NCBI GenBank assembly: GCA_041674765.1
Contig: JBAYVE010000001.1
Span: 198,177-262,176 of the forward strand
Length of the DNA: 64,000 nt
DNA from: Patescibacteria group bacterium
GTDB lineage: Bacteria; Patescibacteriota; UBA1384; XYA2-FULL-43-10; 1-14-0-10-43-13
Direction of reading: 5' to 3'
How positions within the stretch are numbered: the stretch's first letter is position 1; each line of letters starts with the position of its first letter. Position numbers and translations under genes: made by a program. The notes under the pieces are model-generated. The model saw only the letters and a list, made by a program, of their open reading frames with translations, ran no database searches and had not been told where the DNA came from. Positions 1-64,000 of this stretch are shown one piece after another.

Positions 1-420
1 GAGACGGATATTTTAGCGGTAGCCGATGGACGGATAATCAATATTCGCAAAAACCAGGACGGGCAATACATCGTCGAGCAGAGCCTCGGTCTCTATTATC
101 GGACAGCTTACCAAGAGCTCAATAAAATTGAGCCTGAAATCCGTTTTTTAGCAAAAGTAAAGAAAGGTCAGGTAATCGGACAAACCGGCCGGCCGCATGT
201 TGAAGGAATGGAGCTGCAAAGCGGTGGTCCTTCCAGGCAGATGCATTGGGATTTCGCTTCCTCCTCCATGCTGATTGACCGGCTCTGCCCTATTGGCTAT
301 TTTGATGCCGATTCGAGAGCAAGGATTGAAGCAATCTGGGCTCGCGTACCAGCCGATGATAAATTCAAAAAATTATACCCGGATATTTGCAGCGGATATT
401 TTAAGGACAGAGAGGATTAA
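1..420 (+). CDS. C-terminal fragment of M23/LytM-family metallopeptidase (5' end lies upstream of the window)
   Basis: Frame 1 is open from base 1 and stops at 420. Translation (..ADGRIINI..GQYIVEQSLGLYYRTAYQEL..VKKGQVIGQTGRPHVEGMELQ) resembles the M23 peptidase catalytic region. Assignment is from memory of the family signature, not a search. Confidence 0.45.
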   Translation, partial: ETDILAVADGRIINIRKNQDGQYIVEQSLGLYYRTAYQELNKIEPEIRFLAKVKKGQVIGQTGRPHVEGMELQSGGPSRQMHWDFASSSMLIDRLCPIGYFDADSRARIEAIWARVPADDKFKKLYPDICSGYFKDRED

Positions 421-701
421 GATAGAAAAGAAGCCAGAGTTGAAAGTTCGTAAAGTGCCCTCTTTCTGCAATTCCAGTTATTATTGCCTCTGTCCCCAAA
501 AAATGCTATAGTCCGATTAATTGGTTTAGATACTCCTGTTCTGCCCTTGGAACACTCAAAGGAGTCCAATATAGAACTCAAGGGCCCCAACTATTCAAAC
601 TTTGGCTTGTTTCTAAAGCTTGTCGAAGGGTCGAAATGAATAGTCTATCAGCCTAATTAGCGCAAGGATCAGGTAGTAAACTTCACTACCTGAAAGACAT
701 T

Positions 702-905
702 ATGGACAACAAAGAGTTCAACAAGGCATTTGATGAAGCTGTGAAGAAACAAATGCTCGAGGAACCGGAAATTTGGTGGAAGCCACGAAGAGCGCATTGG
801 GATGAATGGGGCTCGCCGGTAGGATTGTCACTCGGCTGGGCAATATTCATTGTCCCGCTCGGTGTATTCCTCTGGCTATTGCATCTTGCCGGACTCATTG
901 GCTAG
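702..905 (+). CDS. hypothetical small membrane protein
   Basis: 67-aa ORF with a C-terminal hydrophobic helix (WAIFIVPLGVFLWLLHLAGLIG). Weak RBS. Confidence 0.3.
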   Translation: MDNKEFNKAFDEAVKKQMLEEPEIWWKPRRAHWDEWGSPVGLSLGWAIFIVPLGVFLWLLHLAGLIG

Positions 906-1033
906 AAAAAGAAAATCGTCTCGACATTCGTCGGGACGATTTTAATTTGAAGTGCATTAATTGGCATGTTTTGAATGACATTTTCAGGACTTTCTTTTTG
1001 GTGTAAAATTGAATTAGAAGGTGAAACCAACAT

Positions 1034-1261
1034 ATGGATAGTCCAAAAGTTACACATCAAATAAACGAAAAGATATTTGAGTTACTCGATAAGCATCCGG
1101 AAGGGATACGATGGGTGGATTTGCGCCGAGAAATCGAGGCGTCGGATAAAAACTTCCATCCCAAAACGGTGAATGGACTTATCTGGAAACTAACTAATGA
1201 TTTTCCTGACAAAGTTTATAAACCATCAAAAGGAGTATTTAGGCTTTTGAAATATAAATGA
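1034..1261 (+). CDS. hypothetical small protein, possible winged-helix DNA-binding
   Basis: 75-aa ORF preceded by the SD-like AAGGTGA. No recognisable signature. Confidence 0.35.
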   Translation: MDSPKVTHQINEKIFELLDKHPEGIRWVDLRREIEASDKNFHPKTVNGLIWKLTNDFPDKVYKPSKGVFRLLKYK

Positions 1262-1278
1262 GCAATTTTATTTAGTAA

Positions 1279-1630
1279 GTGATAATTATTGGTTCAATTA
1301 TGAAAACAATTGACGAGTACATTTCCTCTTTTCCGGAGGAGAAGAGGGTAACACTTCAAAAGATTCGGCATATTATCAAGAAGGCTGTGCCGGAGGCCGA
1401 GGAAGCGATGGGCTACGGTGTGCCCGCCTTCAAACTAAGAGGAAAATATTTGATCTATTATGCCGCCTTCAAAAATCATATTGGGCTTTTATCCAACACC
1501 GGAAGCTATTGTCGCCTTTCAAGAAGAGCTCTCCAAATACAAGCAAAGCAAGGGAACGGTTCAATTTCCATTGGATGACTCCATTCCCTTTCAACTGATA
1601 GAAAAAATAGTTAAACATAGGGCAAGTTAA
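1279..1630 (+). pseudogene. DUF1801 (YdhG-like) domain gene interrupted by a +1 frameshift near 1488-1492
   Basis: N-terminus MKTIDEYISSFPEEKRVTLQKIRHIIKKAVPEAEEAMGYGVPAFKLRGKYLIYYAAFKNHIGL is typical of DUF1801. The conserved C-terminal part (YPTPEAIVAFQEELSKYKQSKGTVQFPLDDSIPFQLIEKIVKHRAS) continues in another frame, after an extra T in GGGCTTTTATCC. Confidence 0.55.
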
Positions 1631-1873
1631 TCATTGCGATCTTCCTCATTGACACCATCTTGACCTCGTCCCATCGTCCGGCCCAGTTTATAACCAAATT
1701 TTTAATTAAGTCAGCTATCGTAGAAATAAAAAAAACTCGGTAATATATATTGAATACAAAATGGTAACGACATAATAATTAATGTCCTCCTTCGCCCATC
1801 CTTTGCTAAAGCTGCGATGGCAAAGTAATGCTACGGAGGATCTACGGTTGTAAAGCAACCTTGAGAGGGGAAA

Positions 1874-2902
1874 ATGAATGAAGAAGAAATAAGGCCTGAA
1901 GCTGATCTACTGGTGCCAAGCAAGAAGCCGGTTTGGCTCTTTGTTGTTATTGGCTTGATCATAATTGTCGGGGTTGGCATTTTGACATATTCGCTAGGTA
2001 AAGCAAAGCCGGCGAAAAACAGCGATGACAGTATTATTAAGACGGAAAATGAGACAAAGGATCTGCCGGCTGCTACTTCGGTTGACGACAGCCCGTACAA
2101 TTGGTCGACGATGGATCAGGGGCCATACAATGACAAGATTTCCTACGCCACAAGCACTGATCTTTTGAACTGGAAGGATTCCGGCAAGATTCTCGCCACT
2201 CATGCCAGCGTACCGGACTTAGTTATGAAAGACGGCACGATTTTTGCCTACTTTGTCGATGTTTCGACTGATGGCGTTGCCGAACAGACAGGGATGGTCA
2301 AATCAACAGATGGAGGAATTACCTGGAGCGAGAGGCAGATCATTAATATTGAGGGTATTGGTGACAAAGCGGTTGCTGATCCGGCTCCAATTTTATTGTC
2401 AGACGGACGAATCCGCCTTTTCTATTTTGATATCAAGGAAAATAGAATTAGGAAGCAAAAGGGACCTAGCACCAACAAAATTTACTCCGCCATTTCCTCC
2501 GATGGGGTAAATTTCACCCAAGAAGATGGCGTCCGGTTCGAGTACGAAATGGTTTTTGATCCCGATGTGATTAAAATCTCTGATAATTTATGGCGGATGT
2601 ATGTCGGAGACGGCGAGGGTCAAAAAGTTTTGTCGGCGACTTCGACTGACGGCCTGACCTTTACCTATGAGGGGATTGCTTTCTCTGGCGGAGCCATCCC
2701 GAATGTAATATTTGAGAATAACAGATATTATCTCTTTACAGTCGGCATCGAAATCTCTACTTCTCCTGATGGTAAAATATTCACAAAAGCTCCAAACCGT
2801 TTTGACAGTGGAAAACTAACTGCCGATCCTGGAGTTATCAAAATTGCTGAGGGCAAATATTTGATGGTCTACAAGACAAGCGAGATGAAGCCAAAAATAT
2901 AA
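1874..2902 (+). CDS. membrane-anchored Asp-box (BNR) beta-propeller protein, glycosidase/sialidase-like
   Basis: SD AGAGGGG precedes the ATG. N-terminal TM helix. Asp-box motifs STDGGITWSE, SSDGVNF, STDGLTF, SPDGKIF. Paralog of 13378..14457. Confidence 0.5.
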   Translation: MNEEEIRPEADLLVPSKKPVWLFVVIGLIIIVGVGILTYSLGKAKPAKNSDDSIIKTENETKDLPAATSVDDSPYNWSTMDQGPYNDKISYATSTDLLNWKDSGKILATHASVPDLVMKDGTIFAYFVDVSTDGVAEQTGMVKSTDGGITWSERQIINIEGIGDKAVADPAPILLSDGRIRLFYFDIKENRIRKQKGPSTNKIYSAISSDGVNFTQEDGVRFEYEMVFDPDVIKISDNLWRMYVGDGEGQKVLSATSTDGLTFTYEGIAFSGGAIPNVIFENNRYYLFTVGIEISTSPDGKIFTKAPNRFDSGKLTADPGVIKIAEGKYLMVYKTSEMKPKI

Positions 2903-3008
2903 TCATTTGAATGATTCTTCTACCAGCCTGTCTCTGATACATCGAAAGATATTTTGCATACCGTCTTCTGGATCTGCATTCAAGTCGGCGGACGCTGATC
3001 TATATGCC

Positions 3009-3911
3009 CTATGCTTTCTTTTCGCATTGAAATAGTTCGCCCAATGAAGAAGCGACTAAGTTTTCAGTCAATTTTCGAGAGCCAACCTTTATCGAAATTT
3101 CCTTTAAGTCTAGGAATCGGTCGGCTAGTCTTTTTTCAATGATGGCCACTTCCCGATCAATTTCCTCCAGAGTTTTTTTCGAATTATAAATCAGAGAAAA
3201 ACTGACAAAGTTATTCGATCCTAGCCTTCTTGTTTTAAGATCATCATATTTGATTTTGTTGGCTTCAAGCCACATCTTCAATCGTTCTCCGAGCTCCGGA
3301 TTCGATCGGTTTACCAGGGAGTCTGATACTTCATGACCCAGCTGCCAGGCTTCATAGAAAATATAAAGACCTAGGAGAATAGCCAGGACAGAATCGGCAA
3401 AATTATAGACCGAAATCAGTGCGAGCCCCAGGAAGAGGACAGCTGATGTCAGGCCATTTATCCTGGAATGTTCGGCATCTGAGATAAGCGCTATCGATGC
3501 ATATTTGCTGCCATAGTAAAACTTTAATCTGGCCATTATCTCATTGACGATAGCTGAGGCAAACATGACAACGAGGCTGAAATAGGTGAAAGTGGCATTG
3601 AATCGATGATCTACTAGAGTGGAGATCGCTTCAAAGATAATCCAGCCGCTAGCAGCAAAAAGCAACAAAATAATGGTAGAACGGATATATTTTTCGTATT
3701 TTTGTTGCTTTGCAATTCGTTCCTGACTTGGAACCCTAGTTTCAAGCCGGATGCCGAAATAAGCAATTATCGAAGAAAAAGCATCTAACAAGGAGCGGAC
3801 GGACTCGGTGATCAGAGATAGACAACCACTAAAAATACCTGCCAACAGTTTAATAATTGCAAGTAAAAGATTAATAAGAACAGACCACAATGCCAGATCT
3901 TTCGGTTTCAT
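3009..3911 (-). CDS. cation diffusion facilitator (CDF) family metal efflux transporter
   Basis: 300 aa with six predicted TM helices and a C-terminal cytoplasmic domain. Overall CzcD/FieF-like organisation. Confidence 0.75.
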   Translation of the reverse strand: MKPKDLALWSVLINLLLAIIKLLAGIFSGCLSLITESVRSLLDAFSSIIAYFGIRLETRVPSQERIAKQQKYEKYIRSTIILLLFAASGWIIFEAISTLVDHRFNATFTYFSLVVMFASAIVNEIMARLKFYYGSKYASIALISDAEHSRINGLTSAVLFLGLALISVYNFADSVLAILLGLYIFYEAWQLGHEVSDSLVNRSNPELGERLKMWLEANKIKYDDLKTRRLGSNNFVSFSLIYNSKKTLEEIDREVAIIEKRLADRFLDLKEISIKVGSRKLTENLVASSLGELFQCEKKA

Positions 3912-3980
3912 TTATACTATTATATGCTTCTTTTTAGCAAAAAAGTAGTATACCTTCAGAGTCACTTATCTATTCATTAT

Positions 3981-5381
3981 TTAAAAGTAAAGATCTCGTT
4001 CGCCTAATTCGAGTTTTTGTAGGCGTTCCCTGGTTTTATTTGCCACTTCTTTTGAGGGGATTAATCCTAAATATTTTTGGATGATGTTTTCACCTTTCCT
4101 CTTAACTTCCGGCGTAGCAAAATCGATCAAGTATTCCTTGAACGTAAGAATTGCATTTGGACGGCAGAAATTATGGATATTTCCAGGCTTCGCTATCTCC
4201 ATAAAATCTTTGCCGGTACGGTGGCTTCGATAGCAAGCGGTACAAAAAGAGGGGAGCAAGCCCTGCTTCAGGAGGCCTTCGACTACTTGATCCAGTGTCC
4301 GTTCATCGTTTACGACGAATTGAACTTCATGATCGGGGATCAAACTTTTATCTTTTTTTTCGCTATATCCGCCAACTTCGACACGGGAGGCGGCACTAGT
4401 CTGAGAGATGCCAAGCTTGAAAGCTTTTAATCTGGTTTCTGGTTTTTCTCTGGTCGAGATAATCATCCCAGTATACGGGACAGCCAGACGTAGGATAGCA
4501 ATAATTTTTAGCAGTTCATCTTCGGTGACAGGATATGGTGGCTTGAAATCGACAGTTGCAGCCGGCCTGAAACGGGGGACTGAGATAGTATGAGGGCCGA
4601 CGCCAAAAACCTTGTCCATATATTGGGCATGTGAGACAAGAGCCAAGACTTCAAATTGCCAATCATAAAGACCGAAAAGAACGCCGATGCCGAGATCGTC
4701 GATTCCGCCGGCAAAAGCATTGTTATGAGCAAAAAGCTGACGTTCATATTCTGCCTTGGGACCATTATGTAACTTCTCAAAAGTTGGCCTGTGATAAGTT
4801 TCCTGGAAAAGTTGATAGGTGCCGATCCCTGAATCTTTCAATTTTCGATAATTTTCCGCTGTAGTGGCAGCGATGTTTACATTAACACGGCGAATTTTGT
4901 TCGGTCCGACATTTACCTTATAGATCTCGTTGATGACCTTAACAACATAATCAATAGGGCATTCAAGAGGATGTTCGCCAAATTCCAAAAGTAGACGCTT
5001 ATGTCCCATTTTGATTAGGATCTCTGTCTGTTCGCGAACTTCTTGCAGAGTTAATTTTCGCCTTGGCAGGTTGTTCCTTCGGTGAAAGCCGCAATATTCG
5101 CAGTCGTTGACGCAAAAATCAGAGACATAGAGCGGGGCAAAAAGAACGATCCGTTCGCCATAAATTTCCTGCTTGATTTTCCAGGCTGTATCGAAGATCT
5201 CTTTGATTAATTTTGGTTCTTTGCAACCGCAAAGTAAACCGACCTCGGAGAGGGTGAGCCCTTTTTTCTTTTCCGCTTTCCTTAGAATAGCCTTGATTTG
5301 TAGTGGTTTTGGATTCGATGACCGCTTCAAGACATCATCAATCAGTTGTTCATCAATAACTTCTTTTACGTTTTTTCCCAT
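3981..5381 (-). CDS. hydG: radical SAM protein of the ThiH/HydG family; the C-terminal CX2CX22C motif suggests a HydG-like tyrosine lyase
   Basis: Radical SAM motif CVNDCEYCGF (CX3CX2C). Length 466 aa. C-terminal CTAC-(22 aa)-C matches the auxiliary-cluster motif of HydG. Confidence 0.55.
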   Translation of the reverse strand: MGKNVKEVIDEQLIDDVLKRSSNPKPLQIKAILRKAEKKKGLTLSEVGLLCGCKEPKLIKEIFDTAWKIKQEIYGERIVLFAPLYVSDFCVNDCEYCGFHRRNNLPRRKLTLQEVREQTEILIKMGHKRLLLEFGEHPLECPIDYVVKVINEIYKVNVGPNKIRRVNVNIAATTAENYRKLKDSGIGTYQLFQETYHRPTFEKLHNGPKAEYERQLFAHNNAFAGGIDDLGIGVLFGLYDWQFEVLALVSHAQYMDKVFGVGPHTISVPRFRPAATVDFKPPYPVTEDELLKIIAILRLAVPYTGMIISTREKPETRLKAFKLGISQTSAASRVEVGGYSEKKDKSLIPDHEVQFVVNDERTLDQVVEGLLKQGLLPSFCTACYRSHRTGKDFMEIAKPGNIHNFCRPNAILTFKEYLIDFATPEVKRKGENIIQKYLGLIPSKEVANKTRERLQKLELGERDLYF

Positions 5382-5473
5382 AAGACCATCATAGTGGAAA
5401 AATGATTAAGATGGAAGCAAACAAAAAAACCGCTCGTTGCGAGGCGGCATTTTGTTAGCGAAGATAGGCTTTT

Positions 5474-5692
5474 CTACATTTTTAGCCATTCTAAGACTTT
5501 GTATATTACGATTGCCGGCCACACGATGGCTTTTAGAACTCCGAGTACTCCCATACCAAAAGTATCAGCGTTTTGAATAAAATATATTACAGCACCGATA
5601 AAGCCCAAGCCATAGACAGCCCCTGGGGTGTTGCCGTAGTTAACTGGCTTTCTCTCTTTACAACAATCGTTTTTTGTAATTTCCTCTGCCAT
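5474..5692 (-). CDS. hypothetical small membrane protein
   Basis: 72 aa with two hydrophobic helices. Followed on the minus strand by a hairpin plus T-run (5420-5450). Confidence 0.3.
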   Translation of the reverse strand: MAEEITKNDCCKERKPVNYGNTPGAVYGLGFIGAVIYFIQNADTFGMGVLGVLKAIVWPAIVIYKVLEWLKM

Positions 5693-5792
5693 CAGAACTC
5701 CTTTTTAATTTATTTTATTATAAACTATTTTTCGGTTCATCAATATATGATTTGTCCTGAAAATTAGAGGTTCTGATTTTAGGGCAGAGTCT

Positions 5793-5822
5793 ACTAAATA
5801 AAAATGTGCCTTCCGACGATGT
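5793..5822 (-). terminator. rho-independent terminator for 5847..6422
   Basis: Hairpin GTGCCTTCCGACGATGTCGGAAGGCAC followed on the minus strand by a T-run. Confidence 0.55.
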
Positions 5823-5846
5823 CGGAAGGCACGGGATCGGTCGAAG

Positions 5847-6422
5847 CTAGGCTAGCTCTTGTAGGTAATCAAGGTTGGCCGCAACTTGTTTTCTCCTAGC
5901 TTGTAGCACCTCGGCTCTAGCAAGGAGCGGTTTGAGTTCGACATCAATGTCCGACAATTCTTGTTGGTTGCAACTAATCAGAAAATTTTTAGCAGCTTCA
6001 GAGGTTAGCTCAGTCTGAACAGCTTCCGGATTAGCCTCTATTGTCGGCTTTACTGCTGTCGGAGTATGGTTCTGTTTTTTCCTCCTCAACAAAGGAGTTC
6101 GCTGCTTGATTGCTTTATAAACTTCCTTCACTACAAAGTTGGATGGGATATCCAGCTTTATCTTCAAACAAGTACTATTATCTCCAGGCTGGACATGAAG
6201 AAAAAGCCAATGCTCCCTCTCATACGGATAACCAGTTACTTTTAATTTTCTGGCACCCATATGGGCGGTACCTTTTTCGTTTGAGATAATCATTCCGGTG
6301 AATAACATCTCATGATCGGGATAGATCTGGTTTAGGATCTGTGCTATTTCCTGTTCATAATCAGGGATAGAAAAGTCCTCCATCGTGTGACTGTTACCAA
6401 CACGTAGTACAACTTTGACCAT
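5847..6422 (-). CDS. hypothetical protein
   Basis: 191-aa ORF with coding-like composition and terminator hairpin downstream. No recognisable motif. Confidence 0.4.
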   Translation of the reverse strand: MVKVVLRVGNSHTMEDFSIPDYEQEIAQILNQIYPDHEMLFTGMIISNEKGTAHMGARKLKVTGYPYEREHWLFLHVQPGDNSTCLKIKLDIPSNFVVKEVYKAIKQRTPLLRRKKQNHTPTAVKPTIEANPEAVQTELTSEAAKNFLISCNQQELSDIDVELKPLLARAEVLQARRKQVAANLDYLQELA

Positions 6423-6675
6423 TGCTATTGCTCCTTCTGGGGAATTTGCTCTTCAAATGGAAGAACAGTCTATTTTGTTATATCGAACATGTTAAGTCAA
6501 GCAATATAAAGCTGTATATGCAGTTATGGAGGTAGCGGATACTTAAAAGCCGATTAAAAGTTTTGTCAAAAAAATAATAATTATTGTCCCAAAATAGTAA
6601 CATTCTCCAATTCTTGTGATGGCAAGATGGTTTAGATTACTAGAAGAACGATTGGGCCATATGAAGGAGGTATCT

Positions 6676-7200
6676 ATGGCGAAATTAGTTCTTGCTATCG
6701 TAATTGCGGTAGCGCTTGTCGGTGTTTTCGGTTGCGACGGCGGTGATAGCGATAGCGTCCCCACGCTAAAGGGAGTCGCCAATATTCATGCGGAAAGCGT
6801 GAAGCCGAGGGTCGGGGCGCTCGCGCTGAATTCACAGAGCGAATTCTATTCCGTAACTTCGACAGGCACCAAGAAATCCAGCAGCGGTTGGCAGGATGTG
6901 AACTTCACGCTTCCGCTACCCATCGGACGTTCGCGCGAAGTCTATGCGCTCGCGGCGTACAATGATCTCGATGGCAATCAGGCCTATGAGACCGGTGAAC
7001 TGCTCGGATTTTGCAGCCACTTCCTGGTCGGTCCGGACTCGGACGGCAAATTCCAGATCGTCAGCTCTGGAAATCAGGTCATCAAAGCTGACGCCACTAA
7101 ATGCTCGGGTCGCGATGTTTACATTGATTGTCTATTCACCAAAAAAACATCCGTCCAGGACATCGTCGAGAGCTACAAAAAGATTCAGAGTGCCTTGTAG
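6676..7200 (+). CDS. lipoprotein (lipobox VFGC), GC-rich gene
   Basis: Strong SD GAAGGAGGT 6 nt before the ATG at 6676. Signal peptide MAKLVLAIVIAVALVGVFGC. The 6616 start offered by the ORF track is rejected. Confidence 0.55.
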   Translation: MAKLVLAIVIAVALVGVFGCDGGDSDSVPTLKGVANIHAESVKPRVGALALNSQSEFYSVTSTGTKKSSSGWQDVNFTLPLPIGRSREVYALAAYNDLDGNQAYETGELLGFCSHFLVGPDSDGKFQIVSSGNQVIKADATKCSGRDVYIDCLFTKKTSVQDIVESYKKIQSAL

Positions 7201-7229
7201 CATTCTGGCGGCTTCTGCCGCATTTTCCG

Positions 7230-7268
7230 GTGCCGCCCCATGTCGGGCGGCATCTTTTGTGATTTCCT
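7230..7268 (+). terminator. rho-independent terminator after the lipoprotein gene
   Basis: Hairpin GCCGCCCCATGTCGGGCGGC followed by TCTTTTGTG. Confidence 0.45.
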
Positions 7269-7321
7269 TATTCCTCACTAGAAACTCATCTTATGATAAA
7301 ACAAAACTTCAATTATAAAAA

Positions 7322-7356
7322 ATCCGGATCGCCCCAGAAGGGTGGGGCGATCCGGC
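7322..7356 (-). terminator. rho-independent terminator for 7362..7745
   Basis: Perfect hairpin CCGGATCGCCCCAGAAGGGTGGGGCGATCCGG with a T-run on the minus strand. Confidence 0.6.
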
Positions 7357-7361
7357 AGGTA

Positions 7362-7745
7362 TTAGAAGCGTCCATCGAAGAGGCGCTTTCTGAAAGGGCG
7401 GCCATCGATTTGCTCCATCTTGTAGAGAATATATCTCTTGCCGATTCTCCAAAAAGGGATATGAATCGAGAGATGATAGACAATCGTCTCACGGTCTTTA
7501 AAACGGTTGGCCATTTGTGCGATAAGGAGACTCGGATAATCGCCGAAGAAAACGATCATCAGGGATTTTGCTGGTAGGGCATTTCTCTCCAGACCGAATA
7601 AACTATCCGGTGATAGGATTTTGAGTTCGCCGACATCCTCAATCAAATGCCATTCTATCGCTTGGAGTAAAACGCGGCGGCTTAAGGAAAACCTCATATC
7701 AACCTGTTGTGCCCTCATTGAGTCGTGGATAATGAACATACTCAT
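7362..7745 (-). CDS. hypothetical protein
   Basis: ORF with SD GGAGGGAGG upstream of the ATG (MSMFIIHD..). The GTG start at 7754 offered by the track is less likely. Confidence 0.4.
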   Translation of the reverse strand: MSMFIIHDSMRAQQVDMRFSLSRRVLLQAIEWHLIEDVGELKILSPDSLFGLERNALPAKSLMIVFFGDYPSLLIAQMANRFKDRETIVYHLSIHIPFWRIGKRYILYKMEQIDGRPFRKRLFDGRF

Positions 7746-7910
7746 AATAGGCACCTCCCTCCTGTAAAATAATCTTTATTAGTGCAAAAATAATTGGACT
7801 AATTTCCAAAGAGTATGTTTTTGGCGATATGTATTTCTTCACATACTTTCTTGTTGTCTGTTATTCTTCTGGCTACCTCTGATACAATATAAACATCTTA
7901 ATTATGCTTA

Positions 7911-10040
7911 TTGGGAGATTTCAAGATGAGGGGAAAAATAAGAATCAAGTTGCCGCTCTGGGCAAAAATCACTCTGGGTGCGCTGGCTTTGATGATCTGC
8001 TTATTAATAGCGCTATCTATAATTATGCGCCTTTCTCCAATCAAGATCGGCGTACTTTTGAATCTGAGCGGACCGGAGTCTTTGCCCTATAGACAAGTTC
8101 TTGAGTGGGCCCGTGAAAACACTGGCCGGAATATCGAGCTTGTTTATGTCGACTCGAATGGCGGCGATATTATGGAAAAAGCCAAGACGCTTTTGGACGA
8201 TCACAGCATTCGTGTGGTGATCGGACCGCAAAACTCTGACGAAGCGATGGCCTTGGCTCCGCTCTTTATTGAAAAGAAGAAATTGCTAATCAGTCCGACC
8301 ACTACCTCTGGCGATCTCTACCGGGCGTTCGCAGGAGAGGAATATTTCTGGCGGACAGTCGAATCAGATGTGGCTCAAGCCAGAACAATTATGGATATTC
8401 TGGCCGAGAAGGGCACAAAAAAAGTCGCTCTAGTCTATGCCGACACTTCTTATGGCAAAACTTTTTACGATTGGATCGGCTTCTATGCGACTGAAAAAAA
8501 TATTGAGGTGACTTCGATTCAGGCGCTAAAGACAAACCCGGATTATGATACTTTGGCCGCCAATGCGGCCATGGGCGAGCCCGACTATATTATTTTGACT
8601 ATGCCTCCCAAAGATTCGATCGAGCTGAAAAACCGCTTCGACAAAAACAACGTAAAATCGAAACTTTTTCTAACTGACTTGAGTCAATTTGATTCTCTGA
8701 TAGCAGAGCTTGGCGAGAGAGCTGAGGGCTTAGAATCTACCGGCCCTTCAACTGATCCAGAAAGCGGATTTGAGAAAGCTTACAGGGAAAGATTTAGTGA
8801 AGACCCGCCGATCATGATGGCTTCGACCTATGACGCCTTTATGATGGCGGCTACAACTCTCGCGAGACAAGAATACGCTCATAGATATTCACTTCTACCT
8901 TTTTCCGTCAAGGAGAATACTGCTACATCTCTTAAGCAAATTCTTTTTGGTGATATTGGCGGCAATGAATTTCGCTGGGATGAACTTGGACCAATGCTTG
9001 ATGATATTGGCCGCGGCAATATTCCTACATTGACAGGCGCTACCGGCATCGTTGCCTACGACAAAGAGAAAGGGGTTGATCCGGTCGGCACCTTTTACGC
9101 TTACTCGATTGTGAAAGACGGCAAATTCCACATCGAGCGCTTGATTTCCGCCAACAAGGGCAGAACCGTTTCGGCCGCCGGCACTATTGCAAGCGATCAT
9201 TTGGCCTATATTTCCGATACTGATACACAAACCAATTTGCCGGAGAAGAAGGATCTGCAAGCCGTTATCATTGCCACGACCGACCAATGGCAAAACTATC
9301 GCCATCAATCCGACGCCTTTGCCATGTATCAGCTGCTTAGAAGTAATAATGTCCCTGATGATAAAATCACACTCTTTTTGATCGACGATATCGCAAATTT
9401 TTCGAAAAATAATCCAAAACCCAGTCTCTTCCATATCAAAGACGGCTCGGATAATTACTCAAGCTCGGCAATTGATTTTTCGGGGGATAAAGTGACGGCC
9501 GAGAATCTAAAACAAACTCTTCTAAATTTGGACAGCGACAACCAAACAAATTTACTGGTTTATGTTGCCGGCCATGGCGGGACGGGTAGCAATTCTACTG
9601 ATTCAGCCAATAATCAGCTTGGAGATGAGGGGATCATCCGCTTCTCCAATGGCAATAATATGACCTCGACCGAATTAAAATCCGTCATTGAAGAAATGGC
9701 TGGCAAGCAAAAATACCGCCAGATGATGGTAGTCTTAGAGACCTGTTTTAGCGGCGCAATGGGTAAGGATATCACAACTCCAAATGTCCTCTTTATGACT
9801 GCGGCCTCCGATCAGGAGGTCTCCTATGGCGCCAACTATAGCCCGAAGATCAAACAGTGGCTCGCAGATAATTTTACTTACCAATTAATCGCCCAAATCA
9901 ATAAGGATCCCGAATCTTCAATCGCCGACCTTTACAGTAAGGTGTACAAAAATGTCCCCGGCTCCCATGTAACGCTATTGAATTGGAAAAACTTCGGCAA
10001 CCTGACAAAAACACCGATCAGCAGCTTCTTGAGACCGTAA
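7911..10040 (+). CDS. fusion protein: N-terminal TM anchor, type-I periplasmic binding protein-like (Leu/Ile/Val-binding, ANF-receptor-type) domain, and C-terminal peptidase C13 (legumain/GPI8-like) domain
   Basis: TM helix ITLGALALMICLLIALSIIM. PBP1 signatures IKIGVLLNLSGPESL..VVIGPQNSDEAMALAPL. C-terminal NYRHQSDAFAMYQ..DDIA, catalytic-type VYVAGHGG and ETCFSGAMG, matching the legumain His/Cys dyad context. Confidence 0.7.
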   Translation: MGDFKMRGKIRIKLPLWAKITLGALALMICLLIALSIIMRLSPIKIGVLLNLSGPESLPYRQVLEWARENTGRNIELVYVDSNGGDIMEKAKTLLDDHSIRVVIGPQNSDEAMALAPLFIEKKKLLISPTTTSGDLYRAFAGEEYFWRTVESDVAQARTIMDILAEKGTKKVALVYADTSYGKTFYDWIGFYATEKNIEVTSIQALKTNPDYDTLAANAAMGEPDYIILTMPPKDSIELKNRFDKNNVKSKLFLTDLSQFDSLIAELGERAEGLESTGPSTDPESGFEKAYRERFSEDPPIMMASTYDAFMMAATTLARQEYAHRYSLLPFSVKENTATSLKQILFGDIGGNEFRWDELGPMLDDIGRGNIPTLTGATGIVAYDKEKGVDPVGTFYAYSIVKDGKFHIERLISANKGRTVSAAGTIASDHLAYISDTDTQTNLPEKKDLQAVIIATTDQWQNYRHQSDAFAMYQLLRSNNVPDDKITLFLIDDIANFSKNNPKPSLFHIKDGSDNYSSSAIDFSGDKVTAENLKQTLLNLDSDNQTNLLVYVAGHGGTGSNSTDSANNQLGDEGIIRFSNGNNMTSTELKSVIEEMAGKQKYRQMMVVLETCFSGAMGKDITTPNVLFMTAASDQEVSYGANYSPKIKQWLADNFTYQLIAQINKDPESSIADLYSKVYKNVPGSHVTLLNWKNFGNLTKTPISSFLRP

Positions 10041-10077
10041 TACTGATTCAGGAGAATACCCTCCTTACCTTATTGTC

Positions 10078-10130
10078 AAAACCGCCGTGCCACGCCGTAG
10101 CTCCGCCAGCTGGCGGAAGCGAAGGATGGT
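10078..10130 (-). repeat. interspersed core-repeat copy (reverse orientation) with a CCGCCAGCTGGCGG palindrome
   Basis: AAACCGCCGTGCCACGCCGTAGCTCCGCCAGCTGGCGGAAGCGAAGGATGG. Inverted partner at 11180..11219. Confidence 0.5.
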
Positions 10131-10403
10131 ACTTAATTATGTAGCGTCCCCTAACCCCTATAAATTCAGAATCTTCAACATGGAACTCTTGAAGTTTGAA
10201 CAGTTTAATGAAACAACTTTCCGTGGGTAGGCTCCTTGTATTAACTTGCTGGTTATCACAATTAGTCTACCCTTTTTCGTTTTAAGCATAAAACGAGATT
10301 GGTAGTACCACATTATTTAGTATAGAGCCAGTTAATTCTTGATAGATTATTCATTTTATGCTATGGATACTAGTATCAAACCCAGGGCAAGGAGGGTATC
10401 ATA

Positions 10404-11012
10404 ATGCCTGACAACTTACGAGACGCAGTCGACCTGCTGCTCAAGCTTCGGCCTTCTTATGTGAAGGCAGTCTGCTATCTGCTTCAGGATCTAGCCGGAG
10501 CCTCCTGTGAAAGTGCTCTTGAATTCTTCAGGTCTGTCCTTGTACAGGAATACTGGACAACAACAGTTCCCAGTGTCGAGACATTCGACGTTGGCGCACA
10601 TTTCAGAAAAGGAGAAACTGACGGTGTGAAGATTGCTTATTTTGGAATCATCAGTCCTTTGCAGATAGATGGTATCGTCGAGGAAAATGTCCCAGAGCAA
10701 ACCCTTGGATTCTGTCAGACAAAAAGGGCTTGTGGCTTTGCGGAGATTGCCGATGCTTTCCATCAACCTACTACCACCTACTTTGCTCATATCTGGAGTC
10801 TGATGAAGGAAGAAGCCCCAGAGTTCATGGGTGAATCAAAGTCATTCATTGTAGAAGTGGCGGGAAAAAAGCTGCATGTTTCCTGCAGTGATAGCGAAGG
10901 CACCTCCTACAATGATAAAGGGTGGCACATACATATCTGTATCTTGGGCGAGGAGGGGTATATTCAGCACAAAGGTACAAAGGTTGCTTTCCCACTCTTT
11001 TTGGAGCAGTAG
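10404..11012 (+). CDS. hypothetical protein (GC-rich relative to neighbours)
   Basis: 202-aa ORF with SD AAGGAGGGT upstream and a strong terminator downstream. Confidence 0.45.
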   Translation: MPDNLRDAVDLLLKLRPSYVKAVCYLLQDLAGASCESALEFFRSVLVQEYWTTTVPSVETFDVGAHFRKGETDGVKIAYFGIISPLQIDGIVEENVPEQTLGFCQTKRACGFAEIADAFHQPTTTYFAHIWSLMKEEAPEFMGESKSFIVEVAGKKLHVSCSDSEGTSYNDKGWHIHICILGEEGYIQHKGTKVAFPLFLEQ

Positions 11013-11039
11013 CAAAACCGGAATAAAATAGAATACCGA

Positions 11040-11078
11040 GACCTTCCCTGCAAATGCGCGGGAAGGTCTATTTTTTTT
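11040..11078 (+). terminator. rho-independent terminator
   Basis: GACCTTCCCTGCAAATGCGCGGGAAGGTC followed by TATTTTTTTT. Confidence 0.75.
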
Positions 11079-11179
11079 AAAACAAAAAAGTTTTCAAAAA
11101 TTCTTATTCAACTTTTTTGGAGGAGTAGCTTTTTGATTTCTGTGATTTTGTTTTTTTGGGGATGCTACACTTCCAAGCG

Positions 11180-11219
11180 CCATCCTTCGCCAAGCCTACG
11201 GAGTGGCACGGCGGTTTTG
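11180..11219 (+). repeat. interspersed core-repeat copy (forward)
   Basis: CCATCCTTCGCCAAGCCTACGGAGTGGCACGGCGGTTTT. Confidence 0.5.
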
Positions 11220-11388
11220 ACGATATTACTGGTATGGCTACCCAAGAATCCAAGCGGTTGCTATAATGTAACCATTGCAAAAATCTAAAAACAAAAAGAA
11301 AAAATGGTTAACCAGAGGTTTCTTGGTGGGTTTTTTGGCAGGGATTGAACATGTAAGTTCTAAGTTAATTAAACAATTGGAGGGGGCA

Positions 11389-11793
11389 ATGAAATCGAGC
11401 AAGAAAAATGTGTTTAAGATCACAAATTTTATCATTGGAACAGTGCTCGGGATTATCTTGGTTATCGCCGGCACTTTTGTGTATTTTCAAATAAATATTT
11501 CTACTCATAGTTTTCCCCCGGCAAATGGCGGGACGGGTGTCAACTGTGGTGAAACAGCTACCAAAGATTTTTTCCAATGCTTCGAAAGTGGCAAAAACAG
11601 GCTCGACTGTTACTTTAGCTGGGCTGCCAACATAAAGGCTTGCCAGCCACGACCCACCATGGCAGAGTGCTCTAATTATTTTGTCCCACATTATAATGAA
11701 TGTGTAGCTAAATGCTTCAAGTGGGAATGTAATATCGGTTGCAACCGGGAGCTGGCAACACTTCAGAATGGTTGCTTTTATACACTATGGTGA
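11389..11793 (+). CDS. membrane-anchored cysteine-rich protein, member of the KK-TM-PPTNG / hypervariable Cys-rich family
   Basis: SD GGAGGGGG before the ATG at 11389. Lys-rich N-terminus, TM helix IIGTVLGIILVIAGTFVYF, PPANGG motif, then 12 Cys in 80 aa. The longer 11275 start is less likely. Confidence 0.5.
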   Translation: MKSSKKNVFKITNFIIGTVLGIILVIAGTFVYFQINISTHSFPPANGGTGVNCGETATKDFFQCFESGKNRLDCYFSWAANIKACQPRPTMAECSNYFVPHYNECVAKCFKWECNIGCNRELATLQNGCFYTLW

Positions 11794-11847
11794 GCATTTA
11801 ATAACTTTGAATTATATTCAAAGAGCGCAAGTGTGGTATGTAGCTCC

Positions 11848-11912
11848 GACAGATTCCCGCCTTCCGCCTTCGCTCGCTTGAGCTACGGAGGGACAAGTCG
11901 CGGGAATGACAA
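11848..11912 (+). repeat. hairpin element GATTCCCGC/GCGGGAATGAC with the core insert in its loop
   Basis: ACAGATTCCCGCC-TTCCGCCTTCGCTCGCTTGAGCTACGGAGGGACAAGT-CGCGGGAATGAC. Near-identical copy at 13219..13281. Confidence 0.55.
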
Positions 11913-12181
11913 TACATAGACATGAGATCTACTGATGGAGCTTACCTCGAACTCGGAGCCCGAAATGACGGTAAAAACTAGATCCCCGGATCAAGTTCGA
12001 GTATAACAACCGTAGCTTGGATTAGTCCAAGTCCGAGAGCCTGCACTCGACTCGATTAGGGAAATGGACTCCAGCAAAAGTCAGAATTAGCCGCAAATAT
12101 GGCTTTTCCGTCAGCTGGCGGATGAAGTGTTCCCGGCGCTCAGTTAAAACTATAATAAAAGCTAATCTTAATGCCAAGATT

Positions 12182-12541
12182 TCAGTCTGTGTCTGCAAGT
12201 TCGCCCTGTGCGATGTCTATAAGCAAGTCTGCTAGATTTTGCAATGCAGTACATCTGGCATTCCCTTCTTGGACGCCACTTGTAGAAAGTCGAACATGGG
12301 TTGGTATTTGAGCCTCAAATTCACGGGCTATAGTAAATAAATCTTCGGTGGAGGCATCTAAAATCCGCTCGAGTTTCTCTTGGATTTCCTCCTCTCCAAA
12401 ATTGGCTGCCTCTAGTAGTTTTCTTATACTATCTTCAGCGTTCAGTAATTGCTCACGGGGATCCACGGGGACTTTGCCAGGGTCACCGGAATCATCAATA
12501 ACTTGTTCCAACGGCAAGGACCCATAATCTTCAAAAGCCAT
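12182..12541 (-). CDS. hypothetical acidic protein
   Basis: 119-aa ORF rich in D/E. Confidence 0.35.
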   Translation of the reverse strand: MAFEDYGSLPLEQVIDDSGDPGKVPVDPREQLLNAEDSIRKLLEAANFGEEEIQEKLERILDASTEDLFTIAREFEAQIPTHVRLSTSGVQEGNARCTALQNLADLLIDIAQGELADTD

Positions 12542-12863
12542 ATTCTCCCTTTTGTTAATTACTTATTTGAATGATTACAGGATAACAAAATGCCAAACAT
12601 TTAGCAATTTGGCACTCCTTTATAGGGGCGCTCCCAAAACGAAGCAAGATTCTCAATAGACCATTTTTGGCAAAAAAGCCAGGAGATACTAAGCACTGAC
12701 AGATCCCCGGGTCATGGCGTTGCTTGCCCAAGGATGACAGTATAAGCAAGAACTAAGTCAAGGATTTATAGTCTATCGCTTCCAACCACATTCTCTATCA
12801 TTTCTGTCCACATTCAATGGCATTCACGCTACACTATTTCTGTCATTCCAGCCCTCTTCAAAT

Positions 12864-12888
12864 GTCATTCCCGCGCAGGCGGGAATCT
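12864..12888. repeat. short form of the GATTCCCGC hairpin element (no core insert)
   Basis: TGTCATTCCCGCGCAGGCGGGAATC. Second short copy at 13332..13357. Confidence 0.5.
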
Positions 12889-12914
12889 CTGATGGGTAAG
12901 CTCTGGCGGTAAAC

Positions 12915-13208
12915 TTACGAAGAGATGATCTCCGAATACAAATCACGCATTTCCGGGTTATCTTTTCTTATCAAATTAAGCTTCCACTCTCTGTTCCATT
13001 TTTTGATTTGTTTTTCTTTCGTAATCGCACTATTAATATCGCTGCAAGAATCGAAATAGAGAAGGTGCTTAATATTATATTTTTTGGTGAAACCATCAAC
13101 TAGACCTTCTTTGTGTTGGTAAACTCTTCGAATTAAATCATTGGTAACTCCGACATAGAGAGTTAGGCTTATGCTGCCCATAATGTAAACATAGTATTGT
13201 TTTTGCAT
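12915..13208 (-). CDS. GIY-YIG family nuclease (UPF0213-like small standalone)
   Basis: YYVYIMGS..LYVGVTNDLIRRVYQHK is the GIY-YIG signature. 97 aa. Confidence 0.8.
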   Translation of the reverse strand: MQKQYYVYIMGSISLTLYVGVTNDLIRRVYQHKEGLVDGFTKKYNIKHLLYFDSCSDINSAITKEKQIKKWNREWKLNLIRKDNPEMRDLYSEIISS

Positions 13209-13218
13209 GGTTGCTTCA

Positions 13219-13281
13219 GCAGATTCCCGCCTTCCGCCTTCGCTCGCTTGAGCTACGGAAGGACAAGTCGCGGGAATGACC
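13219..13281 (+). repeat. hairpin element with core insert (copy of 11848..11912)
   Basis: AGATTCCCGCCTTCCGCCTTCGCTCGCTTGAGCTACGGAAGGACAAGTCGCGGGAATGAC. Confidence 0.55.
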
Positions 13282-13377
13282 TACTAATGTTGTAAAAGTT
13301 TCGGCAGATTGCCCAAGGAATTTACCCCCGACAGATTCCCGCCTGCGCGGGAATGACACAGGGATTGTGGGGATGGG

Positions 13378-14457
13378 CTATTTATACTCCGCATAGTAGA
13401 TACCTTTTTCGTGCTGGCCGAAGTACATAAACCAATTATCACTGATCTTTATAAAAGTCGGGTCACTCGCTGGATTGGCTACAAATACAACTGATTTATC
13501 ATTGTTGTTGGTCCAGACAAATTCCGGGGTGGAGAAAGTGCCATTTTCATATTTGGAGTGATAAATACCATTATAGCTCCAAAAATAAGCACGAATCTCT
13601 GTCTCGCCGGTCGCTTCATTTGTCCAGCTAACAAATTCTCCGCCATCAGCAAAATTATACAATTCATCATTTCGCGAATCGATTGCCAGTCCCTTCTTTT
13701 CAAAAGTAAGCCCATCATTTGAAATTGCATAGAAATATATCTGCGTGTTGTTATTTGGAACCTTCATCGTGCCTTGATAAGGCTGATTGATAGTACCGCG
13801 ATAAATCATAAGATAGGTGCCATCCGAAAGCTGAATAGTGGAAGTTGCGCCGACATTTTCTAGAGTAAAGCCAGTCTCATCTTTATCTATTCTAGCACCA
13901 GCTTCATCAGTGAACTTTAGTCCATCAATAGAAACTGCACTTTTGACCACGCCGCTATTTTGAAAATACATTCGCCATCGGCCATCCGGAAGTTTTATAA
14001 CATCAGCAAAGGTCGATTTTCGCTTTATTTCTCCTTCATCTGTCCAATTGATTCCATCAGAAGAAACCGCCGAGAATACACGCGCTTGGAAATCGTTTAC
14101 TTCTGGCTCTTCTGAGTAGTACATCCGATATTGGCCGTTACCCGGATCAACGATTTCAGAATCAGCGTATTTACCGGCAATGGCCACGCCGCCCTCCTGC
14201 CAAGTCTTAGCTATCTCGGTGGTACCGATAGTAGAGTCATCTTCGTTGGCAACGGTTTCTTTGGCATCTTTGGGCCACAAAAAGTAGGCAGCCGCCCCTA
14301 CCACGATAAGGACTGCAATAAGCAAGATAATCAGCCCTAGTTTCTTTTTGTTGCCATTAACTTCAATAGCTTCTATTTCCTGATCCATTTCCCTCCAAGT
14401 ATATTTATAAATATTTAGTTGATGCTTGCTTATTCGTGTAGCGCCCTCGCTTTGCAT
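13378..14457 (-). CDS. membrane-anchored Asp-box (BNR) beta-propeller protein, paralog of 1874..2902
   Basis: N-terminal TM helix. SSDGINWTDEGE, SIDGLKF, SNDGLTFEKKG Asp-box-like repeats. Confidence 0.5.
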   Translation of the reverse strand: MQSEGATRISKHQLNIYKYTWREMDQEIEAIEVNGNKKKLGLIILLIAVLIVVGAAAYFLWPKDAKETVANEDDSTIGTTEIAKTWQEGGVAIAGKYADSEIVDPGNGQYRMYYSEEPEVNDFQARVFSAVSSDGINWTDEGEIKRKSTFADVIKLPDGRWRMYFQNSGVVKSAVSIDGLKFTDEAGARIDKDETGFTLENVGATSTIQLSDGTYLMIYRGTINQPYQGTMKVPNNNTQIYFYAISNDGLTFEKKGLAIDSRNDELYNFADGGEFVSWTNEATGETEIRAYFWSYNGIYHSKYENGTFSTPEFVWTNNNDKSVVFVANPASDPTFIKISDNWFMYFGQHEKGIYYAEYK

Positions 14458-14463
14458 ATTTAG

Positions 14464-16182
14464 CTAATTCTTTTTCACATAATCGGCAAAATACGCCGGA
14501 TTGAGTTTTTCTCCGGTTGATTTTTCTATCATTTTTTGCCAGGGATATTTGGCGCCGAGTGAAAAGACTTCTCTTTGGAAATATTCGCCGATCTTTTTCT
14601 CTCCCGAGTAGCTTGCAAACTTTTCAGAACCTTTTGCTATGTTGTTATCAATATAGTGGCGAAATTGAGCGGACAGGAGATAGCCAAGCATGTAGTTATG
14701 ATAATATACCGGTGTCTGGATAACATGTATTTTGGTTGCCCAGTCGGGCATATCACGATTCTCCGGCCGGTTTACGAGCTGGTATTTCTCTACCAAACCC
14801 CACCACAGTTTATTCAAATCCTGATCGGGGTTTTCGTACATTGCTTTCTCGAAGCGATACATTACCTGCGTCCAGCGTGAAAAAATCAAAGCGTTCAAAC
14901 GATTGTATTCCGAAGCAGCGGAGCTAACTTCAGCGATTTTACCCGCCTCAATGTCAAAACTTCCTTTCACCCACTCAGGAGAATAGACCATATCTTCAAA
15001 AAAGAGGGCGACGGCTTCGGTGGTAAAAATATGAGCCGGCGTTCGAAGTTCCCACGGCAACTGTGGATCTATTTTTTGGTCGTACAGAGCGTGGCCAAAT
15101 TCGTGAAGCGATTTTGCCATCCAATAATTGTTGTTTTCCAGATTGACAATCACTCGGATATCATCGCGTCTGTCCATATTAAAGGCGACGGCATGCTGGT
15201 ATTTTCCGTCTCTCTGATAGAGATCGCTTTTTTCTGCCAACGGATCGATAGGCAATCCTAAGCTATTGAAATAATCTTTGGCCAAAGTCAACACATTCTT
15301 ATCTTTGTACAATTCATCCAAGTCGACGCTCAAGATGCGAGGTACTTCCTGAAAATAGCGGTTTTGATAGTGCCAAGGACGAAGATCCTCTACTTTAATC
15401 TGATATTTTGAGGCGAGCGCCTCGTCGATTGACGCTTTTGCCTCCGCATAAATTTCTCCGGTTGCGAGATCCAAATCGTCAAAGATCTTGTCCATCTCTG
15501 TGGGATCCTGCTCCGAGAGGGTCAGTGTCATCTTTTGAAAATCGGAAAAGCCTAGATCGCGAGCGATTTCGTTTCTGATTTTCGCCATTTTCACAATCTC
15601 TTGGCTGGTTAGATCGCCGATTTTTTTGCTTGCCTCCCAAACTTCTTTTAATTCATTCGAATTTGTCGAGGTCTTTAAGATATTTTCCACTTCGTTATCA
15701 GTGATTTCTTTCCCATTCAAAGAAGGTCGAAAGGTATTAAACTTCTGCTCGAGTTCACTTTGAGTTATTGTAATTTTCTCAATTTTTTTCTCATCTGATT
15801 GACTGGATATAAAACCAGCGTACTGGATATCCAATTGCCGTTTCAGAAGAGGGTCTTTGATATGACCGGCTTCTTTCCATTTTTTTAGCTTCAAAAAAGC
15901 ATCCTTATCCAAGAAAATCTTTTCCATTTGCAGATTTAGTTCAGTCGATTTCTTGTAATCTTCCTCCCGGCCGGAGGCCAAAGCAGTAAAATATGCGATG
16001 TTGGCTTCCTTTTCCAGGGGGATAATACGGTTTTCGTATGAGGCAAGAAATTCTTTGTACCCGGCTTCTGCCCGATAAGTTTTTGCTACCGGATATCCCA
16101 CGATAACAAATAAAATAGTAGCTACCAGAGACGTTAAAACATACCATAGAATTTTTTTTATTTTAAACATTTCCTCCCTCAT
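14464..16182 (-). CDS. zinc metallopeptidase, M3 (oligoendopeptidase F)-like or M32-like, with N-terminal TM anchor
   Basis: HEFGHALYD zinc-binding motif. 572 aa. N-terminal hydrophobic helix. Confidence 0.55.
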   Translation of the reverse strand: MREEMFKIKKILWYVLTSLVATILFVIVGYPVAKTYRAEAGYKEFLASYENRIIPLEKEANIAYFTALASGREEDYKKSTELNLQMEKIFLDKDAFLKLKKWKEAGHIKDPLLKRQLDIQYAGFISSQSDEKKIEKITITQSELEQKFNTFRPSLNGKEITDNEVENILKTSTNSNELKEVWEASKKIGDLTSQEIVKMAKIRNEIARDLGFSDFQKMTLTLSEQDPTEMDKIFDDLDLATGEIYAEAKASIDEALASKYQIKVEDLRPWHYQNRYFQEVPRILSVDLDELYKDKNVLTLAKDYFNSLGLPIDPLAEKSDLYQRDGKYQHAVAFNMDRRDDIRVIVNLENNNYWMAKSLHEFGHALYDQKIDPQLPWELRTPAHIFTTEAVALFFEDMVYSPEWVKGSFDIEAGKIAEVSSAASEYNRLNALIFSRWTQVMYRFEKAMYENPDQDLNKLWWGLVEKYQLVNRPENRDMPDWATKIHVIQTPVYYHNYMLGYLLSAQFRHYIDNNIAKGSEKFASYSGEKKIGEYFQREVFSLGAKYPWQKMIEKSTGEKLNPAYFADYVKKN

Positions 16183-16205
16183 TTTTTCATAGATTAGAAT
16201 TCAAT

Positions 16206-16610
16206 TCATTCAAACCTGCAGGTTCCTTTGCATTCGTCATATTGGGTATCGCATTTGGTAGAATTTGAGCCAAAGGTCATCCGGCAATTTCTAAGCTTGA
16301 CATCGCATTTACTGGAGACGCATTCGTTAGTGCATTTTTGGGATTCTTTTTGGCACCTCCAGTAGTCCTTGGTGTTGTTGTAACAGCAAGTTTGGAAATT
16401 CCGGCACATACTCGGGTCTGACCAAATATTGTTTGAATTCCAACCGCAAAAACCGTAGCCTCCGCCGTTTGTTGGCGGCAGGAGAGTCTTGCTGCAAGAA
16501 AAGAAATAGTTATAGGCAAAGAAGCCGGCAGCAATGATAGCCAAGCCGACAACAAAACCAATGATTCCGCCCTTAGTTAAAAATCGCTTTTTCGCTTTAT
16601 TTTTTGTCAT
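16206..16610 (-). CDS. membrane-anchored cysteine-rich protein (family member 1)
   Basis: MTKNKAKKRFLTKGGIIGFVVGLAIIAAGFFAYNYF..PPTNGG, then 16 Cys. Confidence 0.55.
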   Translation of the reverse strand: MTKNKAKKRFLTKGGIIGFVVGLAIIAAGFFAYNYFFSCSKTLLPPTNGGGYGFCGWNSNNIWSDPSMCRNFQTCCYNNTKDYWRCQKESQKCTNECVSSKCDVKLRNCRMTFGSNSTKCDTQYDECKGTCRFE

Positions 16611-16732
16611 TTATCCCTCCTATCTATATTATATAACGTAACCGCTCAATGTTATTTCAGTTTTACTCTTACTTTGTAGTCCAGACTTTAGTCTGTTTTA
16701 TTATTTACAAGCTTACTACTTCGTTAAAGCTA

Positions 16733-16800
16733 CCATCCTTCGCCCTACGGCTACGGCATGGCATAGCGAAGGACAAGCTAAAGCTTGGGCTACGGTGAGT
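16733..16800 (+). repeat. interspersed core-repeat copy
   Basis: CCATCCTTCGCCCTACGGCTACGGCATGGCATAGCGAAGGACAAGCTAAAGCTTGGGCTACGG. Confidence 0.45.
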
Positions 16801-16831
16801 GGTTACCTCGCGGCACTACGGCGGTTGCGAT

Positions 16832-17239
16832 TTATTGCCATTTGAACCCGCAAGCCTTCCTACATTTACCGAGGTTTTCGGTGCAGTGATACCATTCCGG
16901 ACCGTTTTCATCATAGGCCGCGTCACATGCTTCAAATTTGGCCTCACAGCAATCATGGCAAGTATCGATGCATTTATCTTTTTCCTTGGTGCACCCGGTT
17001 AGGCAGGGAATAAATCTATTGCACGTGCCGTTGCAGCATCTGCTATATTCAGCGCAATTTCCGGTGCAATTATCGCTGACATTCCAAGCGCACTCACCGT
17101 TGGTTGGCGCGTTACCGCAAGAAAAGTAATTGTACGTAAAGAATCCTCCGACGATCAGAACCAACCCGACGATGAAACCAATCACTCCGCCTTTGGTTAA
17201 AAATCGCTTTTTGTTTCCAGGTAGTGAAAATTTTGTCAT
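16832..17239 (-). CDS. membrane-anchored cysteine-rich protein (family member 2)
   Basis: ..NKKRFLTKGGVIGFIVGLVLIVGGFFTYNYF..APTNGE, then 19 Cys. Start overlaps the stop of the upstream GIY-YIG gene. Confidence 0.55.
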   Translation of the reverse strand: MTKFSLPGNKKRFLTKGGVIGFIVGLVLIVGGFFTYNYFSCGNAPTNGECAWNVSDNCTGNCAEYSRCCNGTCNRFIPCLTGCTKEKDKCIDTCHDCCEAKFEACDAAYDENGPEWYHCTENLGKCRKACGFKWQ

Positions 17240-17508
17240 TTTTCAACTTTCTTTTTGTATAAGTATTCTTTAATCATTCGCTTAATAAGTCTAGCTCCTT
17301 GGCTAGTTTTGAGATATTTTTCTCTTCGTCTGGCATCTTGCTCTTCCAAATAACTTTCGTAAAAAATTAATTTCCACGGTTTACCGTTCTTTGTTGAAAA
17401 ATTCAGCCCTTTATTATGTTCCGAGAGACGACGCTTGAGATCACTGCTATAACCGATGTAAAAACCATTGTTCTGTTCACTTTGTAATAGATAAACATAG
17501 TGGAACAT
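17236..17508 (-). CDS. GIY-YIG family nuclease
   Basis: HYVYLLQSEQNNGFYIGYSSDLKRRLSEHN, 90 aa. Confidence 0.8.
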   Translation of the reverse strand: MFHYVYLLQSEQNNGFYIGYSSDLKRRLSEHNKGLNFSTKNGKPWKLIFYESYLEEQDARRREKYLKTSQGARLIKRMIKEYLYKKKVEK

Positions 17509-17577
17509 AGTTATAAAATTTCTACTACCTGGTTTTTTAATATTTTTTTCATTTTCCTCCTAATGGTAAATTGACTG

Positions 17578-17850
17578 TCAATTGCCCTCTTGTTTTTGGC
17601 AATTGCCGTAACAATTTGTACAATCAGTAACACAATTGCGCACGCAAAAATTATTGCCTCCGCAACCCCCAACACAGCTGTTATACGCATAGTCGCAGCA
17701 TCTTCGGCAACTAGCAAAGCAATTAGTCGGAGCAACTTTTCCTGATGAAGCATAATTGTAAGCCAAAAAGCCGCCGACGAAGAGAACCAAGCCTACAGCA
17801 AAGCCTAGAATTGCCCCTTTGGTGATGAATTTATTCTTTTTAGTTTTCAT
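17578..17850 (-). CDS. membrane-anchored cysteine-rich protein (family member 3)
   Basis: MKTKKNKFITKGAILGFAVGLVLFVGGFLAYNY..APTN, then 17 Cys in 60 aa. Confidence 0.55.
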   Translation of the reverse strand: MKTKKNKFITKGAILGFAVGLVLFVGGFLAYNYASSGKVAPTNCFASCRRCCDYAYNSCVGGCGGNNFCVRNCVTDCTNCYGNCQKQEGN

Positions 17851-17956
17851 AATTTTATTAATAACCTATCTTTTATTGTTTGAGACCTGCCTTATGAGAA
17901 GGTCCGGAACTATAAAAACTCTCACTCTATTCGAAGAATGTTTTCTACTGCCTTGC

Positions 17957-18088
17957 TTAGAAATTAGTTGGCGGCAAAAGATCGATTTGATAATAAAATT
18001 TGAACACCAAATACAGCCCGATCAGACCAATGACAATACCAGCAATCAGGCCTGTCAAAAAGCTCGATGAAACTATTCTTTTCAACAT
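17957..18088 (-). CDS. truncated or leader-only member of the Cys-rich family (ends right after PPTNF)
   Basis: SD GGAGGGAG before the ATG. MLKRIVSSSFLTGLIAGIVIGLIGLYLVFKFYYQIDLLPPTNF-stop. Confidence 0.35.
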   Translation of the reverse strand: MLKRIVSSSFLTGLIAGIVIGLIGLYLVFKFYYQIDLLPPTNF

Positions 18089-18265
18089 TTTCTCCCTCCG
18101 TTTATAGAACAATATTAATTTATGTCTCATGCATTTTCCGTAGACCACGCTTCAGCGTGCTACAAATTCCTTCACGGAAAGTTTTTTTACTGACAAACTA
18201 AAGTTTGGTCTCCAAATATGTAAATCCCATATTTCCTCTATTATCCTAGCATTTGGTACCACTTG

Positions 18266-18326
18266 TCAAACACCCCCACCCTTCGCACAAGGCTACGGAG
18301 TGGCACGACATGTGGTGGGGCGTTTG
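18266..18326 (+). repeat. hairpin CAAACNCCCCA/TGGGGCGTTTG carrying the core insert
   Basis: CAAACACCCCCACCCTTCGCACAAGGCTACGGAGTGGCACGACATGTGGTGGGGCGTTTG. Confidence 0.55.
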
Positions 18327-18364
18327 AAATTAGAGATCTTAATCACATCAATTTTTGGAATTAT

Positions 18365-19030
18365 TTAACTTAACGGTTCAAATTTCTTCCATTTGCCCTC
18401 GGAAATCACCTCTATTCGGCCATCTGTTACGGCAACTGCCGAGTTGTCATCAATAGCATAAAAAGTTGATTTCAATTCATCCGCCAACACCTGAACTGTC
18501 TCATCTGTATATTGAGGACGGTTTGGATTGTAAAAGTGAGGCCTGATGCTGAAATCGACATATTCTAAGCCCTTGTCTCCTTCGAATTCTGGAATTTCCT
18601 CAACATATTTCTTAGGTGCTGTTGAAACGATCACCTTCCCCAAAATTACAGAGCCGGCGCTGCAACCAACATAAACTTTTTCTTTAATCAAATCCTTCAG
18701 AATTTCTGTCAAACCGGCTTTCTCCATCCAGTAAATCAAATGGTATGGGTTACCTCCGCCAACCATGATTGCATCGGCTTGTTTTAGTCTTGGAAGCCAG
18801 ATTTCTTTTGGGATGGCGGAAAACTCAACAATATCTATCTTCCCGATTTTCATCTGATCGAGTTCGATTAAATTCTTGATAATCCAACGTTTATCAGTCG
18901 GTTTGGCCACGTTTACGGCTGTTGGAATATAAGCAACAGTCAAATCTTGCGGCGGTTTGCCGACCATCTCGAGAAATTTATTTTCTATCGATTTATTTGT
19001 AATACCTGTCGAGGTTAAAAGTAATTTCAT
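18365..19030 (-). CDS. peptidase S51 (dipeptidase E / cyanophycinase-like) family protein
   Basis: LLTSTG..YIPTA..GGNPYHL..VGCSAGSVI, 221 aa. Confidence 0.7.
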   Translation of the reverse strand: MKLLLTSTGITNKSIENKFLEMVGKPPQDLTVAYIPTAVNVAKPTDKRWIIKNLIELDQMKIGKIDIVEFSAIPKEIWLPRLKQADAIMVGGGNPYHLIYWMEKAGLTEILKDLIKEKVYVGCSAGSVILGKVIVSTAPKKYVEEIPEFEGDKGLEYVDFSIRPHFYNPNRPQYTDETVQVLADELKSTFYAIDDNSAVAVTDGRIEVISEGKWKKFEPLS

Positions 19031-19085
19031 ATAGTAATGATAACATAAGTTTTTGAAACATTTAATTATTTAGCTTAAATCATTG

Positions 19086-19143
19086 AACGGCCCCACCCTT
19101 CGCACAAGGCTACGGAGTGGCACGGCATGTAGCGGGGCGTTTA
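19086..19143 (+). repeat. second copy of the hairpin plus core-insert element
   Basis: ACGGCCCCACCCTTCGCACAAGGCTACGGAGTGGCACGGCATGTAGCGGGGCGTTTA. Confidence 0.55.
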
Positions 19144-19155
19144 ATGATATTAATT

Positions 19156-19362
19156 TTATTCACTTCTGTATTCCAAAATATCACCAGGCTGGCAGTCTAG
19201 CGCCTTGCAGACTGATTCTAAGGTTGAAAATCGAATCGCTTTTGCCTTGCCATTTTTGAGGATAGAAAGATTGGCCATCGTGATCCCGACTTTCTCCGAG
19301 AGTTCGGTAACGCTCATTTTCCGTTTGGCCAGCATCACATCGATATTGATGATAATTCCCAT
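19156..19362 (-). CDS. XRE-family helix-turn-helix transcriptional regulator (YozG-like)
   Basis: MLAKRKMSVTELSEKVGITMANLSILKNGKAKAIRFSTLESVCKALDCQPGDIL. Confidence 0.75.
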   Translation of the reverse strand: MGIIINIDVMLAKRKMSVTELSEKVGITMANLSILKNGKAKAIRFSTLESVCKALDCQPGDILEYRSE

Positions 19363-19370
19363 AGCACTCC

Positions 19371-19850
19371 TTAGACCGTGAGGTCGTTTTCTTTCTTAAT
19401 ATCGATGGCATTTTGAAACAGCTTCTGAAAGACTGCGGCAGCGGTGGCAACTACAAACGAAGCACCGACGATAACCAGGCCAATCAATGCTACCCCAGGC
19501 GCGTCGTCTAGCTCTGCCACAATAAATATGAATGGCAGGCACGCTGCATACAGGGCACCGATAATAGTGGCGCAATTTTTTATATTTTTCAACGCTTTGA
19601 CAGATAGTTCTGAGAAGGCAATATTTTTATCGATATAGGTCAAAAGTTTAAGCGCCTGAAACAAGGCGATATAAAAGGGGATAGTTGACGCGATCAAAAC
19701 TATTAAAATCGGCAGGAGCTGATACTGAACCGGCATAACATCTACCATTTCTCTGGCTATCGAGGGCAGCACAAATATGCATAAGGCAAGGACGGCTAGG
19801 CCAATGAGAATAATAACGCCTTTTAAGAACAGTGTTGATACTTGTTTCAT
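19371..19850 (-). CDS. DUF2975-like membrane protein, commonly paired with YozG-type HTH regulators
   Basis: Four TM helices. Immediately upstream of, and co-oriented with, the HTH gene. Confidence 0.5.
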   Translation of the reverse strand: MKQVSTLFLKGVIILIGLAVLALCIFVLPSIAREMVDVMPVQYQLLPILIVLIASTIPFYIALFQALKLLTYIDKNIAFSELSVKALKNIKNCATIIGALYAACLPFIFIVAELDDAPGVALIGLVIVGASFVVATAAAVFQKLFQNAIDIKKENDLTV

Positions 19851-19864
19851 AAAAATTACCTTAA

Positions 19865-20188
19865 CTATTTAATGATTAGTAATGTTGCAAATACGACAAA
19901 AGTTACCAAGAATAACCAAATAATACTGTAAATTGCTGATTTCACGCTCTCGGATTTTTTGTTTTCGAAAAATAGGTAAACGGCTGGTCCAAAAACTAAA
20001 CTTCCGACAATAGCAGCGGAGAGACAGAGGAGCAGAAGAATCGCAAAGGGAGCTAAATTGTTGTCTACTTTGCTAAATAACTGCTCTCCGTAGAACATGA
20101 GCTGTGAAATGCCAAAGACATAAGCCCCTGCAAGAAGGATGTTTCGCAGAGTTGCTAGCATTAATTTCTTATCCATAGGTTCTCTCAT
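19865..20188 (-). CDS. hypothetical membrane protein
   Basis: 107 aa with three hydrophobic helices. Same operon orientation as the two downstream genes. Confidence 0.4.
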   Translation of the reverse strand: MREPMDKKLMLATLRNILLAGAYVFGISQLMFYGEQLFSKVDNNLAPFAILLLLCLSAAIVGSLVFGPAVYLFFENKKSESVKSAIYSIIWLFLVTFVVFATLLIIK

Positions 20189-20344
20189 TTAACTTATATA
20201 TTAATCAGATGCTAGCAAACTATTTATCGTTTGTCAATAAATAAATATCGATAAAATTACCCTTCGGCTTTTCCAGACTTTCCTTATTTTTGACATAATT
20301 ATAAAAATGGCAGGAACCTTTCGGTTCCTGCCACGAATACAGCG

Positions 20345-20731
20345 TTAGAGTGTCGAGTTTATATCGCTCTGCCTTATCTGTCTGGCCATTCCCTCGACAA
20401 ACTGTGCAAGTTTGCCCTTTGTGTTGAAAGGGAATGGCTTGGGACGGTCATAGATCACCCCTTTGTACGTGACCGAGAGACGGTAACCTCTCACGACATC
20501 GTCATGAGACATTACCTTTATGTCTGCAGTCTCGAAATCAGTGATGGCGGCACCCAGACTTATCGCCTCCTCAACCACGGCAGCGCCATCTCGCGATGAA
20601 CATCGAGCCCCAACAGTTTTGCCCGCCAGGATTTGGCGCGGCACCGGCTGTTTTTGGCTCTGCGCTCCAAGACCGTAACCAATGGCTAAGCCAATGGTTA
20701 GGACAATAGCTATGACAAGCATTTTCGGCAT
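20345..20731 (-). CDS. hypothetical secreted protein (GC-rich gene)
   Basis: Signal peptide MPKMLVIAIVLTIGLAIGYGLGAQS. Confidence 0.4.
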   Translation of the reverse strand: MPKMLVIAIVLTIGLAIGYGLGAQSQKQPVPRQILAGKTVGARCSSRDGAAVVEEAISLGAAITDFETADIKVMSHDDVVRGYRLSVTYKGVIYDRPKPFPFNTKGKLAQFVEGMARQIRQSDINSTL

Positions 20732-21189
20732 TATACTTCCCTTTCACTCTCAGTATAATCATTGGCATGCTACCAATAATATAATCGATAATAGCACATT
20801 TCAAGTTTTTGTCAATAAATTTTTCCCGTGATTCCGAAAACCTTGCCATTTCCCTGTTTCTTATTGTTCGAGGAGGAACGACGAGAACTTTGGTTATTTG
20901 TTAGTACCGACAGACTTCTCATTTTTAAGAGTACCATTCGAAGAATAAATACATTTAATAGGGTTTTAAGGAATCACAGTTGTGTAATGTTTCAATACCT
21001 TGGAAACAGCTTTGCCTCTGGAATTATGTTCTAACCCAGAGCATGCGATCCAACGTGCCGTCCGCCTGGTGTATTGATCGGTCGACTGAAGCTTGACTAA
21101 ATAAAAAACAATCATCCTTTGATGATCATTTTTTATGTTACTTTTACACAGGGGACAAGAGTTCGAGCTATTGCCATAATCTAAACTGA

Positions 21190-22074
21190 TTAGGGTGCAA
21201 TATCTGTCTTATAATCCAGAGGCACTGCATCGGAGACTAGCTTTTGATCGGGAAATTCTTTTCTAATTTTCTCAATATCTTCCTTGTCCATTGACCAACC
21301 AAGCGCGCCTAAATTATCCTTTAAGTGAGTCAGATTACTTGTCTTCGAGAGCGTTATCACATTATCCTGTGAAATCAACCAGTTGATGGCTATTTGCGCA
21401 GTAGTTTTATCATATTTTTTGGCCATCTCTTCGATTAAAGGAGACTTTGGCAAAAGACCTTTTTGTAATGGCCTCCAAGCACTCAGCAGAATATCATTTT
21501 TCTGACAAAAATCGAGGACGCCCTTGTCTTCAGCTTCCCGATATTGAAGATTGTAGTGCACTTGATTGCATACAATCTTATTGACTGTATGCTTTTGTGC
21601 TTCGATAAGACGATTCGGGGTAAAATTGCAGACGCCAATATTTTTGACAGCTCCCTGATCTACCAAATTGTCCATTGCTTTCATTGTCTCTGAAATTGGA
21701 ATGCCTGGTTCAGGAAAAAAATGCAAGAGATAGAGATCGATGTAATCAGTCCCAATCCGTCTGAGGCTAGCTTCGAAAGAGTGAAGTAAATCATCATATT
21801 TTTGATTACGTCCGGTTACTTTCGTCGCGATTATCAGTTTTTTTCTATCAACACCCTTCAGGGCTTCTCCGAGCAATTCTTCTGCGTGCCCATTTCCGTA
21901 GATCTCTGCTGTGTCGATATGGGTAACACCCAAATTAATAGCACTATGAATTGCCTCGATCTCTTCCTTGTCTTTGCTTGTATCGGCTTCCCATCTACCG
22001 CCCATCTGCCATAGACCAAGACCGTAAACGGGCAATTCAAATCCATTTTTGAGTTTTTTTACTGGTATTTCCAT
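21190..22074 (-). CDS. aldo/keto reductase
   Basis: GLGLWQMGG, IDTAEIYGNGHAEELLG, typical AKR length. Confidence 0.85.
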   Translation of the reverse strand: MEIPVKKLKNGFELPVYGLGLWQMGGRWEADTSKDKEEIEAIHSAINLGVTHIDTAEIYGNGHAEELLGEALKGVDRKKLIIATKVTGRNQKYDDLLHSFEASLRRIGTDYIDLYLLHFFPEPGIPISETMKAMDNLVDQGAVKNIGVCNFTPNRLIEAQKHTVNKIVCNQVHYNLQYREAEDKGVLDFCQKNDILLSAWRPLQKGLLPKSPLIEEMAKKYDKTTAQIAINWLISQDNVITLSKTSNLTHLKDNLGALGWSMDKEDIEKIRKEFPDQKLVSDAVPLDYKTDIAP

Positions 22075-22136
22075 ATATAGATATTAACAGATGTTGAGTA
22101 TTAGTTCGAATCCAACGGCAGGGGCGCGAATGCTTG

Positions 22137-23285
22137 TTATTGACAGAATGAATCGCCGTCTTTTGTCATACCCTGATGTTGAAGTAGATTAAATTTTGCC
22201 TTATAGGTAGCTTGAAATGAGCTGGAAAAATAGTCATACGGGCACACTGCAGTTGTGTAAATGCTGCTTGTTTGGCTGCCGACATACCGATTGGGTTTGG
22301 TCGAATTGTAGACCCCAAAATCCAGTCCATTATTTAATACATAGGGTGGGCCGCCGCTATAGGCAAACAATTCACCGGCCTTAAGAATAATAGGCGGAGA
22401 AATCTCTATCTCTCCTGCGGCGTTCGGATCTGCCCCAAACGCATCCTTAATTTTATCGATTGGCTCTGTAACATGCGCCACCCGTAGCGTGACCTCGCAA
22501 GTGATGCGAAAATCAAAATAATATGGCCCGCCAGTATAATAATCCCCCTTGATTAGGACCATATCGACTGGTGCATAGAGTGGTACTCTCGAAGAAAACA
22601 CGTCTATATAACTATGGGTTTTTAAGTGTCCGCTCGGCTGTGCGACATTGGGGGGCGGTAGAATATTAGTGATATAACTCGGATCGATCAGCTGATTAGT
22701 AAACACTGGATTTGCGTTGCTTGTACATTTTGTGGGATCTACTACAGCAGGAGTCGATGATGCTTTCGGTGTTGTTTGAGTAGAGGCTGATGATGCCACT
22801 GTTTTTTTTGAGCTACTTTGAGCTGCTTTTTCCTTTGCCGCTTCGGCAGCCGCAGCTTCCTCCTCTGCTTTTTTCTTGGCTGCCGCCTCTTCGCCTGCTT
22901 TGACCTGGCATCCAAGTATCATACCTTGGGCCGGAGAAAATGACTTTGAGTCAGGAGTAATACCGCCTAACTTGTCGATGCATCCTTGCCAGTTATTTTC
23001 ACCGGTTAGTCTCTTCCCGTCGTCAAGAATGGTCGAGAAAACTTTTTCTTTTTCTGCATTATTCTTCTTGTTTAGAACCTCTTTCTTTTTCCAATGCGAA
23101 AGTGACCTCTCGTACAAAGAAGCCGCCTCGCCATAATTTCCATTGATGAACGACAAGTCTGCCGCTTTGTGATATTTCACGGATTGAGAATATTGAAAAC
23201 CGGCGAACCCGCCTCCTGCAAGACCAAGCGATCCAACTACGATAAGCGCAATAAATATCGGTAAAATACCTTTTGCTTTTTTCAA
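22137..23285 (-). CDS. hypothetical membrane-anchored protein with Ala/Glu/Lys-rich linker
   Basis: N-terminal TM helix. Low-complexity AAAKKKAEEEAAAAEAAKEKAA. C-terminal globular domain unassigned. Confidence 0.4.
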   Translation of the reverse strand: MKKAKGILPIFIALIVVGSLGLAGGGFAGFQYSQSVKYHKAADLSFINGNYGEAASLYERSLSHWKKKEVLNKKNNAEKEKVFSTILDDGKRLTGENNWQGCIDKLGGITPDSKSFSPAQGMILGCQVKAGEEAAAKKKAEEEAAAAEAAKEKAAQSSSKKTVASSASTQTTPKASSTPAVVDPTKCTSNANPVFTNQLIDPSYITNILPPPNVAQPSGHLKTHSYIDVFSSRVPLYAPVDMVLIKGDYYTGGPYYFDFRITCEVTLRVAHVTEPIDKIKDAFGADPNAAGEIEISPPIILKAGELFAYSGGPPYVLNNGLDFGVYNSTKPNRYVGSQTSSIYTTAVCPYDYFSSSFQATYKAKFNLLQHQGMTKDGDSFCQ

Positions 23286-23449
23286 TATTCCTCCGAGAAC
23301 TTAAAAGTATAAAGAAATTATATCAATATAAGTGTAGTTTGAAAAACTCTGTGCCAATAATCTTGTTATGGTTCTATGCATCCGTACCTGTGTATCTTTG
23401 CCTCGAAGTAGAGTAGCTGTAGTTGTGGCAACTATGCTATGATTATCTT

Positions 23450-23698
23450 ATGAAAATAAAACCAATTACAAAAAAGCCATGGTTTGGACCAAGGAAATTG
23501 GGCTGGGGATTTGCTCCTGTCACCTGGGAAGGCTGGGTCTCAATGTTGATACTTTTTGCGATTGTTCTCTACCTCATCACAACAAGGGCAACCGATCCTT
23601 ATCTAGTTTTTTATATCTTAAGTCTAGTTGCCGTGTTCACAATCTTTTGTTTCTTGACTGGCAGTAAGCCAGGCTACAAACCATTTGATAAAAAGTAG
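23450..23698 (+). CDS. hypothetical small membrane protein
   Basis: MKIKPITKKPWFGPRKLGWGFAPVTWEGW, then two TM helices. Confidence 0.35.
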   Translation: MKIKPITKKPWFGPRKLGWGFAPVTWEGWVSMLILFAIVLYLITTRATDPYLVFYILSLVAVFTIFCFLTGSKPGYKPFDKK

Positions 23699-23825
23699 AA
23701 CCCTTGCATCAAGAATTTTAATTCGCCACCATCTGGCATGTTGACCGGTCAAACTGAAGTTTGGGCTGCACAAAGAAGTGATAGCAAAAGCGGTATATTA
23801 GTTAAAAAATATTATAAGGAGAAGA

Positions 23826-24200
23826 GTGGGCAGCTATATAGAAATAAACGACACATTACAGATCAATAAAGAGCAGGGATTTCCTATCGATCTTGAAATT
23901 AGTAAGCATCTATCAAATCCTTACAAGGCAGAGGATTTTGAAGGCAAAGTGTTTAAATTTCAGGGCAAGCCAAGTATTAGATTTTATCACCAACCTCCCG
24001 TGAGAGTGTTTCTAGTTGAAAATATTGATGGCAAGTGGGTCTATTGGGGACTAGTTCATATCTTATCAATCACCCATAATTATATAGATAAAACAACTTC
24101 TGGCGAATATAAAATAATTTACTTAAATTCCCCGGAAGAGATGAAAAAGGCTCATGATTTAATAGATAGGAATCCAGAAACCAATTATTTTGTAAAATAA
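23826..24200 (+). CDS. hypothetical protein
   Basis: 124-aa ORF immediately upstream of the dehydrogenase gene. Stop and next start are 2 nt apart. Confidence 0.4.
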   Translation: MGSYIEINDTLQINKEQGFPIDLEISKHLSNPYKAEDFEGKVFKFQGKPSIRFYHQPPVRVFLVENIDGKWVYWGLVHILSITHNYIDKTTSGEYKIIYLNSPEEMKKAHDLIDRNPETNYFVK

Positions 24201-24202
24201 AT

Positions 24203-25099
24203 ATGAGAATAATTATTGCTCAAAATCTTAATTTCGATGATGACCAATTGGAAAAGTTGGGAAAACTTGGCAGCTTAAAGGTGTATGAAAACCCAAAATC
24301 TGAAGAAGAATGGCTAGAAAGGTGCCAGAATGCCGATATTATCTGCAGTGGCTCTAGATTTATGAAAACTGAAGTTTACGGCCTCACGAATAAATTCATT
24401 ACTATTCCAATGACTGGTTATTCCTGGCTAGACCTTGAAAAATTGAAAGAAAAAAACATCATTTTTGCGAATTGTCCAGGTTGTAATAAGTACGCCGTGA
24501 CCGAATGGATACTGGCAATGACCTTAGAATTAACACGTAAATTCACAAAGTTTATAAATACCAATAAGTCTTATGATATAAATTTTCCAAGCATTGGTCT
24601 TAAAGGCAAAAACATTGTCATCTTAGGAAAGGGTAGTATAGGAGCACTTACTGGTAATGTGCTTACTGCCCTTGGTTCGAGCGTTAGTTTTTATCAAAGA
24701 GGTGATAGTCTAGTAGGCAAGATTAAAAATGCTGACATTGTTATAAATTGTCTAAGTACAAATCCAACAACAATAGGACTACTAGATAAAAACTTTTTCG
24801 ATCATCTTAAAAAAGGTGTTTATTTTGTTACAACTACTCCTTCTGACATACTAGATCAAAAGTCAATGATGGGGGCTTTGGATCAGGGAATTATTGCTGG
24901 AATAGCAACGGACTGTGCTTCTGTGGGACCAAGAGATACTGCCGATCCCAGGTACATAGAAATGTCTTCTAATCCCAAAATTATCGCCACTCCTCATATT
25001 GCATGGTTCTCCGATACTTCAATTAAGGATGAAAATGATATTATGATTGACAACATCGAAGCTTGGATTGAAGGCAAGCCACAAAATATCATCACTTAG
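24203..25099 (+). CDS. D-isomer-specific 2-hydroxyacid dehydrogenase family protein
   Basis: NAD-binding ILGKGSIGALTGNVLTALGS. C-terminal ATPHIAWFS. Confidence 0.65.
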   Translation: MRIIIAQNLNFDDDQLEKLGKLGSLKVYENPKSEEEWLERCQNADIICSGSRFMKTEVYGLTNKFITIPMTGYSWLDLEKLKEKNIIFANCPGCNKYAVTEWILAMTLELTRKFTKFINTNKSYDINFPSIGLKGKNIVILGKGSIGALTGNVLTALGSSVSFYQRGDSLVGKIKNADIVINCLSTNPTTIGLLDKNFFDHLKKGVYFVTTTPSDILDQKSMMGALDQGIIAGIATDCASVGPRDTADPRYIEMSSNPKIIATPHIAWFSDTSIKDENDIMIDNIEAWIEGKPQNIIT

Positions 25100-25197
25100 T
25101 TCGAACCTAGGTTTTGCTATTTTGGTACGGTTCTCTACTTGTCGACCGTAGCCTTATGCGAAGGTTGATTTGAATACGGTTTTAGCAATAAACTGAC

Positions 25198-25221
25198 AAA
25201 CGCCCCATGTGGTGGGGCGTT
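25198..25221. repeat. short form of the CAAACGCCCCA hairpin (no core insert)
   Basis: AAACGCCCCATGTGGTGGGGCGTT. Possible bidirectional terminator. Confidence 0.5.
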
Positions 25222-25248
25222 CTAAAAAAGGGATAAAATGACCATAAT

Positions 25249-25290
25249 AAAACACCAATTTCTTGGTGTTTTTATAATGGCTCTGCACAG
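25249..25290 (+). repeat. composite hairpin + tRNA-Asn 3'-like repeat, unit A (degenerate)
   Basis: AAAACACCAATTTCTTGGTGTTTT TATAATGGCTCTGCACAG. Confidence 0.45.
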
Positions 25291-25428
25291 TAGATGAAGT
25301 TCGAACTGTAACCGCTGAATCGGTCACAATAATTAAAATTTAATTACTCTGACCGATTCCATACCTTACTTTATTGGGGTATGGAACGGTAACACTGGCC
25401 CGCAGACGATTATTCCTTGCTGTATGTC

Positions 25429-25905
25429 TTAGGGGTTACTGTGTCGTTCAACGAACTCTTTAATCAGGAACAGCGCGTCATCGGGGTCGTCATATATCTT
25501 GCAATCCATCAAGGGCTGCACGAATTGTGATCCTTTCTTGCCCCGAGTGTAACCAGAGATCTTATCGGGGTCAACCCTGGTCGACCACAGGCACAGAACT
25601 GGTTTTCCATGATGTAATGCATCAGAGATTTCACTACCAACTCCGAGGCTGGGGTTGCTAATCTCAAAAATGCAAACATCTGAGCGAAAAATTCGCTCAT
25701 ACTCACGATCGTGGACTTCTGTCGGAGCGAGCATAATTTCTTGGCTCACAATGCCGGGCTGGGTTTGATGCTTTGTTGCAAGTTGAAAACCGAGCTTGGT
25801 TTCAATGGATTCTTGGATTGAACGTAACTCGTCCTGAGAAACCGCTCCACATCCACCTCTCATTGAACAACCGAAGAAAACAACGGGTTGATTTTCACTC
25901 ATCAA
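25429..25905 (-). CDS. 2'-deoxynucleoside 5'-phosphate N-hydrolase (DNPH1/Rcl-like; nucleoside 2-deoxyribosyltransferase superfamily)
   Basis: VFFGCSMRGG.., EISNPSLGVGSEISDAL, GKPVLCLW align with the DNPH1 YFCGSIRGG / PSLGVGYELG / ILCLF blocks (recalled from memory). Confidence 0.6.
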   Translation of the reverse strand: MMSENQPVVFFGCSMRGGCGAVSQDELRSIQESIETKLGFQLATKHQTQPGIVSQEIMLAPTEVHDREYERIFRSDVCIFEISNPSLGVGSEISDALHHGKPVLCLWSTRVDPDKISGYTRGKKGSQFVQPLMDCKIYDDPDDALFLIKEFVERHSNP

Positions 25906-26027
25906 GGTTACCTCCGTTCATAATATAACATAAATGTCTTAATTTAGCAAATTGAGTCTCTCAACAGCAGGCGGTATTTTTCAGCGCCTTGGAAACAATT
26001 CTAGTTCGAGTTTACAGCGGGTAACAC

Positions 26028-26073
26028 AAAAAATAACTAGTCCTAGACTAGTTATTTTTATGGCTCCCCGAAC
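26028..26073 (+). repeat. composite repeat unit B: perfect 13-bp-stem hairpin + tRNA-Asn 3'-end fragment
   Basis: AAAAATAACTAGTCCTAGACTAGTTATTTTTA TGGCTCCCCGAAC. Confidence 0.6.
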
Positions 26074-26209
26074 CCTCCTTCGCTTTTTATGCTACGGAGG
26101 GGCAGGCTGGATTTATCACATCTCTACAAAAAACCATCCCGCATAGCCAACATAAAGTTGGCAACGTGGGATGGCTCCGTACAGCGAACGAAGTTCAAAC
26201 TAACGCCAT

Positions 26210-27619
26210 CTAGTCTGTTATCTTTGTCATTTTTCCGCTATTTATGTTCACGTTGTAGAAACTGGAATGATTATCCCAAAGTAGCACATTATTTTCGTTC
26301 CCGTTCCAGCCGATTATAGCAAAGAAGCTACCAGGGAATTCAAGATCTTTCGAAGTTCCAGCCGCCAAATCAAGCACTTTCAATCCGGTTTCACCTTTAC
26401 CAAAGGTATCTGTAGAAAAAACAATTTTATCTGCTTTTGAGTTTACAATCCAATCACGAACTGAAACATCTTCTATGTCTGCATTTCCTATAGAAGCAGT
26501 TTTGTACTCTTTTAATTCCTTTGTAGCTTTGTTAAAGCTAGCTAGCCATCCACATTGACGCATGCATGTATGGTCGTAATCAGAAGTAATCCCAAAAACC
26601 ATATTATTAACTAAGGCTGGGTAAAGCAAATTAAATTTACCATCTTTTATGGTTGTTGAGGTGACATTTCCGCCAAGTGCCACCTGGGTAACGGAGTTTT
26701 GAGCCATATGCCCACCAGGCAAATTATTCCAAGTACCGAAAGCTACACTCGTACTTGTTTCATCCCAAACCATGTTGTTTCCTGCCGAAGACCATCGATA
26801 TGTGTCGGGAACATCGATTGGAATTAATTTCTCTTGTACAACATCATAAAATTCAATCTTGAGTTTCGGATTGGTTTGGCTGTCTAACATCTCAGCATAA
26901 GCAAAAAACTTGCCATCAGGAGACCATTTAGGGCTTGTTCCGCTTGAACTGCCAGAAAGATTTTCTGCGATTATCTTCTTAGTTTTTGACGACAGATTAA
27001 ATAGCACGATATCATAATTATTTCCGCCAATTGTATTGCCATCAACCGTCTCTGTATGATATTTAGCATAAACAATACTGTCCTGTGCTTGGTTAAAATC
27101 TAGAGATGAAATAAGGGTATTCTCCTGGACAACTAGTTGCTTTTCTCCAGTAAGAGTGTTCTTTTGCCAAATCTGATGGTAGCCTGCAATCCCTCCCTCG
27201 ATATAATTAATATAAAATACGACTGGTTGTTTGTCTTGAGCCATAATATGCTTAACCATGAAACTGGAACTTTTGCTGCCCGATGTACTTACTATACCCG
27301 TCTTGGCATTAAGCTTAGAACTACCACTGAAATTATAGAGGTTATCCACCAAAGAACCGAGATCATATTTTGTAGTACTGGTAGTGTTTGCTGTTTTTTT
27401 CGTATCTGATGATGTGCCAGGGCTTTCTTCGGTAGGAATAAAATAATTATCTTTAGAACCATTCAAAAGCACAACGCTTGATTTATTGTTGACAGTATTC
27501 CCGCTATCCTTTGAGTCAATGACTTCGTAGCTCAAAAATCCCATTACTAATAACAATAATACTATTAGCGAGTTTTGAACCGGATGGTTTTTATAGCCAT
27601 CAATAATTTTTCTAAACAT
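26210..27619 (-). CDS. membrane-anchored TolB-like / PD40 beta-propeller domain protein
   Basis: N-terminal TM helix. SPKWSPDGKFFAYAE PD40-type repeat. 469 aa. Confidence 0.45.
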   Translation of the reverse strand: MFRKIIDGYKNHPVQNSLIVLLLLVMGFLSYEVIDSKDSGNTVNNKSSVVLLNGSKDNYFIPTEESPGTSSDTKKTANTTSTTKYDLGSLVDNLYNFSGSSKLNAKTGIVSTSGSKSSSFMVKHIMAQDKQPVVFYINYIEGGIAGYHQIWQKNTLTGEKQLVVQENTLISSLDFNQAQDSIVYAKYHTETVDGNTIGGNNYDIVLFNLSSKTKKIIAENLSGSSSGTSPKWSPDGKFFAYAEMLDSQTNPKLKIEFYDVVQEKLIPIDVPDTYRWSSAGNNMVWDETSTSVAFGTWNNLPGGHMAQNSVTQVALGGNVTSTTIKDGKFNLLYPALVNNMVFGITSDYDHTCMRQCGWLASFNKATKELKEYKTASIGNADIEDVSVRDWIVNSKADKIVFSTDTFGKGETGLKVLDLAAGTSKDLEFPGSFFAIIGWNGNENNVLLWDNHSSFYNVNINSGKMTKITD

Positions 27620-27699
27620 TGAGTTACCTCCTTCTTATTTTTGTTAATCTTATTATACAGTTATCCTTTAATCAGTTCGAGTCCAGTATGGGTTATACT

Positions 27700-27742
27700 A
27701 AAAATAACTAGTACTAAACTAGTTATTTTTATGGCTCCCCGA
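27700..27742 (+). repeat. composite repeat unit C
   Basis: AAAAATAACTAGTACTAAACTAGTTATTTTT ATGGCTCCCCGA, preceded by AGTTCGAGTCCAGT (tRNA T-arm-like). Confidence 0.6.
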
Positions 27743-27898
27743 TAGTACTGCTATACGAATGATCTTAAATGATTTCGACTATTGGAGAAGAATTGGTTTT
27801 CTAATTGCCGCTACCTCTTAGCTCAACGGTTTGAGATAAAAGGGGCGAGACGTTGCTCTTGAGCAACGCCCGGAGCCCAATACTTTGAACATATTGGT

Positions 27899-28351
27899 TC
27901 AGATCGAGACACGATACTTTTCTGCATCTTGATGCAATCGGTCATACGATGCGCGATCCATCAACCCGCCTGGCCCTTCCAGGACAATTTGTATGCCAGG
28001 CAGTGCTTCTTGTAGTTCTTCTACTCGCTTTTCTCCGTGGAGAAAATGCTTGATGGCGGCATTGCGTCTCTCTTCGGAATCTGAGAATCCTCGAGCGCTT
28101 CCGAATCGCTCGAAGAGACACTCACGGAATTTGACTTTCCGTCCTTTAGTCGTGAGTGCAGTGTAATCCAGGATATACTGAAAAGTTGCAATCATACCGA
28201 CTGCTCCAGTTTCAGAGCGATTCTTAGCGGTTAGATTTGGGCTAATCAGCAGTTCCTTTTTGCATCCCTGGCTTTTTAGAATCTCTGCTAACTCAGCCAG
28301 TGACTTAGCCTTGAGAGGGAACAAACTCAGTACAAAACGTAGCATCGCCAT
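27899..28351 (-). CDS. hypothetical protein
   Basis: 150-aa ORF with no recognisable motif. Bounded by composite repeat units C and D. Confidence 0.4.
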   Translation of the reverse strand: MAMLRFVLSLFPLKAKSLAELAEILKSQGCKKELLISPNLTAKNRSETGAVGMIATFQYILDYTALTTKGRKVKFRECLFERFGSARGFSDSEERRNAAIKHFLHGEKRVEELQEALPGIQIVLEGPGGLMDRASYDRLHQDAEKYRVSI

Positions 28352-28493
28352 ACTCCTTCACGGTTGAGAACTGGTCTATTATTATGATAACATATTTAGC
28401 TATTTATAGCAACTCCATAATCACTCTAGAGATATGCATCACGCTCCAATGCTCGCTTAAAAATACTGGTTTGAGTCCACTCTGGCCTATACA

Positions 28494-28538
28494 AAAATAA
28501 CTAGTTTAAGACTAGTTATTTTTATGGCTCTACACAGC
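28494..28538 (+). repeat. composite repeat unit D
   Basis: AAAAATAACTAGTTTAAGACTAGTTATTTTT ATGGCTCTACACAG, preceded by GGTTTGAGTCCACT. Confidence 0.55.
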
Positions 28539-28647
28539 CGCGCCCTTCCATAGCTTTAGCGAAGGAGGGTGGCAGAAGTTCGAGCTAGCTTTGTATTAAA
28601 CCTACAATTGGCTTGAACTATAAATGATTCGAATATAAGATAATTGT

Positions 28648-29460
28648 ATGGAAAAATTTCATCAACCAGAATTTGAAACTCAACCAAAGCAAAGAACTCA
28701 TGACTTACTAAATTTATCATCTGGTGAGGAGATTGAATTCAACGAAAGAGTTGCTATGTTTAATGGGCAAGTGCGAGTTTTTGTGCATCCTTTTTATTGG
28801 TTGTCAAGAGAACCAGTAGATGAGGATACTAAGAATTCTGAGATTGAAGCATTAGAGGTAATCAAGTTTTTATTTAAACTCTTTGAGACTGATAAGGATA
28901 AGTTCCCTCCAACAATCGTGATGGATGAATATGCTGCTGCAGATGAAGTCAAGGATATCTATGATAGAAAAGTCCCGGATGATCGTTCTATTTACACTGT
29001 AGAAACCCTAGTAAATGAATCAATGCCAGCAGTTACAAGGCCAGAAGGTTTTGATGAAGATGAAATTGAGGCATTTATTCAGAAACATTTTCACGAATAT
29101 TGGCAAAAAATGATCGATGTATTGAAAAAAGCTGGCGTCAAAAAAATTATCATTTCCGGGATGGATTTGGAGTTGACTAAAATAGGAGAAGAAACCCCAG
29201 AATATGTAATTGAAACAATGCTTCCATATCTAAGACAGAGATACCAGAAAGGTGTTAAGAACTTTGATTATTATGCGAAATATTGTGTTGGAACAGCAGT
29301 ATGGAAATTGGCTAGTGATTTTGAAATTGAAATATCAAGATTTGCAGTACCACACGGCAGAAAAGAGTTACTCGATTATGAAAAAGGCCGCAGTGACTTG
29401 CCTGAAGAAACGGAAGAAATTAAACCCATTGAAAACAGCATTGATCGAAATCCTGAATAA
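28648..29460 (+). CDS. hypothetical acidic protein
   Basis: 270-aa ORF. Bounded by composite repeat units D and E. Confidence 0.45.
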   Translation: MEKFHQPEFETQPKQRTHDLLNLSSGEEIEFNERVAMFNGQVRVFVHPFYWLSREPVDEDTKNSEIEALEVIKFLFKLFETDKDKFPPTIVMDEYAAADEVKDIYDRKVPDDRSIYTVETLVNESMPAVTRPEGFDEDEIEAFIQKHFHEYWQKMIDVLKKAGVKKIIISGMDLELTKIGEETPEYVIETMLPYLRQRYQKGVKNFDYYAKYCVGTAVWKLASDFEIEISRFAVPHGRKELLDYEKGRSDLPEETEEIKPIENSIDRNPE

Positions 29461-29481
29461 TTTAAAATAGAGCTTCATAAT

Positions 29482-29516
29482 AAGATTAACTAGTCTAAGA
29501 CTAGTTAATCTTATTA
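29482..29516 (+). repeat. composite repeat unit E hairpin (variant stem, same ACTAGT core)
   Basis: AAGATTAACTAGTCTAAGACTAGTTAATCTT, runs directly into the pseudo-tRNA copy. Confidence 0.55.
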
Positions 29517-29612
29517 TGGCTCCCCGAACTGTCCGCCGGCTGGCGGATTCGTTAACAGCGAATTGCTCTGCCTCCTCCGTCCGCCAGCTGGTCGGAGGCG
29601 GAGAGCTATCGG
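29517..29612 (-). pseudogene. degenerate tRNA-Asn pseudo-copy: arms replaced by CCGCCAGCTGGCGG-type palindromes
   Basis: TGGCTCCCCGAACTG..CGTTAACAGCG..TTGCTCTGCC..GAGAGCTATCGGGGA matches the tRNA 3' end, anticodon loop, D-arm and 5' end in order. Insertions occupy the T-arm and D-loop. Confidence 0.5.
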
Positions 29613-29630
29613 GGAATAAAAAAATAGTGA

Positions 29631-29705
29631 TTATGGCTCCCCGAACTGGACTCGAACCAGTAACCTTCGCGTTAACAGCGCGCTGCTCTGCCATTGAGCT
29701 ATCGG
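29631..29705 (-). tRNA. tRNA-Asn (anticodon GTT), genomically encoded CCA
   Basis: Reverse complement folds as acceptor TCCCCGA/TCGGGGA, D-arm GCTC-AATGGCA-GAGC, anticodon stem GCGCG with loop CTGTTAA (GTT), V-loop AGGTT, T-arm ACTGG-TTCGAGT-CCAGT, discriminator G and CCA. 75 nt. Confidence 0.8.
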
Positions 29706-29710
29706 GGAGC

Positions 29711-29986
29711 TTAACCACTATTTTTTATCATGGACTTAATGAATTCTCTGCCTCGGAAACTTTTTAATTGTTTCTCTCTAATTAAAGCTTCCTTTCGAGC
29801 GGCAACCTCTTCTTTGTAAATCAACTGCCATTCGCCATCAAACCTAGCCGTATAACAATTTGGAAATCTATGATCATTGTGAGCAGCCATTCGTTCCTCT
29901 AAATCTTCAGTCTGGCCGATATAAAACTTTTCGTAAGATTTGTTATAAATTGCATAAATGATTACCATAATGCAATTATAATCCAA
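29711..29986 (-). CDS. GIY-YIG family nuclease, abutting tRNA-Asn
   Basis: FYIGQTEDLEERMAAHN..REKQLKSFRGREFIKSMI. Stop 3 nt from the tRNA 5' end. Start abuts another tRNA 5'-half fragment. Confidence 0.7.
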   Translation of the reverse strand: MDYNCIMVIIYAIYNKSYEKFYIGQTEDLEERMAAHNDHRFPNCYTARFDGEWQLIYKEEVAARKEALIREKQLKSFRGREFIKSMIKNSG

Positions 29987-30027
29987 TTGCTCTGCCTCCG
30001 CCAGCTGGCGGAGAGCTATCGGGGAAT
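29987..30027 (-). repeat. tRNA-Asn 5'-half fragment with CCGCCAGCTGGCGG palindrome insertion
   Basis: TTGCTCTGCCTCCGCCAGCTGGCGGAGAGCTATCGGGGAAT. Confidence 0.5.
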
Positions 30028-30171
30028 ATCGATAACAAGCACAATCTTAGCAAAAAAAGGTTAATCTGTAAATAATAATTATAGTAAAAATTTTTGTTGA
30101 CAAAAATAGCAATTAAGCATATAAATTAGACAATAATTTGGCGCTATTTTGGGCAAAGGAGGTAGACGTCA

Positions 30172-30522
30172 TTGCAGAATCCAGAGTATAGGATCATCTA
30201 CGTGTTCCTTATCCTGACATTGTTGACAAGGAAGGAACTGCATATCCACGTTGCCGCCAACAACGCTCTAACCGGCGGCGACTACAACTGGCCCCATCTT
30301 ATGGAAATCGGGGCCAGGAGACTGGGACGAGAGTTGGGCCAAACCATCGCTCCGGTAAGAGAGAATTTTCAATTGTTGCCGACCGGACAATACGTTTCTG
30401 CTTCTCGAACTAAAAAACCGACGAAGAAGAAGCCACCACCGTCCGAACCGCCGCAAAAAAGGCGCCCGAGGAAAAGGTCCGCTAACGTACAAGAGTCCCT
30501 CACCCTCAGTTTGGGACTGTAA
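30172..30522 (+). CDS. hypothetical protein with highly basic Pro/Lys/Arg-rich C-terminal tail; TTG start; GC-rich
   Basis: SD AAGGAGG 8 nt upstream of TTG. Tail KKPTKKKPPPSEPPQKRRPRKRS. Hairpin CCCCGAGGTT..AACCTCGGGG downstream. Confidence 0.3.
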   Translation: MQNPEYRIIYVFLILTLLTRKELHIHVAANNALTGGDYNWPHLMEIGARRLGRELGQTIAPVRENFQLLPTGQYVSASRTKKPTKKKPPPSEPPQKRRPRKRSANVQESLTLSLGL

Positions 30523-30657
30523 TCTCTCCCCCCGAGGTTAATGGTAAAAACCTCGGGGACAAATCAGAACAATTAATATTTAATTGCTCTGATTTTGTCT
30601 TTAAGGGTGAAAATAATTATGTTTGCTACATATTGTTTATAGGTATATTATTCATTT

Positions 30658-31878
30658 ATGAACAACTTTGGGGTCTCAAAAAGGGGAGAGCTTGCGCCGG
30701 CTTCGCCTATTCGGAAACTGGCGGCTTTTGCGGATCAGGCGGAGAAGGACGGCGTCCATATTTACCATCTCAATATAGGACAACCGGATTTGGTTGTGCC
30801 AAAGTCTGTAGAGCATAGGATTAAAAACTGCTCCATCTCTTATATTCCGTATGAGAATTCTCACGGTATGGCCTGTTTTATTGATAGTTGGCGACGATAT
30901 TATGAGGAAATGAATGTTTCTCTAATGCCAAGGAACATTCTCGTCACCTCCGGAGGTAGCGAAGCGATAAGCTTCGCTCTGGCGGCCGTATGTGATCACG
31001 GAGATGAAGTAGTTTGCTTTGAGCCGCTCTATGCCAATTATTTAGGATTTGCCAATTTCTTGGGTATAGACTTAAAACCTATCTGTCTAGATGAGAATTA
31101 TCATCTGCCTAAGATGGAGATAATTGAACACAGCATCGGTAATCAAACCCGGGCGATTTTGTTAAACAACCCAAATAATCCGACGGGTACTGTCTTTTCG
31201 GAGCCGGAAATTAAAATGATACTAAAGTTGGCAAAGAAAAAGAGTCTTTATGTAATCTGCGACGAAGCTTATCTTGGGATTACTTTTGATGGCAAATCCA
31301 GTAAAAGCATTTTACAAATTGCTGACGAAAGTGAACTCGAGCGAATTATCGTAGTAGACAGCGTCTCGAAACGTCTAAATGCTTGTGGCCTCCGTGTCGG
31401 CATTCTCGTTACAAAAAATCTCAAATTAATGGATACCGTTGATAGATTTGCCCAAGCCCGTTTATCGGCCGGCATGCTAGATCAGTGGATACTGGCCGAT
31501 GCCCCGCGAGAAATTTCTAAATATTCTAAAAAGTTAGCCTCTGAATATCAAAAGAGACGTGACGCTTTTATCGACACCTTTGAGGCGGAATCGGGGATTA
31601 CGGTACATCGTCCGGAAGGTGCCTTCTATGCTTTTTTCAAAATTCCAGTAGAAGATACTGATCATTTTGCCAAATGGCTCTTGACGGACTTCAGAATTGA
31701 CAGTAAAACAGTAATGGTTGCTCCTGGCGCCGGGTTCTATGCTTCAGCAGAAAAGGGCAAGGATGAAATACGGGTAGCTTATGTCCTTAAGAAATCGGAA
31801 ATGAAAAAAGCCGCCAAAATTCTAGCGGCAGCGTTAAAAACTTATAATAGTTTATTTCCAGGAAGAGTAGGCCGATAA
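30658..31878 (+). CDS. PLP-dependent aminotransferase class I/II (aspartate aminotransferase-like)
   Basis: SPIRKL near the N-terminus, NNPNNPTGTV, SVSKRLNACGLRVG (PLP lysine). Confidence 0.85.
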   Translation: MNNFGVSKRGELAPASPIRKLAAFADQAEKDGVHIYHLNIGQPDLVVPKSVEHRIKNCSISYIPYENSHGMACFIDSWRRYYEEMNVSLMPRNILVTSGGSEAISFALAAVCDHGDEVVCFEPLYANYLGFANFLGIDLKPICLDENYHLPKMEIIEHSIGNQTRAILLNNPNNPTGTVFSEPEIKMILKLAKKKSLYVICDEAYLGITFDGKSSKSILQIADESELERIIVVDSVSKRLNACGLRVGILVTKNLKLMDTVDRFAQARLSAGMLDQWILADAPREISKYSKKLASEYQKRRDAFIDTFEAESGITVHRPEGAFYAFFKIPVEDTDHFAKWLLTDFRIDSKTVMVAPGAGFYASAEKGKDEIRVAYVLKKSEMKKAAKILAAALKTYNSLFPGRVGR

Positions 31879-32202
31879 TTCGGCGAAGATGAAGAGATCC
31901 ATCGACTTGATAACTCTCGGAACGAGTAGACGTCTCTTTCTAATAACGTCCATTTTTCTCCTTTCCTTAATTACTCTTGGGCTCTCTATTTTAGTCCTCG
32001 CTTTAATTTAGTCAAGCAAGAGACCGTCTGCAGATTTTAAATGCGACACGGTAAAGACTTAAGAATTTTATCCTTTTTGTATAAACAGCCAAAAATATGG
32101 CTGTTATTTTTGTATTACTAATTATCTTTCTCCAATGCGCTTGTAAGCCCTATAAGCAATAATTTGACTATTCCAGATGCTTTTAAAAAAGAAGGCTATT
32201 TT

Positions 32203-33579
32203 ATGTCTATGAGTGCTGCTGAGACTTTATCAAAAGGACAAAAGAGATTGCTGATCATCTTCGGTTTATTGTTGGCGGTTTCTTTGGTTCTTTATTTCCA
32301 ATCGACTGTTATTACAATCCTGGCCTTTCTCACGGCTTTTTATCTTATCCATGTAATATTCTCATTTTACATGCTGATTAGATCAATGTTTTATGGTCAG
32401 GAGATTATTATTACAAAAGAGGAAATAGATAATTTCAAGAATTGGCCAAAGTATACTATACTCTGCCCCTTGTATAAGGAGGCCAATATGCTTCCAGATT
32501 ATGTTCTCAATATGAGTGCGATCGATTATCCGAAGGAAAGACTGGAATGCCTTCTTCTTTTAGAAGAGGATGATAGGGATACGATCAAAGCCGCAAGAGA
32601 ATTTGGACTTCCGGACTACTTCAAGATTGTCGTCGTGCCTGATAGCTATCCCAAGACAAAACCGAAGGCGTGCAACTTTGGATTGGCACAAGCCACCGGT
32701 GATTTTGTCGTTATTTACGATGCCGAGGATTTGCCGGAAACGGATCAATTGAAGAAGGCTATTCTTGCGTTCCGAAAAGCCAACCGGGATGTAGCCTGTA
32801 TCCAAGCAAAATTAAATTATTATAACCCGAACCATAATTTTCTGACCAGAATGTTTACTAGCGAATATACACTTTGGTTTGACCTGATTCTCCCTGGGTT
32901 TCAATCGATTAATGCTCCGATTCCTCTCGGAGGTACTTCCAACCATTTTCCGACCAAGATTTTGAGGTTGCTAAACGGTTGGGACCCCTACAATGTTACC
33001 GAGGATTGCGATCTCGGTTTGAGATTGAAAGAAGCCGGCTTCAAGACGGAGATTTTGGATTCTACTACTTGGGAGGAGGCAAACTGTAACCTCAAAAACT
33101 GGATTCGCCAGCGGTCCCGTTGGATTAAAGGATATTTTCAAACTTTTTTGGTTCACGGACGGACTCCTATCTATACCATCAGAAAAATAGGTTTTTTAAA
33201 TACTATGCTATTTGGATTATTTACTGGATTTCTGCCCTTTGCTTCTATGATTAATCCATTTCTTTGGCTAACCACAATCAGTTATTTTGCGCTGCGTCCC
33301 ATTATCGGAGAGACGATAGAACAATTCTTTCCAGGTTATATTCTCTACCCGTCGGCATTCTGTTTGATTGTTGGCAACTTTTTGTACATCTATAACTATT
33401 TGGTGGGATCGTCCAAGAGGGGATATGACGGCTTGGTGAAATATGGTCTTCTGATGCCGGTTTATTGGCTTTTAATTAGCTTTGCAGGTTGGTATGGGCT
33501 GATTCAACTCACTTTTAAACCTCATTTTTGGGAGAAAACGAAACATGGGCTTAGTAAAATCAAGGAAACAAATGCGTAA
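32203..33579 (+). CDS. family 2 glycosyltransferase, processive membrane-integrated synthase type
   Basis: N-terminal TM helices. DAED motif in VIYDAEDLPE. QRSRW (QxxRW) motif. C-terminal TM helices. ATG at 32203 is preferred over the TTG at 32164. Confidence 0.7.
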   Translation: MSMSAAETLSKGQKRLLIIFGLLLAVSLVLYFQSTVITILAFLTAFYLIHVIFSFYMLIRSMFYGQEIIITKEEIDNFKNWPKYTILCPLYKEANMLPDYVLNMSAIDYPKERLECLLLLEEDDRDTIKAAREFGLPDYFKIVVVPDSYPKTKPKACNFGLAQATGDFVVIYDAEDLPETDQLKKAILAFRKANRDVACIQAKLNYYNPNHNFLTRMFTSEYTLWFDLILPGFQSINAPIPLGGTSNHFPTKILRLLNGWDPYNVTEDCDLGLRLKEAGFKTEILDSTTWEEANCNLKNWIRQRSRWIKGYFQTFLVHGRTPIYTIRKIGFLNTMLFGLFTGFLPFASMINPFLWLTTISYFALRPIIGETIEQFFPGYILYPSAFCLIVGNFLYIYNYLVGSSKRGYDGLVKYGLLMPVYWLLISFAGWYGLIQLTFKPHFWEKTKHGLSKIKETNA

Positions 33580-35122
33580 CTTTAAATATATTTTTGCTTT
33601 AGTATTCATCATCAGTTTATTTCTGATTGCCACCTCGCGAGCTAGTCTCGGGAGTCCTTCTAAGGAAGATATCCAAAGTAATCTCAAAGAAGCCGGACAA
33701 TCATTTGAAAGCTCTCAGGAACGGGCTCGTTACTCTTTAGCGGAAGCGATAGTAAGAGACAAAACACTAGTGCTGGATAACTATGCGGATCAAGCCCTGC
33801 CCGATATCGCGTATAAGGACAACCACTATTACAGTGTATTCCCGCCAGGGTTTTCCTTTCTTATTGCTCCTGCCCTGTATCTAGGCGATAAAATAGGCCA
33901 GCCAGTTATCGCAGTTTTTGCGATTCCGCTCCTAGCAAGTATTTTGAGTGCAATTTTTATCTATCTGATAGCAGTAAATCATCTACAGATCTCAAAATTA
34001 TCCGGCCTGATCTCGGCTGTAGTATTTTCTCTGACGACTATTTCTTGGAGCTATTCGGTCACACTCTATGCGCACACAACTTCGGCGCTGTGTTTAATTG
34101 CAGGCATATATTTTGCCCTCAATTCAGTGAAGGGATCGGCAATCAATCATTTTTTGGTTTGGTTACTTTATGGGATTGCCATTTTGATTGATTATCCGAA
34201 TGCTCTAATCATGCTGCCGGTAGTCGGATTCATGTTTGTCACGAGTTTTGCGAGAGATAATAAATTTATCGAGCGCAAAGAGAGAATGTTCCTTCAATTC
34301 CGATTTGCTTCTACTTATACCATCCTGCCCTTTCTCCTTTTAGCATTAGCGCTTGCGTTTTATAACATCAAAACCTTTGGCGAATGGACAGCATTAGCTC
34401 ATAATTTTAGAGTAACTAATTTAATCGAGAATGGAGAGGTAACATACCAATTTCTAATTAGTCGCGCTCTTGATTTCAAGTATTTACAAAATGGTTTGTT
34501 TACCCTGCTTTTGAGTAAAAGTAGGGGAATAATTTATTATTGCCCTATCCTGTTGTTTTCGATTTATGGATATATAAAGGTAAATGAAAAATGGCCCAAG
34601 GTTGCGAGCTTATTCGTTCTGATATTTTTCATTAATCTAGTGATTTATGGCAGTTTCTATGACCCTTGGGGAGGTTGGGCATACGGCCCCAGATATTTGA
34701 TCGTTGCTATGCCGGTTTTGGCACTTCTAACCGGTGTCGCTTACGAATATATCAAAATTAGGAGTTCCTGGGTCTTTGGATTTGCCCTCTTGTTCTTCGC
34801 AAGCTTTGGCATCGCGCTTTTAGGGGCTTTGACTACAAATTTATTGCCCCCAGCCGCTGAGATAGGCCAGCAAATTGGTGCATTGGGTGCTCTGCCGATG
34901 CTTCACTCCGGGATAAGTGGTTCTCTTGTATTTAATCTAATTAGAAACACCATCAATATTTCATCACCCGAATTCTATCTTTTTTTAACAGCCCTTTTTG
35001 CTCTGTTTTTTATTCCGATTTTTCTTGGTCAAATCACTTTTAACTTTGTATTGGCTTTGAGGAGAAGGCATTCTAAGCAGAGCGAATATATTCTTAGCGA
35101 GAAGGAGGCTTTATGTTCTTGA
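33545..35122 (+). CDS. polytopic membrane protein, GT-C-fold glycosyltransferase-like (ArnT/PMT-like)
   Basis: More than 10 predicted TM helices. Periplasmic loop with DNYADQ..PPGFSFLIAP. Overlaps the upstream gene's end, consistent with operon coupling. Confidence 0.45.
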   Translation: MGLVKSRKQMRNFKYIFALVFIISLFLIATSRASLGSPSKEDIQSNLKEAGQSFESSQERARYSLAEAIVRDKTLVLDNYADQALPDIAYKDNHYYSVFPPGFSFLIAPALYLGDKIGQPVIAVFAIPLLASILSAIFIYLIAVNHLQISKLSGLISAVVFSLTTISWSYSVTLYAHTTSALCLIAGIYFALNSVKGSAINHFLVWLLYGIAILIDYPNALIMLPVVGFMFVTSFARDNKFIERKERMFLQFRFASTYTILPFLLLALALAFYNIKTFGEWTALAHNFRVTNLIENGEVTYQFLISRALDFKYLQNGLFTLLLSKSRGIIYYCPILLFSIYGYIKVNEKWPKVASLFVLIFFINLVIYGSFYDPWGGWAYGPRYLIVAMPVLALLTGVAYEYIKIRSSWVFGFALLFFASFGIALLGALTTNLLPPAAEIGQQIGALGALPMLHSGISGSLVFNLIRNTINISSPEFYLFLTALFALFFIPIFLGQITFNFVLALRRRHSKQSEYILSEKEALCS

Positions 35123-36723
35123 AATACCGCGATGCCATCGTCGTTGAGTTGCCATCAGGTTTGATAGCAGGACTCCGGGAAGGTGCAAATAGTCTTAAGA
35201 GGACTGCGGATGTCATTGTTTTGGCGATGGCGAGTGCCATTAGCTTTATCGGCTGGAAATTTTATTTTGACCAAAATCTGGTTTTGGCCTACAACGACTC
35301 GATGAGTCATTTGGATATCGCACGCCGGGTGGTTGACGGTTTAAATCCAGGTATCGCTCAGATAGGAAGTGTTTGGTTGCCTTTGCCCCACCTGCTTTCC
35401 TTGCCTTTTGTTTGGAGTGATTTTTTGTGGCACTCAGGTTTAGCCGGTACTTTGATATCCTGTCTCGCTTTCATCGGCACAGCGTACTTTCTTTATCGGC
35501 TTGTGTTGCTGCTGACCAGGGATACTATCTCTGGGATCCTTGCATCGTTGGTGTACATTCTTAATCCTAACATAATTTATCTTCAAGCTACACCGATGAC
35601 CGAATCGCTGCTTCTGTTCTTCTTTGTTATTTCAACTTATTATCTACTCCTTTGGCAGAAAAAAGACAGTTATAAATATCTGGCCTTGGCGGGATTTTAT
35701 ACTCTTGCTGCAACTTTGACCCGCTATGATGGATGGATGCTCCTAGCGCAAATGCTGATTGTGGTGGCGATAATCTCATATCGTTTTGGAAAATGGAAAA
35801 AAGTAGAGGGCAATCTGTTTTTGTTTGGAACGATTGCAGTATATGGTATTTTGCTCTGGTTTTTGTGGAATTTATTGATATTTCAAGATCCATTATATTT
35901 TTTAAATGGTCCATTTTCAGCCAAGGCTCAGCAGCTTGTTTTTGAGGCTGAAGGACGTTTGCCAACCAAGCACGATCTTCTATACTCCTCTTATATTTAT
36001 ATCCTGGCCGTTCTTCGAAACAATGGTGCGCTTCTCTCATTACTGGGCGGGGTAGGTCTGATTGGTTTTCTGTTTAGAAAAAAATTGAGCTCGGAAACCC
36101 TCGTTATTTCTCTGCTGCTGTCTCCACTGATTTTCAATATCGCGGCATTATTTACCGGTAATTCTATTATCAATCTGCTTGAACTACCACCTTATACATT
36201 ATTCAATGTGCGCTACGGCATAATGATGCTACCTTTTGTCGCGGTGATGGTTGCATATTTAGCTAGGAGGCAGCGGTTAATTCAATTGCTGTTTCTCATA
36301 GTATTGCTGCTCCAGACGGCTAGTATTTATAGAAATGACGATGTTATTACCGTGAAAGATGGAATTTCTGGAGCTTCGGCCCAAGGAATGACCGAAACCG
36401 GACGATGGCTCGGTGAAAATGCAAAAAGCGGGTTAATCCTAATCGCTGCCTCCAGTCAGGATTCGCTGATTTTTCAGAGTGGTCTTCCGATGACACGGTT
36501 CATTTATGAAGGTGATGGGGAATACTGGAAGGAGTCTTTGGCGGATCCCACTTCTCATGCTTCCTATATTGCGATGCACCACGGAGATCTTATTTACAGA
36601 GAGATTTTTGACAAGTCTTCATTTCTTTTGAATTACAAAAAAATATATGACGGAGAATTCACAGATATTTTCGAATATTCTCCTGATGCAGAGATCCCAT
36701 TAACGGCTAAGGATCTACCATAG
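35113..36723 (+). CDS. polytopic membrane protein, GT-C-fold glycosyltransferase-like (second copy)
   Basis: More than 10 TM helices. Start overlaps the previous stop (ATGTTCTTGA). Confidence 0.45.
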   Translation: MFLKYRDAIVVELPSGLIAGLREGANSLKRTADVIVLAMASAISFIGWKFYFDQNLVLAYNDSMSHLDIARRVVDGLNPGIAQIGSVWLPLPHLLSLPFVWSDFLWHSGLAGTLISCLAFIGTAYFLYRLVLLLTRDTISGILASLVYILNPNIIYLQATPMTESLLLFFFVISTYYLLLWQKKDSYKYLALAGFYTLAATLTRYDGWMLLAQMLIVVAIISYRFGKWKKVEGNLFLFGTIAVYGILLWFLWNLLIFQDPLYFLNGPFSAKAQQLVFEAEGRLPTKHDLLYSSYIYILAVLRNNGALLSLLGGVGLIGFLFRKKLSSETLVISLLLSPLIFNIAALFTGNSIINLLELPPYTLFNVRYGIMMLPFVAVMVAYLARRQRLIQLLFLIVLLLQTASIYRNDDVITVKDGISGASAQGMTETGRWLGENAKSGLILIAASSQDSLIFQSGLPMTRFIYEGDGEYWKESLADPTSHASYIAMHHGDLIYREIFDKSSFLLNYKKIYDGEFTDIFEYSPDAEIPLTAKDLP

Positions 36724-36845
36724 CAAATGGAAATTAACAATTAAGAATTTCTGATTTCTAATCAAATCCCAATTAATTAATTTTAAATTTTCTAAATTGG
36801 GGATTGATTAAGCCATTCGAAAATTAGTAATTTAGGAATTTTATT

Positions 36846-37616
36846 ATGGAGTTATCAATTATTATCCCAGTCTACAACGAAGAGAAAAGAATAGGTAAAA
36901 CTCTCTCTGAACTTCAGGAATATTTATCTAAATGCAAACTTGAATATGAGGTAATCGTCGTTGACGATGGATCAACAGATCAGACTTCTTTTATGCTTTA
37001 CAGATATAAATCCTTCATTAAAATACTTCCTGTTTGGCCCAACCGTGGCAAAGGTCATGCGATCCGTTTGGGAATGCTGATGGCCTCGGGCCAAAAGATC
37101 CTGTTTATGGATGCTGATCTGGCCACCCCACTCTATGAAGTGAAAAAAATTCTTCAGATCTCTGGAGATTACGACCTTGTCATCGGCTCCCGATCAGACC
37201 AAAAAATAGCGAAGAGAGAGCGATTCCGCAGCTTGTGTGCGAAAATATTTAATTCTGTAACCAAGGTGATCTTTCCCCTGCAAATTAAAGATACTCAGTG
37301 TGGATTTAAGCTGTTCACAAATGCAGCGGCTAAGGAGATATTTTCACGCGCCAGGATAAACCGCTGGGCCTTTGATATCGAGGTATTATTCCTTGCTAAA
37401 AAACTGGGCTTTTCTATCGGCGAACAGTCTGTTGCCTGGGAGGAAAAAGCTGGCAGCAAAGTTAGAATGTTCAGAGACGCGTCCAGAATGATCGTTGATC
37501 TCGTGAGAATTCGTATATACAATCTGTTTGATTTTTATCATTTGAAAGCCGAAGAAAGGAGCGAAGATGATTCGTTCGCAATCAGCCAAAAACCTCAGGA
37601 AATCAAAGAGCTTTAG
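36846..37616 (+). CDS. polyprenol-phosphate glycosyltransferase (GT2, DPM1/GtrB/ArnC-like)
   Basis: SIIIPVYNEE, VIVVDDGSTDQT, FMDADLATP. Confidence 0.8.
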   Translation: MELSIIIPVYNEEKRIGKTLSELQEYLSKCKLEYEVIVVDDGSTDQTSFMLYRYKSFIKILPVWPNRGKGHAIRLGMLMASGQKILFMDADLATPLYEVKKILQISGDYDLVIGSRSDQKIAKRERFRSLCAKIFNSVTKVIFPLQIKDTQCGFKLFTNAAAKEIFSRARINRWAFDIEVLFLAKKLGFSIGEQSVAWEEKAGSKVRMFRDASRMIVDLVRIRIYNLFDFYHLKAEERSEDDSFAISQKPQEIKEL

Positions 37617-38625
37617 GATAATTTTTCTCTTACTTATTTTTTTCTTTTTCCCTATTTTGAATATTGGATACGCAAAGTATTCTGATCCGAAAGGGAAGAA
37701 TACTATTCAGGAGAGTAGTAAACTTTCGGGCAAGGGAATGCAGATCCGAAGCATCGATACCCAGATAGTTTCTAAACATTGGGAGAATGTTGATGAAAAC
37801 GATATCAAGGAGCAGGTCTTGATGATCAAAAATCTGGGAGCCAATTATATCGCTGTTAGCACTCCCTATGACAATCCCGCTACCTTGAAACTATGGGCCG
37901 ATTCAATACATAATGCAGGCCTAAATGTTTGGTTTCGTTCTCATTGGCTTGATTGGGAAGGTGATAATAACCATCAATCTGTAATGAAAGTCGAGGACTA
38001 CTTAAAAAAGACCGGTGATTTTATCCAAGCTAATCCGGCGTTCTTCCGCCAGGGGGATGCATTCACCGTTTGCGTCGAGCCCGAGCAGGTCTTCACCGCC
38101 AGAAAAATCCAAGTTTTTGATTGGTACGGCTATAATAAATTTGTTATTGATCAAATTGATATTGCCAATGCCTCGTTTACAGAGATTGGACTTTCCGGTC
38201 AAATTCATACCAATTGGATTTCTATGAACGGTTGGGTCGTTGAAAACGGTCTGTCGCAAGAAGCAGTTGATAAAATGGGGTTGATCACCGTTGATCATTA
38301 TTCCAATGAAAAAACAATTGTGCCTCCTGCCGTTTTGGCGGATAAGATGGCTTCGGATCTTGAGAGAATGTATGAAAAATGGCAGAAGCCGATAATATTG
38401 GGTGAATGGGGCTATAACATCGAGCAGGAAGTCGATGATTATACCCAAAAACAAACTGTTGAGGAAACGCTTAATCGTCTGTCAAATTTAAGATTCTTGG
38501 TAGGTATAAATTACTGGGATCATATGGGCAACTCATCCAGGCTAATTAATGATGTTGACGGAGTACGCCTCGAATACCGTCCTTCAGCATTGACTGTCAG
38601 AGATTTTTTTCAAAGCAAAAAATAG
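37567..38625 (+). CDS. membrane-anchored clan GH-A-like glycoside hydrolase domain protein (paralog family, member 1)
   Basis: TM helix, then a domain shared with 39268..41460 and 42367..44346: SIDTQIVSKHWENV..GLNVWFRSHWLDWEGD..FTVCVEPE..ILGEWGY..INYWDHMGNSSRL. Putative acid/base and nucleophile Glu in EPE and GEWGY. Confidence 0.5.
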   Translation: MIRSQSAKNLRKSKSFRIIFLLLIFFFFPILNIGYAKYSDPKGKNTIQESSKLSGKGMQIRSIDTQIVSKHWENVDENDIKEQVLMIKNLGANYIAVSTPYDNPATLKLWADSIHNAGLNVWFRSHWLDWEGDNNHQSVMKVEDYLKKTGDFIQANPAFFRQGDAFTVCVEPEQVFTARKIQVFDWYGYNKFVIDQIDIANASFTEIGLSGQIHTNWISMNGWVVENGLSQEAVDKMGLITVDHYSNEKTIVPPAVLADKMASDLERMYEKWQKPIILGEWGYNIEQEVDDYTQKQTVEETLNRLSNLRFLVGINYWDHMGNSSRLINDVDGVRLEYRPSALTVRDFFQSKK

Positions 38626-38769
38626 TTCTCTAACCCCTCTTGAGACTTTATTAATTTTGTTTCTAATAAGGAGTTTTTTGTTATGTAAACAAATTTTTTT
38701 GCCAAAGAAACTAGTCTTCTAAAGGATTAATATTGGTCCAATTTAACCTTTGGAAGGAGGTGGAAAAAG

Positions 38770-39071
38770 TGAAATATCTAATATTAAGTGTGGTCCTAGC
38801 TTTGACAATGGGTGCCGGTGGATCAATTGCCTTCACATTGCCAACTGTTCTACAAAAAGCAGAGAATAACCCAAATAGAGTTGCTTATTATAAAACTGGA
38901 ATTCATGGTATTCCTGATCGTCCGGGGATCGTTCATAAAGGCGAGGATTCTGATGACTTTGTCCTGATTCCAGACGCAAGAGAGAACGGTTGGGGAGATT
39001 ATCTGACTCCCGGTGCTGATTATTGTGCGAAATCAAACGATTTGGCAGTCGAGAATATACCTGGGTTTTAA
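38770..39071 (+). CDS. small secreted protein with ENGWGDYL-PG-DYC motif (family of two)
   Basis: SD GGAGGTGG before the GTG at 38770. Signal peptide. Motif shared with 44610..45110. Confidence 0.4.
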
Positions 39072-39267
39072 TAGAAAATTTGTCTTGCAGAAATGTCCGG
39101 AGATGATGTCAAAGGGCATTTCTGAATGGCAACAATCTTTAACTTTAAACAATATAGGAGTTTCATCTTAAAAACTACTCCGTTGTAGAGTAGTTTTTAA
39201 GGGTTTACATGACTCGTTTCCCCTCGGCCATCTGCCCCGATGGATATTGGGGCAGATGAGCCGAAAG

Positions 39268-41460
39268 TTAAATATAGTATTGTTTTATTATATTCGCGAT
39301 CGGTCGTGGAGTGTAATCCAGGAGATTGGCTGTATCAAAGAGTCTTGAGGCATGTCCGACATCAATCCAATAGTTCATTCCGATAATATAGCCTCTGGCC
39401 GAGAATTCTTTCAGAACTGCTGCCGCTAGTTCTGCTTGGTGATTTGGATCCATACTTTGGTTGAATGTTGAATAGCCCCATTCTCCGGCCATCATCGGCA
39501 CTTTCCACTTATTATAATATTCATCATAGCCATAGAAACCGTTACCATTACCTTTGAAGAGGGCATTTACATAGGTGCCGGTATCATCTGTCCAGTCAAT
39601 AATATGATCCAAGGTTAATTGGCCAATCACGTTGACAGTAGCCTGATCAAGCACATTCCAGGCGACCCAACCATTCATGTTGATCCAATTAGTCTTTATC
39701 TTGCCGCCAAGCCCAATTTGGCTGAATGCTTCGTTGGCATAGATGACCTGATTTCTGGTAAACGCTCTCCAGCTTTCCCAACCGGTGAAAGCACCGTGGT
39801 CGATTCCAGTCCACCAGGCGGCGTTTTCAGATTCAACACACATTGTGAATGCATCGCCTGCTCGGAATAATTCTGGGTGATCTAGAATAAATTGTTTTGT
39901 TCTTTTCAAATATTCGATATTGGTAATACCATTTTTTATCTCAGGCTTTTCCCAACTATCCCATTCATCCCAGTGGGCCCGAAACCATACATTTAGTCCC
40001 TCGGAATGAATGATGTCGGCCCATTTCCTCATTAACGGATAATTATTGTAATTGATACTGATCGCAATTTGTTTTGCACCGATTGCTTTATCAGCCAGTA
40101 CCAAGCGACGGATCTGATTATCATCTGAAATAGCCCAGTATTTACTCATAACCTGACTATCGATGGATTGTGCCTGCCATTTAGAATTGGTGGGAGGTAT
40201 TACTACAGCCGGCACAAGAATTGTGATGGCGTTCGAGAAATCTGAAACCTTGGAACCATCAGTTGCTTTTATTTGATATTGGTAATTATTACCAGCTGAA
40301 ATATTGGTGTCCGTATAAGAGGAGTTACTCACCCGAGCAATTTCGTTTCCATTTCTGTAAATAATGTATGACGGACCGGAACCATTCCAGGTCAGTAATA
40401 TTTTATCATTATTATAGTTTGCGTTTAGGCTACTCGGGGTTGTCAGATCGGTGATTGGAGCCGGAACTGTATTGCCAGTGAGAGTTACATTATCGATATT
40501 ATAGGTACCCGGGAGGTAGTTCCAAAAACGAAAGGAGAGTGACGCGATTCCGTTATTATTATCCAACCCCGGGAATTCGGAGAGGCCGATTTTCACATGC
40601 TGCCAGACTGAAATACCATTGGTTACCTTATTCTTTAATGATACCATTCTGGTTCCGCCTTGATCGAAAGAGACTATCGCTGCATCGCCCGAAAGTAGAT
40701 AGGCGCCATTTAAATTCAAATCGAATTCTATGGTCTGATAACCTTTAAGAACCGGAGAATTTATAATTTTCTTCGTAGAGGCATCACCATTGGCAGGGTT
40801 TTGAAGTTGCAATGCTTCGCTATTATTGTTGCCCCTATCAAAACCGTTCAATCCGTTATCAAAATTAGCGATTATGTACCCAGATGCTGGTGTGGTGGGC
40901 GGTGTCACCGGGGGAATAACAGGGGGCGTTATTGGGGGGGTGATTGATTTGTTCGAAACTTTGATATTATCAAAATAATAATCACCGGCAGTATAGTTCC
41001 AGAGTCTAAGCGTCATTGAAGCGATGCCTTGACTAGTATTTAGACCGGCAAAATCAGACAACGGAATGGTCACATGTTGCCAGCTGTTCTGACTGTTGTT
41101 GACATATTTTTTGAGCGGCACCATCTTCCAGCCACCCTGGTCAAAAATAATTCCGGAAGCGTCTCCATCCAGAATAGTTGAACCATTTAAATTTACATCC
41201 ATCTCCAAAGTTGTCCAACCGTTTAAAAAGCGGTTGTTGAAAACCTTCGTCGCACCCACAGAGTCGTTGGCACTGTTATGCAAGGACAGAGCCTTGCTTG
41301 AACTAAAACCAGCCGCCAGACTCCCGTTGTTCCATCCTTCCAAAGTGTTCGTTTCAAAATCAGCAATCTTTGACTCCGCTGCACTGGCAAAGATTGGATT
41401 TAGGAACAGAACAGAGGCAAGGATTAATAAAGCCAAAGAGAGTTTCTTCATTTGTAGCAC
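39268..41460 (-). CDS. secreted multidomain protein: 2x beta-sandwich (CBM-like) + fibronectin-III-like + C-terminal GH-A-like hydrolase domain (member 2)
   Basis: Signal peptide. Two ~140-aa repeats ending ..DQGGWKMVPL..WQHVTIPLSDF.. and ..DQGGTRMVSL..WQHVKIGLSEF... FN3-like segment. Hydrolase domain with FTMCVESEN and MMAGEWGY. Confidence 0.6.
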   Translation of the reverse strand: MLQMKKLSLALLILASVLFLNPIFASAAESKIADFETNTLEGWNNGSLAAGFSSSKALSLHNSANDSVGATKVFNNRFLNGWTTLEMDVNLNGSTILDGDASGIIFDQGGWKMVPLKKYVNNSQNSWQHVTIPLSDFAGLNTSQGIASMTLRLWNYTAGDYYFDNIKVSNKSITPPITPPVIPPVTPPTTPASGYIIANFDNGLNGFDRGNNNSEALQLQNPANGDASTKKIINSPVLKGYQTIEFDLNLNGAYLLSGDAAIVSFDQGGTRMVSLKNKVTNGISVWQHVKIGLSEFPGLDNNNGIASLSFRFWNYLPGTYNIDNVTLTGNTVPAPITDLTTPSSLNANYNNDKILLTWNGSGPSYIIYRNGNEIARVSNSSYTDTNISAGNNYQYQIKATDGSKVSDFSNAITILVPAVVIPPTNSKWQAQSIDSQVMSKYWAISDDNQIRRLVLADKAIGAKQIAISINYNNYPLMRKWADIIHSEGLNVWFRAHWDEWDSWEKPEIKNGITNIEYLKRTKQFILDHPELFRAGDAFTMCVESENAAWWTGIDHGAFTGWESWRAFTRNQVIYANEAFSQIGLGGKIKTNWINMNGWVAWNVLDQATVNVIGQLTLDHIIDWTDDTGTYVNALFKGNGNGFYGYDEYYNKWKVPMMAGEWGYSTFNQSMDPNHQAELAAAVLKEFSARGYIIGMNYWIDVGHASRLFDTANLLDYTPRPIANIIKQYYI

Positions 41461-41612
41461 CTCTTGTTATTAATGATTTCTAGATCGATTATATGCTTGC
41501 CGAGCACTACTTTTCTTTGGCGAAAAATGCAAAAAGGGTCTTTATAAACTGTGATTAATCAAAAGAAACATATAAAACTACCTTTTCTTTGCGAGAGTAG
41601 TATAATGAATAT

Positions 41613-42239
41613 ATGAAAAGATTAATGAGTTTCTTTTTTATCGCACTTGTAGCTGCGGCTGTGATTGGAGGATTTACATATTTTTATATTGAGTCCAAAT
41701 CTGAAAAGGAGTTGGTGAAACTTCAGGTTGAGATCAACCGACTCAAGGTAAAAATTGATCCTGTCTCGGAGGATGAAGATTTGGCAATCGATCTCTCCGG
41801 CTGGCAAACCTTTGCAAATAAAACAGCCGCTTATGAGGTAAAAACACCGCCAGATTGGCAGGTAAATAGTCGAAATATGCAGACAGTGACATTAAATAGC
41901 CCTGATCATGAGAAGCTACGAGGTATTACAGACGAGGGATATGTCGAGGATATAGTAATCAGACACTATAAAGATATCGCTCAGGCCGCTGTGGCTTTAG
42001 CCAGCCCGGCTAAGGACCTGGGAGAATTAGCAGCTGATAGCAAAATGTTTGTTTCTTCAACGAAGACGACTATATCAAAGAATTTGGCCTATGGTGTAAT
42101 AGCCAAGGAAACAAATGCCTATATAGTATTTTGTGAGAATATGGGTCACATTTATAGTCTAGCTTTTGGCAACCGGCCGAGTGAGGACGAGTTAAATGCT
42201 ACAGAGAGAGCAATTCTTGACAGTTTTGTATTCATGTAA
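41613..42239 (+). CDS. hypothetical membrane-anchored protein
   Basis: N-terminal TM helix, 208 aa. Bidirectional terminator hairpin at 42322..42357 downstream. Confidence 0.45.
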   Translation: MKRLMSFFFIALVAAAVIGGFTYFYIESKSEKELVKLQVEINRLKVKIDPVSEDEDLAIDLSGWQTFANKTAAYEVKTPPDWQVNSRNMQTVTLNSPDHEKLRGITDEGYVEDIVIRHYKDIAQAAVALASPAKDLGELAADSKMFVSSTKTTISKNLAYGVIAKETNAYIVFCENMGHIYSLAFGNRPSEDELNATERAILDSFVFM

Positions 42240-42321
42240 AAAGGAAAGATTTCCTTTGGACGATTAAGTGGGATGGAACGCTTGAACAACAGAAACCTTC
42301 ACGAATTAAAATAGATATAAA

Positions 42322-42357
42322 AAATGCCTCCAGCTTTTACTGCCGGAGGCATTTTTG
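42322..42357. terminator. bidirectional rho-independent terminator
   Basis: AAAAATGCCTCCAGCTTTTACTGCCGGAGGCATTTTT between convergent genes. Confidence 0.65.
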
Positions 42358-42366
42358 TAGATCTGA

Positions 42367-44346
42367 TTATTTTAGCACGTAGGTAATATTATCAATATTG
42401 TAACTCGCGGCGTGGTCGTTCCAGAAACGGAAGCCGATACTGGCAAGGCCTGATTGCTTATTCAAACCGGCAAAATCAGATAGTGGGATCGACACATGTT
42501 GCCAGCCGTTTAAGCCATTCTTGACATATTTTTCCAGACTTACCCATTTCCAGCCGCCTTGATCGAAGTATAGAGCAGAGGCGTCACCGGGAAGGATCTT
42601 GTTGCCTTTCAAATTAATATCCAACTCGATATAGTTATAGTTTCCGATCTTGGCATCATTCAAATCCTTTTTTGATCCGTTGCTGCCGTTGATTGGATTG
42701 CTAATCTCGAGTGAGTAATTCGAATTATTTCCCTCTGTCAGTCTGCCGCCGACAAAACCGTTCATACCTGATTCAAAATTTGCAAGGATTGAAGATGCTG
42801 CAGGATCAGTTTCGCCAGTTGGAGGAGTTGTTGCCAAATTCGCAGAGCCAAGCGAAACATTATCGATATCATAGTTGCCCGCATTTATATTCCAGAATCT
42901 GACTCCAAGAAAAGCCGCCTCTGTTCCGTTAAGTTTAAAGTCACTGATTGGAACAGAAATGTGCTGCCAGCCGCTTTGTCCGTTTTGAACATAATTGGCA
43001 AGGGAGACGTATTTCCAGCCACCCTGGTCAAAATAAAGTGCTGAAGCATCACCAGGTAAGATTTTGTTGCCGTTTAGGTTTATATCCATTTCCACTTTAT
43101 CGTAGCCTGATAACGAAATGTTGGATATATTTTTCTTGGCGCCGTTACTACCATCTGCAGGATTCGAAATTCGGAGCGCCCCGCCCGAATTGTTGCCGGC
43201 GATAATTGATCCGGCATCCCAACCATTAAGGCCATTTTCAAAATCAGAGATTATTTTTGTTCCAATCGGTGCCGGAGTTGGTGCCGGTGTCGGAGTTGGT
43301 GCCGGCGCTATACTGCCAGAATAGTATGATTTTATCACATCGGCTGCCGGACGCATTGTGGTCGGCGTGCCACTATTATCATTTATGATACGGGTTTGGT
43401 TACCCATATGATCCCAGTAAGACACTCCCATAATGTAGGATTTCGAAGCGAACACATAATAGACGGCCTCTGTGGCCTGCTTTTGCAGATCGTTTGAAAC
43501 TTCTCCTCCAATATGATATCCCCATTCGCCAATCATAATCGGTTTTTGCCATTTAGCATAGAAACGATCTAAATCTCCGCTCATATCAGAAGCTAGTTTG
43601 GCAACAGGAGTTGGGTTTGAAGGATCGCCCTGTGGCGAATAATGATCAGGAGTGATTAGCCCCATTTTATCGACTGTCGCTTGGGTCAAAGCATTCTCAA
43701 TAATCCAACCATTCATCGAAAGCCAGTTGGTTTTGATTTGTCCGCCCAAACCTATTTGATTGAAGGCGGCGTTTGACTCGTCGATCTCCTGAACTAAAAA
43801 TCTGTTGTAAGCATTCCAGTCGGCAAATGCTCCTGGATTGACTCCTGCATTTTCAGCTTCGACCGACATTGTAAATGAATCGCCTGATTTGAAGAACGAA
43901 GGATGATCAATTATGAATTGCTTTGTTTTGATAACATATTGGTCTGGTGTCATGTTTTTGGGCTGACCCTCGTCGCCTTCCCAATTTAACCAGTGTGAAC
44001 GGAACCAAACATTTAGGCCCGCATCGTGGATTGAAGTGGTCCATTTTTCCATCTCCTCCGGACGGTCATACGGAGTGCCGATGGCGATATAATTGACTCC
44101 AAGACCCTTGAGCATTTGTACTTGTTGATCTATCGAATTCTGCGGCACGTTATTCCAGCATTTGCTGATTATTTGCGTGTCAACGCTTTTTACCTGCCAG
44201 TTTGCTCCTGCCGCTTCAACCGTTTTTGACGGGGAGAAAGCAATTGCGAAAAAGGTTGCGAATGGGAGCATCAGAAAAAGCATCAAGATACTAATCGCTT
44301 TTGTCAGACTCTTTCTCGAACCTTTATATTTTGTGGAATTCTCCAT
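42367..44346 (-). CDS. membrane-anchored/secreted GH-A-like hydrolase domain + Pro/Thr linker + 2x C-terminal beta-sandwich (CBM-like) modules (member 3)
   Basis: Hydrolase domain (SVDTQIISKCWNNV..FTMSVEAEN..IMIGEWGY), PAPTPTPAPTPAP linker, two DQGGWKYVSL/DQGGWKWVSL modules. Same modules as 39268..41460 in the opposite order. Confidence 0.6.
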   Translation of the reverse strand: MENSTKYKGSRKSLTKAISILMLFLMLPFATFFAIAFSPSKTVEAAGANWQVKSVDTQIISKCWNNVPQNSIDQQVQMLKGLGVNYIAIGTPYDRPEEMEKWTTSIHDAGLNVWFRSHWLNWEGDEGQPKNMTPDQYVIKTKQFIIDHPSFFKSGDSFTMSVEAENAGVNPGAFADWNAYNRFLVQEIDESNAAFNQIGLGGQIKTNWLSMNGWIIENALTQATVDKMGLITPDHYSPQGDPSNPTPVAKLASDMSGDLDRFYAKWQKPIMIGEWGYHIGGEVSNDLQKQATEAVYYVFASKSYIMGVSYWDHMGNQTRIINDNSGTPTTMRPAADVIKSYYSGSIAPAPTPTPAPTPAPIGTKIISDFENGLNGWDAGSIIAGNNSGGALRISNPADGSNGAKKNISNISLSGYDKVEMDINLNGNKILPGDASALYFDQGGWKYVSLANYVQNGQSGWQHISVPISDFKLNGTEAAFLGVRFWNINAGNYDIDNVSLGSANLATTPPTGETDPAASSILANFESGMNGFVGGRLTEGNNSNYSLEISNPINGSNGSKKDLNDAKIGNYNYIELDINLKGNKILPGDASALYFDQGGWKWVSLEKYVKNGLNGWQHVSIPLSDFAGLNKQSGLASIGFRFWNDHAASYNIDNITYVLK

Positions 44347-44609
44347 AAATTTCTCCTATTAATGACCTCTTTTTGTGAGAGGTGATAACGGAGTATAAGG
44401 CCGGAGGGTATCAAAGTCAAGCAAGAAAACAATGGGAAGATTACAAATTTAAAGACTTTAGAAAAGTAACAAATATTCTTTGTTTATGATAAATCTGCTT
44501 ATTCTGAACCGTATTATTAATAGTTCCTTTGTCTGGTTATCCAGTGTTTTAAGTGCTAGTTCCGTCTATATTCTTAGGTAAGTAATCAAACGGAAAGGAG
44601 GTGAAATAA

Positions 44610-45110
44610 ATGAAGTATCTAATTGGAATTTTCTTTGCGCTCGGAATGATGTTTGTGGCCACACCAAAGGCATCTGCTGCGACTTCATCTGCGGTTGATA
44701 ATTTCTTTCAGAATAAACTAGAGAAGTACGAAGGTCATATCCTTGCCTATTACACAGACGGGCTTCATGGTATTGTCGGAGAATCGGGAATAACACATGA
44801 GGGCATCGATCTTGTTGTCGAAGTTTCTCACGGTTGTAAGAAGGTAATCAAGCAATGGTTTTGGGGCACTTCCGACACAGAGGGTCTGCATGGCGAGAAA
44901 AGTGTATGGAGAGAAGTCGGTTTGGACGCGAAAAAATGCTTGAAGAGCGAAGTATTGGTTAAGGACGCAAAAGAGAACGGTTGGGGTGATTATTTGAAGC
45001 CGGGGATGGATTATTGTGTTAAAACAACCAATTTTAGCATCAAGGATAAAAATCAGAAAGATTTCAAATGGAAAAATAAGCTAAATCATTGGGATTGGGA
45101 CAGGAGATAG
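44610..45110 (+). CDS. small secreted protein with ENGWGDYL-PG-DYC motif (paralog of 38770..39071)
   Basis: SD GGAGGTG. Signal peptide MKYLIGIFFALGMMFVATPKASA. Terminator hairpin at 45125..45155. Confidence 0.5.
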   Translation: MKYLIGIFFALGMMFVATPKASAATSSAVDNFFQNKLEKYEGHILAYYTDGLHGIVGESGITHEGIDLVVEVSHGCKKVIKQWFWGTSDTEGLHGEKSVWREVGLDAKKCLKSEVLVKDAKENGWGDYLKPGMDYCVKTTNFSIKDKNQKDFKWKNKLNHWDWDRR

Positions 45111-45124
45111 TTTTCTTGTCATTA

Positions 45125-45155
45125 CAAAAAAAGGCTCCTAAAGGAGCCTTTTTTT
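45125..45155. terminator. bidirectional rho-independent terminator
   Basis: AAAAAAGGCTCCTAAAGGAGCCTTTTTTT. Confidence 0.65.
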
Positions 45156-45257
45156 GTAATGAATTATCAGAACTATTTTGTATAATAATCGCCATAGCAA
45201 ATAGAATAGACAAACCAGATACCGATAATTATGGCAATTATTGTTTCTAACATATAA

Positions 45258-45671
45258 TTATTTCTCCTCTTCCTCTTCTAGATCGATCATATTTCGACAG
45301 ACATCGGCGCAATTTCGGCAAGCCATAGCACAATCCTTCATTTTCTGATCGTTGAAAAATTTCTCACATGATTCGGCGCAGTCATCACATATAAAAGCAC
45401 ACAAACTAAGCATATCTCCTGCATATTCTGAATCGCGTAAGAAAAAATTTTGGGCTATTTTACAGATATCGGCGCAATCCATCAACCACCGGAGGTGATC
45501 TTTTTCAACGAAATCTCCGCCTTGATCGAGACAATGGGTAATTCCGCTAACGCATTCTTCATAACATTGGTCCAGGTTTGCGATCAGATCTCTAGCTGAT
45601 TCGTCCTGCATAATGTCTTCGACAATCTCATCTTTTTCTTCCTCGGCTTCTTTGTTCTCGTCATTATCCAT
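45258..45671 (-). CDS. cysteine-rich four-helix-bundle protein (DUF326/Csp-like copper-storage type), acidic tails
   Basis: Repeated CxxxC / CxxC pairs (CYEEC, CADIC, CDDCAESC, CAMACRNCADVC) on predicted helices. Acidic N- and C-termini. Confidence 0.5.
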   Translation of the reverse strand: MDNDENKEAEEEKDEIVEDIMQDESARDLIANLDQCYEECVSGITHCLDQGGDFVEKDHLRWLMDCADICKIAQNFFLRDSEYAGDMLSLCAFICDDCAESCEKFFNDQKMKDCAMACRNCADVCRNMIDLEEEEEK

Positions 45672-45850
45672 AAATCCCTTTTCATTAATAATTATCTTCC
45701 AACTTATTTAAACTTCTTTTGCTCCGGCAAAAAATGTCATAGTTTATAAAAAAGACTACTCGATTGCTTCATTCATCTAACTTTTGAATAAAAAGACGAT
45801 GAAAAGATGGATTCGGAGGACTATCTTCAAATAAATTAAACAAGGATAGT

Positions 45851-46249
45851 ATGGAAAACGTTTTGGAGATTCTTCAAAACAGTCTCAGACACAATCATTT
45901 TCTGAAAGCGATTTATTCATCAAATTTCCAGACAATACTGGATGGGATCGGTCCGTTTACAGTGCTAGCACCGGTTGACGAGGCCTTTTTGAATTTACCG
46001 GACGATGTCTTTAATAAGTTGCTGGAGAATCAAGATCAGTTGAATATGATGGTCGGGCAACATGTTTTTACAGGTCGTTATGATGAAAAAGATCTTCGGG
46101 ATACGGATGAAATAATAACAATGGATAACAAAAACTTGGCGATTGAACTGCATGGCGAAGGGCTAATAGTGGGCGGCGCCAAAATAATTGAGTCCGATAT
46201 TGAATGCTCAAATGGCATCATCCATAGGGTGGATTTAGTGCTATTGTAA
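45851..46249 (+). CDS. fasciclin (FAS1) domain protein
   Basis: FTVLAPVDEAFLNLP.. and ..NGIIHRVDLVLL are FAS1 motifs. Confidence 0.65.
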   Translation: MENVLEILQNSLRHNHFLKAIYSSNFQTILDGIGPFTVLAPVDEAFLNLPDDVFNKLLENQDQLNMMVGQHVFTGRYDEKDLRDTDEIITMDNKNLAIELHGEGLIVGGAKIIESDIECSNGIIHRVDLVLL

Positions 46250-46309
46250 TAGCCTATGGGGTGATATAATAAAGGCAAATAAAGAAAGTAACATTTTGAG
46301 GAGGGGGAG

Positions 46310-47251
46310 ATGAATTTGCATCAATCGTTGTTATCGCTAAAACAAAAGAAGTTCTGGTTAATTCTAGGATTAATTATTATTACCGCCGTAGTTGTTGGCG
46401 GTGGTACTTATTATTTCATTCATACTAAGGCCGATAATGATAAAAATAACCTTCAGGCCCAAATTGATGATTTGAACGGAAAATTATCAAATGCCAATGT
46501 TAATGCAAATACTAATTTAAATATAAATGCAAATAATAACACGAACACAGCACCCGATCCGACCGCTGGTTGGACTGAATTTTCTTTGTCTTTCGCTAAT
46601 GCTGCCATAAAATATCCGGCAAATTGGCCTTCTATTAAGAGGTTGGATGCTCCGGCAGATGAAAACCAGGTGGCTTATTACTCATTCGATAATAATCCAG
46701 AGATCGAATCACCTCAGCGTGCCTTAACAGAATATAATATAGCTGAGTGGGTAAAATCTACTCCAGAGGAAGGTTACCGTTTATATAAAGAGAGGAAGGC
46801 AGAATTATTAAATATAGTAAAAGAGTTATTTGCGACAAGCAGTCTGACTGAAGCGTTAAAAACAAAGTTTAATAATTATAGTCTTGAATTTATGCCTTAT
46901 AGCACAAGAGTGTATGTCGATTATTTCTCAACGGTAGATGAAAAGTCCAAAGGCATTTCAATGATAAATATCCAGGGACAGGATGTTGGGTTAGCTTCAA
47001 CTTACAATGCATTTATTTATAACAGTGAGCATAATATTGTTGTAAGTGCCCGCAAAGAATTATCAGCACCATCAATTGAAAGAATCCGCAGTACAGTTGA
47101 CTACAGTCTTAAAGGAGACCCTTTGGAAAAATCTGGTAAGGACGCTCAGGATTCCTTTGCTAATTTGGTAAAGAATACCCCGAGAAACCAACTTGATTTT
47201 GCAGATCAGATGGATGAGGTAAACAACATACTCAAGTCACTAACATTTTAA
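46310..47251 (+). CDS. hypothetical membrane-anchored protein with Asn-rich low-complexity region
   Basis: N-terminal TM helix. NANVNANTNLNINANNNTNT stretch. Confidence 0.45.
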   Translation: MNLHQSLLSLKQKKFWLILGLIIITAVVVGGGTYYFIHTKADNDKNNLQAQIDDLNGKLSNANVNANTNLNINANNNTNTAPDPTAGWTEFSLSFANAAIKYPANWPSIKRLDAPADENQVAYYSFDNNPEIESPQRALTEYNIAEWVKSTPEEGYRLYKERKAELLNIVKELFATSSLTEALKTKFNNYSLEFMPYSTRVYVDYFSTVDEKSKGISMINIQGQDVGLASTYNAFIYNSEHNIVVSARKELSAPSIERIRSTVDYSLKGDPLEKSGKDAQDSFANLVKNTPRNQLDFADQMDEVNNILKSLTF

Positions 47252-47417
47252 TGACGACCAATAACAGTATTCAACAATTTTGAATATCCCAAAAGCTTGA
47301 CTCTGATATTTGATTTGATCGCTCTTGCGCTGGTTTGGATAGATTTCGGTTGTTGACAGTTACACTAAATAATGCTATAGTTAACGACAACCTAAACCTA
47401 TATGGAGGAGGGCTGTC

Positions 47418-47789
47418 ATGGCTCAACTAGAAATCAGCGGATTCCCTATCCACTATGATTATGAAGACCAGAGGCGGGAAATCGAGGATAAGGTTACTGG
47501 TGTCGTCAACCAGATCTTCGACACACATTTTATGGTCGGTTATTCGAGCGACATACTCCAGTACTCTGGAGTCGGCTGCGTCGTAGTCCGACTTGAAGTG
47601 GACCGGTCGACTGCAAAGCCGGACGTTGCGGACATGCAAACGGCGATCTACGAATTGGGTGTGAATATTTCGAACATCTTACGCCAATCTTTGACGATGT
47701 TCGGGATACACGGTATTGATGGTGTCGTAACGCAAATCGACACAGACACAACTGAAAATGCCTTTCTGCAGGTGATCAAGCTCCGCTAG
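47418..47789 (+). CDS. hypothetical protein (GC-rich gene)
   Basis: SD GGAGGAGGG before the ATG. 123 aa. Composition deviates from neighbours. Confidence 0.4.
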   Translation: MAQLEISGFPIHYDYEDQRREIEDKVTGVVNQIFDTHFMVGYSSDILQYSGVGCVVVRLEVDRSTAKPDVADMQTAIYELGVNISNILRQSLTMFGIHGIDGVVTQIDTDTTENAFLQVIKLR

Positions 47790-47866
47790 CAGCCGTTAGA
47801 CAGGCCTTCCGAGTATTCGGGAGGCCTGCATTTATAGTTTTAAGATATTGGTGTTATAATTGATCT

Positions 47867-48355
47867 ATGGTTTCGATTCTGATTTTTATATTTCTTTTGG
47901 TTTTGCTCCTTTTGGGACTGCTGGGAGTAATTTTGCCGATGCTTCCAGGCATTCCCCTGATGTTCTTGACGGTGCTGCTTTACGCTATTTTCGATCATTT
48001 CGATCGGATTACGGTTACAAATATTGTTATACTCGGCATCTTTACAGCTCTATCTATATTAACCGACTACGCCTCAGGAATCCTTGGCGCCAAATTTTTC
48101 GGGGCATCGAAACAGGGGATGATTGGCGGCCTCATCGGTGGTATTGCCGGCTTATTTATCTTTCCGCCGTTTGGAATTTTTATCGGGTTATTTTTGGGCG
48201 TCATAGCATCAGAACTATTGCTTACTGGCAAAAAGATAAATCGTGCGATAAAATCAGGTGCCGGAGCCTTGCTCGGATCACTCGCCGGAATCTTAACAAA
48301 CTTTTTGGTCGGGTTGATATTTATTATCTATTTTATCTTTGGCTTTTGGCGATGA
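47867..48355 (+). CDS. DUF456-like small membrane protein
   Basis: Four TM helices, with GIPLMFLTVLLYAIFDHFD. Confidence 0.5.
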   Translation: MVSILIFIFLLVLLLLGLLGVILPMLPGIPLMFLTVLLYAIFDHFDRITVTNIVILGIFTALSILTDYASGILGAKFFGASKQGMIGGLIGGIAGLFIFPPFGIFIGLFLGVIASELLLTGKKINRAIKSGAGALLGSLAGILTNFLVGLIFIIYFIFGFWR

Positions 48356-50436
48356 AAAAAAAGAAGAATCAATTAGTAATTGCAATTTCCGGAGTTTCCG
48401 GAGCAGGGAAAGGGACACTGCTCGATTTTTTGCGTGATATGAAGGAGACTTTTTGCAATGTACCTTCCTATACAACAAGAGCCAAGAGACCGGGCGAGGC
48501 AGAGGGCACAAATCGTTTTTTTATTTCCGAAGAAGAATTTGATGCGGGTATAAAGGCCGGTGAATTTATCGAATGGGAGAAAGTCCATCAATACCGCTAT
48601 GGCCGGAAAAAGAAGGACGTCGAAGCGGCGATAGAGAGCGGCAAAATCCCTTTTATGGAGATTGATGTCAAAGGCACGCAAAAGTTCAAAAAGATATTTC
48701 CCGGACTCGTCAGTATTTTTATATTGCCACCAAGTTTTGAAGAAGCAATGAAAAGAGTTCGAAACAGGGGAGCTGAATCCGAGGAGGACATTAAACTTCG
48801 AGCTTCGCGCTATGAAATGGAAACATCTTATAAAAATGCCTATGATCATATTCTGATCAATGATGATTTGAATAAAGCCAAGGCCGATCTTCTGTCGATC
48901 ATTCGCAAAGAGGAAGAGAAATTAAGAAAAAGTCAATTTGATCTGAGACATTCGATTTTGATCGGTCTGGGAGCGTTGTTTCTAACAACTTTTTTCACGG
49001 TGGCTGCGGCAGCTTCACTTCTGCTGACCGGAACGATGAGCGAGCAGACAAAGGAAAACAAAATTTTACAAACGGAGGAAGAAGCCCAAACTCCCGAGCC
49101 CGAGGTAGTCGAGGCCATTCCATCTGTAGAAGAAATATCCAAGGAAGTCGCCAAAAATCCTCCAAAACGCACAGCTCCGATAAACTCGGGGCAGACAACC
49201 ACAAATAGCGACGGAACTAAAACCACGGTTGTTTCGACCGGCGGAGGCCTCGGCGATCTGAGTGGCGTCTTATCCAGCAATGTGAGTGCTAGCACTCCAT
49301 ATGGGGTTCCCTACAGGGATGAGACTGGAGAATATTCTAATTTGGGTACTGTCTTGAAGGACTATCTAAATAACAGTCTTCGCTGGAAGAACGAGATTAC
49401 TGCCTTGAAGGAGATTGTATTGCGGAATGCCGGCAATACCGGATGGAGTGGCCAGTATCTTGGCCAATATACGGCAGATTCCAGTGGGAAGATTACAAAT
49501 GCTAGTGGTGTCATCGTTTTGAATGCCTATTATGGAAGCGGCTCCAACTTTATTGAGGATATGAAATTGGTTTTTTCCCATGAATATGGGCATCACTATA
49601 CGCTTTATCATAAATGGGTGGATTGGAGTTTGCCAAATGGTGTACGCTTTCCTGATAGCTACTATCAACTAAGAGGACTCTCCAAAACAACAACTTCAAC
49701 AGACTACTCGAAAGGATGGATCAATTGCGAATCTGAAATCATTGCCGAGGACTATTCTTACCTCTATTCCGGCTATGGCTATAGCGGAGTAGCGGATATC
49801 TATGGTCTTCCTTCCTCTGCAGTTAGAAATTGGCTGGACAAAATCGGTGATAGTTCGCTTTTGAATACTATTGTTAATCAGGCGCCAACAATTAATATAA
49901 TTTCGCCAGCTCCCGCCGCTGTACTTTCTGGTACTTTTTCATTTTCAGCTGAAGCTAGTGACGATATTGGAATTTCAAAGGTCTCTTTCTATATCGATAA
50001 CACTTTGATCCTTGAGGATACAAAGGCACCGTATGCTGTCGAGATCAATACATCAAGTTTCCAAAACGGCCAGTATAATCTTCGGGCTGTAGTTTCAGAT
50101 GGCACTTTGTCGGCTGAAAAGATTACGGCTGTCACTTTGCAAAATAATGTGGTTGATCTGGAGAAACCTGTAGTTACTATTATTTCACCTACTGAAAACC
50201 CTCAAATTCTGAAAAATGATAATTTAACTCTAAATGTTACAGCAACAGATAATAATCGGATTGATCGGATCGAACTCTATCTTGATGACGAAAAGCAAAA
50301 CAGTTGGAAGCTTGCGGATCTCTCACTACGGGTCTCATTCAAAAATTTCCCTGTTGGGAACTATACTCTAAAATTTAGAGCTTTCGATGAGGCGGGGAAT
50401 TATGGTGATGCCACACTTCAAGTAGTCAAAATTTAA
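48352..50436 (+). CDS. gmk: fusion protein: complete guanylate kinase domain + TM helix + extracytoplasmic HExxH (zincin-like) region + two Ig-like domains
   Basis: ATG overlaps the upstream stop (ATGA). Gmk motifs ISGVSGAGKGTLL, YTTRAKRPGEAEGTNRFFISEEEF, EIDVKGTQK. TM ILIGLGALFLTTFFTVAAAASLLLTG. FSHEYGHHYTLYH. Two ~100-aa Ig-like repeats (..ISPAPAAVLSGTFSFSAEASDDIGISKVSFYID.., ..IISPTENPQILKNDNLTLNVTATDNNRIDRIELYLD..). Confidence 0.55.
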   Translation: MKKKKNQLVIAISGVSGAGKGTLLDFLRDMKETFCNVPSYTTRAKRPGEAEGTNRFFISEEEFDAGIKAGEFIEWEKVHQYRYGRKKKDVEAAIESGKIPFMEIDVKGTQKFKKIFPGLVSIFILPPSFEEAMKRVRNRGAESEEDIKLRASRYEMETSYKNAYDHILINDDLNKAKADLLSIIRKEEEKLRKSQFDLRHSILIGLGALFLTTFFTVAAAASLLLTGTMSEQTKENKILQTEEEAQTPEPEVVEAIPSVEEISKEVAKNPPKRTAPINSGQTTTNSDGTKTTVVSTGGGLGDLSGVLSSNVSASTPYGVPYRDETGEYSNLGTVLKDYLNNSLRWKNEITALKEIVLRNAGNTGWSGQYLGQYTADSSGKITNASGVIVLNAYYGSGSNFIEDMKLVFSHEYGHHYTLYHKWVDWSLPNGVRFPDSYYQLRGLSKTTTSTDYSKGWINCESEIIAEDYSYLYSGYGYSGVADIYGLPSSAVRNWLDKIGDSSLLNTIVNQAPTINIISPAPAAVLSGTFSFSAEASDDIGISKVSFYIDNTLILEDTKAPYAVEINTSSFQNGQYNLRAVVSDGTLSAEKITAVTLQNNVVDLEKPVVTIISPTENPQILKNDNLTLNVTATDNNRIDRIELYLDDEKQNSWKLADLSLRVSFKNFPVGNYTLKFRAFDEAGNYGDATLQVVKI

Positions 50437-50499
50437 AAGGCAAAACGAAAAAGTTAAAACTAATCTGTTCGTTCCACGAACGGACTTTATAATAGTTCA

Positions 50500-50550
50500 G
50501 CCACTCTGCCTGCCGGCAGGCAGAGTGGCTACCAAAGTTTTACATTTTTA
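50500..50550 (+). terminator. rho-independent terminator after the gmk-fusion gene
   Basis: 13-bp-stem hairpin GCCACTCTGCCTGCCGGCAGGCAGAGTGGC, followed by a U-rich tail. Confidence 0.5.
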
Positions 50551-50686
50551 CTTTTAACTTTTAAGTTAATATATGCCCCGTCCTTCAAGATATCATTTTC
50601 CAATCAGGGTTTCCCTGTAAAAATAAATTATGTTAAAATCCAATCTAGAATTGCTAAATTAGCACCCTGTTGATAACATCGTATAA

Positions 50687-50740
50687 AACCACTATATATA
50701 GTATATTTGTACTAACATTAACCACTACATATAGTGGTTA
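50687..50740 (+). promoter_or_regulatory. two putative NrdR boxes upstream of nrdD
   Basis: CCACTATATATAGTAT and CCACTACATATAGTGG, centres 33 bp apart, about 150 bp upstream of the nrdD ATG. Resemble the acaCwAtATaTwGtgt NrdR consensus as remembered. Confidence 0.45.
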
Positions 50741-50889
50741 ATTTTTTTGAAATTGTTGCCATAAAATTTCAAGAATAGTAATATAGTTATTACCGAACAA
50801 AAGACGGACAGAATTTTTAGCCGGCGATTGATTCTTGGCCAGAAAATAATCAAAGGCTGGAACGATTAATAATAAGGAATGGAGGGAGA

Positions 50890-53142
50890 ATGTTCACAAA
50901 AATCCGGAAAAGAAATGGCAAACTTGTCGATTTCGATGCTGAAAAAATTGCAACAGTCATAGCCAAAGCTGGTAAAGCCGCAGGTGAGTTCGACGAAGCG
51001 GTTGCCAAAAAGCTGGCAGACAAAGTCCTGAGGGAGGCACCGGAAAAAATCAGGCGCAAAATTCCGACGGTAGAGGAGATACAAGATATCGTCGAAGACG
51101 TTTTATTGACGTCTAAATATAAAGCGACAGCGAGGGGATACGTTATCTACCGTCAGAAACACGCTGAAATGCGTGAATTAGCTGAAACTCAAAGAGTCGA
51201 TCTGATGGATCAATATTTGAAAAATCTTGACTGGCAGGTCAAGGAGAACTCCAATATGGCTTATTCGCTTCAGGGGTTAAACAATTATATTTCCTCCGAA
51301 GTTTCGAAAAGCTACTGGTTGCACAAAGTTTACACTCCAGAAGTCGCCCGTGCCAATTCTGAAGGCGATATGCATATCCATGACCTAGATAAGCTCTCGA
51401 CCTATTGTGTCGGCTGGGACCTTCAGGATCTCTTGCGCGAAGGTTTTAAGGGTGCTGAAGGCAAGATCGAGTCGAAGCCTGCAAAACATCTCAAAACTGC
51501 CTTGGGCCAGCTTGTAAATTTCTTCTACACAATGCAGGGCGAGTCAGCCGGGGCTCAGGCCGTTTCTAATTTCGATACCCTGATGGCACCATATATTCGC
51601 TATGATAAGCTCTCGGTCAAAGAGGTCAAACAGAGTTTGCAGGAATTCATGTTCAATATGAATGTGCCAACGAGAGTTGGTTTTCAGACACCTTTTACTA
51701 ATGTGACGATGGATTTGATTTGCCCGAGCACTTTGGCTGACGAACCGGTTATCTCGGGGGGGCAACCTCAAAAGGAGACCTATAAAGAGTTCCAAAAAGA
51801 GATGAATATTTTCAACGAAGCCTTTACTGAAGTTATCTCTGAGGGCGACGCCAGAGGCCGTGTTTTTACTTTCCCGATCCCTACTTACAACATCACCAAG
51901 GATTTTGACTGGAGCAACAAAGAAATCGACGGGGTTTGGAAGATGACCGCTAAATATGGAATTCCTTATTTCTCAAACTTTGTAAATTCCGATATGAGTC
52001 CTGAAGATGCCCGAAGCATGTGTTGCCGTCTCCGTCTGGATAATCGCGAGCTTCGGAAACGCGGCGGCGGACTATTCGGCGCAAATCCGCTGACTGGTTC
52101 TGTCGGCGTGGTAACAATCAATTTACCCAGACTCGGTTACCGTTCAAGGGACAAAAGAGAATTCCTCTACAATCTTTCCTATGTCATGGATCTGGCCAAA
52201 GAGAGTCTCGAAATGAAGCGTAAAGTTTTGGAGAATATGACCGAAGCCGGACTCTATCCTTACACCAAATTCTATCTGCGCAATATTAAAAAGAGAGACG
52301 ATCGTTATTGGGGCAACCATTTCTCGACCATCGGCCTCTTGGGTATGAATGAAGCTTGTCTGAACCTTTTCGGCCGTGATGTTACAACGGCAGAAGGTCA
52401 GCAGTTTGCCAGAGAAGTGCTCGAATTTATGCGCGAGAGAATGGCTGTTTACCAAAATGAAACCGGTAATTATTACAACTTGGAAGCAACTCCGGCCGAA
52501 GGCACCTCCTTCCGTTTGGCGTTAAAAGACAAAGAGAGATATCCGGACATTATGGTCGCCAATGAAGGACAATATCAAGATCAAAAAGTCTCTCCATATT
52601 ATACCAATTCATCCCACGTCCCCGTTGATTTTACGGATGATGCCTTCGAACTGCTTGATCTCCAAGATGATCTACAGACAAAATATACCGGCGGTACGGT
52701 GGTCCATCTCTTTGTCGGAGAAGAAATAAAGGATACTACGGCAGTCAAAAACTTTGTTCGGACAGTTTGTGAAAATTATCATCTACCATACTTCACGATC
52801 ACTCCGACCTTCTCTATCTGCCCAAACCACGGTTATATCGCCGGCAAGGTGATGACCTGTGAAAAGTGTGGTGCCGCGAACGAAGTTTACTCACGAATAG
52901 TTGGTTATATCCGCCCTATTCAGCAGTGGAATGCCGGCAAACGGGCCGAATTTGATGACCGCCAGACTTACCATATTGAGGTTAAGAAGAACAAAGAAGA
53001 AGAAAGCGCAACTGAAGAATTATCATTTGTTGATCAGATCAAAGATAAAGCGGACGAGATCAAGGAGAAAATTGCCGATGTTGTGATAGAGCCGGCTTTA
53101 GCGGAGGTGGGAGCAGACTCGGAACAAGCAGCACTGGTATAG
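50890..53142 (+). CDS. nrdD: anaerobic ribonucleoside-triphosphate reductase (class III)
   Basis: SD GGAGGGAG. N-terminal ATP-cone (KIRKRNGKLVDFDAEKI). C-terminal Zn ribbon CPNHG..CEKCG. Glycyl-radical motif RIVGYIR. Confidence 0.9.
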   Translation: MFTKIRKRNGKLVDFDAEKIATVIAKAGKAAGEFDEAVAKKLADKVLREAPEKIRRKIPTVEEIQDIVEDVLLTSKYKATARGYVIYRQKHAEMRELAETQRVDLMDQYLKNLDWQVKENSNMAYSLQGLNNYISSEVSKSYWLHKVYTPEVARANSEGDMHIHDLDKLSTYCVGWDLQDLLREGFKGAEGKIESKPAKHLKTALGQLVNFFYTMQGESAGAQAVSNFDTLMAPYIRYDKLSVKEVKQSLQEFMFNMNVPTRVGFQTPFTNVTMDLICPSTLADEPVISGGQPQKETYKEFQKEMNIFNEAFTEVISEGDARGRVFTFPIPTYNITKDFDWSNKEIDGVWKMTAKYGIPYFSNFVNSDMSPEDARSMCCRLRLDNRELRKRGGGLFGANPLTGSVGVVTINLPRLGYRSRDKREFLYNLSYVMDLAKESLEMKRKVLENMTEAGLYPYTKFYLRNIKKRDDRYWGNHFSTIGLLGMNEACLNLFGRDVTTAEGQQFAREVLEFMRERMAVYQNETGNYYNLEATPAEGTSFRLALKDKERYPDIMVANEGQYQDQKVSPYYTNSSHVPVDFTDDAFELLDLQDDLQTKYTGGTVVHLFVGEEIKDTTAVKNFVRTVCENYHLPYFTITPTFSICPNHGYIAGKVMTCEKCGAANEVYSRIVGYIRPIQQWNAGKRAEFDDRQTYHIEVKKNKEEESATEELSFVDQIKDKADEIKEKIADVVIEPALAEVGADSEQAALV

Positions 53143-53266
53143 GCGGGAACACCCAAATCTCAAGTACCAAATAACAAATAAATTCCAATGCCCAAAAATA
53201 AAATATTGGAATTTGATGATTTTAAGATTTATTTGGTACTTGTTATTTGTAATTTATTATTTAACT

Positions 53267-54028
53267 ATGAACATCGCAGGTATCCAAAAACTTACTCTGG
53301 TGGACTTTCCCGGTCATGTGGCAGCGACGGTTTTTACTAGAGGCTGTACTTTTCGCTGTCCTTTCTGCCACAATCCTGAGCTGGTTGTACCGGAACAATT
53401 TAGTCCTCTTCTATCCGAAAAACAGATTTTTGATTTCTTAGAGTCGCGCTACGGGAAATTGACTGGAATATGCCTGACCGGTGGTGAACCGACCATGCAA
53501 AAGGATTGCGACCAGTTCATCTCCCATATGAAGGCGCTTGGCTTTGATATGAAATTAGATACCAACGGCTCGAATCCAAAGATGCTGGAGAAAATCATCA
53601 AGGATGGTGATGTCGACTATATCGCCATGGACATCAAGGGAACACTTGAAAAGTATCCCCAAATTATCAATTATCAATTATCAATTATCAATAATGGAAT
53701 TGGCAATTTAGAGATTGAAAAATTAAGTGAAAATTGGAAATTGAAAAATGAAAATTTAATATCGAACATTCAAAAATCCATCAAATTGATCATGTCATCG
53801 GGAATTGACTATGAATTTCGGACCACGATTTGCCATCCCATTCATGAAGTCGAGGATTTCTACGGCATAGGGGAATTGATCAAAGGTGCCAAGCGCTATT
53901 TTATACAACAATTTGTCAAGTCAAAACATGTCGATGCTCACCAGAACTTTGAGCCGTTTACTGACTCTGAGATCGCAAAATCTCTCGATATTATACAACA
54001 ATTTGTCAAGTCGGCAGAGGTAAGATAG
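53267..54028 (+). CDS. nrdG: anaerobic ribonucleotide reductase activating protein (radical SAM) with low-complexity insertion
   Basis: MNIAGIQKLTLVDFPGHVAATVFTRGCTFRCPFCHNPEL (CX3CX2C). Insertion IINYQLSIINNG is encoded by an AATTATC triplet repeat. Duplicated IQQFVKS near the C-terminus. Confidence 0.7.
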   Translation: MNIAGIQKLTLVDFPGHVAATVFTRGCTFRCPFCHNPELVVPEQFSPLLSEKQIFDFLESRYGKLTGICLTGGEPTMQKDCDQFISHMKALGFDMKLDTNGSNPKMLEKIIKDGDVDYIAMDIKGTLEKYPQIINYQLSIINNGIGNLEIEKLSENWKLKNENLISNIQKSIKLIMSSGIDYEFRTTICHPIHEVEDFYGIGELIKGAKRYFIQQFVKSKHVDAHQNFEPFTDSEIAKSLDIIQQFVKSAEVR

Positions 54029-54087
54029 AGAAACGATTATAATAATTATCCAGATCTAAAGTACTAGAATCACCAACCTTCTAAGCC

Positions 54088-54711
54088 ATGGCTAAGGTAT
54101 TGCCAAGAGGGCCGTTTTGTTGTATCATGAGCCCAGCAATGATACCGGAAAGGATGGGCAAGCTCATGAGAAGTAGAGCATATAGGATTTCTCTGCGGGA
54201 ATGGTTGATGCTTTTCCTATTATCGATCATTTTGCCAAAGAAGGAAATTCATCAGCATGACAGCAATGAAAATATTCCAGACGAGGTGAAAAGAACGATT
54301 GCGTATCTCCTGACGCCATGGCGGGAAGACGCCTTGATGCAGATGGAAGCCAGCCTTGTCTTTGCGCTTGACAAGGAGCTTGACCGGCTTCAAAGCCTCT
54401 TGGAAAGGACTTCATATTGCCTTTTTGGGATCAAAGATCTCCGGCTACTGGCGCAAAGAAGTCGTTCTGACGGTAATGTCGAAATCGCTCTGCTCGAGAA
54501 GAGACGGCAGCTTGCCGAGGTCTATCTGACAAACTTCTATCCGGCAGAACCTTCCTTTGAACAGGTGAGATTCTTCAGATCCTGCTTTCTCTATCTAGCC
54601 AAGAAGGCGAGGATGGAAGAGCAGGAAGTGGAGTCTCGGGTCAACATGATGATCCGTTTCCATGCGGAAATCATCTACCAGCGAATAATAGGGTTGGCCA
54701 TTGGAGACTAG
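54088..54711 (+). CDS. hypothetical protein (GC-rich)
   Basis: 207-aa ORF; terminator hairpin downstream. Start uncertain. Confidence 0.35.
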   Translation: MAKVLPRGPFCCIMSPAMIPERMGKLMRSRAYRISLREWLMLFLLSIILPKKEIHQHDSNENIPDEVKRTIAYLLTPWREDALMQMEASLVFALDKELDRLQSLLERTSYCLFGIKDLRLLAQRSRSDGNVEIALLEKRRQLAEVYLTNFYPAEPSFEQVRFFRSCFLYLAKKARMEEQEVESRVNMMIRFHAEIIYQRIIGLAIGD

Positions 54712-54743
54712 CGGAAACCTGATCATGTCTGGGCGCGGGAAAG

Positions 54744-54800
54744 GATTCCCAAGCCCAGTTTTTTTTATAAAAAAAGGATACGGCCGGGGTACCGTATCCA
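54744..54800. terminator. pair of back-to-back terminators between convergent genes
   Basis: CTGGGCGCGGGAAAGGATTCCCAAGCCCAG + T8, then GGATACGGCCGGGGTACCGTATCC preceded by A-run. Confidence 0.5.
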
Positions 54801-54818
54801 AGGGAAATGTGGGGAGGG

Positions 54819-55058
54819 CTAAAGAAAGCTCTCATTCACCACTTCGCCGGTAATCTCAGCTACTCCGGCCCTTCGGCCGGTAAAACCATGCTGTCCACAG
54901 TAGCCTGCCACCGCCTGAGGGATGGGGGTCGTATCAGCCGGACCTTCGGAGAGGAACGGTAGCGGCGGTCCTTCCAGTGTCGAACTCTGTTGTCGACTTG
55001 GCCCGTCAGGAATAGGACTGTTACCGTCTTGGACCTGCTTACCAAGCTCTATTGTCAT
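54819..55058 (-). CDS. hypothetical small protein (GC-rich)
   Basis: SD AGGAGGTAG 6 nt before the ATG. 79 aa, Pro-rich. Confidence 0.4.
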   Translation of the reverse strand: MTIELGKQVQDGNSPIPDGPSRQQSSTLEGPPLPFLSEGPADTTPIPQAVAGYCGQHGFTGRRAGVAEITGEVVNESFL

Positions 55059-55144
55059 ATTCTACCTCCTACGCCATATTGGCGAAGTACTCGGATAAAA
55101 TGATAAATCAACGCTATCTCAAAATCACCTTTTAGTCAATCCGT

Positions 55145-56317
55145 ATGATTTTTGCAAAAAAGATAATAATCAAATACCATGAATTTATGAACGGTATTAT
55201 TTATGATACTCTTTACGGCAAAATCCCTTACACAGATCTTGATCTGAAAATTTTTGCATCGCCTGAAATGGCTCGGTTGAGGCGGGTTTCGCTTTCGACT
55301 GTGCCAAATTGGTGTTCGGCCAGCGGTGCCTGTTGTAGCCGTTTTGAGCACAGCATAGGTGCATGGCATTTGGCAAAGCTTGTTGCCAGGAAACCGGAGT
55401 TTGCGAATATCGCTAAAGATATTGAGTTTGCTGGCCTCTTTCATGATGCCGGCTCGCCGCCATTTTCGCATGGCGCTGACCATTTTCAGAAAAAAATACT
55501 TGGTAAAAAGCACGATGAAATTGTAGCCGATCTAATCATGGGCTCAGCGTTAGGGAAGGAGATTGAAAGCCAGGGAGGCAATCCTGAAGTTATCTCTAAA
55601 TTAATCTCAGGCACGTTTCCGCCGTTCTCAGATCTCATCAATAACTCGATTGATTTGGATAATCTTGATAATACCCTCCGTTTTGGCCTCTCGATGGGGA
55701 TATTCAAGAAGCGCTATTACAATCCGCTCAGGATCGCTGACAATTTTTACCTAAAATCAGGAGAACTAGCTCTAAGAAGTTCAAAGAATATCAGGGAATG
55801 GGAAAATTGCCGGGAGATTGTGTATGACTTCATTAATAATAAATATCCCGAGGGCATGATTTACCGTGCGATGCATTTAGCTTATCGAGCCGGTGATTTG
55901 ACAAAAGACTTTTTTCGGCTGGATGACTTCCAAGCGACAGCATTTCTAAAAAAGTGTAACCCGGGGACAAAACGGATTATTGAACGGCTGGAATCATGGG
56001 ACTTTGACAAAGTCATATTTAGCCAGAATTTTCTGAGCTTAGACAAAATCGAGCCTAGAATGATAGATGATCCTGATTATCGCTTCATTCTTGCAGATAG
56101 GATTAGTTCTGAATTCAAGATTCCGCCGGAAGATATTTCCTGCCTCGCTGGAAAGAATAAAGGCTTCAAACAAATTCATCTGCCAATTGGCAGAGAATTT
56201 CATCAACCGCAGACCAAGCCATCGTGGCGGCTTCGGATTGATGTGAATAAAAAATGGCTATATCTCAAAAAAGAGATAAATCATTTCGTGAAACAGAGGC
56301 TGACAAATGGAAATTGA
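55145..56317 (+). CDS. HD-domain dNTP triphosphohydrolase-like protein (Dgt/SAMHD1-like)
   Basis: RFEHSIGAWHLA and LFHDAGSPPFSHGADH are HD motifs. True start may be the MNGIIYD.. at 55187. Confidence 0.6.
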   Translation: MIFAKKIIIKYHEFMNGIIYDTLYGKIPYTDLDLKIFASPEMARLRRVSLSTVPNWCSASGACCSRFEHSIGAWHLAKLVARKPEFANIAKDIEFAGLFHDAGSPPFSHGADHFQKKILGKKHDEIVADLIMGSALGKEIESQGGNPEVISKLISGTFPPFSDLINNSIDLDNLDNTLRFGLSMGIFKKRYYNPLRIADNFYLKSGELALRSSKNIREWENCREIVYDFINNKYPEGMIYRAMHLAYRAGDLTKDFFRLDDFQATAFLKKCNPGTKRIIERLESWDFDKVIFSQNFLSLDKIEPRMIDDPDYRFILADRISSEFKIPPEDISCLAGKNKGFKQIHLPIGREFHQPQTKPSWRLRIDVNKKWLYLKKEINHFVKQRLTNGN

Positions 56318-56843
56318 AGGTGAAAAAATAATAATCAGACAAAATAATCTTTCCGAATTCAATTACAACTTTATTCTTCGCTGGCTGACAGATCCGGAGG
56401 TGATGAAGTATGTCGGCTATTTTAGACGGACCTTTTTCTTTAAAAGCAAAGAGCAAGCCCGTGAATTTTTCGAGGCGCTAGAAGATGGTGTCTTTTTTGG
56501 TATTTATTTAAAGAATAGCGATGAGCTGATTGGCTATGCTACTCTTTCAAACTTCAATCCTGAGAAAAAGGAGTGTAAATTCGGTATAGTGATTGGCGAA
56601 AAGAGGTATTGGGGGCAGGGAGCTGGTAGCGAGGTAGCCCTGCTGGTGGCCGGTTATGCTTTTATTAAGTTAAAACAAGACAAAGTAACCTTGACTTGTG
56701 CTGAGGCCAATAGAGCCGCCATAAAGGCTTATGAAAATGCCGGCTTTGAAGTTGTACAGAGAATCCCCAAGGAGAGGACTATTTTTCTGAATGGGCGCTG
56801 GCAACTACACGGCACGATCAAAATGTCCAAGGATAAAAAATAG
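56307..56843 (+). CDS. GNAT family N-acetyltransferase (RimJ/RimL-like)
   Basis: ILRWLTDPEVMKYVG, RYWGQGAGSEVA, 178 aa. Confidence 0.7.
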   Translation: MEIEGEKIIIRQNNLSEFNYNFILRWLTDPEVMKYVGYFRRTFFFKSKEQAREFFEALEDGVFFGIYLKNSDELIGYATLSNFNPEKKECKFGIVIGEKRYWGQGAGSEVALLVAGYAFIKLKQDKVTLTCAEANRAAIKAYENAGFEVVQRIPKERTIFLNGRWQLHGTIKMSKDKK

Positions 56844-56883
56844 GCAAGGATCCTTCGGGGGGAGGATACCTTGCCACGGACGG

Positions 56884-57483
56884 TTAGATGGATTTACTGG
56901 CGACGATTTCATCAACCCTTCGCTCGAAGGATCTAATGGTTGATTCGCCATACATAGTCATGGCTATAAGGAAAGTATCATCATCCTCTACGCAGCCATA
57001 GCTTTCATAGCTCCAGATCTGTATCATCACCAGGTTCGACAGTATGAATCCGACCAGTCTCTTTACGTCGGTTTCGGTATTGCCGAGTATGGTGTTTTTG
57101 GACTCTGCCGTCCAGAAGATCAGCGCATTGTAGGCACTCCACCACCTGGCCTGCATACTGACTCGGATCAAATGTTCTTTGATGGCCTCCTGCCCTGGCG
57201 GCAGATTCAGAACTTCGCTCATCGAGGAAATCGGCGGGAAATCTTTCGGTGCAAAATGGTCTATCATTTGCTCCATAATTTCCCACAACTCGGTTGAGCT
57301 GATCGAAGTAGTAGCCAACCTTTTGCCCAAGAATTCATCCATGAAATCCTGGCAGGGACATAAAATGAAGGCTCGAGTTAGAGTCAGATCGTCTTCCTTC
57401 GAAAACTCGTCATACTCAAATCCGGCGTCGGGCCCCCATCTCTCGAAGATCCACTCCGAAAATAAATAAGGATCGATAAGCAT
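56884..57483 (-). CDS. hypothetical protein
   Basis: 199-aa ORF with SD GGAGGTG upstream. Confidence 0.4.
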   Translation of the reverse strand: MLIDPYLFSEWIFERWGPDAGFEYDEFSKEDDLTLTRAFILCPCQDFMDEFLGKRLATTSISSTELWEIMEQMIDHFAPKDFPPISSMSEVLNLPPGQEAIKEHLIRVSMQARWWSAYNALIFWTAESKNTILGNTETDVKRLVGFILSNLVMIQIWSYESYGCVEDDDTFLIAMTMYGESTIRSFERRVDEIVASKSI

Positions 57484-57620
57484 TTTTCACCTCCAGGATT
57501 CGCGTCAGACAATCCTAGCCCAAAATCATAACTTTTTCAACCGTTTGATGTATCGCCCTTTTTAAAATTTCTAGACTGCCCATGCTTGCCAAGATGAGAA
57601 TATAATAATACTATAAATCC

Positions 57621-58199
57621 ATGACGTTAATTGCCAAAGCAAAAGATTTTTTTCTTCAAACTATCAAAGCAGCAGGACATGACAAATATGGCCTGGTTGC
57701 CCATACGGCCGAGATGGAAAAATGGGTATACCGGTTGAAGGAAATGCATCCGGAGGCCGACCTCGAAATTATCCTACTGACGGTTTGGTTCCATGATATT
57801 TCTCTCTATTTAGGAGAAGAGAAAGATGACCATGCAGTAAAGTCAGAACGGATTGCCAGAGTTTTTCTGGAAAAAGCAAATTATCCCAAGAATAAAGTTG
57901 ACCAGGTTTGCCACTGTGTCAGGGCCCACCGGAATCGTGACATTGCCCCTCTGACGCTCGAGGCGAAAATTATTGCCTGTACTGATTCGGCAAGTCATAT
58001 GACCGGAGAGATGTATGTTTCTATCGCCATGGCAGGCAAATTTGATTTTTTGGAAGGGAAAATAGACCGTGATTATAGAGATATTGGTGTCTTTCCTGAA
58101 CTACAGCAAAAAATAAAGCCCCTATACGATAATTGGAAAGAGTTTGTATCAATCTATCGCTCTCTCAATATTGTGCCGGAAAAAGAGTACAATAACTAA
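57621..58199 (+). CDS. HD domain-containing phosphohydrolase
   Basis: HTAEMEKW..VWFHDISLY (H..HD). Confidence 0.55.
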   Translation: MTLIAKAKDFFLQTIKAAGHDKYGLVAHTAEMEKWVYRLKEMHPEADLEIILLTVWFHDISLYLGEEKDDHAVKSERIARVFLEKANYPKNKVDQVCHCVRAHRNRDIAPLTLEAKIIACTDSASHMTGEMYVSIAMAGKFDFLEGKIDRDYRDIGVFPELQQKIKPLYDNWKEFVSIYRSLNIVPEKEYNN

Positions 58200-58226
58200 G
58201 AAAGCTAGTGCTTTGGGGGTTTTCCG

Positions 58227-58433
58227 ATGCTGCTCTTCTTTAGTATGACAGCGATTTCTGTTTTTTTAGTGATTGTCTGGATAGGCGACGTACGAGGAAA
58301 CAATGCTCAAGTCATTGTCTACCTCCTCTACGCAGTACCAAACCTTTTGGCTGCAATTTTCATCAGCCTTCCAGAAATCATTAAAATTACCAGACGTATC
58401 CGTTCTGTCCGCCGCCGGAGCTCCTCACCATGA
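58227..58433 (+). CDS. hypothetical small membrane protein
   Basis: 68 aa, two hydrophobic helices. Weak support. Confidence 0.25.
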   Translation: MLLFFSMTAISVFLVIVWIGDVRGNNAQVIVYLLYAVPNLLAAIFISLPEIIKITRRIRSVRRRSSSP

Positions 58434-58582
58434 GGTAGGTGAAGAGCTCCTTTTTTAGTACAAAAACGAAAAATAGTTTTTTTGTTGGGTTTTCAGCCAA
58501 AACGAGCTTTGTTCGGTAGACCGAAAAATAATTAGAGGGCGGCATTCCGCTGGGAAATGCCTCCCTCAAAGCGTTTTACGGC

Positions 58583-58966
58583 CTACGCGACCTTTTTATG
58601 GCCGGGTATGACTTCGATTTGGTAGTCGTGCTCGCTTGAAGCGAGCTGCCAGGAAATAGTCCGGCAGGTTTCCCGGCCTGCTTCGGCAGGCGTTTCTAAT
58701 CTGAGAAACATTATCAGCAGATCCATCGTACGTTCACTGATCAGGATAGGTGTGACCTTGCAGACGATACTGGTTATCTTTTCCTGCAGTCTAACCTCCG
58801 GAGCTTCTATACAGTTGAGATAAAGCAACTGTCCGTTTGTTTGTACCCTGACGTTTATGCCCTTGGCAGGCATCTCTTCCAATCCCCCGATATTGGCGAG
58901 GACGTGCAGGAAAAGCTGTCTGGCATTTACAAGCGCTCCAATGCCAGCCTCGGTGAGTAGAACCAT
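58583..58966 (-). CDS. hypothetical protein
   Basis: 127-aa ORF with SD GAAGGAGGGA upstream. Confidence 0.35.
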   Translation of the reverse strand: MVLLTEAGIGALVNARQLFLHVLANIGGLEEMPAKGINVRVQTNGQLLYLNCIEAPEVRLQEKITSIVCKVTPILISERTMDLLIMFLRLETPAEAGRETCRTISWQLASSEHDYQIEVIPGHKKVA

Positions 58967-59307
58967 ATCGGAAATCCCTCCTTCGGAATTTTGTTCTGCT
59001 ATTAATGCTAGCGATTTTGAGTAGGTATAGCAAACTTTTTTATGTGCATAAGTCTATGTTTTCTGCATGTATTTATACATTATTAATCGGATGCCTGAAA
59101 AATTCGCTCTCAAACAAAGATTTTCAACAAATTTATCGTGAATTGCCTGTAGATTTTTAATTGCTTTTGGTCTATGATTGCAGGGAAGCTAGGGTCGAGG
59201 TTTCAAAAAATTAATAATGAATCTAGATTTTAATTAGGGTGCGTTCCCAGTTTAGTCCACGAAATAGTTTTTATTTTTGGCACTAATTAAATCTAAGTAA
59301 AGGTAAA

Positions 59308-59607
59308 ATGGACGATAAAAAAGATTTTACTCCTGCAGAGCCAAATCAGAAGCTGTTCATTGGTGGGTTAGCTTGGGCTGCAACTGATGAAGATTTACAA
59401 GAGGCTTTCAGTCCGTTTGGTGAAGTTGTTTCTGCATCTGTAGTCAAGTATCCTGACACAGGCAGATCAAAGGGCTTCGCTTTTGTCGAGTTTGCAACCG
59501 TCGAGGAAGCAACCAAAGCAAAAGAGGAAATGGACGGCAAGGAAATTCAAGGCAGAGCAATCAAAGTTGATTTCGCTATGCCAAGAAAAGAAAGAACCGA
59601 AGAGTAG
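59308..59607 (+). CDS. RNA-binding protein with RRM domain
   Basis: RNP2 LFIGGL and RNP1 KGFAFVEF. Confidence 0.8.
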   Translation: MDDKKDFTPAEPNQKLFIGGLAWAATDEDLQEAFSPFGEVVSASVVKYPDTGRSKGFAFVEFATVEEATKAKEEMDGKEIQGRAIKVDFAMPRKERTEE

Positions 59608-59817
59608 TCTTCGAAAAGCAAGAAGCTTAAAAAAATACTCCAGAGAGAAATCCCGGGGGTATTTTTTTATGTCTGACTTATCCACAAAACCATGAGTAAT
59701 CCACAGTATAAAATATACGGTGGTAGGGTATAATGTGGATAGCGGGGGGTATGACGGTGGATAACAGAAATTATCCACAATCCAGCTGTAAAGTTATTAA
59801 TAGTCCAAGATCAAATC

Positions 59818-60063
59818 ATGAAACACAAAAATATTTATAGCCGTTTGAGGCGGATTGAAGGCCAGATTCGCGGTATTGAAGAGATGATCGAGAAGGGTCG
59901 GAGTGAACAGGAAATTATGATTCAACTTCAGGCCGCCAAATCATCAATTGCTGGAGCTATCACCTCGTTTGTTGAAGGGATGCTTACTAAAAATGAAAAA
60001 GGCGAAGTAATAGTGCCGCCGGAAAACGCTGCAACTATTCTTCGTCTCTTAAAAAACAGTTAA
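59818..60063 (+). CDS. CsoR/RcnR/FrmR-family (DUF156) transcriptional repressor-like protein lacking the usual Cys ligands
   Basis: RLRRIEGQIRGIEEMIE is the family N-terminal signature. No Cys in 81 aa. Confidence 0.55.
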   Translation: MKHKNIYSRLRRIEGQIRGIEEMIEKGRSEQEIMIQLQAAKSSIAGAITSFVEGMLTKNEKGEVIVPPENAATILRLLKNS

Positions 60064-60393
60064 ATTAAGTTTTTACCCAAAAAGAAGTCGGCCGCAGATC
60101 ATGCCGGTCGTTAGAGCTAAGGATACTGTCAAAAACATCAAAATTAGGTCAGGAAGTTTTAGCCTGCTTATTTGAAACTCAGTTGTACCTATTTCGAAAA
60201 TGTCAGCTCTGTTTTTCATAATCGCCTTTTCTAAATTAAGCCATTGTACCAAATATATAACATTTTGTCAAGGTGTTAGCGCCAATTCGCCTATTATAAT
60301 AATGAATGCCTCTTCGCAAAGCCATTTTTTCGATTGCGCTAGAGTCAAAATATGAATATAATAGATTAAGTTAGTATTAAGAGGATTTTTTGC

Positions 60394-60612
60394 ATGTCAG
60401 AAGAAAAAAAGAAAGTTTTGAAAATTGATGAGGACGTTTGTATCGGTTGCAATACCTGTGAAAGTATAGCGCCAGATTATTTCAAGATTGATGGCGGAGT
60501 CTCCAAGGTGATAAAAGCTTATGACGAGAATGATGCAGAGCTAATACAGGACGTTATTGACAGTTGTCCGGTTCAGGCTATTACTGTTGAGGAAGAAACA
60601 CCGCAAGAATAA
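60394..60612 (+). CDS. small ferredoxin (single [4Fe-4S]/[3Fe-4S] cluster type)
   Basis: CIGCNTCESIAP ... DSCPVQAI. Confidence 0.7.
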   Translation: MSEEKKKVLKIDEDVCIGCNTCESIAPDYFKIDGGVSKVIKAYDENDAELIQDVIDSCPVQAITVEEETPQE

Positions 60613-60674
60613 ACATTTATTGTTCCAGCTCTAAGAATTAAGGAAATATTTTAATTCTTAGGCTTGATCCTTAA

Positions 60675-61076
60675 TTGCTGGAAATAATGGAGAGGGGAAG
60701 CAAAATAAACACAATTTTCTCTTGGTGGTATGGCCTGGCCTTTCAGAATCTGGCATCCAACCTCAGAGGAATATATCTATATCTCTTTGATGCCTTTTCG
60801 GTCAAGATTTGCCTCTCGACTCTCTTTTCTGTTTGGCGCCGGGATATGATTTCTTATCAGAATCTATCACTCCAGGAAGTTTTGCAGGCTTGGATGCTAA
60901 ATTTATCATCAAGAATAATAGGCTTTCTGGTAAAAGTAGCTACACTGATATCTTTTGCCGCCATGACGCTAGCTTTCTCATTTGTTTCGGTGATTCTGAT
61001 TTTTTGCTGGTTTCTCATGCCGCTCCTAATCCCAGCAATATTTGTTATCGGCATTAAAATTGCGATAGGAGTTTGA
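60675..61076 (+). CDS. hypothetical membrane protein immediately upstream of the Clp ATPase gene
   Basis: C-terminal three TM helices. Stop 1 nt before the next ATG. Confidence 0.35.
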   Translation: MLEIMERGSKINTIFSWWYGLAFQNLASNLRGIYLYLFDAFSVKICLSTLFSVWRRDMISYQNLSLQEVLQAWMLNLSSRIIGFLVKVATLISFAAMTLAFSFVSVILIFCWFLMPLLIPAIFVIGIKIAIGV

Positions 61077-61077
61077 G

Positions 61078-63570
61078 ATGCCGGTAAAGTACTATCTGAA
61101 GGCGGCGGGTCCTATCTTCCGCTCAGTAAAATATAAGGGCAACTACACTTCCTCATCTTATAAATTCTTTTCTTTTGGCGTCTGGCTATTGGGAATATCT
61201 TCGATAGTTACGATTATTGCCAATTACACCTTTTATCCTTTTGGAAATGCGATTGGTTTTTCGTTTATGATTTTCGCCCCTTTCTTAGCATATGCGATTT
61301 ATAGTTTCTATATTAAAGATACTATTTTAGAGCCAAAATATCCGGCGTTGGCAAAGATCAATGAGCGAGAAGGGGACATTAATCTTTTCGACTATATCTC
61401 AGTCGATCTTGCTGAAAAAATTTGGCCGCTTTTCAAATCGGGAAATGTTGTTTCCTCGATGGAATTCTTACCCAAACTAATCGAATGCAGCTCTCTAAAT
61501 TTCATTTTTCTTCGTCTGGGAATTAACAAAGACGATTTTTTGGCGGCCATCTTGGCCATACCCAAAGAGGAGGACATTACTTCGACAATATTGAAAACGG
61601 TTAGCGTCGCTATTAAAAATGGTCATTCTTCTATTTGGGCCGGGGATATATTGATCACTTTGGCGGAAGAGGGACGGATGGATAAGATTCTCGACGCTCT
61701 GAAGCTTGAGGAGAAGGATCTTATCTCATTGGTCAGGTGGCAGACGAAAAATTTAGATAGAATCAATGAGTTCAATAAGAGATTTGATTTCAAGAATCCT
61801 AAATTGACGGGAGGCATCGGTCGGGATTGGGCCTATGGCTACACACTTTTTCTGCGTCAATTTGCTTATGATTTGGAGTCGATAATCCAAAAGTCAGGTC
61901 TCGGGTCCGAAGTCGTCGGTCGGGAGAGAGAGATGATGGAGATGGAGGAAGGATTGCTAAATCAATCTAATAGTAACGTCGTAGTTGTGGGAGAGGCTGG
62001 GGTAGGCAAAAAAACAACCATCATCGGCTTTGCAAAAAAGATATTGGACGGAGAAGTCAGCCCCGGATTGGCACATTACCATGTCTTTCAGTTGAATATT
62101 GAAGCGCTGTTATCAGGGAGTGGCGGTATTAATGAAACTATTGCCAACATCGGCCAGGTTATGGCCGAAGCTTCCTACGCCGGCAACGTTATTATTTTTG
62201 TTGAGAATATAGACAATCTTTTCTCCAACCGAAATGCCGGTCAGATCGACGCGTCTGAGGTATTAATGCCTTATCTCGATGCCGGTAATGTCCGGATCAT
62301 CGGTACCTGCGATGTCGCTGGTTATAACAATTCGATTCTTTCTAATTCAGCTCTTTCCAGTAAATTCATCCGGGTTTCCTTAAATGAACCGACTGTTGAT
62401 CAGACCATCGAGATATTGGAAGATTCGGTGCCGCTGATTGAATATAGGACTAAATCGATTATTTCATATGAGGCATTGAAGGAGGCCGTTAAGCTGGCGG
62501 ATAAATTCATTATGGATATTCCAAATCCAGAAAAATCAATTGGCTTATTGGAGGGAGCTTCTTTGCGAGCCTCTTCCGATCGAGCAGAAACTATTGTTCT
62601 ACCGAAGGATGTCAGCGATTATATCGAATCGAAATATCAAATTCCTCTTGGAGAGGTTACCGACAAGGAGCGAGAAGTCCTTTTGGCTCTTGGTGAGGAA
62701 ATGCACAAATCGGTAATCGGGCAGAATGAAGCGATCGAATCAGTCGTCGGAGCGATGAGAAGAGCCAGGGCTCAGGTGACGGACTCGAAGAAACCGATCG
62801 GTTCTTTTCTCTTTCTGGGGCCGACAGGTGTAGGAAAAACGGCGACTGCAAAAGCATTGGCCAAAGCTTATTTTGGCGGAGAGGAAAGGATGATCCGCTT
62901 TGATATGTCTGAATATCAAAACAGCCAAGATATATATAGGCTCATCGGTAAAAGTTTTGGTGGAGATGAAGAGCAGGGAAATCTTGTCACTGCAATTCGT
63001 GAAAAACCTTTTTCTTTGCTTTTATTTGATGAGGTAGAAAAAGCCGATCCGGATATTCTTAATTTGTTTTTGCAAATATTGGACGAGGGCATTTTGACCG
63101 ATGGCAGTGGACGGAAGGTGTCTTTTGCTAATACAATTATTATTGCCACTTCGAACGCCGGTGCTGATTTGATACGTGAGTCGATCTCAAACGGTGAAAA
63201 CTATGAAAAAACTAAAACCGCTCTGGTTGAATATTTGCAAGATCAGCATATTTTCAGACCCGAATTGATTAATCGTTTTTCCGGCGTCATCGCCTTCTCG
63301 ACTTTGTCCTCAGAGGAGATCAGGCAGGTAGCTACTATCATGTTTGCAGGCGTTCAGGACACAGTTTACAACAATCAGGGAATTAAGGTGATGATTTCAC
63401 CTGATGCCATCGATATTCTCTCCGAGATGGGCTTTGACCAGAGGATGGGCGCTCGTCCGATGGAAAGAATTATTCAGGAAAAGGTTGAAAATCTCTTGGC
63501 TGAGAAAATATTGAGTCGTGAACTAAAAAAGGGTGATCAATTTATGATCACCAAAGAGTTGATACTTTAA
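61078..63570 (+). CDS. membrane-anchored Clp/Hsp100-family AAA+ ATPase (TM helices + Clp_N repeats + degenerate D1 + canonical D2)
   Basis: Two N-terminal TM helices. Clp_N-like double repeat. D1 Walker A GEAGVGKKT (Lys insertion) and Walker B IIFVENID (no DE). D2 GPTGVGKTATAKALA and LLLFDEVEKA. ATSNAG sensor. Confidence 0.7.
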   Translation: MPVKYYLKAAGPIFRSVKYKGNYTSSSYKFFSFGVWLLGISSIVTIIANYTFYPFGNAIGFSFMIFAPFLAYAIYSFYIKDTILEPKYPALAKINEREGDINLFDYISVDLAEKIWPLFKSGNVVSSMEFLPKLIECSSLNFIFLRLGINKDDFLAAILAIPKEEDITSTILKTVSVAIKNGHSSIWAGDILITLAEEGRMDKILDALKLEEKDLISLVRWQTKNLDRINEFNKRFDFKNPKLTGGIGRDWAYGYTLFLRQFAYDLESIIQKSGLGSEVVGREREMMEMEEGLLNQSNSNVVVVGEAGVGKKTTIIGFAKKILDGEVSPGLAHYHVFQLNIEALLSGSGGINETIANIGQVMAEASYAGNVIIFVENIDNLFSNRNAGQIDASEVLMPYLDAGNVRIIGTCDVAGYNNSILSNSALSSKFIRVSLNEPTVDQTIEILEDSVPLIEYRTKSIISYEALKEAVKLADKFIMDIPNPEKSIGLLEGASLRASSDRAETIVLPKDVSDYIESKYQIPLGEVTDKEREVLLALGEEMHKSVIGQNEAIESVVGAMRRARAQVTDSKKPIGSFLFLGPTGVGKTATAKALAKAYFGGEERMIRFDMSEYQNSQDIYRLIGKSFGGDEEQGNLVTAIREKPFSLLLFDEVEKADPDILNLFLQILDEGILTDGSGRKVSFANTIIIATSNAGADLIRESISNGENYEKTKTALVEYLQDQHIFRPELINRFSGVIAFSTLSSEEIRQVATIMFAGVQDTVYNNQGIKVMISPDAIDILSEMGFDQRMGARPMERIIQEKVENLLAEKILSRELKKGDQFMITKELIL

Positions 63571-63596
63571 CACTAATTATCAAGATATCAAATTTT

Positions 63597-63652
63597 ACGT
63601 CTTAGACCTTAGACCTTAGAACTTAGACCTTAGACCTTAGACCTTAGACCTT
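63597..63652. repeat. heptanucleotide tandem repeat (CTTAGAC) x7
   Basis: CTTAGAC CTTAGAC CTTAGAA CTTAGAC x4, between convergent genes. Confidence 0.8.
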
Positions 63653-63918
63653 TATTTATGGATATACACGGTGGTTCCGATATCAGTCCAATCGAAAACT
63701 GTTTGGGCAGAGCCTATTCCTAAGCGAACACAGCCATGGGAAACAGGGGTGCCCAAATGGGATTCGCCTTCCTTGTAGCCGTTGGGCCACTCGGGAAGTT
63801 CATGGATGCCATAGTCTCCACTAAACTGCTGCCAGTATGGCATCCAGAGACCGTATTTGCCTGACCATTGTTTTGGATTCTTGCTGGTAATATGAAATTC
63901 ACCGGTTGGTGTAGGCAT
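63652..63918 (-). CDS. L,D-transpeptidase (YkuD) catalytic domain protein; N-terminal extent uncertain, may continue beyond 63918
   Basis: HLGTPVSHGCVRL catalytic His/Cys motif. Confidence 0.5.
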   Translation of the reverse strand: MPTPTGEFHITSKNPKQWSGKYGLWMPYWQQFSGDYGIHELPEWPNGYKEGESHLGTPVSHGCVRLGIGSAQTVFDWTDIGTTVYIHK

Positions 63919-64000
63919 TGACGGCTTCCCTGAGGATATAATAAAACAATCAATTAAATTTGGACCCTCTACCCTGCATAGCTTTTGGTTTGCTAGGTCA

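Follow-up and report, generated by a model that had tools for sequence, protein, structure and literature searches.

A candidate new clan GH-A family of predicted glycosidases, encoded with tandem GT-C glycosyltransferases in Patescibacteria

PslG of Pseudomonas (GH39) belongs to clan GH-A, and BcsZ is the GH8 enzyme of cellulose synthase operons. Each is an extracytoplasmic glycanase that is co-transcribed with surface-glycan synthase machinery. The encoding of glycoside hydrolases within EPS and other polysaccharide-synthesis operons is a general principle (PMC9075953, PMC4928890), and in the pseudomonad "Orphan" cyclic-beta-glucan synthase/NdvB, a periplasmic GH17 domain is fused to a membrane GT2 and is proposed to cleave or cyclize the nascent glucan (PMC10237404). 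Patescibacteria, which account for a large part of bacterial diversity, are host attached, and how they build their envelopes is for the most part uncharted. Here, we describe a 64-kb window (the whole stretch of DNA that was analyzed, from an ultrasmall bacterium of the Patescibacteria) that encodes three copies of an orphan catalytic domain, one of which lies at the end of a glycosyltransferase cassette.

The three hydrolases are paralogous and differ in architecture. Hydrolase A (positions 37567 to 38625, plus strand, 352 amino acids) has a TM anchor at residues 18 to 36, followed by the catalytic domain at residues 57 to 352 (nucleotides 37735 to 38622). Hydrolase B (39268 to 41460, minus strand, 730 amino acids, or 727 in the source contig, where the start is called 3 codons later) begins with a signal peptide and continues through a beta-sandwich module (40948 to 41379), a Pro/Thr linker, a second sandwich (40471 to 40887), an FN3-like module (40210 to 40464), and the catalytic domain (39271 to 40182). 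Hydrolase C (42367 to 44346, minus strand, 659 amino acids) has an N-terminal anchor or signal at residues 17 to 35, the catalytic domain (43315 to 44211), a PT linker (43261 to 43314), and two sandwiches (42841 to 43263 and 42370 to 42795). In pairwise BLASTP, the catalytic domains are 37 to 46% identical (E values of about 1e-59 to 1e-112), with 46% identity between A and C over 348 amino acids (6e-112), 39% between the catalytic domains of B and C (4e-71), and 37% between A and B (3e-62). The sandwiches are 46 to 48% identical to one another (1e-33 to 1e-35), and two small secreted proteins with an ENGWGDYL motif, S1 and S2, are 29% identical (2e-15). A tblastn search of the whole window put the hydrolase domains at three, the sandwich modules at four, and the S genes at two, with no further copy of any of them. 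A first-pass annotation, made from the letters alone, had reported this same set; all five open reading frames lie where it placed them, the module orders of B and C are as it gave them, and its motifs recur in the catalytic domain [WFR(S/A)HW, (C/S)VE.E(N/Q), GEWGY, and (N/S)YW], the sandwiches [DQGG(W/T)..WQH(V/I).(I/V).(L/I)S(D/E)F], and the small proteins [ENGWGDYL(T/K)PG.DYC]. Its surface location also agrees with the TM anchor or signal segment predicted in each of A, B, and C, and all of the proteins are predicted to be extracytoplasmic. Between B and C lies P208 (41613 to 42239, plus strand), with a TM segment, a coiled coil, and a C-terminal domain, which matched no family among the Pfam and NCBIfam models and is a weak paralogue of P313 (46310 to 47251). 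P208 is missing between the B and C orthologues of a related locus, L002, and its membership in the hydrolase system is uncertain.

Structure prediction gives the catalytic domain, with high confidence, a (beta/alpha)8 barrel of the clan GH-A type. The AlphaFold2 (AF2) model of the ~300-residue domain (pLDDT 95.1, pTM 0.93) has eight strands alternating with helices, and the top Foldseek matches in the PDB all belong to clan GH-A, with a probability of 1.0. The neighbors from GH113, GH2, GH79, and GH5 are about equally close, with TM scores of 0.59 to 0.67 and ~14% identity. The first-pass annotation had called the proteins GH-A-like hydrolases and had pointed to GH5, GH26, or GH113. The clan-level part of that proposal stands as a prediction, and the naming of a family does not: the window proteins gave no Pfam Cellulase or GH26 match at an E value of ≤1, and profiles of the family found no GH113, GH26, or GH5 chain among PDB sequences (E ≤ 10 with alignment A1 and E ≤ 1 with alignment A6). 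The cellulase model PF00150 was touched by only 2 of 84 relatives, at an E value of 0.002. The structural resemblance to GH113 and GH5 is clan level only (TM score of ~0.6, 14% identity), and membership in GH5, GH26, or GH113 was rejected. A family profile matched the GH2 beta-glucuronidase 6xxw at an E value of 6.4e-7 and GH53 and GH10 more weakly. The only glycoside hydrolase model reached repeatedly by family members was Pfam Glyco_hydro_cc (PF11790), a "glycosyl hydrolase catalytic core" that we take to correspond to the CAZy GH128 beta-1,3-glucanases. It was reached by 13 of 84 relatives at an E value of ≤0.01 (best, 9e-6), two of which attained the gathering score (26.2 and 21.1 versus 21 bits). 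Membership in PF11790 is not claimable, however, because the three window copies did not match even at an E value of ≤1 and the matches of relatives are partial, spanning profile positions ~139 to 225 of 237, the C-terminal third that holds strands 6 to 8 and the nucleophile region. The catalytic domains of A, B, and C matched no Pfam or NCBIfam model, and every relative is either unnamed or labeled only "hypothetical protein." We consider the orphan domain a candidate for a new, unclassified family within clan GH-A. The family numbers 591 cluster representatives and has neither a model nor a solved structure.

Two glutamates that could serve in catalysis are nearly invariant. Over 150 diverse representatives no more than 50% identical to each other, E118 is conserved in 148 of 149 and E229 in 143 of 145, as are R71 (146/147), D111 (149/149), D189 (146/146), and W266 (140/143). 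E118, the putative acid/base, follows strand 4 of the AF2 model (residues 112 to 114) and in hydrolase A lies within CVEPEQ (38071 to 38088, plus strand). E229, the putative nucleophile, ends strand 7 (residues 225 to 230) and lies within GEWGY (38401 to 38415, plus strand). In the family profile, the GEWGY glutamate aligns with that of the ILSEFG segment of 6xxw, the GH2 nucleophile position. With one glutamate after strand 4 and the other at the end of strand 7 of the modeled barrel, the family would be expected to work by retaining double displacement. The position before E118 is occupied by V, C, or P, such that the family motif reads (V/C/P)-E-x-E-(N/Q) in place of the Asn-Glu (NEP) acid/base motif that is classical for clan GH-A. 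The acid/base assignment is ambiguous because the motif holds a second acidic residue, E120, which is conserved in 124 of 149 representatives (83%) and is an alternative candidate. Hydrolase B departs from the family at two conserved positions (E78 to D and Y191 to I). The first-pass annotation had proposed these same two glutamates and would have given up the hydrolase idea on the joint finding of no family match and unconserved glutamates. Only the first half of that pair was found, and the idea thus withstood the test.

Hydrolase A closes a cassette that runs from one or more GT2 synthases through TM525 and a PMT_2-type GT-C, in some loci also GT2b, to the hydrolase. The cassette was found in 13 of 13 informative loci (the window, L002, L005 to L012, L014, L021, and L023), on the same strand and with genes overlapping or nearly abutting, in lineages that include Amesbacteria, Curtissbacteria, and Saccharibacteria and at identities down to 28 to 32%. 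In the window, all members are on the plus strand. GT2a (32164 to 33579) is a membrane-integrated GT2 of the processive synthase type, with DAED, TED, and QRSRW motifs and flanking TM helices; it matched Pfam Glyco_trans_2_3 (2.5e-26) and, among PDB sequences, the family-2 glycosyltransferase 6yv7 (5.9e-8) and BcsA (1.4e-6). At least 7 of 10 loci have a GT2a orthologue 5' of the hydrolase. TM525 (33545 to 35122), with ~9 TM segments, is directly upstream of the GT-C gene in every locus. The window copy of TM525 gave no Pfam match, one orthologue matched Pfam PMT (1.3e-6), and comparison with the GTC536 family profile by hhalign gave a probability of 86% (E value of 5e-6, 284 columns). TM525 is predicted to be a second, divergent GT-C-like glycosyltransferase, on weaker evidence than that for GTC536. 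GTC536 itself (35113 to 36723) has ~9 TM helices and a C-terminal soluble domain, scores above the Pfam PMT_2 cutoff (1.6e-6, 28.9 versus 26.1 bits), and is immediately 5' of the hydrolase in all informative loci, except that GT2b alone intervenes in the window, L002, and L013. GT2b (36846 to 37616) appears to be a soluble polyprenyl-phosphate glycosyltransferase of the GtrB/DPMS/ArnC type, as it matched Pfam Glycos_transf_2 (4.7e-25) and the PDB sequences of GtrB sll0501 (2.7e-15), DPMS 5mlz (1.8e-13), and ArnC (4e-12). The final 50 nucleotides of its gene are shared with the beginning of hydrolase A, an overlap that recurs in L002. In distant loci, the surroundings hold other envelope-glycopolymer genes (PIG-L, CE4, GNAT, pyruvyl transferase, GT4, Bac_transf, and ManC). 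The upstream glycosyltransferase genes vary between lineages and thus do not define the product glycan.

Moreover, the catalytic domain is fused to the GT-C, to TM525, or to GT2b in eight independent clusters, plus locus L014. Six clusters (P0064, P0069, P0082, P0091, P0107, and P0138), as well as L014, are fusions to GTC536-type proteins, P0072 joins TM525 to the hydrolase, and P0058 joins GT2b and the hydrolase in a single protein. The catalytic residues are intact in all of the fusions. To our knowledge, an architecture in which a GT-C enzyme is fused to a glycoside hydrolase is undescribed. Gene order and fusion show a functional linkage, without giving the direction of the reaction (hydrolysis or transfer).

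How the cassette might work can be pictured from the classes of its members. We think it probable that the orphan domain is an unclassified GH-A-type glycosidase or transglycosylase and that copy A serves beside the GT-C pair on a nascent envelope glycan. GT2a would be the processive synthase, the GtrB/DPMS-like GT2b would make a polyprenyl-phosphate sugar donor, and the tandem GT-C pair would draw on such donors at the extracytoplasmic side of the membrane. All three hydrolases would be displayed outside the membrane, copy A by its membrane anchor, where the enzyme might cleave or trim the nascent envelope glycan or might transfer the chain to its final acceptor by transglycosylation. The activity, be it hydrolytic or transglycosylating, would presumably be directed at beta-glycans, and the domain may be physically coupled to the GT-C enzymes. 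We speculate, more tentatively and with rather more doubt than belief, that the barrel is the obligate extracytoplasmic partner of the tandem GT-C pair, in an undescribed three-component module for envelope-glycan assembly that would be Patescibacteria wide and, in Saccharibacteria among other lineages, would occur as a single-polypeptide fusion. The barrel would then be the transglycosylase or release enzyme that finishes or attaches a lipid-linked glycan.

The sandwiches of B and C are, by structure prediction, CBM-like jelly rolls and putative carbohydrate-binding modules. The AF2 model (pLDDT 90.9, from an alignment of only 5 sequences) resembled CBM11 1v0a most closely in Foldseek (E value of 2e-6, TM score of 0.74, rmsd of 3.1), followed by CBM28, CBM8, and CBM30, at 16 to 20% identity, and the CBM-like nature proposed from the letters alone gains support as CBM11/28/30-like. 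The Pfam CBM30 model (PF21582) gave 22.2 and 18.9 bits over a partial stretch, below its cutoff of 27, and a sandwich profile reached CBM30 chains at an E value of 0.004 and CBM11 at 0.7. The FN3-like module of B (residues 333 to 417) gave a sub-cutoff match to Pfam fn3 over positions 3 to 82 of 84 at an E value of 0.023 (15.3 bits versus a cutoff of 25), and the L002 orthologue of B has a faint fn3 match. On the favored reading, B and C are lineage-specific duplicates that gained tandem chain-binding modules, and the sandwiches would hold them on a beta-glycan, which could be the envelope polymer of the cell itself or one like it from the host or environment. We note that B and C are of degradative-type architecture and lie outside the cassette and that GH5, CBM4_9, or dockerin modules, which are typical of degradative enzymes, occur in some relatives, observations that were counted against an envelope role.

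Alternatively, the hydrolases, above all B and C, might be ordinary secreted degradative glycanases that harvest sugars from host cell walls or environmental beta-glycans for fermentation, and the link to GT-C enzymes might be incidental or restricted to copy A. The layouts are indeed classic ones, with CBM-CBM-(FN3)-GH in B and GH-linker-CBM-CBM in C, and the ligands of the nearest CBM folds are beta-1,4 and mixed-linkage glucans. Among relatives, P0114 has a GH5 cellulase domain, P0183 has a CBM4_9 module, and dockerins occur in 3 of 84, and a review notes that Patescibacteria encode numerous glycoside hydrolases thought to supply fermentation (PMC11665869). Copy A and its orthologues, however, sit in a biosynthetic cassette in every informative locus, fusion to a GT-C, TM525, or GT2b would make no sense for a purely catabolic enzyme, and B and C have no flanking genes for sugar transport or catabolism. 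We consider the degradative explanation unlikely. That the barrel lacks glycosidase function altogether, and instead binds glycan or forms a scaffold for the GT-C enzymes or performs some other TIM-barrel chemistry, deserves hardly any credence. The window proteins match no glycoside hydrolase model and lack the NEP motif, and a close relative, P0059, has lost both glutamates, such that the fold can persist without them. Nevertheless, both glutamates, R71, D111, D189, and W266 are conserved at ≥97%, including in all fusions, the nucleophile region aligns significantly with GH2, and the top structural neighbors are all active clan GH-A enzymes.

A further alternative is that the small ENGWGDYL proteins are dedicated accessory subunits of the hydrolases, as chaperones, inhibitors, or specificity factors. 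S1 (38769 to 39071, plus strand, 100 amino acids) in all likelihood begins with the GTG at 38769, where the source-contig gene call puts it, rather than at 38733, and S2 (44610 to 45110, plus strand) has a signal peptide and two conserved cysteines. S1 is a truncated paralogue of S2 without the central ~55 residues, including one conserved cysteine. Each is within ~270 nucleotides of a hydrolase gene, both share the hydrolases' compartment because they carry signal peptides, and in L015 an orthologue of S2 separates those of B and C. L015, however, is the only locus besides the window in which the two families adjoin. The ENGWGDYL family comprises only 10 clusters in a database of 5.8 billion sequences, versus the 591 representatives of the hydrolase family, and was absent from the 13 other informative loci of the hydrolase. 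In L002 and L005 to L014, tblastn, a motif search, or both found no member within 10 kb, and in L021 and L023 the gene calls contain none. Moreover, the B and C orthologues of L002 are directly adjacent, with no small protein between them. Five further loci (L016 to L020) have an ENGWGDYL gene without an adjoining hydrolase, though four of the five contigs are short (2.6 to 3.6 kb), and in 3 contexts the neighbor is instead a Csp/DUF326 gene. The first-pass annotation had taken the small proteins for companions of the hydrolases; this describes the window, where both adjoin a hydrolase, and fails as a general association. An accessory role is very improbable, and we conclude that the ENGWGDYL family is rare, orphan, and outside the conserved system.

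The cassette of a synthase-type GT2, two GT-C enzymes, and a predicted GH-A barrel, recurrently joined by fusion, offers a concrete, testable entry into how Patescibacteria build or remodel a surface glycan. If the barrel is in fact an obligate partner of the GT-C pair, it would represent both a new CAZy-level glycoside hydrolase family and a new GT-C-coupled pathway architecture. Direct expression and screening are feasible because the catalytic domains are small and soluble, and the fused gene is present in Saccharibacteria, some of which are now culturable and genetically tractable.

Compared with known systems, the orphan domain has the predicted barrel and the strand 4 and strand 7 glutamates of clan GH-A enzymes, including the GH113 beta-mannanases (5ylh, 4cd7, and 3civ), GH2 beta-glucuronidases, the GH79 bacterial heparanase 5bwi, and the GH5 endoglucanase 3ndy. 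It differs from them in that identity is only ~14%, no single family is clearly closest, and (V/C/P)-E-x-E-(N/Q) replaces Asn-Glu. The sandwiches have the predicted jelly roll of the type B modules CBM11 (1v0a), CBM28 (1uww), CBM30 (1wmx and 2c24), and CBM8 (7t7y) and likewise stand in tandem beside a glycanase; the WQHVKIPL strand motif is shared with CBM30 and detectable by profile, but the window modules fall below the Pfam CBM30 cutoff. NdvB likewise fuses a TIM barrel on the external side of the membrane to a membrane glycosyltransferase, and the window cassette also has a BcsA-like GT2 with QRSRW, but the orphan domain is not GH17 and is joined to a GT-C, to TM525, or to a soluble GtrB-like GT2 rather than to a processive GT2. 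Unlike PslG and BcsZ, the orphan domain has two GT-C enzymes as its invariant partners, instead of Wzx/Wzy or BcsAB, is sometimes covalently fused, and has no sequence relationship to GH39 or GH8. Ultimately, hydrolase A probably belongs with PslG, BcsZ, and the GH17 domain of NdvB in the class of operon-encoded glycan-processing enzymes, as it and its relatives are encoded in one transcription unit with glycosyltransferases or fused to them.

The window encodes three hydrolases that share a GH-A-like catalytic domain, A (37567-38625, plus strand, 352 aa), B (39268-41460, minus strand, 730 aa), and C (42367-44346, minus strand, 659 aa), and two small secreted proteins with an ENGWGDYL motif, S1 (38733/38769-39071, plus strand) and S2 (44610-45110, plus strand). 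All five open reading frames of a first-pass annotation were found in the window sequence, and the motifs and domain orders it quoted were correct on inspection. When each module was searched against the 64-kb window by tblastn, exactly three catalytic domains, four beta-sandwich modules, and two small-protein genes were recovered, as had been counted. By BLASTP, A is 46% identical to C (E 6e-112) and 37% identical to B (E 3e-62), and the catalytic parts of B and C are 39% identical to one another (E 4e-71). The sandwich modules are 46-48% identical pairwise (E about 1e-33 to 1e-35), S1 and S2 are 29% identical (E 2e-15), and all of these similarities are far above chance. The window is part of a Patescibacteria metagenome-assembled genome, and protein A is identical to the NCBI entry 'hypothetical protein WC107_01215 [Patescibacteria group bacterium]', which lies on a 365-kb contig. 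At two positions that the family otherwise conserves well, hydrolase B departs from the consensus (E78->D in WDEWDSW and Y191->I in LDHII), a sequence difference that hints at a specificity altered relative to A and C.

At E<=1, the catalytic domain of A, B, and C matched no model in Pfam or NCBIfam, and protein A found no match among PDB sequences by phmmer. An indexed search returned 55 homologues, mostly single-domain, A-like proteins of ~350 aa, all of them unnamed or called only 'hypothetical protein' and none with a Pfam domain on the catalytic part. A profile run exhaustively against 1.84 billion cluster representatives found 591 relatives at E<=1e-3, of which 188 passed E<=1e-30, and no functional name for any family member was found in the sources searched. 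An AlphaFold2 model built from a 41-sequence alignment was very confident (pLDDT 95.1, pTM 0.93) and contained eight strand-helix repeats. Its top PDB structural neighbors by Foldseek were clan GH-A enzymes only, namely, GH113 beta-mannanases (E ~4e-10), GH2 beta-glucuronidases (TM up to 0.67), GH79 bacterial heparanase, and GH5 endoglucanases. As identity was ~14% and TM was 0.59-0.67 throughout, the likeness is at the level of the clan, and no family is close. When the family profile was compared to PDB sequences, the GH2 beta-glucuronidase 6xxw was matched in the strand 6-8 region (E 6.4e-7) such that GEWGY fell on the GH2 'SEFG' segment, and GH53 and GH10 were matched more weakly. Among 84 diverse relatives, 13 matched Pfam Glyco_hydro_cc (best 9e-6) and 2 matched the GH5 Cellulase model. 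Membership in GH5, GH26, or GH113, suggested by the first-pass annotation, was rejected, as the structural similarity is clan level only and comes without support from sequence.

Conservation of the catalytic residues was measured over 150 representatives with mutual identity of at most 50%. E118, in CVEPEQ and four residues past strand 4, is conserved in 148/149, and E229, in GEWGY at the end of strand 7, in 143/145; R71 (146/147), D111 (149/149), D189 (146/146), and W266 (140/143) are similarly retained. In the model, E118 and E229 are placed as in the '4/7' catalytic layout of clan GH-A, and (V/C/P)-E-x-E-(N/Q) stands in place of the classical Asn-Glu motif. The first-pass annotation would have abandoned its hydrolase reading if there were no family hit and the glutamates were not conserved; the family hit is indeed absent, but the glutamates are conserved. 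We conclude that the domain represents a bona fide family of GH-A-type enzymes that is as yet unclassified and probably retaining, and that its nearest solved structures are related only at the clan level. It is a candidate new family of clan GH-A, set apart by comparison with Pfam, NCBIfam, and the PDB, and a recent CAZy assignment may exist. One close relative of A, P0059 (367 aa, profile E 1e-111), carries Thr and Lys where the two catalytic glutamates would be, keeps the rest of the domain, and is probably a pseudo-enzyme offshoot.

Accessory modules vary by lineage, as a C-terminal CarboxypepD_reg (transthyretin-like) tail takes the place of the CBM-like modules in 38 of the 84 aligned relatives and 3/84 carry dockerins. 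A word-indexed homologue search with the sandwich module of B and C returned a single protein, and thus its structure was predicted from five sequences and its profile drew on the loci collected earlier. The five-sequence alignment gave a confident jelly roll (pLDDT 90.9) whose best PDB matches were type-B carbohydrate-binding modules, with CBM11 (1v0a, E 2e-6, TM 0.74, rmsd 3.1) first, followed by CBM28, CBM8, CBM30, and CBM16/22/27/29. A 16-sequence sandwich profile matched the Clostridium thermocellum CBM30 at E 0.004 via a common 'WQHVKIPL' strand; the Pfam CBM30 match was below threshold. The earlier label of CBM-like is therefore supported by the predicted structure. An FN3 module in B is plausible but falls below the Pfam fn3 threshold, at 15.3 bits with almost complete coverage of the profile.

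The small ENGWGDYL proteins matched no Pfam family and nothing significant in NCBIfam. The S2 family has only 10 homologous clusters and features a signal peptide, conserved YY.G.HGIVGE.GI.H.G.D and QWF.GTS blocks, and a C-terminal block, C...NA.E.WG.YL.PG.DYC.KT.DF, with two conserved Cys; S1 is an S2 paralogue without the central ~55 residues. A role as general companions of the hydrolases, as first proposed, was rejected by tblastn and a motif regular expression over the collected loci and by five gene-context look-ups. An ENGWGDYL gene adjoins a hydrolase only in the window and in locus L015, where the orthologues of B and C stand on either side of it. The other 13 informative hydrolase loci lack it (tblastn and/or motif search for L002 and L005-L014; called genes for L021 and L023), and in L016-L020 it occurs with no hydrolase alongside. 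On this distribution, the protein is an orphan secreted protein tied to the hydrolases by local synteny and not by conserved partnership. A Cys-rich Csp/DUF326 gene (PF03860) neighbors the ENGWGDYL gene in three contexts, the window (45258-45671, minus strand), L016 (272-640), and L020 (2405-2626), and neighbors hydrolase C in L002 (15312-15725). The ENGWGDYL protein may be tied to Csp/DUF326 as much as to the hydrolases.

Other genes lie around the B/C region. Flanking it are two weak paralogues (E ~1e-5; 41613-42239 and 46310-47251, both plus strand) that have a TM helix, a coiled coil, and a C-terminal domain and for which no family was matched; similar N-termini adjoin hydrolase loci L013 and L015. 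A 698-aa protein (48340-50436, plus strand) begins with a guanylate kinase domain (PF00625, aa 14-190), followed by a TM segment and then an extracellular region that carries an HExxH-like 'SHEYGHHY' motif and two Big_7 Ig domains; such a joining of a cytoplasmic nucleotide kinase to a surface protein is odd. The 858-aa open reading frame listed there with a start at 47860 over-extends, out of frame, across a 162-aa membrane-protein gene (47867-48355).

Hydrolase A is the final gene of a same-strand run of glycosyltransferase genes, GT2a, TM525, GTC536, and GT2b. GT2a (32164-33579, plus strand) is a membrane-integrated, BcsA-like, synthase-type GT2 with DAED, TED, and QRSRW motifs, and GT2b (36846-37616, plus strand) has the polyprenyl-phosphate glycosyltransferases GtrB, DPMS, and ArnC as closest solved relatives. 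Between them, TM525 (33545-35122, plus strand) and GTC536 (35113-36723, plus strand) each have about 9 TM helices, and GTC536 matches Pfam PMT_2 above threshold. Neither protein nor its profile matched PDB sequences. TM525 appears to be a second, divergent GT-C (GT-C'), an assignment that in the window comes solely from profile-profile comparison to the GTC536 family (probability 86%, E 5e-6, 284 columns); one TM525 orthologue matches Pfam PMT directly. The end of GT2b overlaps the start of hydrolase A by 50 nt (37567-37616), and by 38 nt in L002 (8001-8038), which suggests translational coupling.

In 13/13 loci with enough upstream sequence to be informative, TM525, the GT-C, and the hydrolase follow one another in this order, with one to five GT2 genes ahead of them. 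These loci include L002, L005-L012, and L014 from Amesbacteria, Curtissbacteria, Saccharibacteria, and other MAGs, as well as L023 and L021, the last with a hydrolase only 28% identical and bearing a CarboxypepD_reg tail. The genome-collection scan used few peptide patterns, and its 11 loci are no gauge of prevalence. Moreover, the hydrolase domain is fused to its cassette neighbors in independent 50%-identity clusters: to the GT-C in P0064, P0069, P0082, P0091, P0107, P0138, and a 941-aa open reading frame (8363-11188) of the Saccharibacteria locus L014, to TM525 in P0072, and to GT2b in a single metagenomic protein, P0058 (583 aa). Every listed fusion keeps the full catalytic residue set, and the GT-C fusions place the barrel after the last TM helices and a C-terminal soluble domain. 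Name and accession lookup of the fusions and unusual architectures returned nothing, and the searchable literature yielded no description of a Patescibacteria GT-C/GH system, of GT-C-GH fusions, or of the hydrolase family. The partnership with GT-C enzymes in Patescibacteria is unusual, conserved, and sometimes covalent.

Across loci, the GT-C'-GT-C-hydrolase triad is constant and the upstream genes vary. In distant loci, it sits among PIG-L and CE4 deacetylases, GNAT, CsaB-type pyruvyl transferase, GT4, Bac_transf, and ManC-like nucleotidyltransferase genes, annotations typical of envelope glycopolymers. The deacetylase/GNAT/pyruvyl-transferase region lies 5' of the triad in L006 (4945-6736), L007 (5764-6810), L009 (4640-6700), L014 (4415-5635), L021 (930-1751), and L023 (4100-5824), and the deacetylases are sometimes fused to GT2 or GT4. 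In these lineages, the gene content suggests a modified, hexosamine-containing cell-wall glycopolymer.

How the cassette might work can be proposed. GT2b would transfer a sugar to polyprenyl phosphate, and the resulting donor would serve both GT-C enzymes outside the membrane, where they may act on a chain that the processive GT2a exports. A, B, and C are strongly predicted to be extracytoplasmic via a TM anchor or signal segment, and the GH-A barrel, positioned beside the GT-Cs on the surface of the membrane, would cleave or trim the nascent glycan. Alternatively, the barrel might transglycosylate the nascent glycan onto its final acceptor. The CBM11/28/30-like modules, QRSRW synthase, Glyco_hydro_cc affinity, and GH5/CBM4_9-fused relatives are weak, indirect hints of a beta-glucan-like substrate.

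B and C, with orthologues in L002 and L015, are lineage-specific duplicates to which tandem CBM-like modules were added. Their substrate may be this same envelope polymer or, in the main rival view, glycans of a host or of the environment. Relatives bearing dockerin, GH5, and CBM4_9 exist, and their architectures show that the fold also serves degradative multidomain enzymes.

Neither the hydrolase fold nor its broad enzyme class is out of the ordinary; what stands out is the GT-C cassette with its fusions, a concrete, testable entry into how a poorly understood group of bacteria assembles its envelope glycans. The proposed mechanism has two kinds of precedent. One is the glycoside hydrolases, such as PslG, whose genes lie in exopolysaccharide operons (PMC4928890, PMC9075953, PMC11912335). 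The other is the NdvB/'Orphan' GT2 glucan synthase, in which a fused periplasmic GH17 TIM-barrel is proposed to cleave and cyclize the product (PMC10237404).

Follow-up and report, generated by a model that had tools for sequence, protein, structure and literature searches.

Can a nucleotide kinase that is normally soluble be built into the cell membrane, or does a gene that seems to do this simply reflect an assembly error? The question is raised by a locus in a 64,000-nt window (the whole stretch of DNA that we analysed, itself part of a 365-kb contig) from a Patescibacteria group bacterium. Here, the reading frame of a guanylate kinase (Gmk) continues without interruption into a membrane helix and a large putative surface module. 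We refer to the fused gene as gmk::X, X being the part that relatives also encode as a separate gene. Its surroundings are as follows, with the promoter-like and terminator-like sites being consensus matches only:

47801-47828, terminator-like hairpin ending the preceding gene
47831..47860, + strand, promoter-like site (TTTATA-18-TATAAT with an upstream TG), preceding the DUF456/gmk::X pair
47867..48355, + strand, DUF456 small membrane protein of 162 aa (Pfam PF04306, E 1e-38)
48352..50436, + strand, gmk::X, a single open frame of 694 codons plus stop
50464..50484, + strand, terminator-like hairpin 3' of gmk::X
50890-53142, + strand, nrdD, class III ribonucleotide reductase with an ATP-cone (Pfam NRDD, E 4e-197; ATP-cone)
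53213-54028, + strand, nrdG activase (Pfam Radical_SAM)

The other two forward frames across 48352..50436 contain 37 and 53 stops. The initial annotation had described a single 695-aa ORF starting at 48352; the single frame stands, while the protein is 694 aa long, as 695 includes the stop codon. The same annotation had the start codon overlapping the stop of the DUF456 gene, and this can be read directly in the window DNA, where the TGA stop and the ATG share bases as ATGA. It also dismissed a longer, 858-aa form as an artefact, and we agree. This form is a TTG-started over-extension, since it runs across the DUF456 gene in a different frame and the homologues begin at a Met aligned with the one at 48352 (M1 is nearly invariant). 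The order DUF456-gmk::X is also found in locus L008, and is absent in L009. The gmk::X protein exactly matches P0001 (GenBank MFA7253167.1), which was deposited as 'MAG: guanylate kinase'. It consists of five parts, listed here in order along with two motifs of the HExxH domain:

48352..48921, + strand, cytoplasmic Gmk domain, aa 1-190 (PF00625, TIGR03263)
48949..49026, + strand, single transmembrane (TM) helix, aa ~200-225
49027..49128, + strand, disordered Glu-, Pro- and Thr-rich stalk, aa 226-259 (AF2 pLDDT <50)
49141..49884, + strand, extracytoplasmic HExxH domain (~250 aa) of an uncharacterised family, aa 264-511
49579-49596, + strand, HEYGHH motif of the HExxH domain, aa 410-415
49735-49755, + strand, EIIAEDY motif of the HExxH domain
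49885..50139, + strand, first Big_7 Ig-like domain, aa 512-596 (PF17957; AF2 beta-sandwich)
50161..50433, + strand, second Big_7 Ig-like domain, aa 604-694 (second PF17957 stretch; AF2 beta-sandwich)

The initial annotation offered two readings of this arrangement, a genuine fusion or an undetected frameshift merging two genes, and proposed a homology search in relatives. This search shows the fusion to be genuine. Among the 120 best homologue clusters, 39 have the Gmk-TM-HExxH-Big_7 arrangement of gmk::X, at 44-54% identity. The 39 clusters, which carry both PF00625 and PF17957 in ~673-740 aa, come from four independent data sources (NCBI, JGI, ENA and Logan), and the fused proteins group as a single clade when the ectodomains are placed in a neighbour-joining tree. 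That a sequencing or assembly frameshift in this particular contig joined two separate genes is extremely unlikely, given that the ORF is continuous in clusters from independent samples and assemblers and that the identical protein (P0001) is present in NCBI, JGI, Logan and ENA data. The fused ORF was also verified on the DNA of both the window and L014, and gene calls give a single fused gene in L008 and L009. At the window junction, there is no vestigial stop, no Shine-Dalgarno sequence plus start and no long homopolymer; nor does any in-frame ATG, GTG or TTG with a Shine-Dalgarno sequence, which might serve as an internal start for X, precede the TM helix. The layout of a basic segment followed by the TM helix is kept in all fused members.

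An error of this kind does find some support among the relatives, as true split forms of gmk and X exist, and two loci inside the fused clade lie a single nucleotide from the fused state. In P0029 (L020), a 1-nt shift within an A7 homopolymer (~483-489) separates gmk from X, and in P0035 (L007), gmk and X lie in different frames that share 11 nt, around 622-644. As these two differ by single-nucleotide frame changes, indels at the junction evidently either occur or are miscalled. P0026 (L021), another seemingly unfused protein inside the fused clade, is merely cut by a contig end. None of the three is a clean two-gene arrangement. Among the relatives as a whole, fused and split forms coexist, rather than separate genes only. 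We reject the frameshift explanation, as the fused ORF is conserved across 39 independent clusters. The gmk::X architecture is new, in the sense of being deposited in databases yet undescribed; a full-text literature search found no paper on the fusion.

Is the kinase half a working enzyme? It was initially described as a complete Gmk with a P-loop, GMP-binding motif and lid, which our analysis bears out. Pfam Guanylate_kin (PF00625) matches aa 10-186 (E 1.6e-35; 122.9 bits vs a cutoff of 25.2), and the equivalog-level NCBIfam model TIGR03263 (guanyl_kin) scores 174.1 bits vs a cutoff of 160.45. The domain can be aligned over its whole length with E. coli Gmk (2AN9), and AF2 models it with a pLDDT >90. 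With the E. coli enzyme and that of S. aureus (2J41), it has full-length homology over aa 10-190, the P-loop, the GMP-binding residues and the lid arginines in common. The P-loop GVSGAGKGT spans aa 14-22 (48391-48417), the SYTTR motif begins at aa 39, and the lid contributes the arginines R135, R139, R150 and R153. All elements of the Gmk motif test are present: the P-loop GxxGxGK(S/T) including T22, the GMP-binding S/R/R/E/Y and the lid arginines. In 42 Gmk sequences, G14, G17, G19, K20, S39, Y40, T41, R43 and R46 are invariant or nearly invariant, as are E74, Y83, G84, D105, R135, R139, R150 and R153. With its catalytic residues conserved throughout the fused clade, the fused Gmk is probably an active kinase and probably also the housekeeping one. 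It is probably the only Gmk of the cell, too. No second gmk was found in the 64-kb window (tblastn with four Gmk queries). A scan of genome contigs with the Gmk alignment returned at least eight loci matched by the P-loop pattern only, and is hence uninformative on second copies.

Alternatively, the Gmk-like domain could be a dead scaffold or pseudoenzyme like the guanylate kinase-like (GK) domains of eukaryotic MAGUKs, with a separate gmk elsewhere in the genome for housekeeping. The window Gmk does differ from known Gmks at position 55, which is Arg here but Tyr in the E. coli enzyme and in 40 of 42 relatives (a Tyr that, in the yeast Gmk structure, touches the phosphate of GMP). Many members of the fused clade also have SYTDR in place of the usual SYTTR, and MAGUK GK domains appear among the PDB matches, though far below true Gmks (E 5e-18 vs 4e-33). 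We nevertheless consider this alternative very unlikely. The conserved set above includes the P-loop, the two arginines that bind the GMP phosphate, E74, Y83, D105 and the lid arginines, and the score exceeds the cutoff of the equivalog-level model. In synteny, moreover, the domain stands where split relatives have their ordinary stand-alone gmk, and the two kinds of Gmk share 44-52% identity. Small genomes such as these also seldom keep paralogues of housekeeping genes. As for MAGUKs, they resemble gmk::X in having a GK-fold domain at the cytoplasmic face of the membrane. However, their GK domains are catalytically inactive, and they are peripheral rather than integral membrane proteins that carry PDZ and SH3 domains; gmk::X has intact kinase motifs and spans the membrane, and PDZ, SH3 and L27 are absent from it (Pfam). 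With the Gmk motifs intact, we reject the analogy as a likeness in name only.

The features of gmk::X are those of a type-II (N-in/C-out) single-pass membrane protein, which is the topology we predict from the sequence and the model. The N-terminus is the beta1/P-loop of Gmk, with no signal peptide. The TM helix of the initial annotation corresponds to the one peak in hydropathy, and a basic stretch, RKEEEKLRKSQFDLRH, precedes it. In every fused homologue, a K/R-rich segment is likewise followed by a TM helix, 2-10 residues past the Gmk match; a K/R-rich segment in this position is what the positive-inside rule predicts for the N-in/C-out orientation. AF2 secondary structure places the last Gmk helix and the TM helix in one continuous helix (aa 173-225). 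As the one runs straight into the other, the TM helix would pin Gmk to the inner face of the membrane. In contrast to the known Gmks, which are soluble and ~190-210 aa long, the C-terminal helix of gmk::X thus leads via the TM helix into a 470-aa module predicted to be extracytoplasmic. The linker had been described as rich in Gln and Thr; its composition is instead Glu, Pro and Thr. This stalk is unconserved in homologue alignment A4. The full-length gmk::X model has a pLDDT of 88. Together, these predictions suggest that permanent anchoring in the membrane is possible for an essential, soluble nucleotide kinase throughout an ultra-small bacterial lineage.

What, then, would be displayed on the outside? 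Following the stalk of ~35 residues, the model places the HExxH domain and then the two Big_7 domains. AF2 folds the HExxH domain confidently (pLDDT 91, pTM 0.89), with a predicted order of a three-stranded beta-sheet, a long helix carrying HExxH, and a later helix with E462, E466 and D467. In 55-69 homologues, H410, E411, Y412, H414, H415, E462, E466 and Y468 show no variation and D467 hardly any; a PPK motif and an NSDGxxTT hairpin are also conserved. This predicted arrangement, with HExxH on a long helix after a sheet and acidic residues on a later helix, may correspond to that of zincins (metzincins such as M43/M12, and gluzincins). Unlike metzincins, the ectodomain lacks the Gly of HExxHxxGxxH, an invariant third His and an invariant Met-turn. 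The motif instead reads HEYGHHYTLYH, with Thr in the place of Gly, and AF2 continues the helix unbroken through aa 397-424, past HEYGHH. The third His (H420) is ~90% conserved, being Tyr in P0054, P0059 and P0116, and M480 is not invariant, being Val in the window protein.

The ectodomain also differs from zincins in falling below every curated threshold and in having no similar solved structure by Foldseek. The Pfam matches of the domain, all sub-threshold, are Peptidase_M43 (9/20 members), Reprolysin_5 and Reprolysin_3. A Foldseek search of the domain model against the PDB found no similar structure (best E 0.14, TM 0.12-0.15), and neither did one against the viral structures of BFVD (best E 0.049, TM 0.28). 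HMM profiles A1, A2 and A5 matched PDB sequences only in the Ig domains or by chance, with no match for the central domain, which also has no match in NCBIfam or PHROGs. Its remote relatives, SLH- or CWB2-anchored surface proteins of Firmicutes, show very weak matches to the MYPU_1760 HExxH metalloprotease model and the phrog_87 metallo-protease. Thus, of the 'metalloprotease' in the initial annotation, HEYGHH is present and the HExxH invariant, while the assignment to a known protease group finds only sub-threshold M43 and reprolysin matches and no structural counterpart. The conserved motif and the sub-threshold profile matches make the ectodomain a probable zinc-dependent hydrolase, with a peptidase as the most likely kind. 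Profile searches found no nuclease or nucleotidase similarity. The domain belongs to a rare, undescribed HExxH family, as 1.84 billion representative proteins contain only 115 relatives, and it could conceivably be a new zincin-like fold family. Confidently foldable yet without solved or described relatives, this surface domain is widespread in Berkelbacteria and also found on cell-wall-anchored proteins of Firmicutes, making it a candidate for Patescibacteria cell-surface biology, possibly host attachment.

The two Ig-like repeats noted initially both match Big_7 (PF17957 in two stretches; E 3.5e-32, 111 bits vs a cutoff of 24.1). AF2 predicts all-beta regions at aa 513-596 and 607-693, and the PDB profile matches of this region are the Fn3-like/Ig modules of CbhA.

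Many relatives make the same surface module as a stand-alone anchored protein of ~500 aa. These proteins of Berkelbacteria/Patescibacteria (e.g., P0059, P0054 and P0077) share 39-54% identity with gmk::X over aa 201-694. In them, a brief basic tail leads into a TM anchor and a stalk, which are followed by the PPK/NSDG hairpin, the HEYGHH domain and the Big_7 pair. The stand-alone proteins differ in having a cytoplasmic tail of 10-40 residues instead of Gmk, and many are encoded in unrelated neighbourhoods. Other relatives keep the two genes side by side. In L010, L011 and L015, gmk (189-204 aa) is followed by a 31-51-nt spacer with a GGAGG Shine-Dalgarno sequence and then X (513-515 aa), with nrdD-nrdG directly downstream of X in L010 and L011. 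The order X-nrdD-nrdG is found in the window, L007, L008, L009, L010, L011 and L022, and in three clades X lies within a nucleotide-metabolism block, either gmk-X-nrdD-nrdG or glutaredoxin-X-nrdD-nrdG. More distant X genes lie away from gmk; in other clades, they are found in unrelated surroundings, near HU/dnaX/dnaB or between cysS and prfA. As read from these gene orders, gmk::X arose from two adjacent, co-transcribed genes in a Berkelbacteria-like Patescibacteria lineage. The fusion would have taken place within the order gmk-X-nrdD-nrdG, either because gmk lost its stop codon or because a 1-nt change brought it into frame with X downstream. The Gmk and X halves show discordant similarity patterns, suggesting in-place replacement of X alleles.

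Does the fusion serve a function? The initial annotation suggested that it might link the state of the envelope to the metabolism of GMP/GDP or (p)ppGpp. We found no supporting evidence for this; read-through of adjacent, co-transcribed genes is simpler. The reading we favour, and hold to be moderately probable, is that a stable fusion of neighbouring genes has produced a type-II membrane Gmk with a surface module, and that it matters for co-expression and localisation rather than signalling. The N-terminal 190 residues would convert GMP and ATP to GDP in the cytoplasm, and the main outcome of the fusion would probably be equal co-expression of the halves and a membrane-located Gmk, with no signal passing between them.

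Functional coupling could take the form of a salvage or sensing device, in which the HExxH/Ig module acts on extracellular material (nucleic acids, nucleotides or host surface), with the tethered Gmk trapping GMP at the membrane. Alternatively, oligomerisation of the ectodomain could set Gmk activity and the GTP pool, as in a single-pass receptor kinase. The presence of X inside a nucleotide-metabolism block in three clades fits such coupling, as does the retention of the fusion across ~45-55% sequence divergence with both halves conserved. Patescibacteria also generally lack de novo nucleotide synthesis. The predicted continuity of the last Gmk helix with the TM helix fits coupling as well, and bacterial Gmks are oligomers, some of which are regulated by (p)ppGpp. 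However, X sits in unrelated gene contexts in other clades, and the ~35-residue disordered stalk between the TM helix and the ectodomain makes mechanical signalling unlikely. The HExxH motif points to a peptidase rather than a nuclease. The two fused-clade members split by 1-nt shifts, along with the discordant histories of Gmk and X, argue against obligate coupling. On balance, coupling in either form seems rather unlikely, and we infer that the halves are not functionally coupled.

It is also unlikely that the fusion is adaptive, with the HExxH/Ig module and the tethered Gmk forming one unit in a nucleotide-acquisition island of bacteria unable to make nucleotides de novo. If true, it would imply either a new extracellular hydrolase that frees scavengeable material, the GMP of which is phosphorylated at the membrane, or a chain from host contact through ectodomain clustering to Gmk activity and GTP supply.

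The preferred reading, co-expression and localisation without signalling, can be set beside other 'Rosetta-stone' fusions. Like these, gmk::X has counterparts elsewhere as split, adjacent and co-oriented genes, and a junction that differs from the split state by stop loss or a 1-nt change. Unlike the usual pairs, it joins a cytoplasmic housekeeping kinase to a surface protein with no known shared pathway, so the usual inference of a functional link from fusion is insecure here. The locus and its relatives offer a natural series of unlinked, adjacent, fused and re-split genes, in which function can be tested against neutral genome compaction. Current database names reflect only part of this architecture; 'guanylate kinase' and 'Ig-like domain-containing protein' each conceal one half of the protein.

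At 48352-50436 (+), the gene gmk::X runs uninterrupted for 694 codons to its stop; across the same interval, the remaining forward frames are broken by 37 and 53 stops. The initial annotation described a single ORF joining a guanylate kinase (Gmk) to a membrane protein, and this is borne out by the open frame, by Pfam and TIGR03263 matches (the latter, the NCBIfam guanylate kinase equivalog, at 174 bits with a cutoff of 160) and by one hydropathy peak. Two details needed correction; the ORF is continuous but has 694 residues rather than 695, and the linker described as Q/T-rich is present but is instead rich in Glu, Pro and Thr. The start overlaps the stop of an upstream DUF456 gene, as proposed, with TGA and ATG sharing ATGA at 48352. 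Homologues start at a Met aligned with this position, and the 858-aa form was rightly called an artefact: starting at a TTG, it extends too far 5' and crosses the DUF456 gene in a different frame. The features of the locus are:

47801-47828, terminator-like hairpin, 5' bracket of the DUF456 and fused genes (consensus match only)
47831-47860, promoter-like site ahead of the DUF456 and fused genes (consensus match only)
47867-48355, + strand, DUF456 membrane protein, 5' of the fused gene (E 1e-38)
aa 10-186 of the fused protein, Guanylate_kin (Pfam, E 1.6e-35)
aa ~200-225 of the fused protein, single hydropathy peak
aa 410-415 (49579-49596, + strand), HEYGHH
fused protein, two Big_7 Ig-like domains (Pfam, E 3.5e-32)
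50464-50484, terminator-like hairpin, 3' bracket of the DUF456 and fused genes (consensus match only)

DUF456 and gmk::X could possibly form a two-gene unit bracketed by these promoter-like and terminator-like sites. There is more surface-protein content just 5' of the locus; 45851-46249 encodes a 132-aa fasciclin (FAS1) domain protein (E 1e-25), and after it 46310-47251 encodes 313 aa with a TM helix at the N-terminus and a repeat rich in Asn, NANVNANTNLNINANNNTN.

To keep the Gmk domain from driving the matches, we used aa 201-694 alone as the query against 5.8 billion protein clusters. The search returned the identical protein (P0001, from a 365-kb contig; GenBank MFA7253167.1, "MAG: guanylate kinase [Patescibacteria group bacterium]"), and PF00625 was also present in 39 of the 120 best clusters. 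These fused clusters (673-740 aa, 44-54% identity to the query) come from NCBI, JGI, ENA and Logan assemblies, several being labelled Candidatus Berkelbacteria (e.g. PIS07901.1, UniRef A0A2H0W746). The fused ORF is continuous in the DNA of one related locus (L014), and gene calls at two others (L008 and L009) give a single fused gene, as in the window. The initial annotation weighed a genuine fusion against an undetected frameshift merging two genes, and suggested a homology search in relatives; the same architecture across independent assemblies supports the former and excludes a frameshift or assembly error specific to this contig. That sequencing or assembly error made the fusion is thus extremely improbable.

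The remaining ~80 of the best 120 matches are ~500-aa proteins without Gmk, here called X, with a short basic tail, TM anchor, stalk, HEYGHH domain and two Big_7 domains. Their neighbourhoods fall into three states. Unlinked X genes lie beside HU/dnaX/dnaB (L001, L002, L004), between cysS and prfA (L003) or elsewhere (L006), and no gmk was found in these five neighbourhoods. In the adjacent state (L010, L011, L015), a gmk of 189-204 aa is followed by a 31-51-nt spacer containing GGAGG and then X (513-515 aa), with nrdD-nrdG directly 3' of X in L010 and L011, the two split loci inspected downstream. In the fused state, the window reads DUF456 - gmk::X - nrdD - nrdG, an order identical in L008, while L009 lacks DUF456 and has one additional ORF after gmk::X. 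L022 (GCA_041890195.1, JBEEQD010000988.1, 4730-9990) has a 94-aa glutaredoxin instead of gmk, overlapping the X start by 14 nt, before X-nrdD-nrdG; in at least three clades, therefore, class III ribonucleotide reductase genes come directly after X, and the gene before X is gmk or a glutaredoxin. Nucleotide-related MazG, NUDIX and SAICAR synthase genes occur near the corresponding block in L009, L010 and L011. In the window, genes for an HD-domain protein (390 aa) and a GNAT acetyltransferase (178 aa) lie 3' of nrdG (55145-56843), the former running 11 nt into the latter.

In a neighbour-joining tree of the ectodomain (our trees use short domains and are provisional), the fused proteins form one clade, and the fusion has been kept through deep divergence. 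Three "unfused" proteins nest within this clade, none of them a clean two-gene case. P0026 is truncated by a contig end; P0029 (L020) is set apart from a Gmk ORF by a 1-nt shift within an A7 run (~483-489), and its called start falls mid-TM helix; P0035 (L007) is likewise split off by a single-nucleotide frame change (622-644) and overlaps gmk by 11 nt, with both frames open over ~20 nt. The L020 and L007 splits may be real fissions, slippage sites or sequencing errors. Together, the neighbourhoods and the tree point to fusion by read-through of two adjacent co-oriented genes, and a lost stop or 1-nt frame change would separate the fused from the split state. The two halves have discordant histories; split L011 (3097-5284) shares 62% identity with fused P0002 in Gmk and 48% in the X module, whereas it shares 48% with L010 (4399-6548) in Gmk and 62% in X. 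Two histories would fit: X (surface-protein) alleles may have been replaced in place, or fusion and fission may have happened more than once.

The Gmk domain can be aligned over its whole length with Gmks of known structure (query 11-199 with 8-196 of E. coli 2AN9). Across the 39 fused domains and three stand-alone neighbours (n=42), the P-loop (G14, G17, G19, K20, with S or T at position 22), S39, Y40, T41, R43, R46, E74, Y83, G84, D105 and the lid arginines R135, R139, R150 and R153 are invariant or nearly so. Unlike the dead GK domain of MAGUKs, the fused Gmk keeps its P-loop, GMP-site and lid residues, a pattern indicative of an enzyme under purifying selection. The window has Arg at codon 55 (48514-48516), a change found in one other clade member only; Tyr is found here in 40 of the 42 relatives and in E. 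coli Gmk, and in the yeast Gmk structure this Tyr contacts the GMP phosphate. We regard a pseudoenzyme as improbable. Split relatives carry their ordinary gmk (44-52% identity) at the syntenic position filled here by the fused domain, and no second gmk occurs within the 64-kb window; we infer that this domain is probably the housekeeping Gmk.

All fused homologues have the same junction layout: 2-10 residues past the Gmk match, a K/R-rich segment begins and leads into a hydrophobic helix. In the AlphaFold model of the whole protein (pLDDT 88), the final helix of Gmk runs on through the TM segment as one continuous helix (aa 173-225), followed by a disordered stalk (aa 226-259, pLDDT <50) and a well-folded ectodomain. 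We infer an N-in/C-out topology, with the kinase pressed to the inner membrane face, since the positive-inside rule favours it, no signal peptide is present and the kinase must have access to cytoplasmic ATP.

We lean towards a stable fusion of neighbours, in which gmk and X merged into one bitopic protein with a working Gmk inside and the lineage's usual surface module outside; this would give equal co-expression of the halves and a membrane-localised Gmk, and no signalling. A functional link between Gmk and ectodomain seems rather unlikely, despite the long persistence of the fusion, the rigid Gmk-TM helix in the model and the placement of X within a nucleotide-metabolism block (gmk or glutaredoxin, X, nrdD-nrdG) in three clades, and despite the general reliance of Patescibacteria on scavenged nucleotides. 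Obligate coupling is hard to reconcile with X occurring alone and in unrelated contexts in other clades, the disorder between TM helix and ectodomain, the two frame-split clade members and the discordant Gmk and X histories.

The central 250-aa domain of the ectodomain (model pLDDT 91, pTM 0.89) is predicted to fold as a small hairpin, a three-stranded sheet, a long HEYGHH helix and later helices carrying EIIAEDY. Across 55-69 homologues, H410, E411, Y412, H414, H415, R432, P434, Y437, Y438, R441, W456, E462, A465, E466, Y468 and Y470 are invariant, and D467 nearly so. With HExxH and a downstream acidic ligand, the domain tentatively resembles a zincin. The initial label of metalloprotease holds as far as the invariant HEYGHH motif, but all profile matches are sub-threshold (Peptidase_M43 in 9 of 20 members, best E 0.0016; Reprolysin_5, Reprolysin_3, the MYPU_1760 HExxH metalloprotease model and phrog_87 metallo-protease). 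It is not a metzincin; it lacks the Gly of HExxHxxGxxH and an invariant Met-turn, its third His is variable, and its helix is continuous. Searches with three HMM profiles gave no relative of known structure, and Foldseek found no match in PDB (best E 0.14, TM ~0.12-0.15) or BFVD. A profile search of 1.84 billion representative proteins gave just 115 relatives (36 at E<=1e-30), including wall-anchored (SLH or CWB2) surface proteins of Firmicutes (e.g. WP_110112571.1, WP_350342405.1) and stand-alone ~200-aa proteins from short metagenome contigs (P0138-P0175). The latter have no signal peptide or TM helix, so the family is not exclusively extracellular. All share AHEYGHHxT, RxPxxYYxxRxL and WxxCDKEIxAEDY. 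We assign the domain to a rare and so far undescribed HExxH family, displayed here at the surface on a flexible stalk with two Ig-like domains. It is probably a zinc hydrolase, and we offer "metalloprotease" as a hypothesis.

Database names cover half of the protein each ("guanylate kinase", "Ig-like domain-containing protein", "Guanylate kinase-like domain-containing protein"), and a full-text literature search found no description of a Gmk-ectodomain fusion. What is new is a conserved membrane-spanning architecture joining a known enzyme, known Ig-like domains and an uncharacterised HExxH domain; demonstration of coupling, or of a new hydrolase fold or activity, would substantially raise its significance.

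The stand-alone gmk closest to the window's (54-56% identity; L012, JBAXQZ010000043.1, 1171-2518) overlaps by 14 nt a 261-aa protein with a TM anchor and two Big_7 domains and without the whole HExxH domain, a deletion variant of X found in nature; on the + strand, no long ORF is listed 3' of it. Within the fused clade, a sub-clade of 673-681 aa (e.g. L008, 6001-8025) comprises P0072 and P0084, together with P0105, P0076, P0102 and P0119, which are placed there by length and clustering only. In the sequences of P0072 and P0084, the first Big_7 domain is gone and a Ser/Gly/Thr/Pro-rich C-terminal tail has been added.

Follow-up and report, generated by a model that had tools for sequence, protein, structure and literature searches.

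The window analysed here, a stretch of 64,000 nucleotides from the genome of a Patescibacteria group bacterium, carries close to its 3' end two adjacent genes on the forward strand, to which all the features described below belong. The upstream gene (60687..61076), taken from the list of open reading frames, encodes a small membrane protein of 129 aa, hereafter the partner; a TTG at 60675 could also serve as the start, but the ATG at 60687 is likelier, as it yields a 129-aa product identical to the database protein P0121. The downstream gene (61078..63570) encodes an 830-aa two-ring Clp/Hsp100-like ATPase, delineated from the open reading frames, profiles, alignments and an AlphaFold2 model. 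A single nucleotide separates the stop codon of the partner gene (61074-61076) from the ATG of the ATPase gene, whose AGGAG ribosome-binding site sits within the 3' end of the small gene, and translational coupling of the two genes is the best explanation. The earlier note on this DNA, made from the letters alone, had described the 830-aa frame and the small gene ending 1 nt ahead of it, and the coordinates confirm both. A scan for promoters and terminators returned nothing exceeding the shuffled expectation, and the sole match of the Rfam and tRNA scans was one distant tRNA-Asn.

The ATPase matches the Pfam families AAA_2, AAA, AAA_lid_9 and ClpB_D2-small, with the tandem D1 and D2 modules of class I Clp/Hsp100 proteins, and its description as a membrane-tethered two-ring relative of this class is supported. 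Family traits were defined by comparing 54 relatives of the ATPase with 66 ordinary Clp proteins. The membrane anchor is a transmembrane helical hairpin at residues 26-83 (61153..61326), for which hydropathy, AlphaFold2, charge distribution and conservation concur. In particular, hydrophobic segments are present at residues 29-49 and 58-79, helices at 26-52 and 57-83 are modelled by AlphaFold2 (whole-protein pLDDT 85.9), the segment preceding the hairpin contains five K/R and zero acidic residues, and the outer loop (YTFYPFGN) is short and uncharged. The hairpin is found in 54/54 relatives and at the N-terminus of none of the 66 ordinary Clp proteins, so that the two N-terminal transmembrane helices proposed earlier are well founded.

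The hairpin is followed by a divergent, all-helical N-domain at residues about 88-235 (61339..61782), helical in the model and tentatively assigned as Clp_N-like by hhalign. The Pfam Clp_N model gave no match to the Clp_N repeats announced for this region; a resemblance emerged only from profile-profile comparison of the family domain with ordinary Clp_N (hhalign 96.7%, E 4.3e-10, 99 columns). Directly ahead of D1 lies the linker motif GGIGRDWAYGYT (residues 245-256, 61810..61845), identified from family columns, in which G246, I247, G248, D250, W251 and G254 are near-invariant and whose low pLDDT indicates that it is probably flexible. Its core, GGIG[RK]DW, is specific to the ATPase family and not present in the ordinary Clp proteins compared.

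The D1 and D2 rings

The D1 AAA+ module (residues 260-505, 61855..62592) is degenerate, as judged from ClpB/ClpC alignments, family columns and the AlphaFold2 model. Alignment to ClpB/ClpC places its Walker A at GEAGVGKKT (61990-62016) and its Walker B at IIFVEN (62191-62208). Both assignments agree with the earlier reading (GEAGVGKKT and IIFVENID), but the "extra Lys" seen in Walker A is a Thr-to-Lys substitution at the Mg-binding position; K312 was rejected as an inserted residue because the alignment is gap-free there, and the Thr/Ser position is occupied by K or R in 31/54 relatives. Similarly, the catalytic Glu of Walker B is lost as claimed, being replaced by Asn377, but the acidic pair is not wholly absent, as Glu376 keeps the Asp position acidic (DE to EN). 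Across the 54 relatives the catalytic position is N in 33, D in 10 and G in 6, with E in only 2. The pore loop is also altered, KYRGEFE being changed to GGINETI, with Gly at the Tyr position, which is unconserved in the family. The Arg fingers are replaced (RR to SK), the first being retained in 1/54 relatives, and sensor-1 of the 830-aa protein is changed as well. Thus, once re-examined by alignment, the D1 motifs are still non-canonical and their degeneracy exceeds that first reported: with its catalytic Glu, pore-loop Tyr and Arg fingers gone, the ring looks inactivated throughout the family and not in a single gene. The P-loop is preserved, with G305, G308 and G310 invariant and the P-loop Lys present as 49 K and 5 R among the 54 relatives.

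The D2 AAA+ module (residues 540-740, 62695..63297), defined by alignments and family columns, has canonical Walker A (GPTGVGKT, 62818-62841) and Walker B (LLLFDE, 63016-63033) motifs, together with canonical sensor-1 (N693) and Arg finger (R733), and is followed by a ClpB_D2-small C-terminal lid (residues 743-823, 63304..63546; Pfam PF10431, E 1.8e-20) that contains the sensor-2 GARPM. Walker A and B, sensor-1, Arg finger and sensor-2 are conserved in 54/54 relatives. D2 had been called fully canonical, and this holds for these motifs but not for the pore loop GKSFGGDEEQG (62947-62979), which the ClpB/ClpC alignment and family columns reveal as shortened and devoid of GYVG. The GAPPGYVGY of ordinary Clp proteins is here replaced by GKSFGGD, in which Phe627 aligns with the D2 pore-loop Tyr of ClpB/ClpC; an aromatic residue at this place is kept in 6/54 relatives, and the loop has a mean length of 9.3 aa in the family versus 13, the shortening amounting to 2-11 residues. 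As a conserved aromatic pore loop exists in neither ring family-wide, the name "unfoldase" is doubtful. The acidic D2 loop was also considered as a dock for the basic motif of the partner and rejected, since its acidic content is the same as that of ordinary Clp loops.

The small membrane partner and the distribution of the pair

The partner is conserved in its N-terminal part, with the pattern WWYG...FSV..L.TLFxPW[RK]R[D/I]...N..SR.IG..V[KR], which is then followed by two C-terminal transmembrane helices. It had been described as a three-TM protein; hydropathy gives a clear 57-residue hydrophobic block corresponding to two helices, but the third segment (residues 29-47) is borderline at 1.52. 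No match was found in Pfam, NCBIfam or PADLOC, and neither a profile search of the PDB nor a Foldseek search with the high-confidence AlphaFold2 model (pLDDT 93.3) returned anything meaningful (E > 1). The partner family comprises 1456 cluster representatives, and nearly all of those listed are 117-150 aa long.

Used as a query, the GGIGRDWAYGYT linker pattern retrieved 301 loci among 185,579 species genomes, and nearly all of the best 80 of these carry a Patescibacteria label (Berkelbacteria, Saccharibacteria, Parcubacteria). In 83/87 loci the partner gene immediately precedes the ATPase gene on the same strand, the remaining 4 being truncated upstream, and the gap between the two genes is <=10 nt, or an overlap, in 76/80. 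The small neighbour seen at first is therefore a genuine conserved partner, present in all 83 loci with upstream sequence. The family-defining traits, namely the hairpin, GGIG[RK]DW, loss of the D1 catalytic Glu, an intact D2 and the upstream WWYG/FSV/PW[RK]R gene, are all carried by the 830-aa ATPase in common with database proteins P0002-P0051 and loci L003-L087. The best explanation of these sequence patterns is a pair that is almost confined to, and conserved across, the CPR/Patescibacteria.

In-frame fusions of partner and ATPase occur in P0033, P0036, P0037, L036 and L040. In P0036, P0037 and L040 the hairpin of the partner replaces that of the ATPase, while P0033 and L036 have an odd count of hydrophobic segments, which does not agree with a simple topology with both ends inside unless one segment is re-entrant. 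The genes flanking the pair vary by lineage: clustering of the ORFs around 77 loci brought out no third conserved neighbour (the largest cluster, YkuD, had 7 members), and these loci revealed no conserved protease or secretion genes, so that the quality-control and secretion roles suggested in the earlier note are conjectural. Likewise, T6SS genes were found neither near the 830-aa ATPase gene nor at the 77 related loci, and tblastn with a ClpP query detected no clpP or second Clp ATPase in 74 kb (the window and the next 10 kb), so that the search for a clpP partner raised by the earlier note came back empty over this span. A membrane-anchored Clp/Hsp100 or its small partner is not described in the literature searched, where CPR protein-family and transcriptome papers group such genes under ClpB/ClpC.

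Comparison with known families and possible modes of action

Structural comparison by Foldseek returned ClpC, ClpC1, ClpB and ClpA protomers at a target TM-score of about 0.8, the best being ClpC/ClpC1, while NCBIfam gave partial matches to TIGR03346 (ClpB; score 443.7, cut-off 1232.1), TIGR02639 (ClpA; 408, cut-off 993) and TIGR03345 (ClpV/TssH; 374, cut-off 885). The ATPase is a member of no named Clp family. It shares with ClpA and ClpC the order of (putative) Clp_N-like domain, D1, D2 and D2-small lid and, as in ClpA, which aligns as a single stretch to residues 259-824, there is no long M-domain. It differs from both in its transmembrane hairpin, GGIGRDW linker and obligate small membrane partner, in its degenerate D1, in the absence of pore-loop Tyr motifs and in the absence of the IGF/IGL ClpP loop. 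Indeed, the D2 of 0/54 relatives has a ClpP-docking [ILVM]G[FLM] tripeptide or loop insertion, ClpC references showing IGL or VGF, and the ClpP-binding loop (IGF/LGF) looked for there is thus absent. The UVR-type M-domain (PF02151), which ordinary ClpC/ClpE matches have, is in no family member's Pfam list, and 62-74 aa separate the D1 lid from D2 in the family, versus 190 in ClpB and 127 in ClpC. The best sequence match overall is to ClpB (1qvr, E 1e-111), whose D2 is about 43-50% identical, and the stretch past sensor-1 has the ClpB length without a ClpP loop. Unlike ClpB and Hsp104, the CPR protein is membrane anchored, its D1 and pore loops are degenerate and, as it has no coiled-coil M-domain, no coupling to DnaK is expected. 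PADLOC matches to Dodola DolB and PDC-M37B cover D2 only (residues 512-705) and are read as generic Clp homology; a defence assignment was rejected, and the small protein has no PADLOC match that would make it a DolA-type partner.

Outside the Clp families, FtsH and Msp1/ATAD1 also combine an N-terminal membrane anchor with a cytoplasmic AAA+ ring beneath the membrane. They are single-ring AAA proteins of the classical clade with conserved aromatic pore loops, FtsH having two TM helices and an additional M41 protease domain, and beyond the AAA+ fold they have no sequence relationship to the CPR ATPase, which has a two-ring Clp-like architecture and no Pfam match to Peptidase_M41. In the two-ring proteins NSF, p97 and PEX1/PEX6 one ring, inactive or weakly active, takes up nucleotide and stabilises the hexamer while the other works, a division of labour that is proposed for the CPR protein too, but these are soluble members of another AAA+ clade whose active ring keeps its pore loops. 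Torsins are eukaryotic proteins of the ER lumen with one ring, and borrow their Arg finger from a cofactor (LAP1/LULL1), whereas the CPR ATPase has two rings and its own D2 Arg finger (54/54), and its 129-aa bacterial partner shows no detectable similarity to LAP1. The two have in common a Clp-D2-like, membrane-associated ATPase without conserved aromatic pore loops and a membrane-protein partner; for Torsins these traits, including the need for membrane cofactors, are covered in part by PMC5425593. The Pfam Torsin match of the ATPase is weak (E 0.038, 14.5 bits, cut-off 27).

On these grounds, we propose, with about even confidence, that the pair is a two-component AAA+ machine of the cytoplasmic membrane, independent of ClpP, in which D2 drives remodelling with, or on, the small partner. 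The ATPase would form a Clp-type hexamer beneath the membrane, in which D1, where selection on the P-loop glycines and Lys argues for retained nucleotide binding, would bind nucleotide without hydrolysis and act as an assembly or scaffold ring, leaving D2 as the sole motor. The space between membrane and D1 would be occupied by the GGIGRDW linker together with the Clp_N-like domain, and both may touch the conserved cytoplasmic part of the partner, whose hairpin could pack alongside that of the ATPase. ATP hydrolysis by D2 would then remodel or pull the partner, or membrane clients that it presents, with remodelling or extraction as the outcome and neither ClpP-coupled degradation nor DnaK-coupled disaggregation. 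As Phe627 is retained in the 830-aa protein, threading of substrates may still be possible.

As a less probable alternative, the ATPase could be a genuine threading machine that unfolds or extracts membrane proteins, similar to Msp1/ATAD1 or to the FtsH ATPase. Clients would be drawn out of the bilayer and through the central pore, with Phe627 supplying the aromatic residue of the D2 pore loop; the small protein would be their adaptor or receptor. A membrane anchor beside an intact D2 motor, the alignment of Phe627 with the ClpB/ClpC Tyr, the few relatives that retain Y/F in a PAGYG-like loop and a Clp_N-like domain able to hold clients or adaptors all fit such a machine; yet a motif essential to function should be conserved like the D2 catalytic residues, and the D2 aromatic is found in just six relatives, in a shortened loop, with the D1 pore loop lost too. 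This reading is essentially the quality-control idea of the earlier note. The loss of conserved pore-loop aromatics from both rings, the obligate membrane partner with its natural fusions and the Torsin parallel (in part PMC5425593) are instead what would be expected of a Torsin-like, non-threading switch, whose D2 nucleotide cycle assembles, disassembles or gates a membrane complex of ATPase and partner hairpins. This we regard as unlikely, given that, unlike Torsin, the family has two rings and an Arg finger of its own, that the Pfam Torsin match falls under the family cut-off and that the channel or complex is hypothetical.

The ATPase might also serve a protease (ClpP or FtsH) or a ClpV/TssH-like secretion apparatus encoded elsewhere in the genome. 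ClpP is widespread and ClpX rare in CPR genomes (PMC6744442, supplementary table), which implies that some Clp ATPase must serve ClpP, and the ClpA, ClpB and ClpV models of NCBIfam all match in part. Their scores are far under the cut-offs, however, and the missing ClpP dock, the lack of conserved protease or secretion neighbours at 77 loci and the absence of clpP within 74 kb around the gene make this role very improbable. A more specific form of the non-threading idea, in which the pair would be a CPR-specific ring membrane complex, a Torsin-like two-ring Hsp100 that gates or remodels the envelope instead of unfolding proteins, is speculative and distinctly unlikely. Six ATPase and six partner hairpins would give at least 24 transmembrane helices, and such a ring could, for example, move or extract lipids or envelope components that host-dependent CPR bacteria cannot make. 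If true, it would represent a new mode of action for Clp/Hsp100 proteins and lineage-defining CPR cell biology.

Implications for CPR biology

Clp/Hsp100 ATPases are, in the textbook view, soluble machines that thread proteins by means of aromatic pore loops. The CPR branch departs from this view in having a membrane anchor, one dead ring and no conserved pore-loop motif; it has neither a ClpP dock nor a domain for coupling to DnaK and is tied to a small membrane protein, whose family of about 1,450 sequence clusters has no Pfam entry. The ATPase genes are currently annotated as 'ClpB', 'ClpC' or 'AAA family ATPase', and these labels probably mislead inventories of CPR proteostasis. The envelope biology of CPR bacteria is poorly understood, and as Saccharibacteria are now genetically tractable (PMC10187176), the prediction is open to direct testing. 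That Berkelbacteria, Saccharibacteria and Parcubacteria retain the pair in very small, streamlined genomes suggests that it has an important membrane function in the CPR.

The gene pair and its surroundings

The ATPase, an 830-aa membrane-anchored two-ring Clp/Hsp100-like protein, is encoded by an ORF at 61078-63570 on the + strand and has the same sequence as the NCBI entry 'MAG: AAA family ATPase [Patescibacteria group bacterium]', which lies on a 365-kb contig. Upstream on the same strand lies the gene of a small membrane protein, the partner, whose stop (61076) falls 1 nt before the ATPase ATG, with an AGGAG inside its last codons. By ORF reading and homologue starts, the partner gene most likely begins at the ATG at 60687 (129 aa), since its product is then identical to the database protein P0121 and homologues begin alike.

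This linkage extends to related loci. In the loci of five ATPase relatives the partner gene is directly upstream in all, the gene call having cut or missed it in two. A partner HMM located the partner gene immediately before the ATPase gene, in the same orientation, in 83 of 87 loci, and in the remaining four the sequence ends before the ATPase start; the two genes overlap or are separated by no more than 10 nt in 76 of 80 loci. Moreover, the partner is fused in frame to the ATPase N-terminus in P0033, P0036 and P0037 (database proteins) and in the related loci L036 and L040.

No conserved third gene was found beside the pair, as clustering of 69 downstream ORFs gave a largest cluster of seven members, encoding YkuD proteins. 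In the window, a YkuD L,D-transpeptidase (468 aa, PG_binding_4 domain) is encoded on the - strand at 63652-64000, running past the window (12575-13981 of its contig region L001), convergent with the ATPase gene, and YkuD is the downstream neighbour of the pair in seven Berkelbacteria-like loci. Other neighbours are, from reading their sequences by eye, presumably a Peptidase_C39_2-family protein, a UppP-like protein, an exonuclease-III-like protein and UMP kinase. The flanks of the related loci L003-L087 often hold cell-envelope genes, varying with the lineage of candidate-phyla-radiation (CPR) bacteria (YkuD, UppP-like, Peptidase_C39_2, MacB/FtsX-type ABC, M50-like protease, Mur-ligase-like), names that were mostly assigned by reading sequences. 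An envelope link of the pair is thus a weak lead, because no envelope neighbour is conserved across lineages.

Just upstream of the pair, the + strand encodes a CsoR-like metal-sensing repressor (Trns_repr_metal, 59818-60063) and a 72-aa ferredoxin (Fer4_13/15, 60394-60612), which are syntenic in some Berkelbacteria-like loci and not in other lineages. Between the ferredoxin stop and the partner start, a perfect 11-bp inverted repeat (CTAAGAATTAA ... TTAATTCTTAG, 9-nt loop, ~60631-60661) could act as terminator or operator; being AT-rich, it was not flagged by a terminator scan. The gene at 59308-59607 (+) encodes 99 aa with an RRM_1 RNA-binding domain of eukaryote type and has an equivalent relative position in L003 and L004. 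The window, with a G+C of ~0.39-0.46, also encodes the anaerobic ribonucleotide reductase NrdD (ATP-cone and NRDD; 50890-53142, +) and its radical-SAM activase NrdG (53213-54028, +), consistent with an anaerobic CPR lifestyle.

Membrane anchors, N-domain and partner

Hydropathy places two hydrophobic segments in the ATPase at 29-49 and 58-79. The 28 residues preceding this hairpin contain five K/R and no acidic residue and its loop, YTFYPFGN, is uncharged, which fits a topology with both termini inside, as an ATPase requires. The hairpin is present in all 54 full-length relatives (the family), and the same search found none at the N-terminus of 66 ordinary Clp proteins. A confident AlphaFold2 model built with 53 relatives as input (pLDDT 85.9, pTM 0.79) has long helices at 26-52 and 57-83, an all-helical region at 91-233, low confidence at ~241-256 and two AAA+ modules, both canonical in shape. 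Foldseek matched it to ClpC, ClpC1, ClpB and ClpA protomers, with a target TM-score of ~0.8 over ~575 residues.

The earlier note had assigned Clp_N repeats to the N-terminal region. Pfam gave no Clp_N match, and the assignment is weakly supported by remote homology, the family profile for 82-244 aligning to that of ordinary Clp_N over 99 columns (hhalign 96.7%, E 4.3e-10). Directly N-terminal to the first ring (D1) lies a linker motif, GGIGRDWAYGYT, in which G246, I247, G248, D250, W251 and G254 each reach 90% conservation or more; ordinary Clp proteins lack the motif, and, catalytic motifs of the second ring (D2) aside, it is among the most conserved elements of the family.

The partner has no match in Pfam, NCBIfam or PADLOC, and neither Foldseek with its model nor a PDB profile search returned anything meaningful. 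Its profile matched the representatives of 1,456 clusters built at 50% identity, 1,032 of them with E <= 1e-10; almost every listed one is a stand-alone protein of 117-150 aa, called hypothetical wherever a source names it. Conserved positions are W13, W14, Y15, F37, S38, T45, F47, P49, S75, R76, G79, W108 and P112. The very confident model (pLDDT 93.3) has helices at 6-36 and, short, at 39-44, then a loop (45-61) and a long helical stretch (62-127), which covers an unbroken hydrophobic block (77-133 in TTG-start ORF numbering). In mid-block of the 129-aa alignment, Pro112 is invariant and Trp108 nearly so, and the block would most simply be two transmembrane helices. Of the three helices previously proposed, these two hold, while the third (29-47) is borderline, with a mean hydropathy of 1.52, and stays weakly supported and unconfirmed.

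In P0036, P0037 and L040 the partner's two helices stand in for the ATPase hairpin and lead straight into the N-domain, a replacement which shows that the partner's C-terminus would be cytoplasmic and the two predicted anchors interchangeable. The fusions P0033 (residues 78-147) and L036 (ORF 2167-4872) carry three hydrophobic segments, not two or four, and this odd number would not leave the ATPase in the cytoplasm unless one segment is re-entrant.

The two AAA+ rings

Pfam detects AAA_2 (572-735), ClpB_D2-small (743-823), AAA_lid_9 (440-505) and a weak D1 P-loop. NCBIfam matches are partial (ClpB 444 bits, ClpA 408, ClpV 374, also ClpK and ClpG), all far under the curated cut-offs of 885-1900. 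In a PDB search, ClpB (1qvr, E 1e-111) and ClpC match in two stretches, D1 (258-513) and D2 (506-824), and ClpA matches as a single stretch (259-824), which argues that no M-domain is inserted.

Gap-free alignment to ClpB and ClpC confirmed that the D1 motifs are non-canonical. Walker A, GE[AP]GVGKTA, becomes GEAGVGKKT, so that the 'extra Lys' of the earlier note is a substitution of the Mg-binding Thr and not an insertion. In Walker B (hhhhDE to IIFVEN) the catalytic Glu is indeed lost to Asn, but one acidic residue of the pair reported missing stays, as Asp becomes Glu. The pore loop (KYRGEFE to GGINETI), Arg-finger pair (RR to SK) and sensor-1 (GATT to GTCD) are likewise altered. Among the 54 relatives, the position of the catalytic Glu holds N33/D10/G6 and just two E, and that of the Walker A Thr/Ser holds K16/R15/T12/S5 plus others; one relative retains the first Arg finger and 23 the second. 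The glycines of the P-loop do not vary, and its Lys is K49/R5. Mean identity to relatives is 36% in the D1 large domain versus 61% in D2. From these residues we infer that D1 may still bind nucleotide yet not hydrolyse it.

D2 had been described as fully canonical, which is true of its ATPase site: Walker A Lys and Thr, Walker B Asp and Glu, sensor-1 Asn, Arg finger and sensor-2 Arg are each conserved in 54/54. The substrate-gripping pore loop, however, is degenerate (GAPPGYVGYEEGG in ordinary Clp proteins versus GKSFGGDEEQG here), with a mean length of 9.3 residues in the family versus 13 and an aromatic in only six of 54 members, including this one (Phe627). In none of the 54 does a ClpP-binding tripeptide ([ILVM]G[FLM]) occur between sensor-1 and Arg finger of D2, whereas ClpC-type references have IGL or VGF; this segment is as long as in ClpB, and the spacer from D1 lid to D2 measures 62-74 aa versus 190 in ClpB and 127 in ClpC. 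The ATPase therefore lacks both a ClpP dock and an M-domain. All in all, the earlier observation is largely correct but calls for four corrections, and its interpretation is partly supported.

Distribution and possible function

A scan of 185,579 species, each represented by a single genome, for GGIG[RK]DW[AS]xG gave 301 confirmed loci, a lower bound because the pattern is strict. Almost all of the best 80 are labelled Patescibacteria, Berkelbacteria, Saccharibacteria/Saccharimonadales or Parcubacteria. Four carry a CPR-type pair on contigs labelled Bathyarchaeia (L040), Sulfotelmatobacter (L070), Dormiibacterota (L082) and Verrucomicrobiia (L085). These MAG contigs were probably mis-binned or wrongly labelled, at least in the case of L070 and L082, which are syntenic with Saccharimonadales loci in having an exonuclease-III-like gene downstream. 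In the literature searched, neither a Clp/Hsp100 anchored in the membrane nor the partner is described. In the supplement of a protein-family survey of CPR, Clp ATPases fall into a single family, with ClpP common and ClpX rare (PMC6744442); Clp goes unmentioned in a paper on the genetics of Saccharibacteria (PMC10187176), and TM7x transcriptome papers list 'clpB' (TM7x_03020) and a clpP.

Collectively, these data show that the two genes form a conserved membrane module. As judged from its motifs, the ATPase has D2 as its single catalytic ring and lacks a ClpP dock and an M-domain, and its pore loops are not conserved. A Clp-type hexamer would sit beneath the membrane, D1 serving as a scaffold that binds nucleotide and D2 driving the machine; contact with the partner may be made through the N-domain and linker. 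A ClpP-independent remodelling or extraction machine, working with or on the partner, is the favoured reading, with about an even chance of being correct. Threading of substrates, to be set beside both the intact D2 site and the degenerate pore loop, is a less likely proposal, and a Torsin-like switch is slightly less likely still. Coupling to a protease or secretion system is very unlikely. Neither clpP nor a second Clp gene occurs in the 74 kb examined around the ATPase gene. The ATPase represents a new Clp/Hsp100 variant with wide conservation among CPR bacteria, and its partner belongs to an uncharacterised family.
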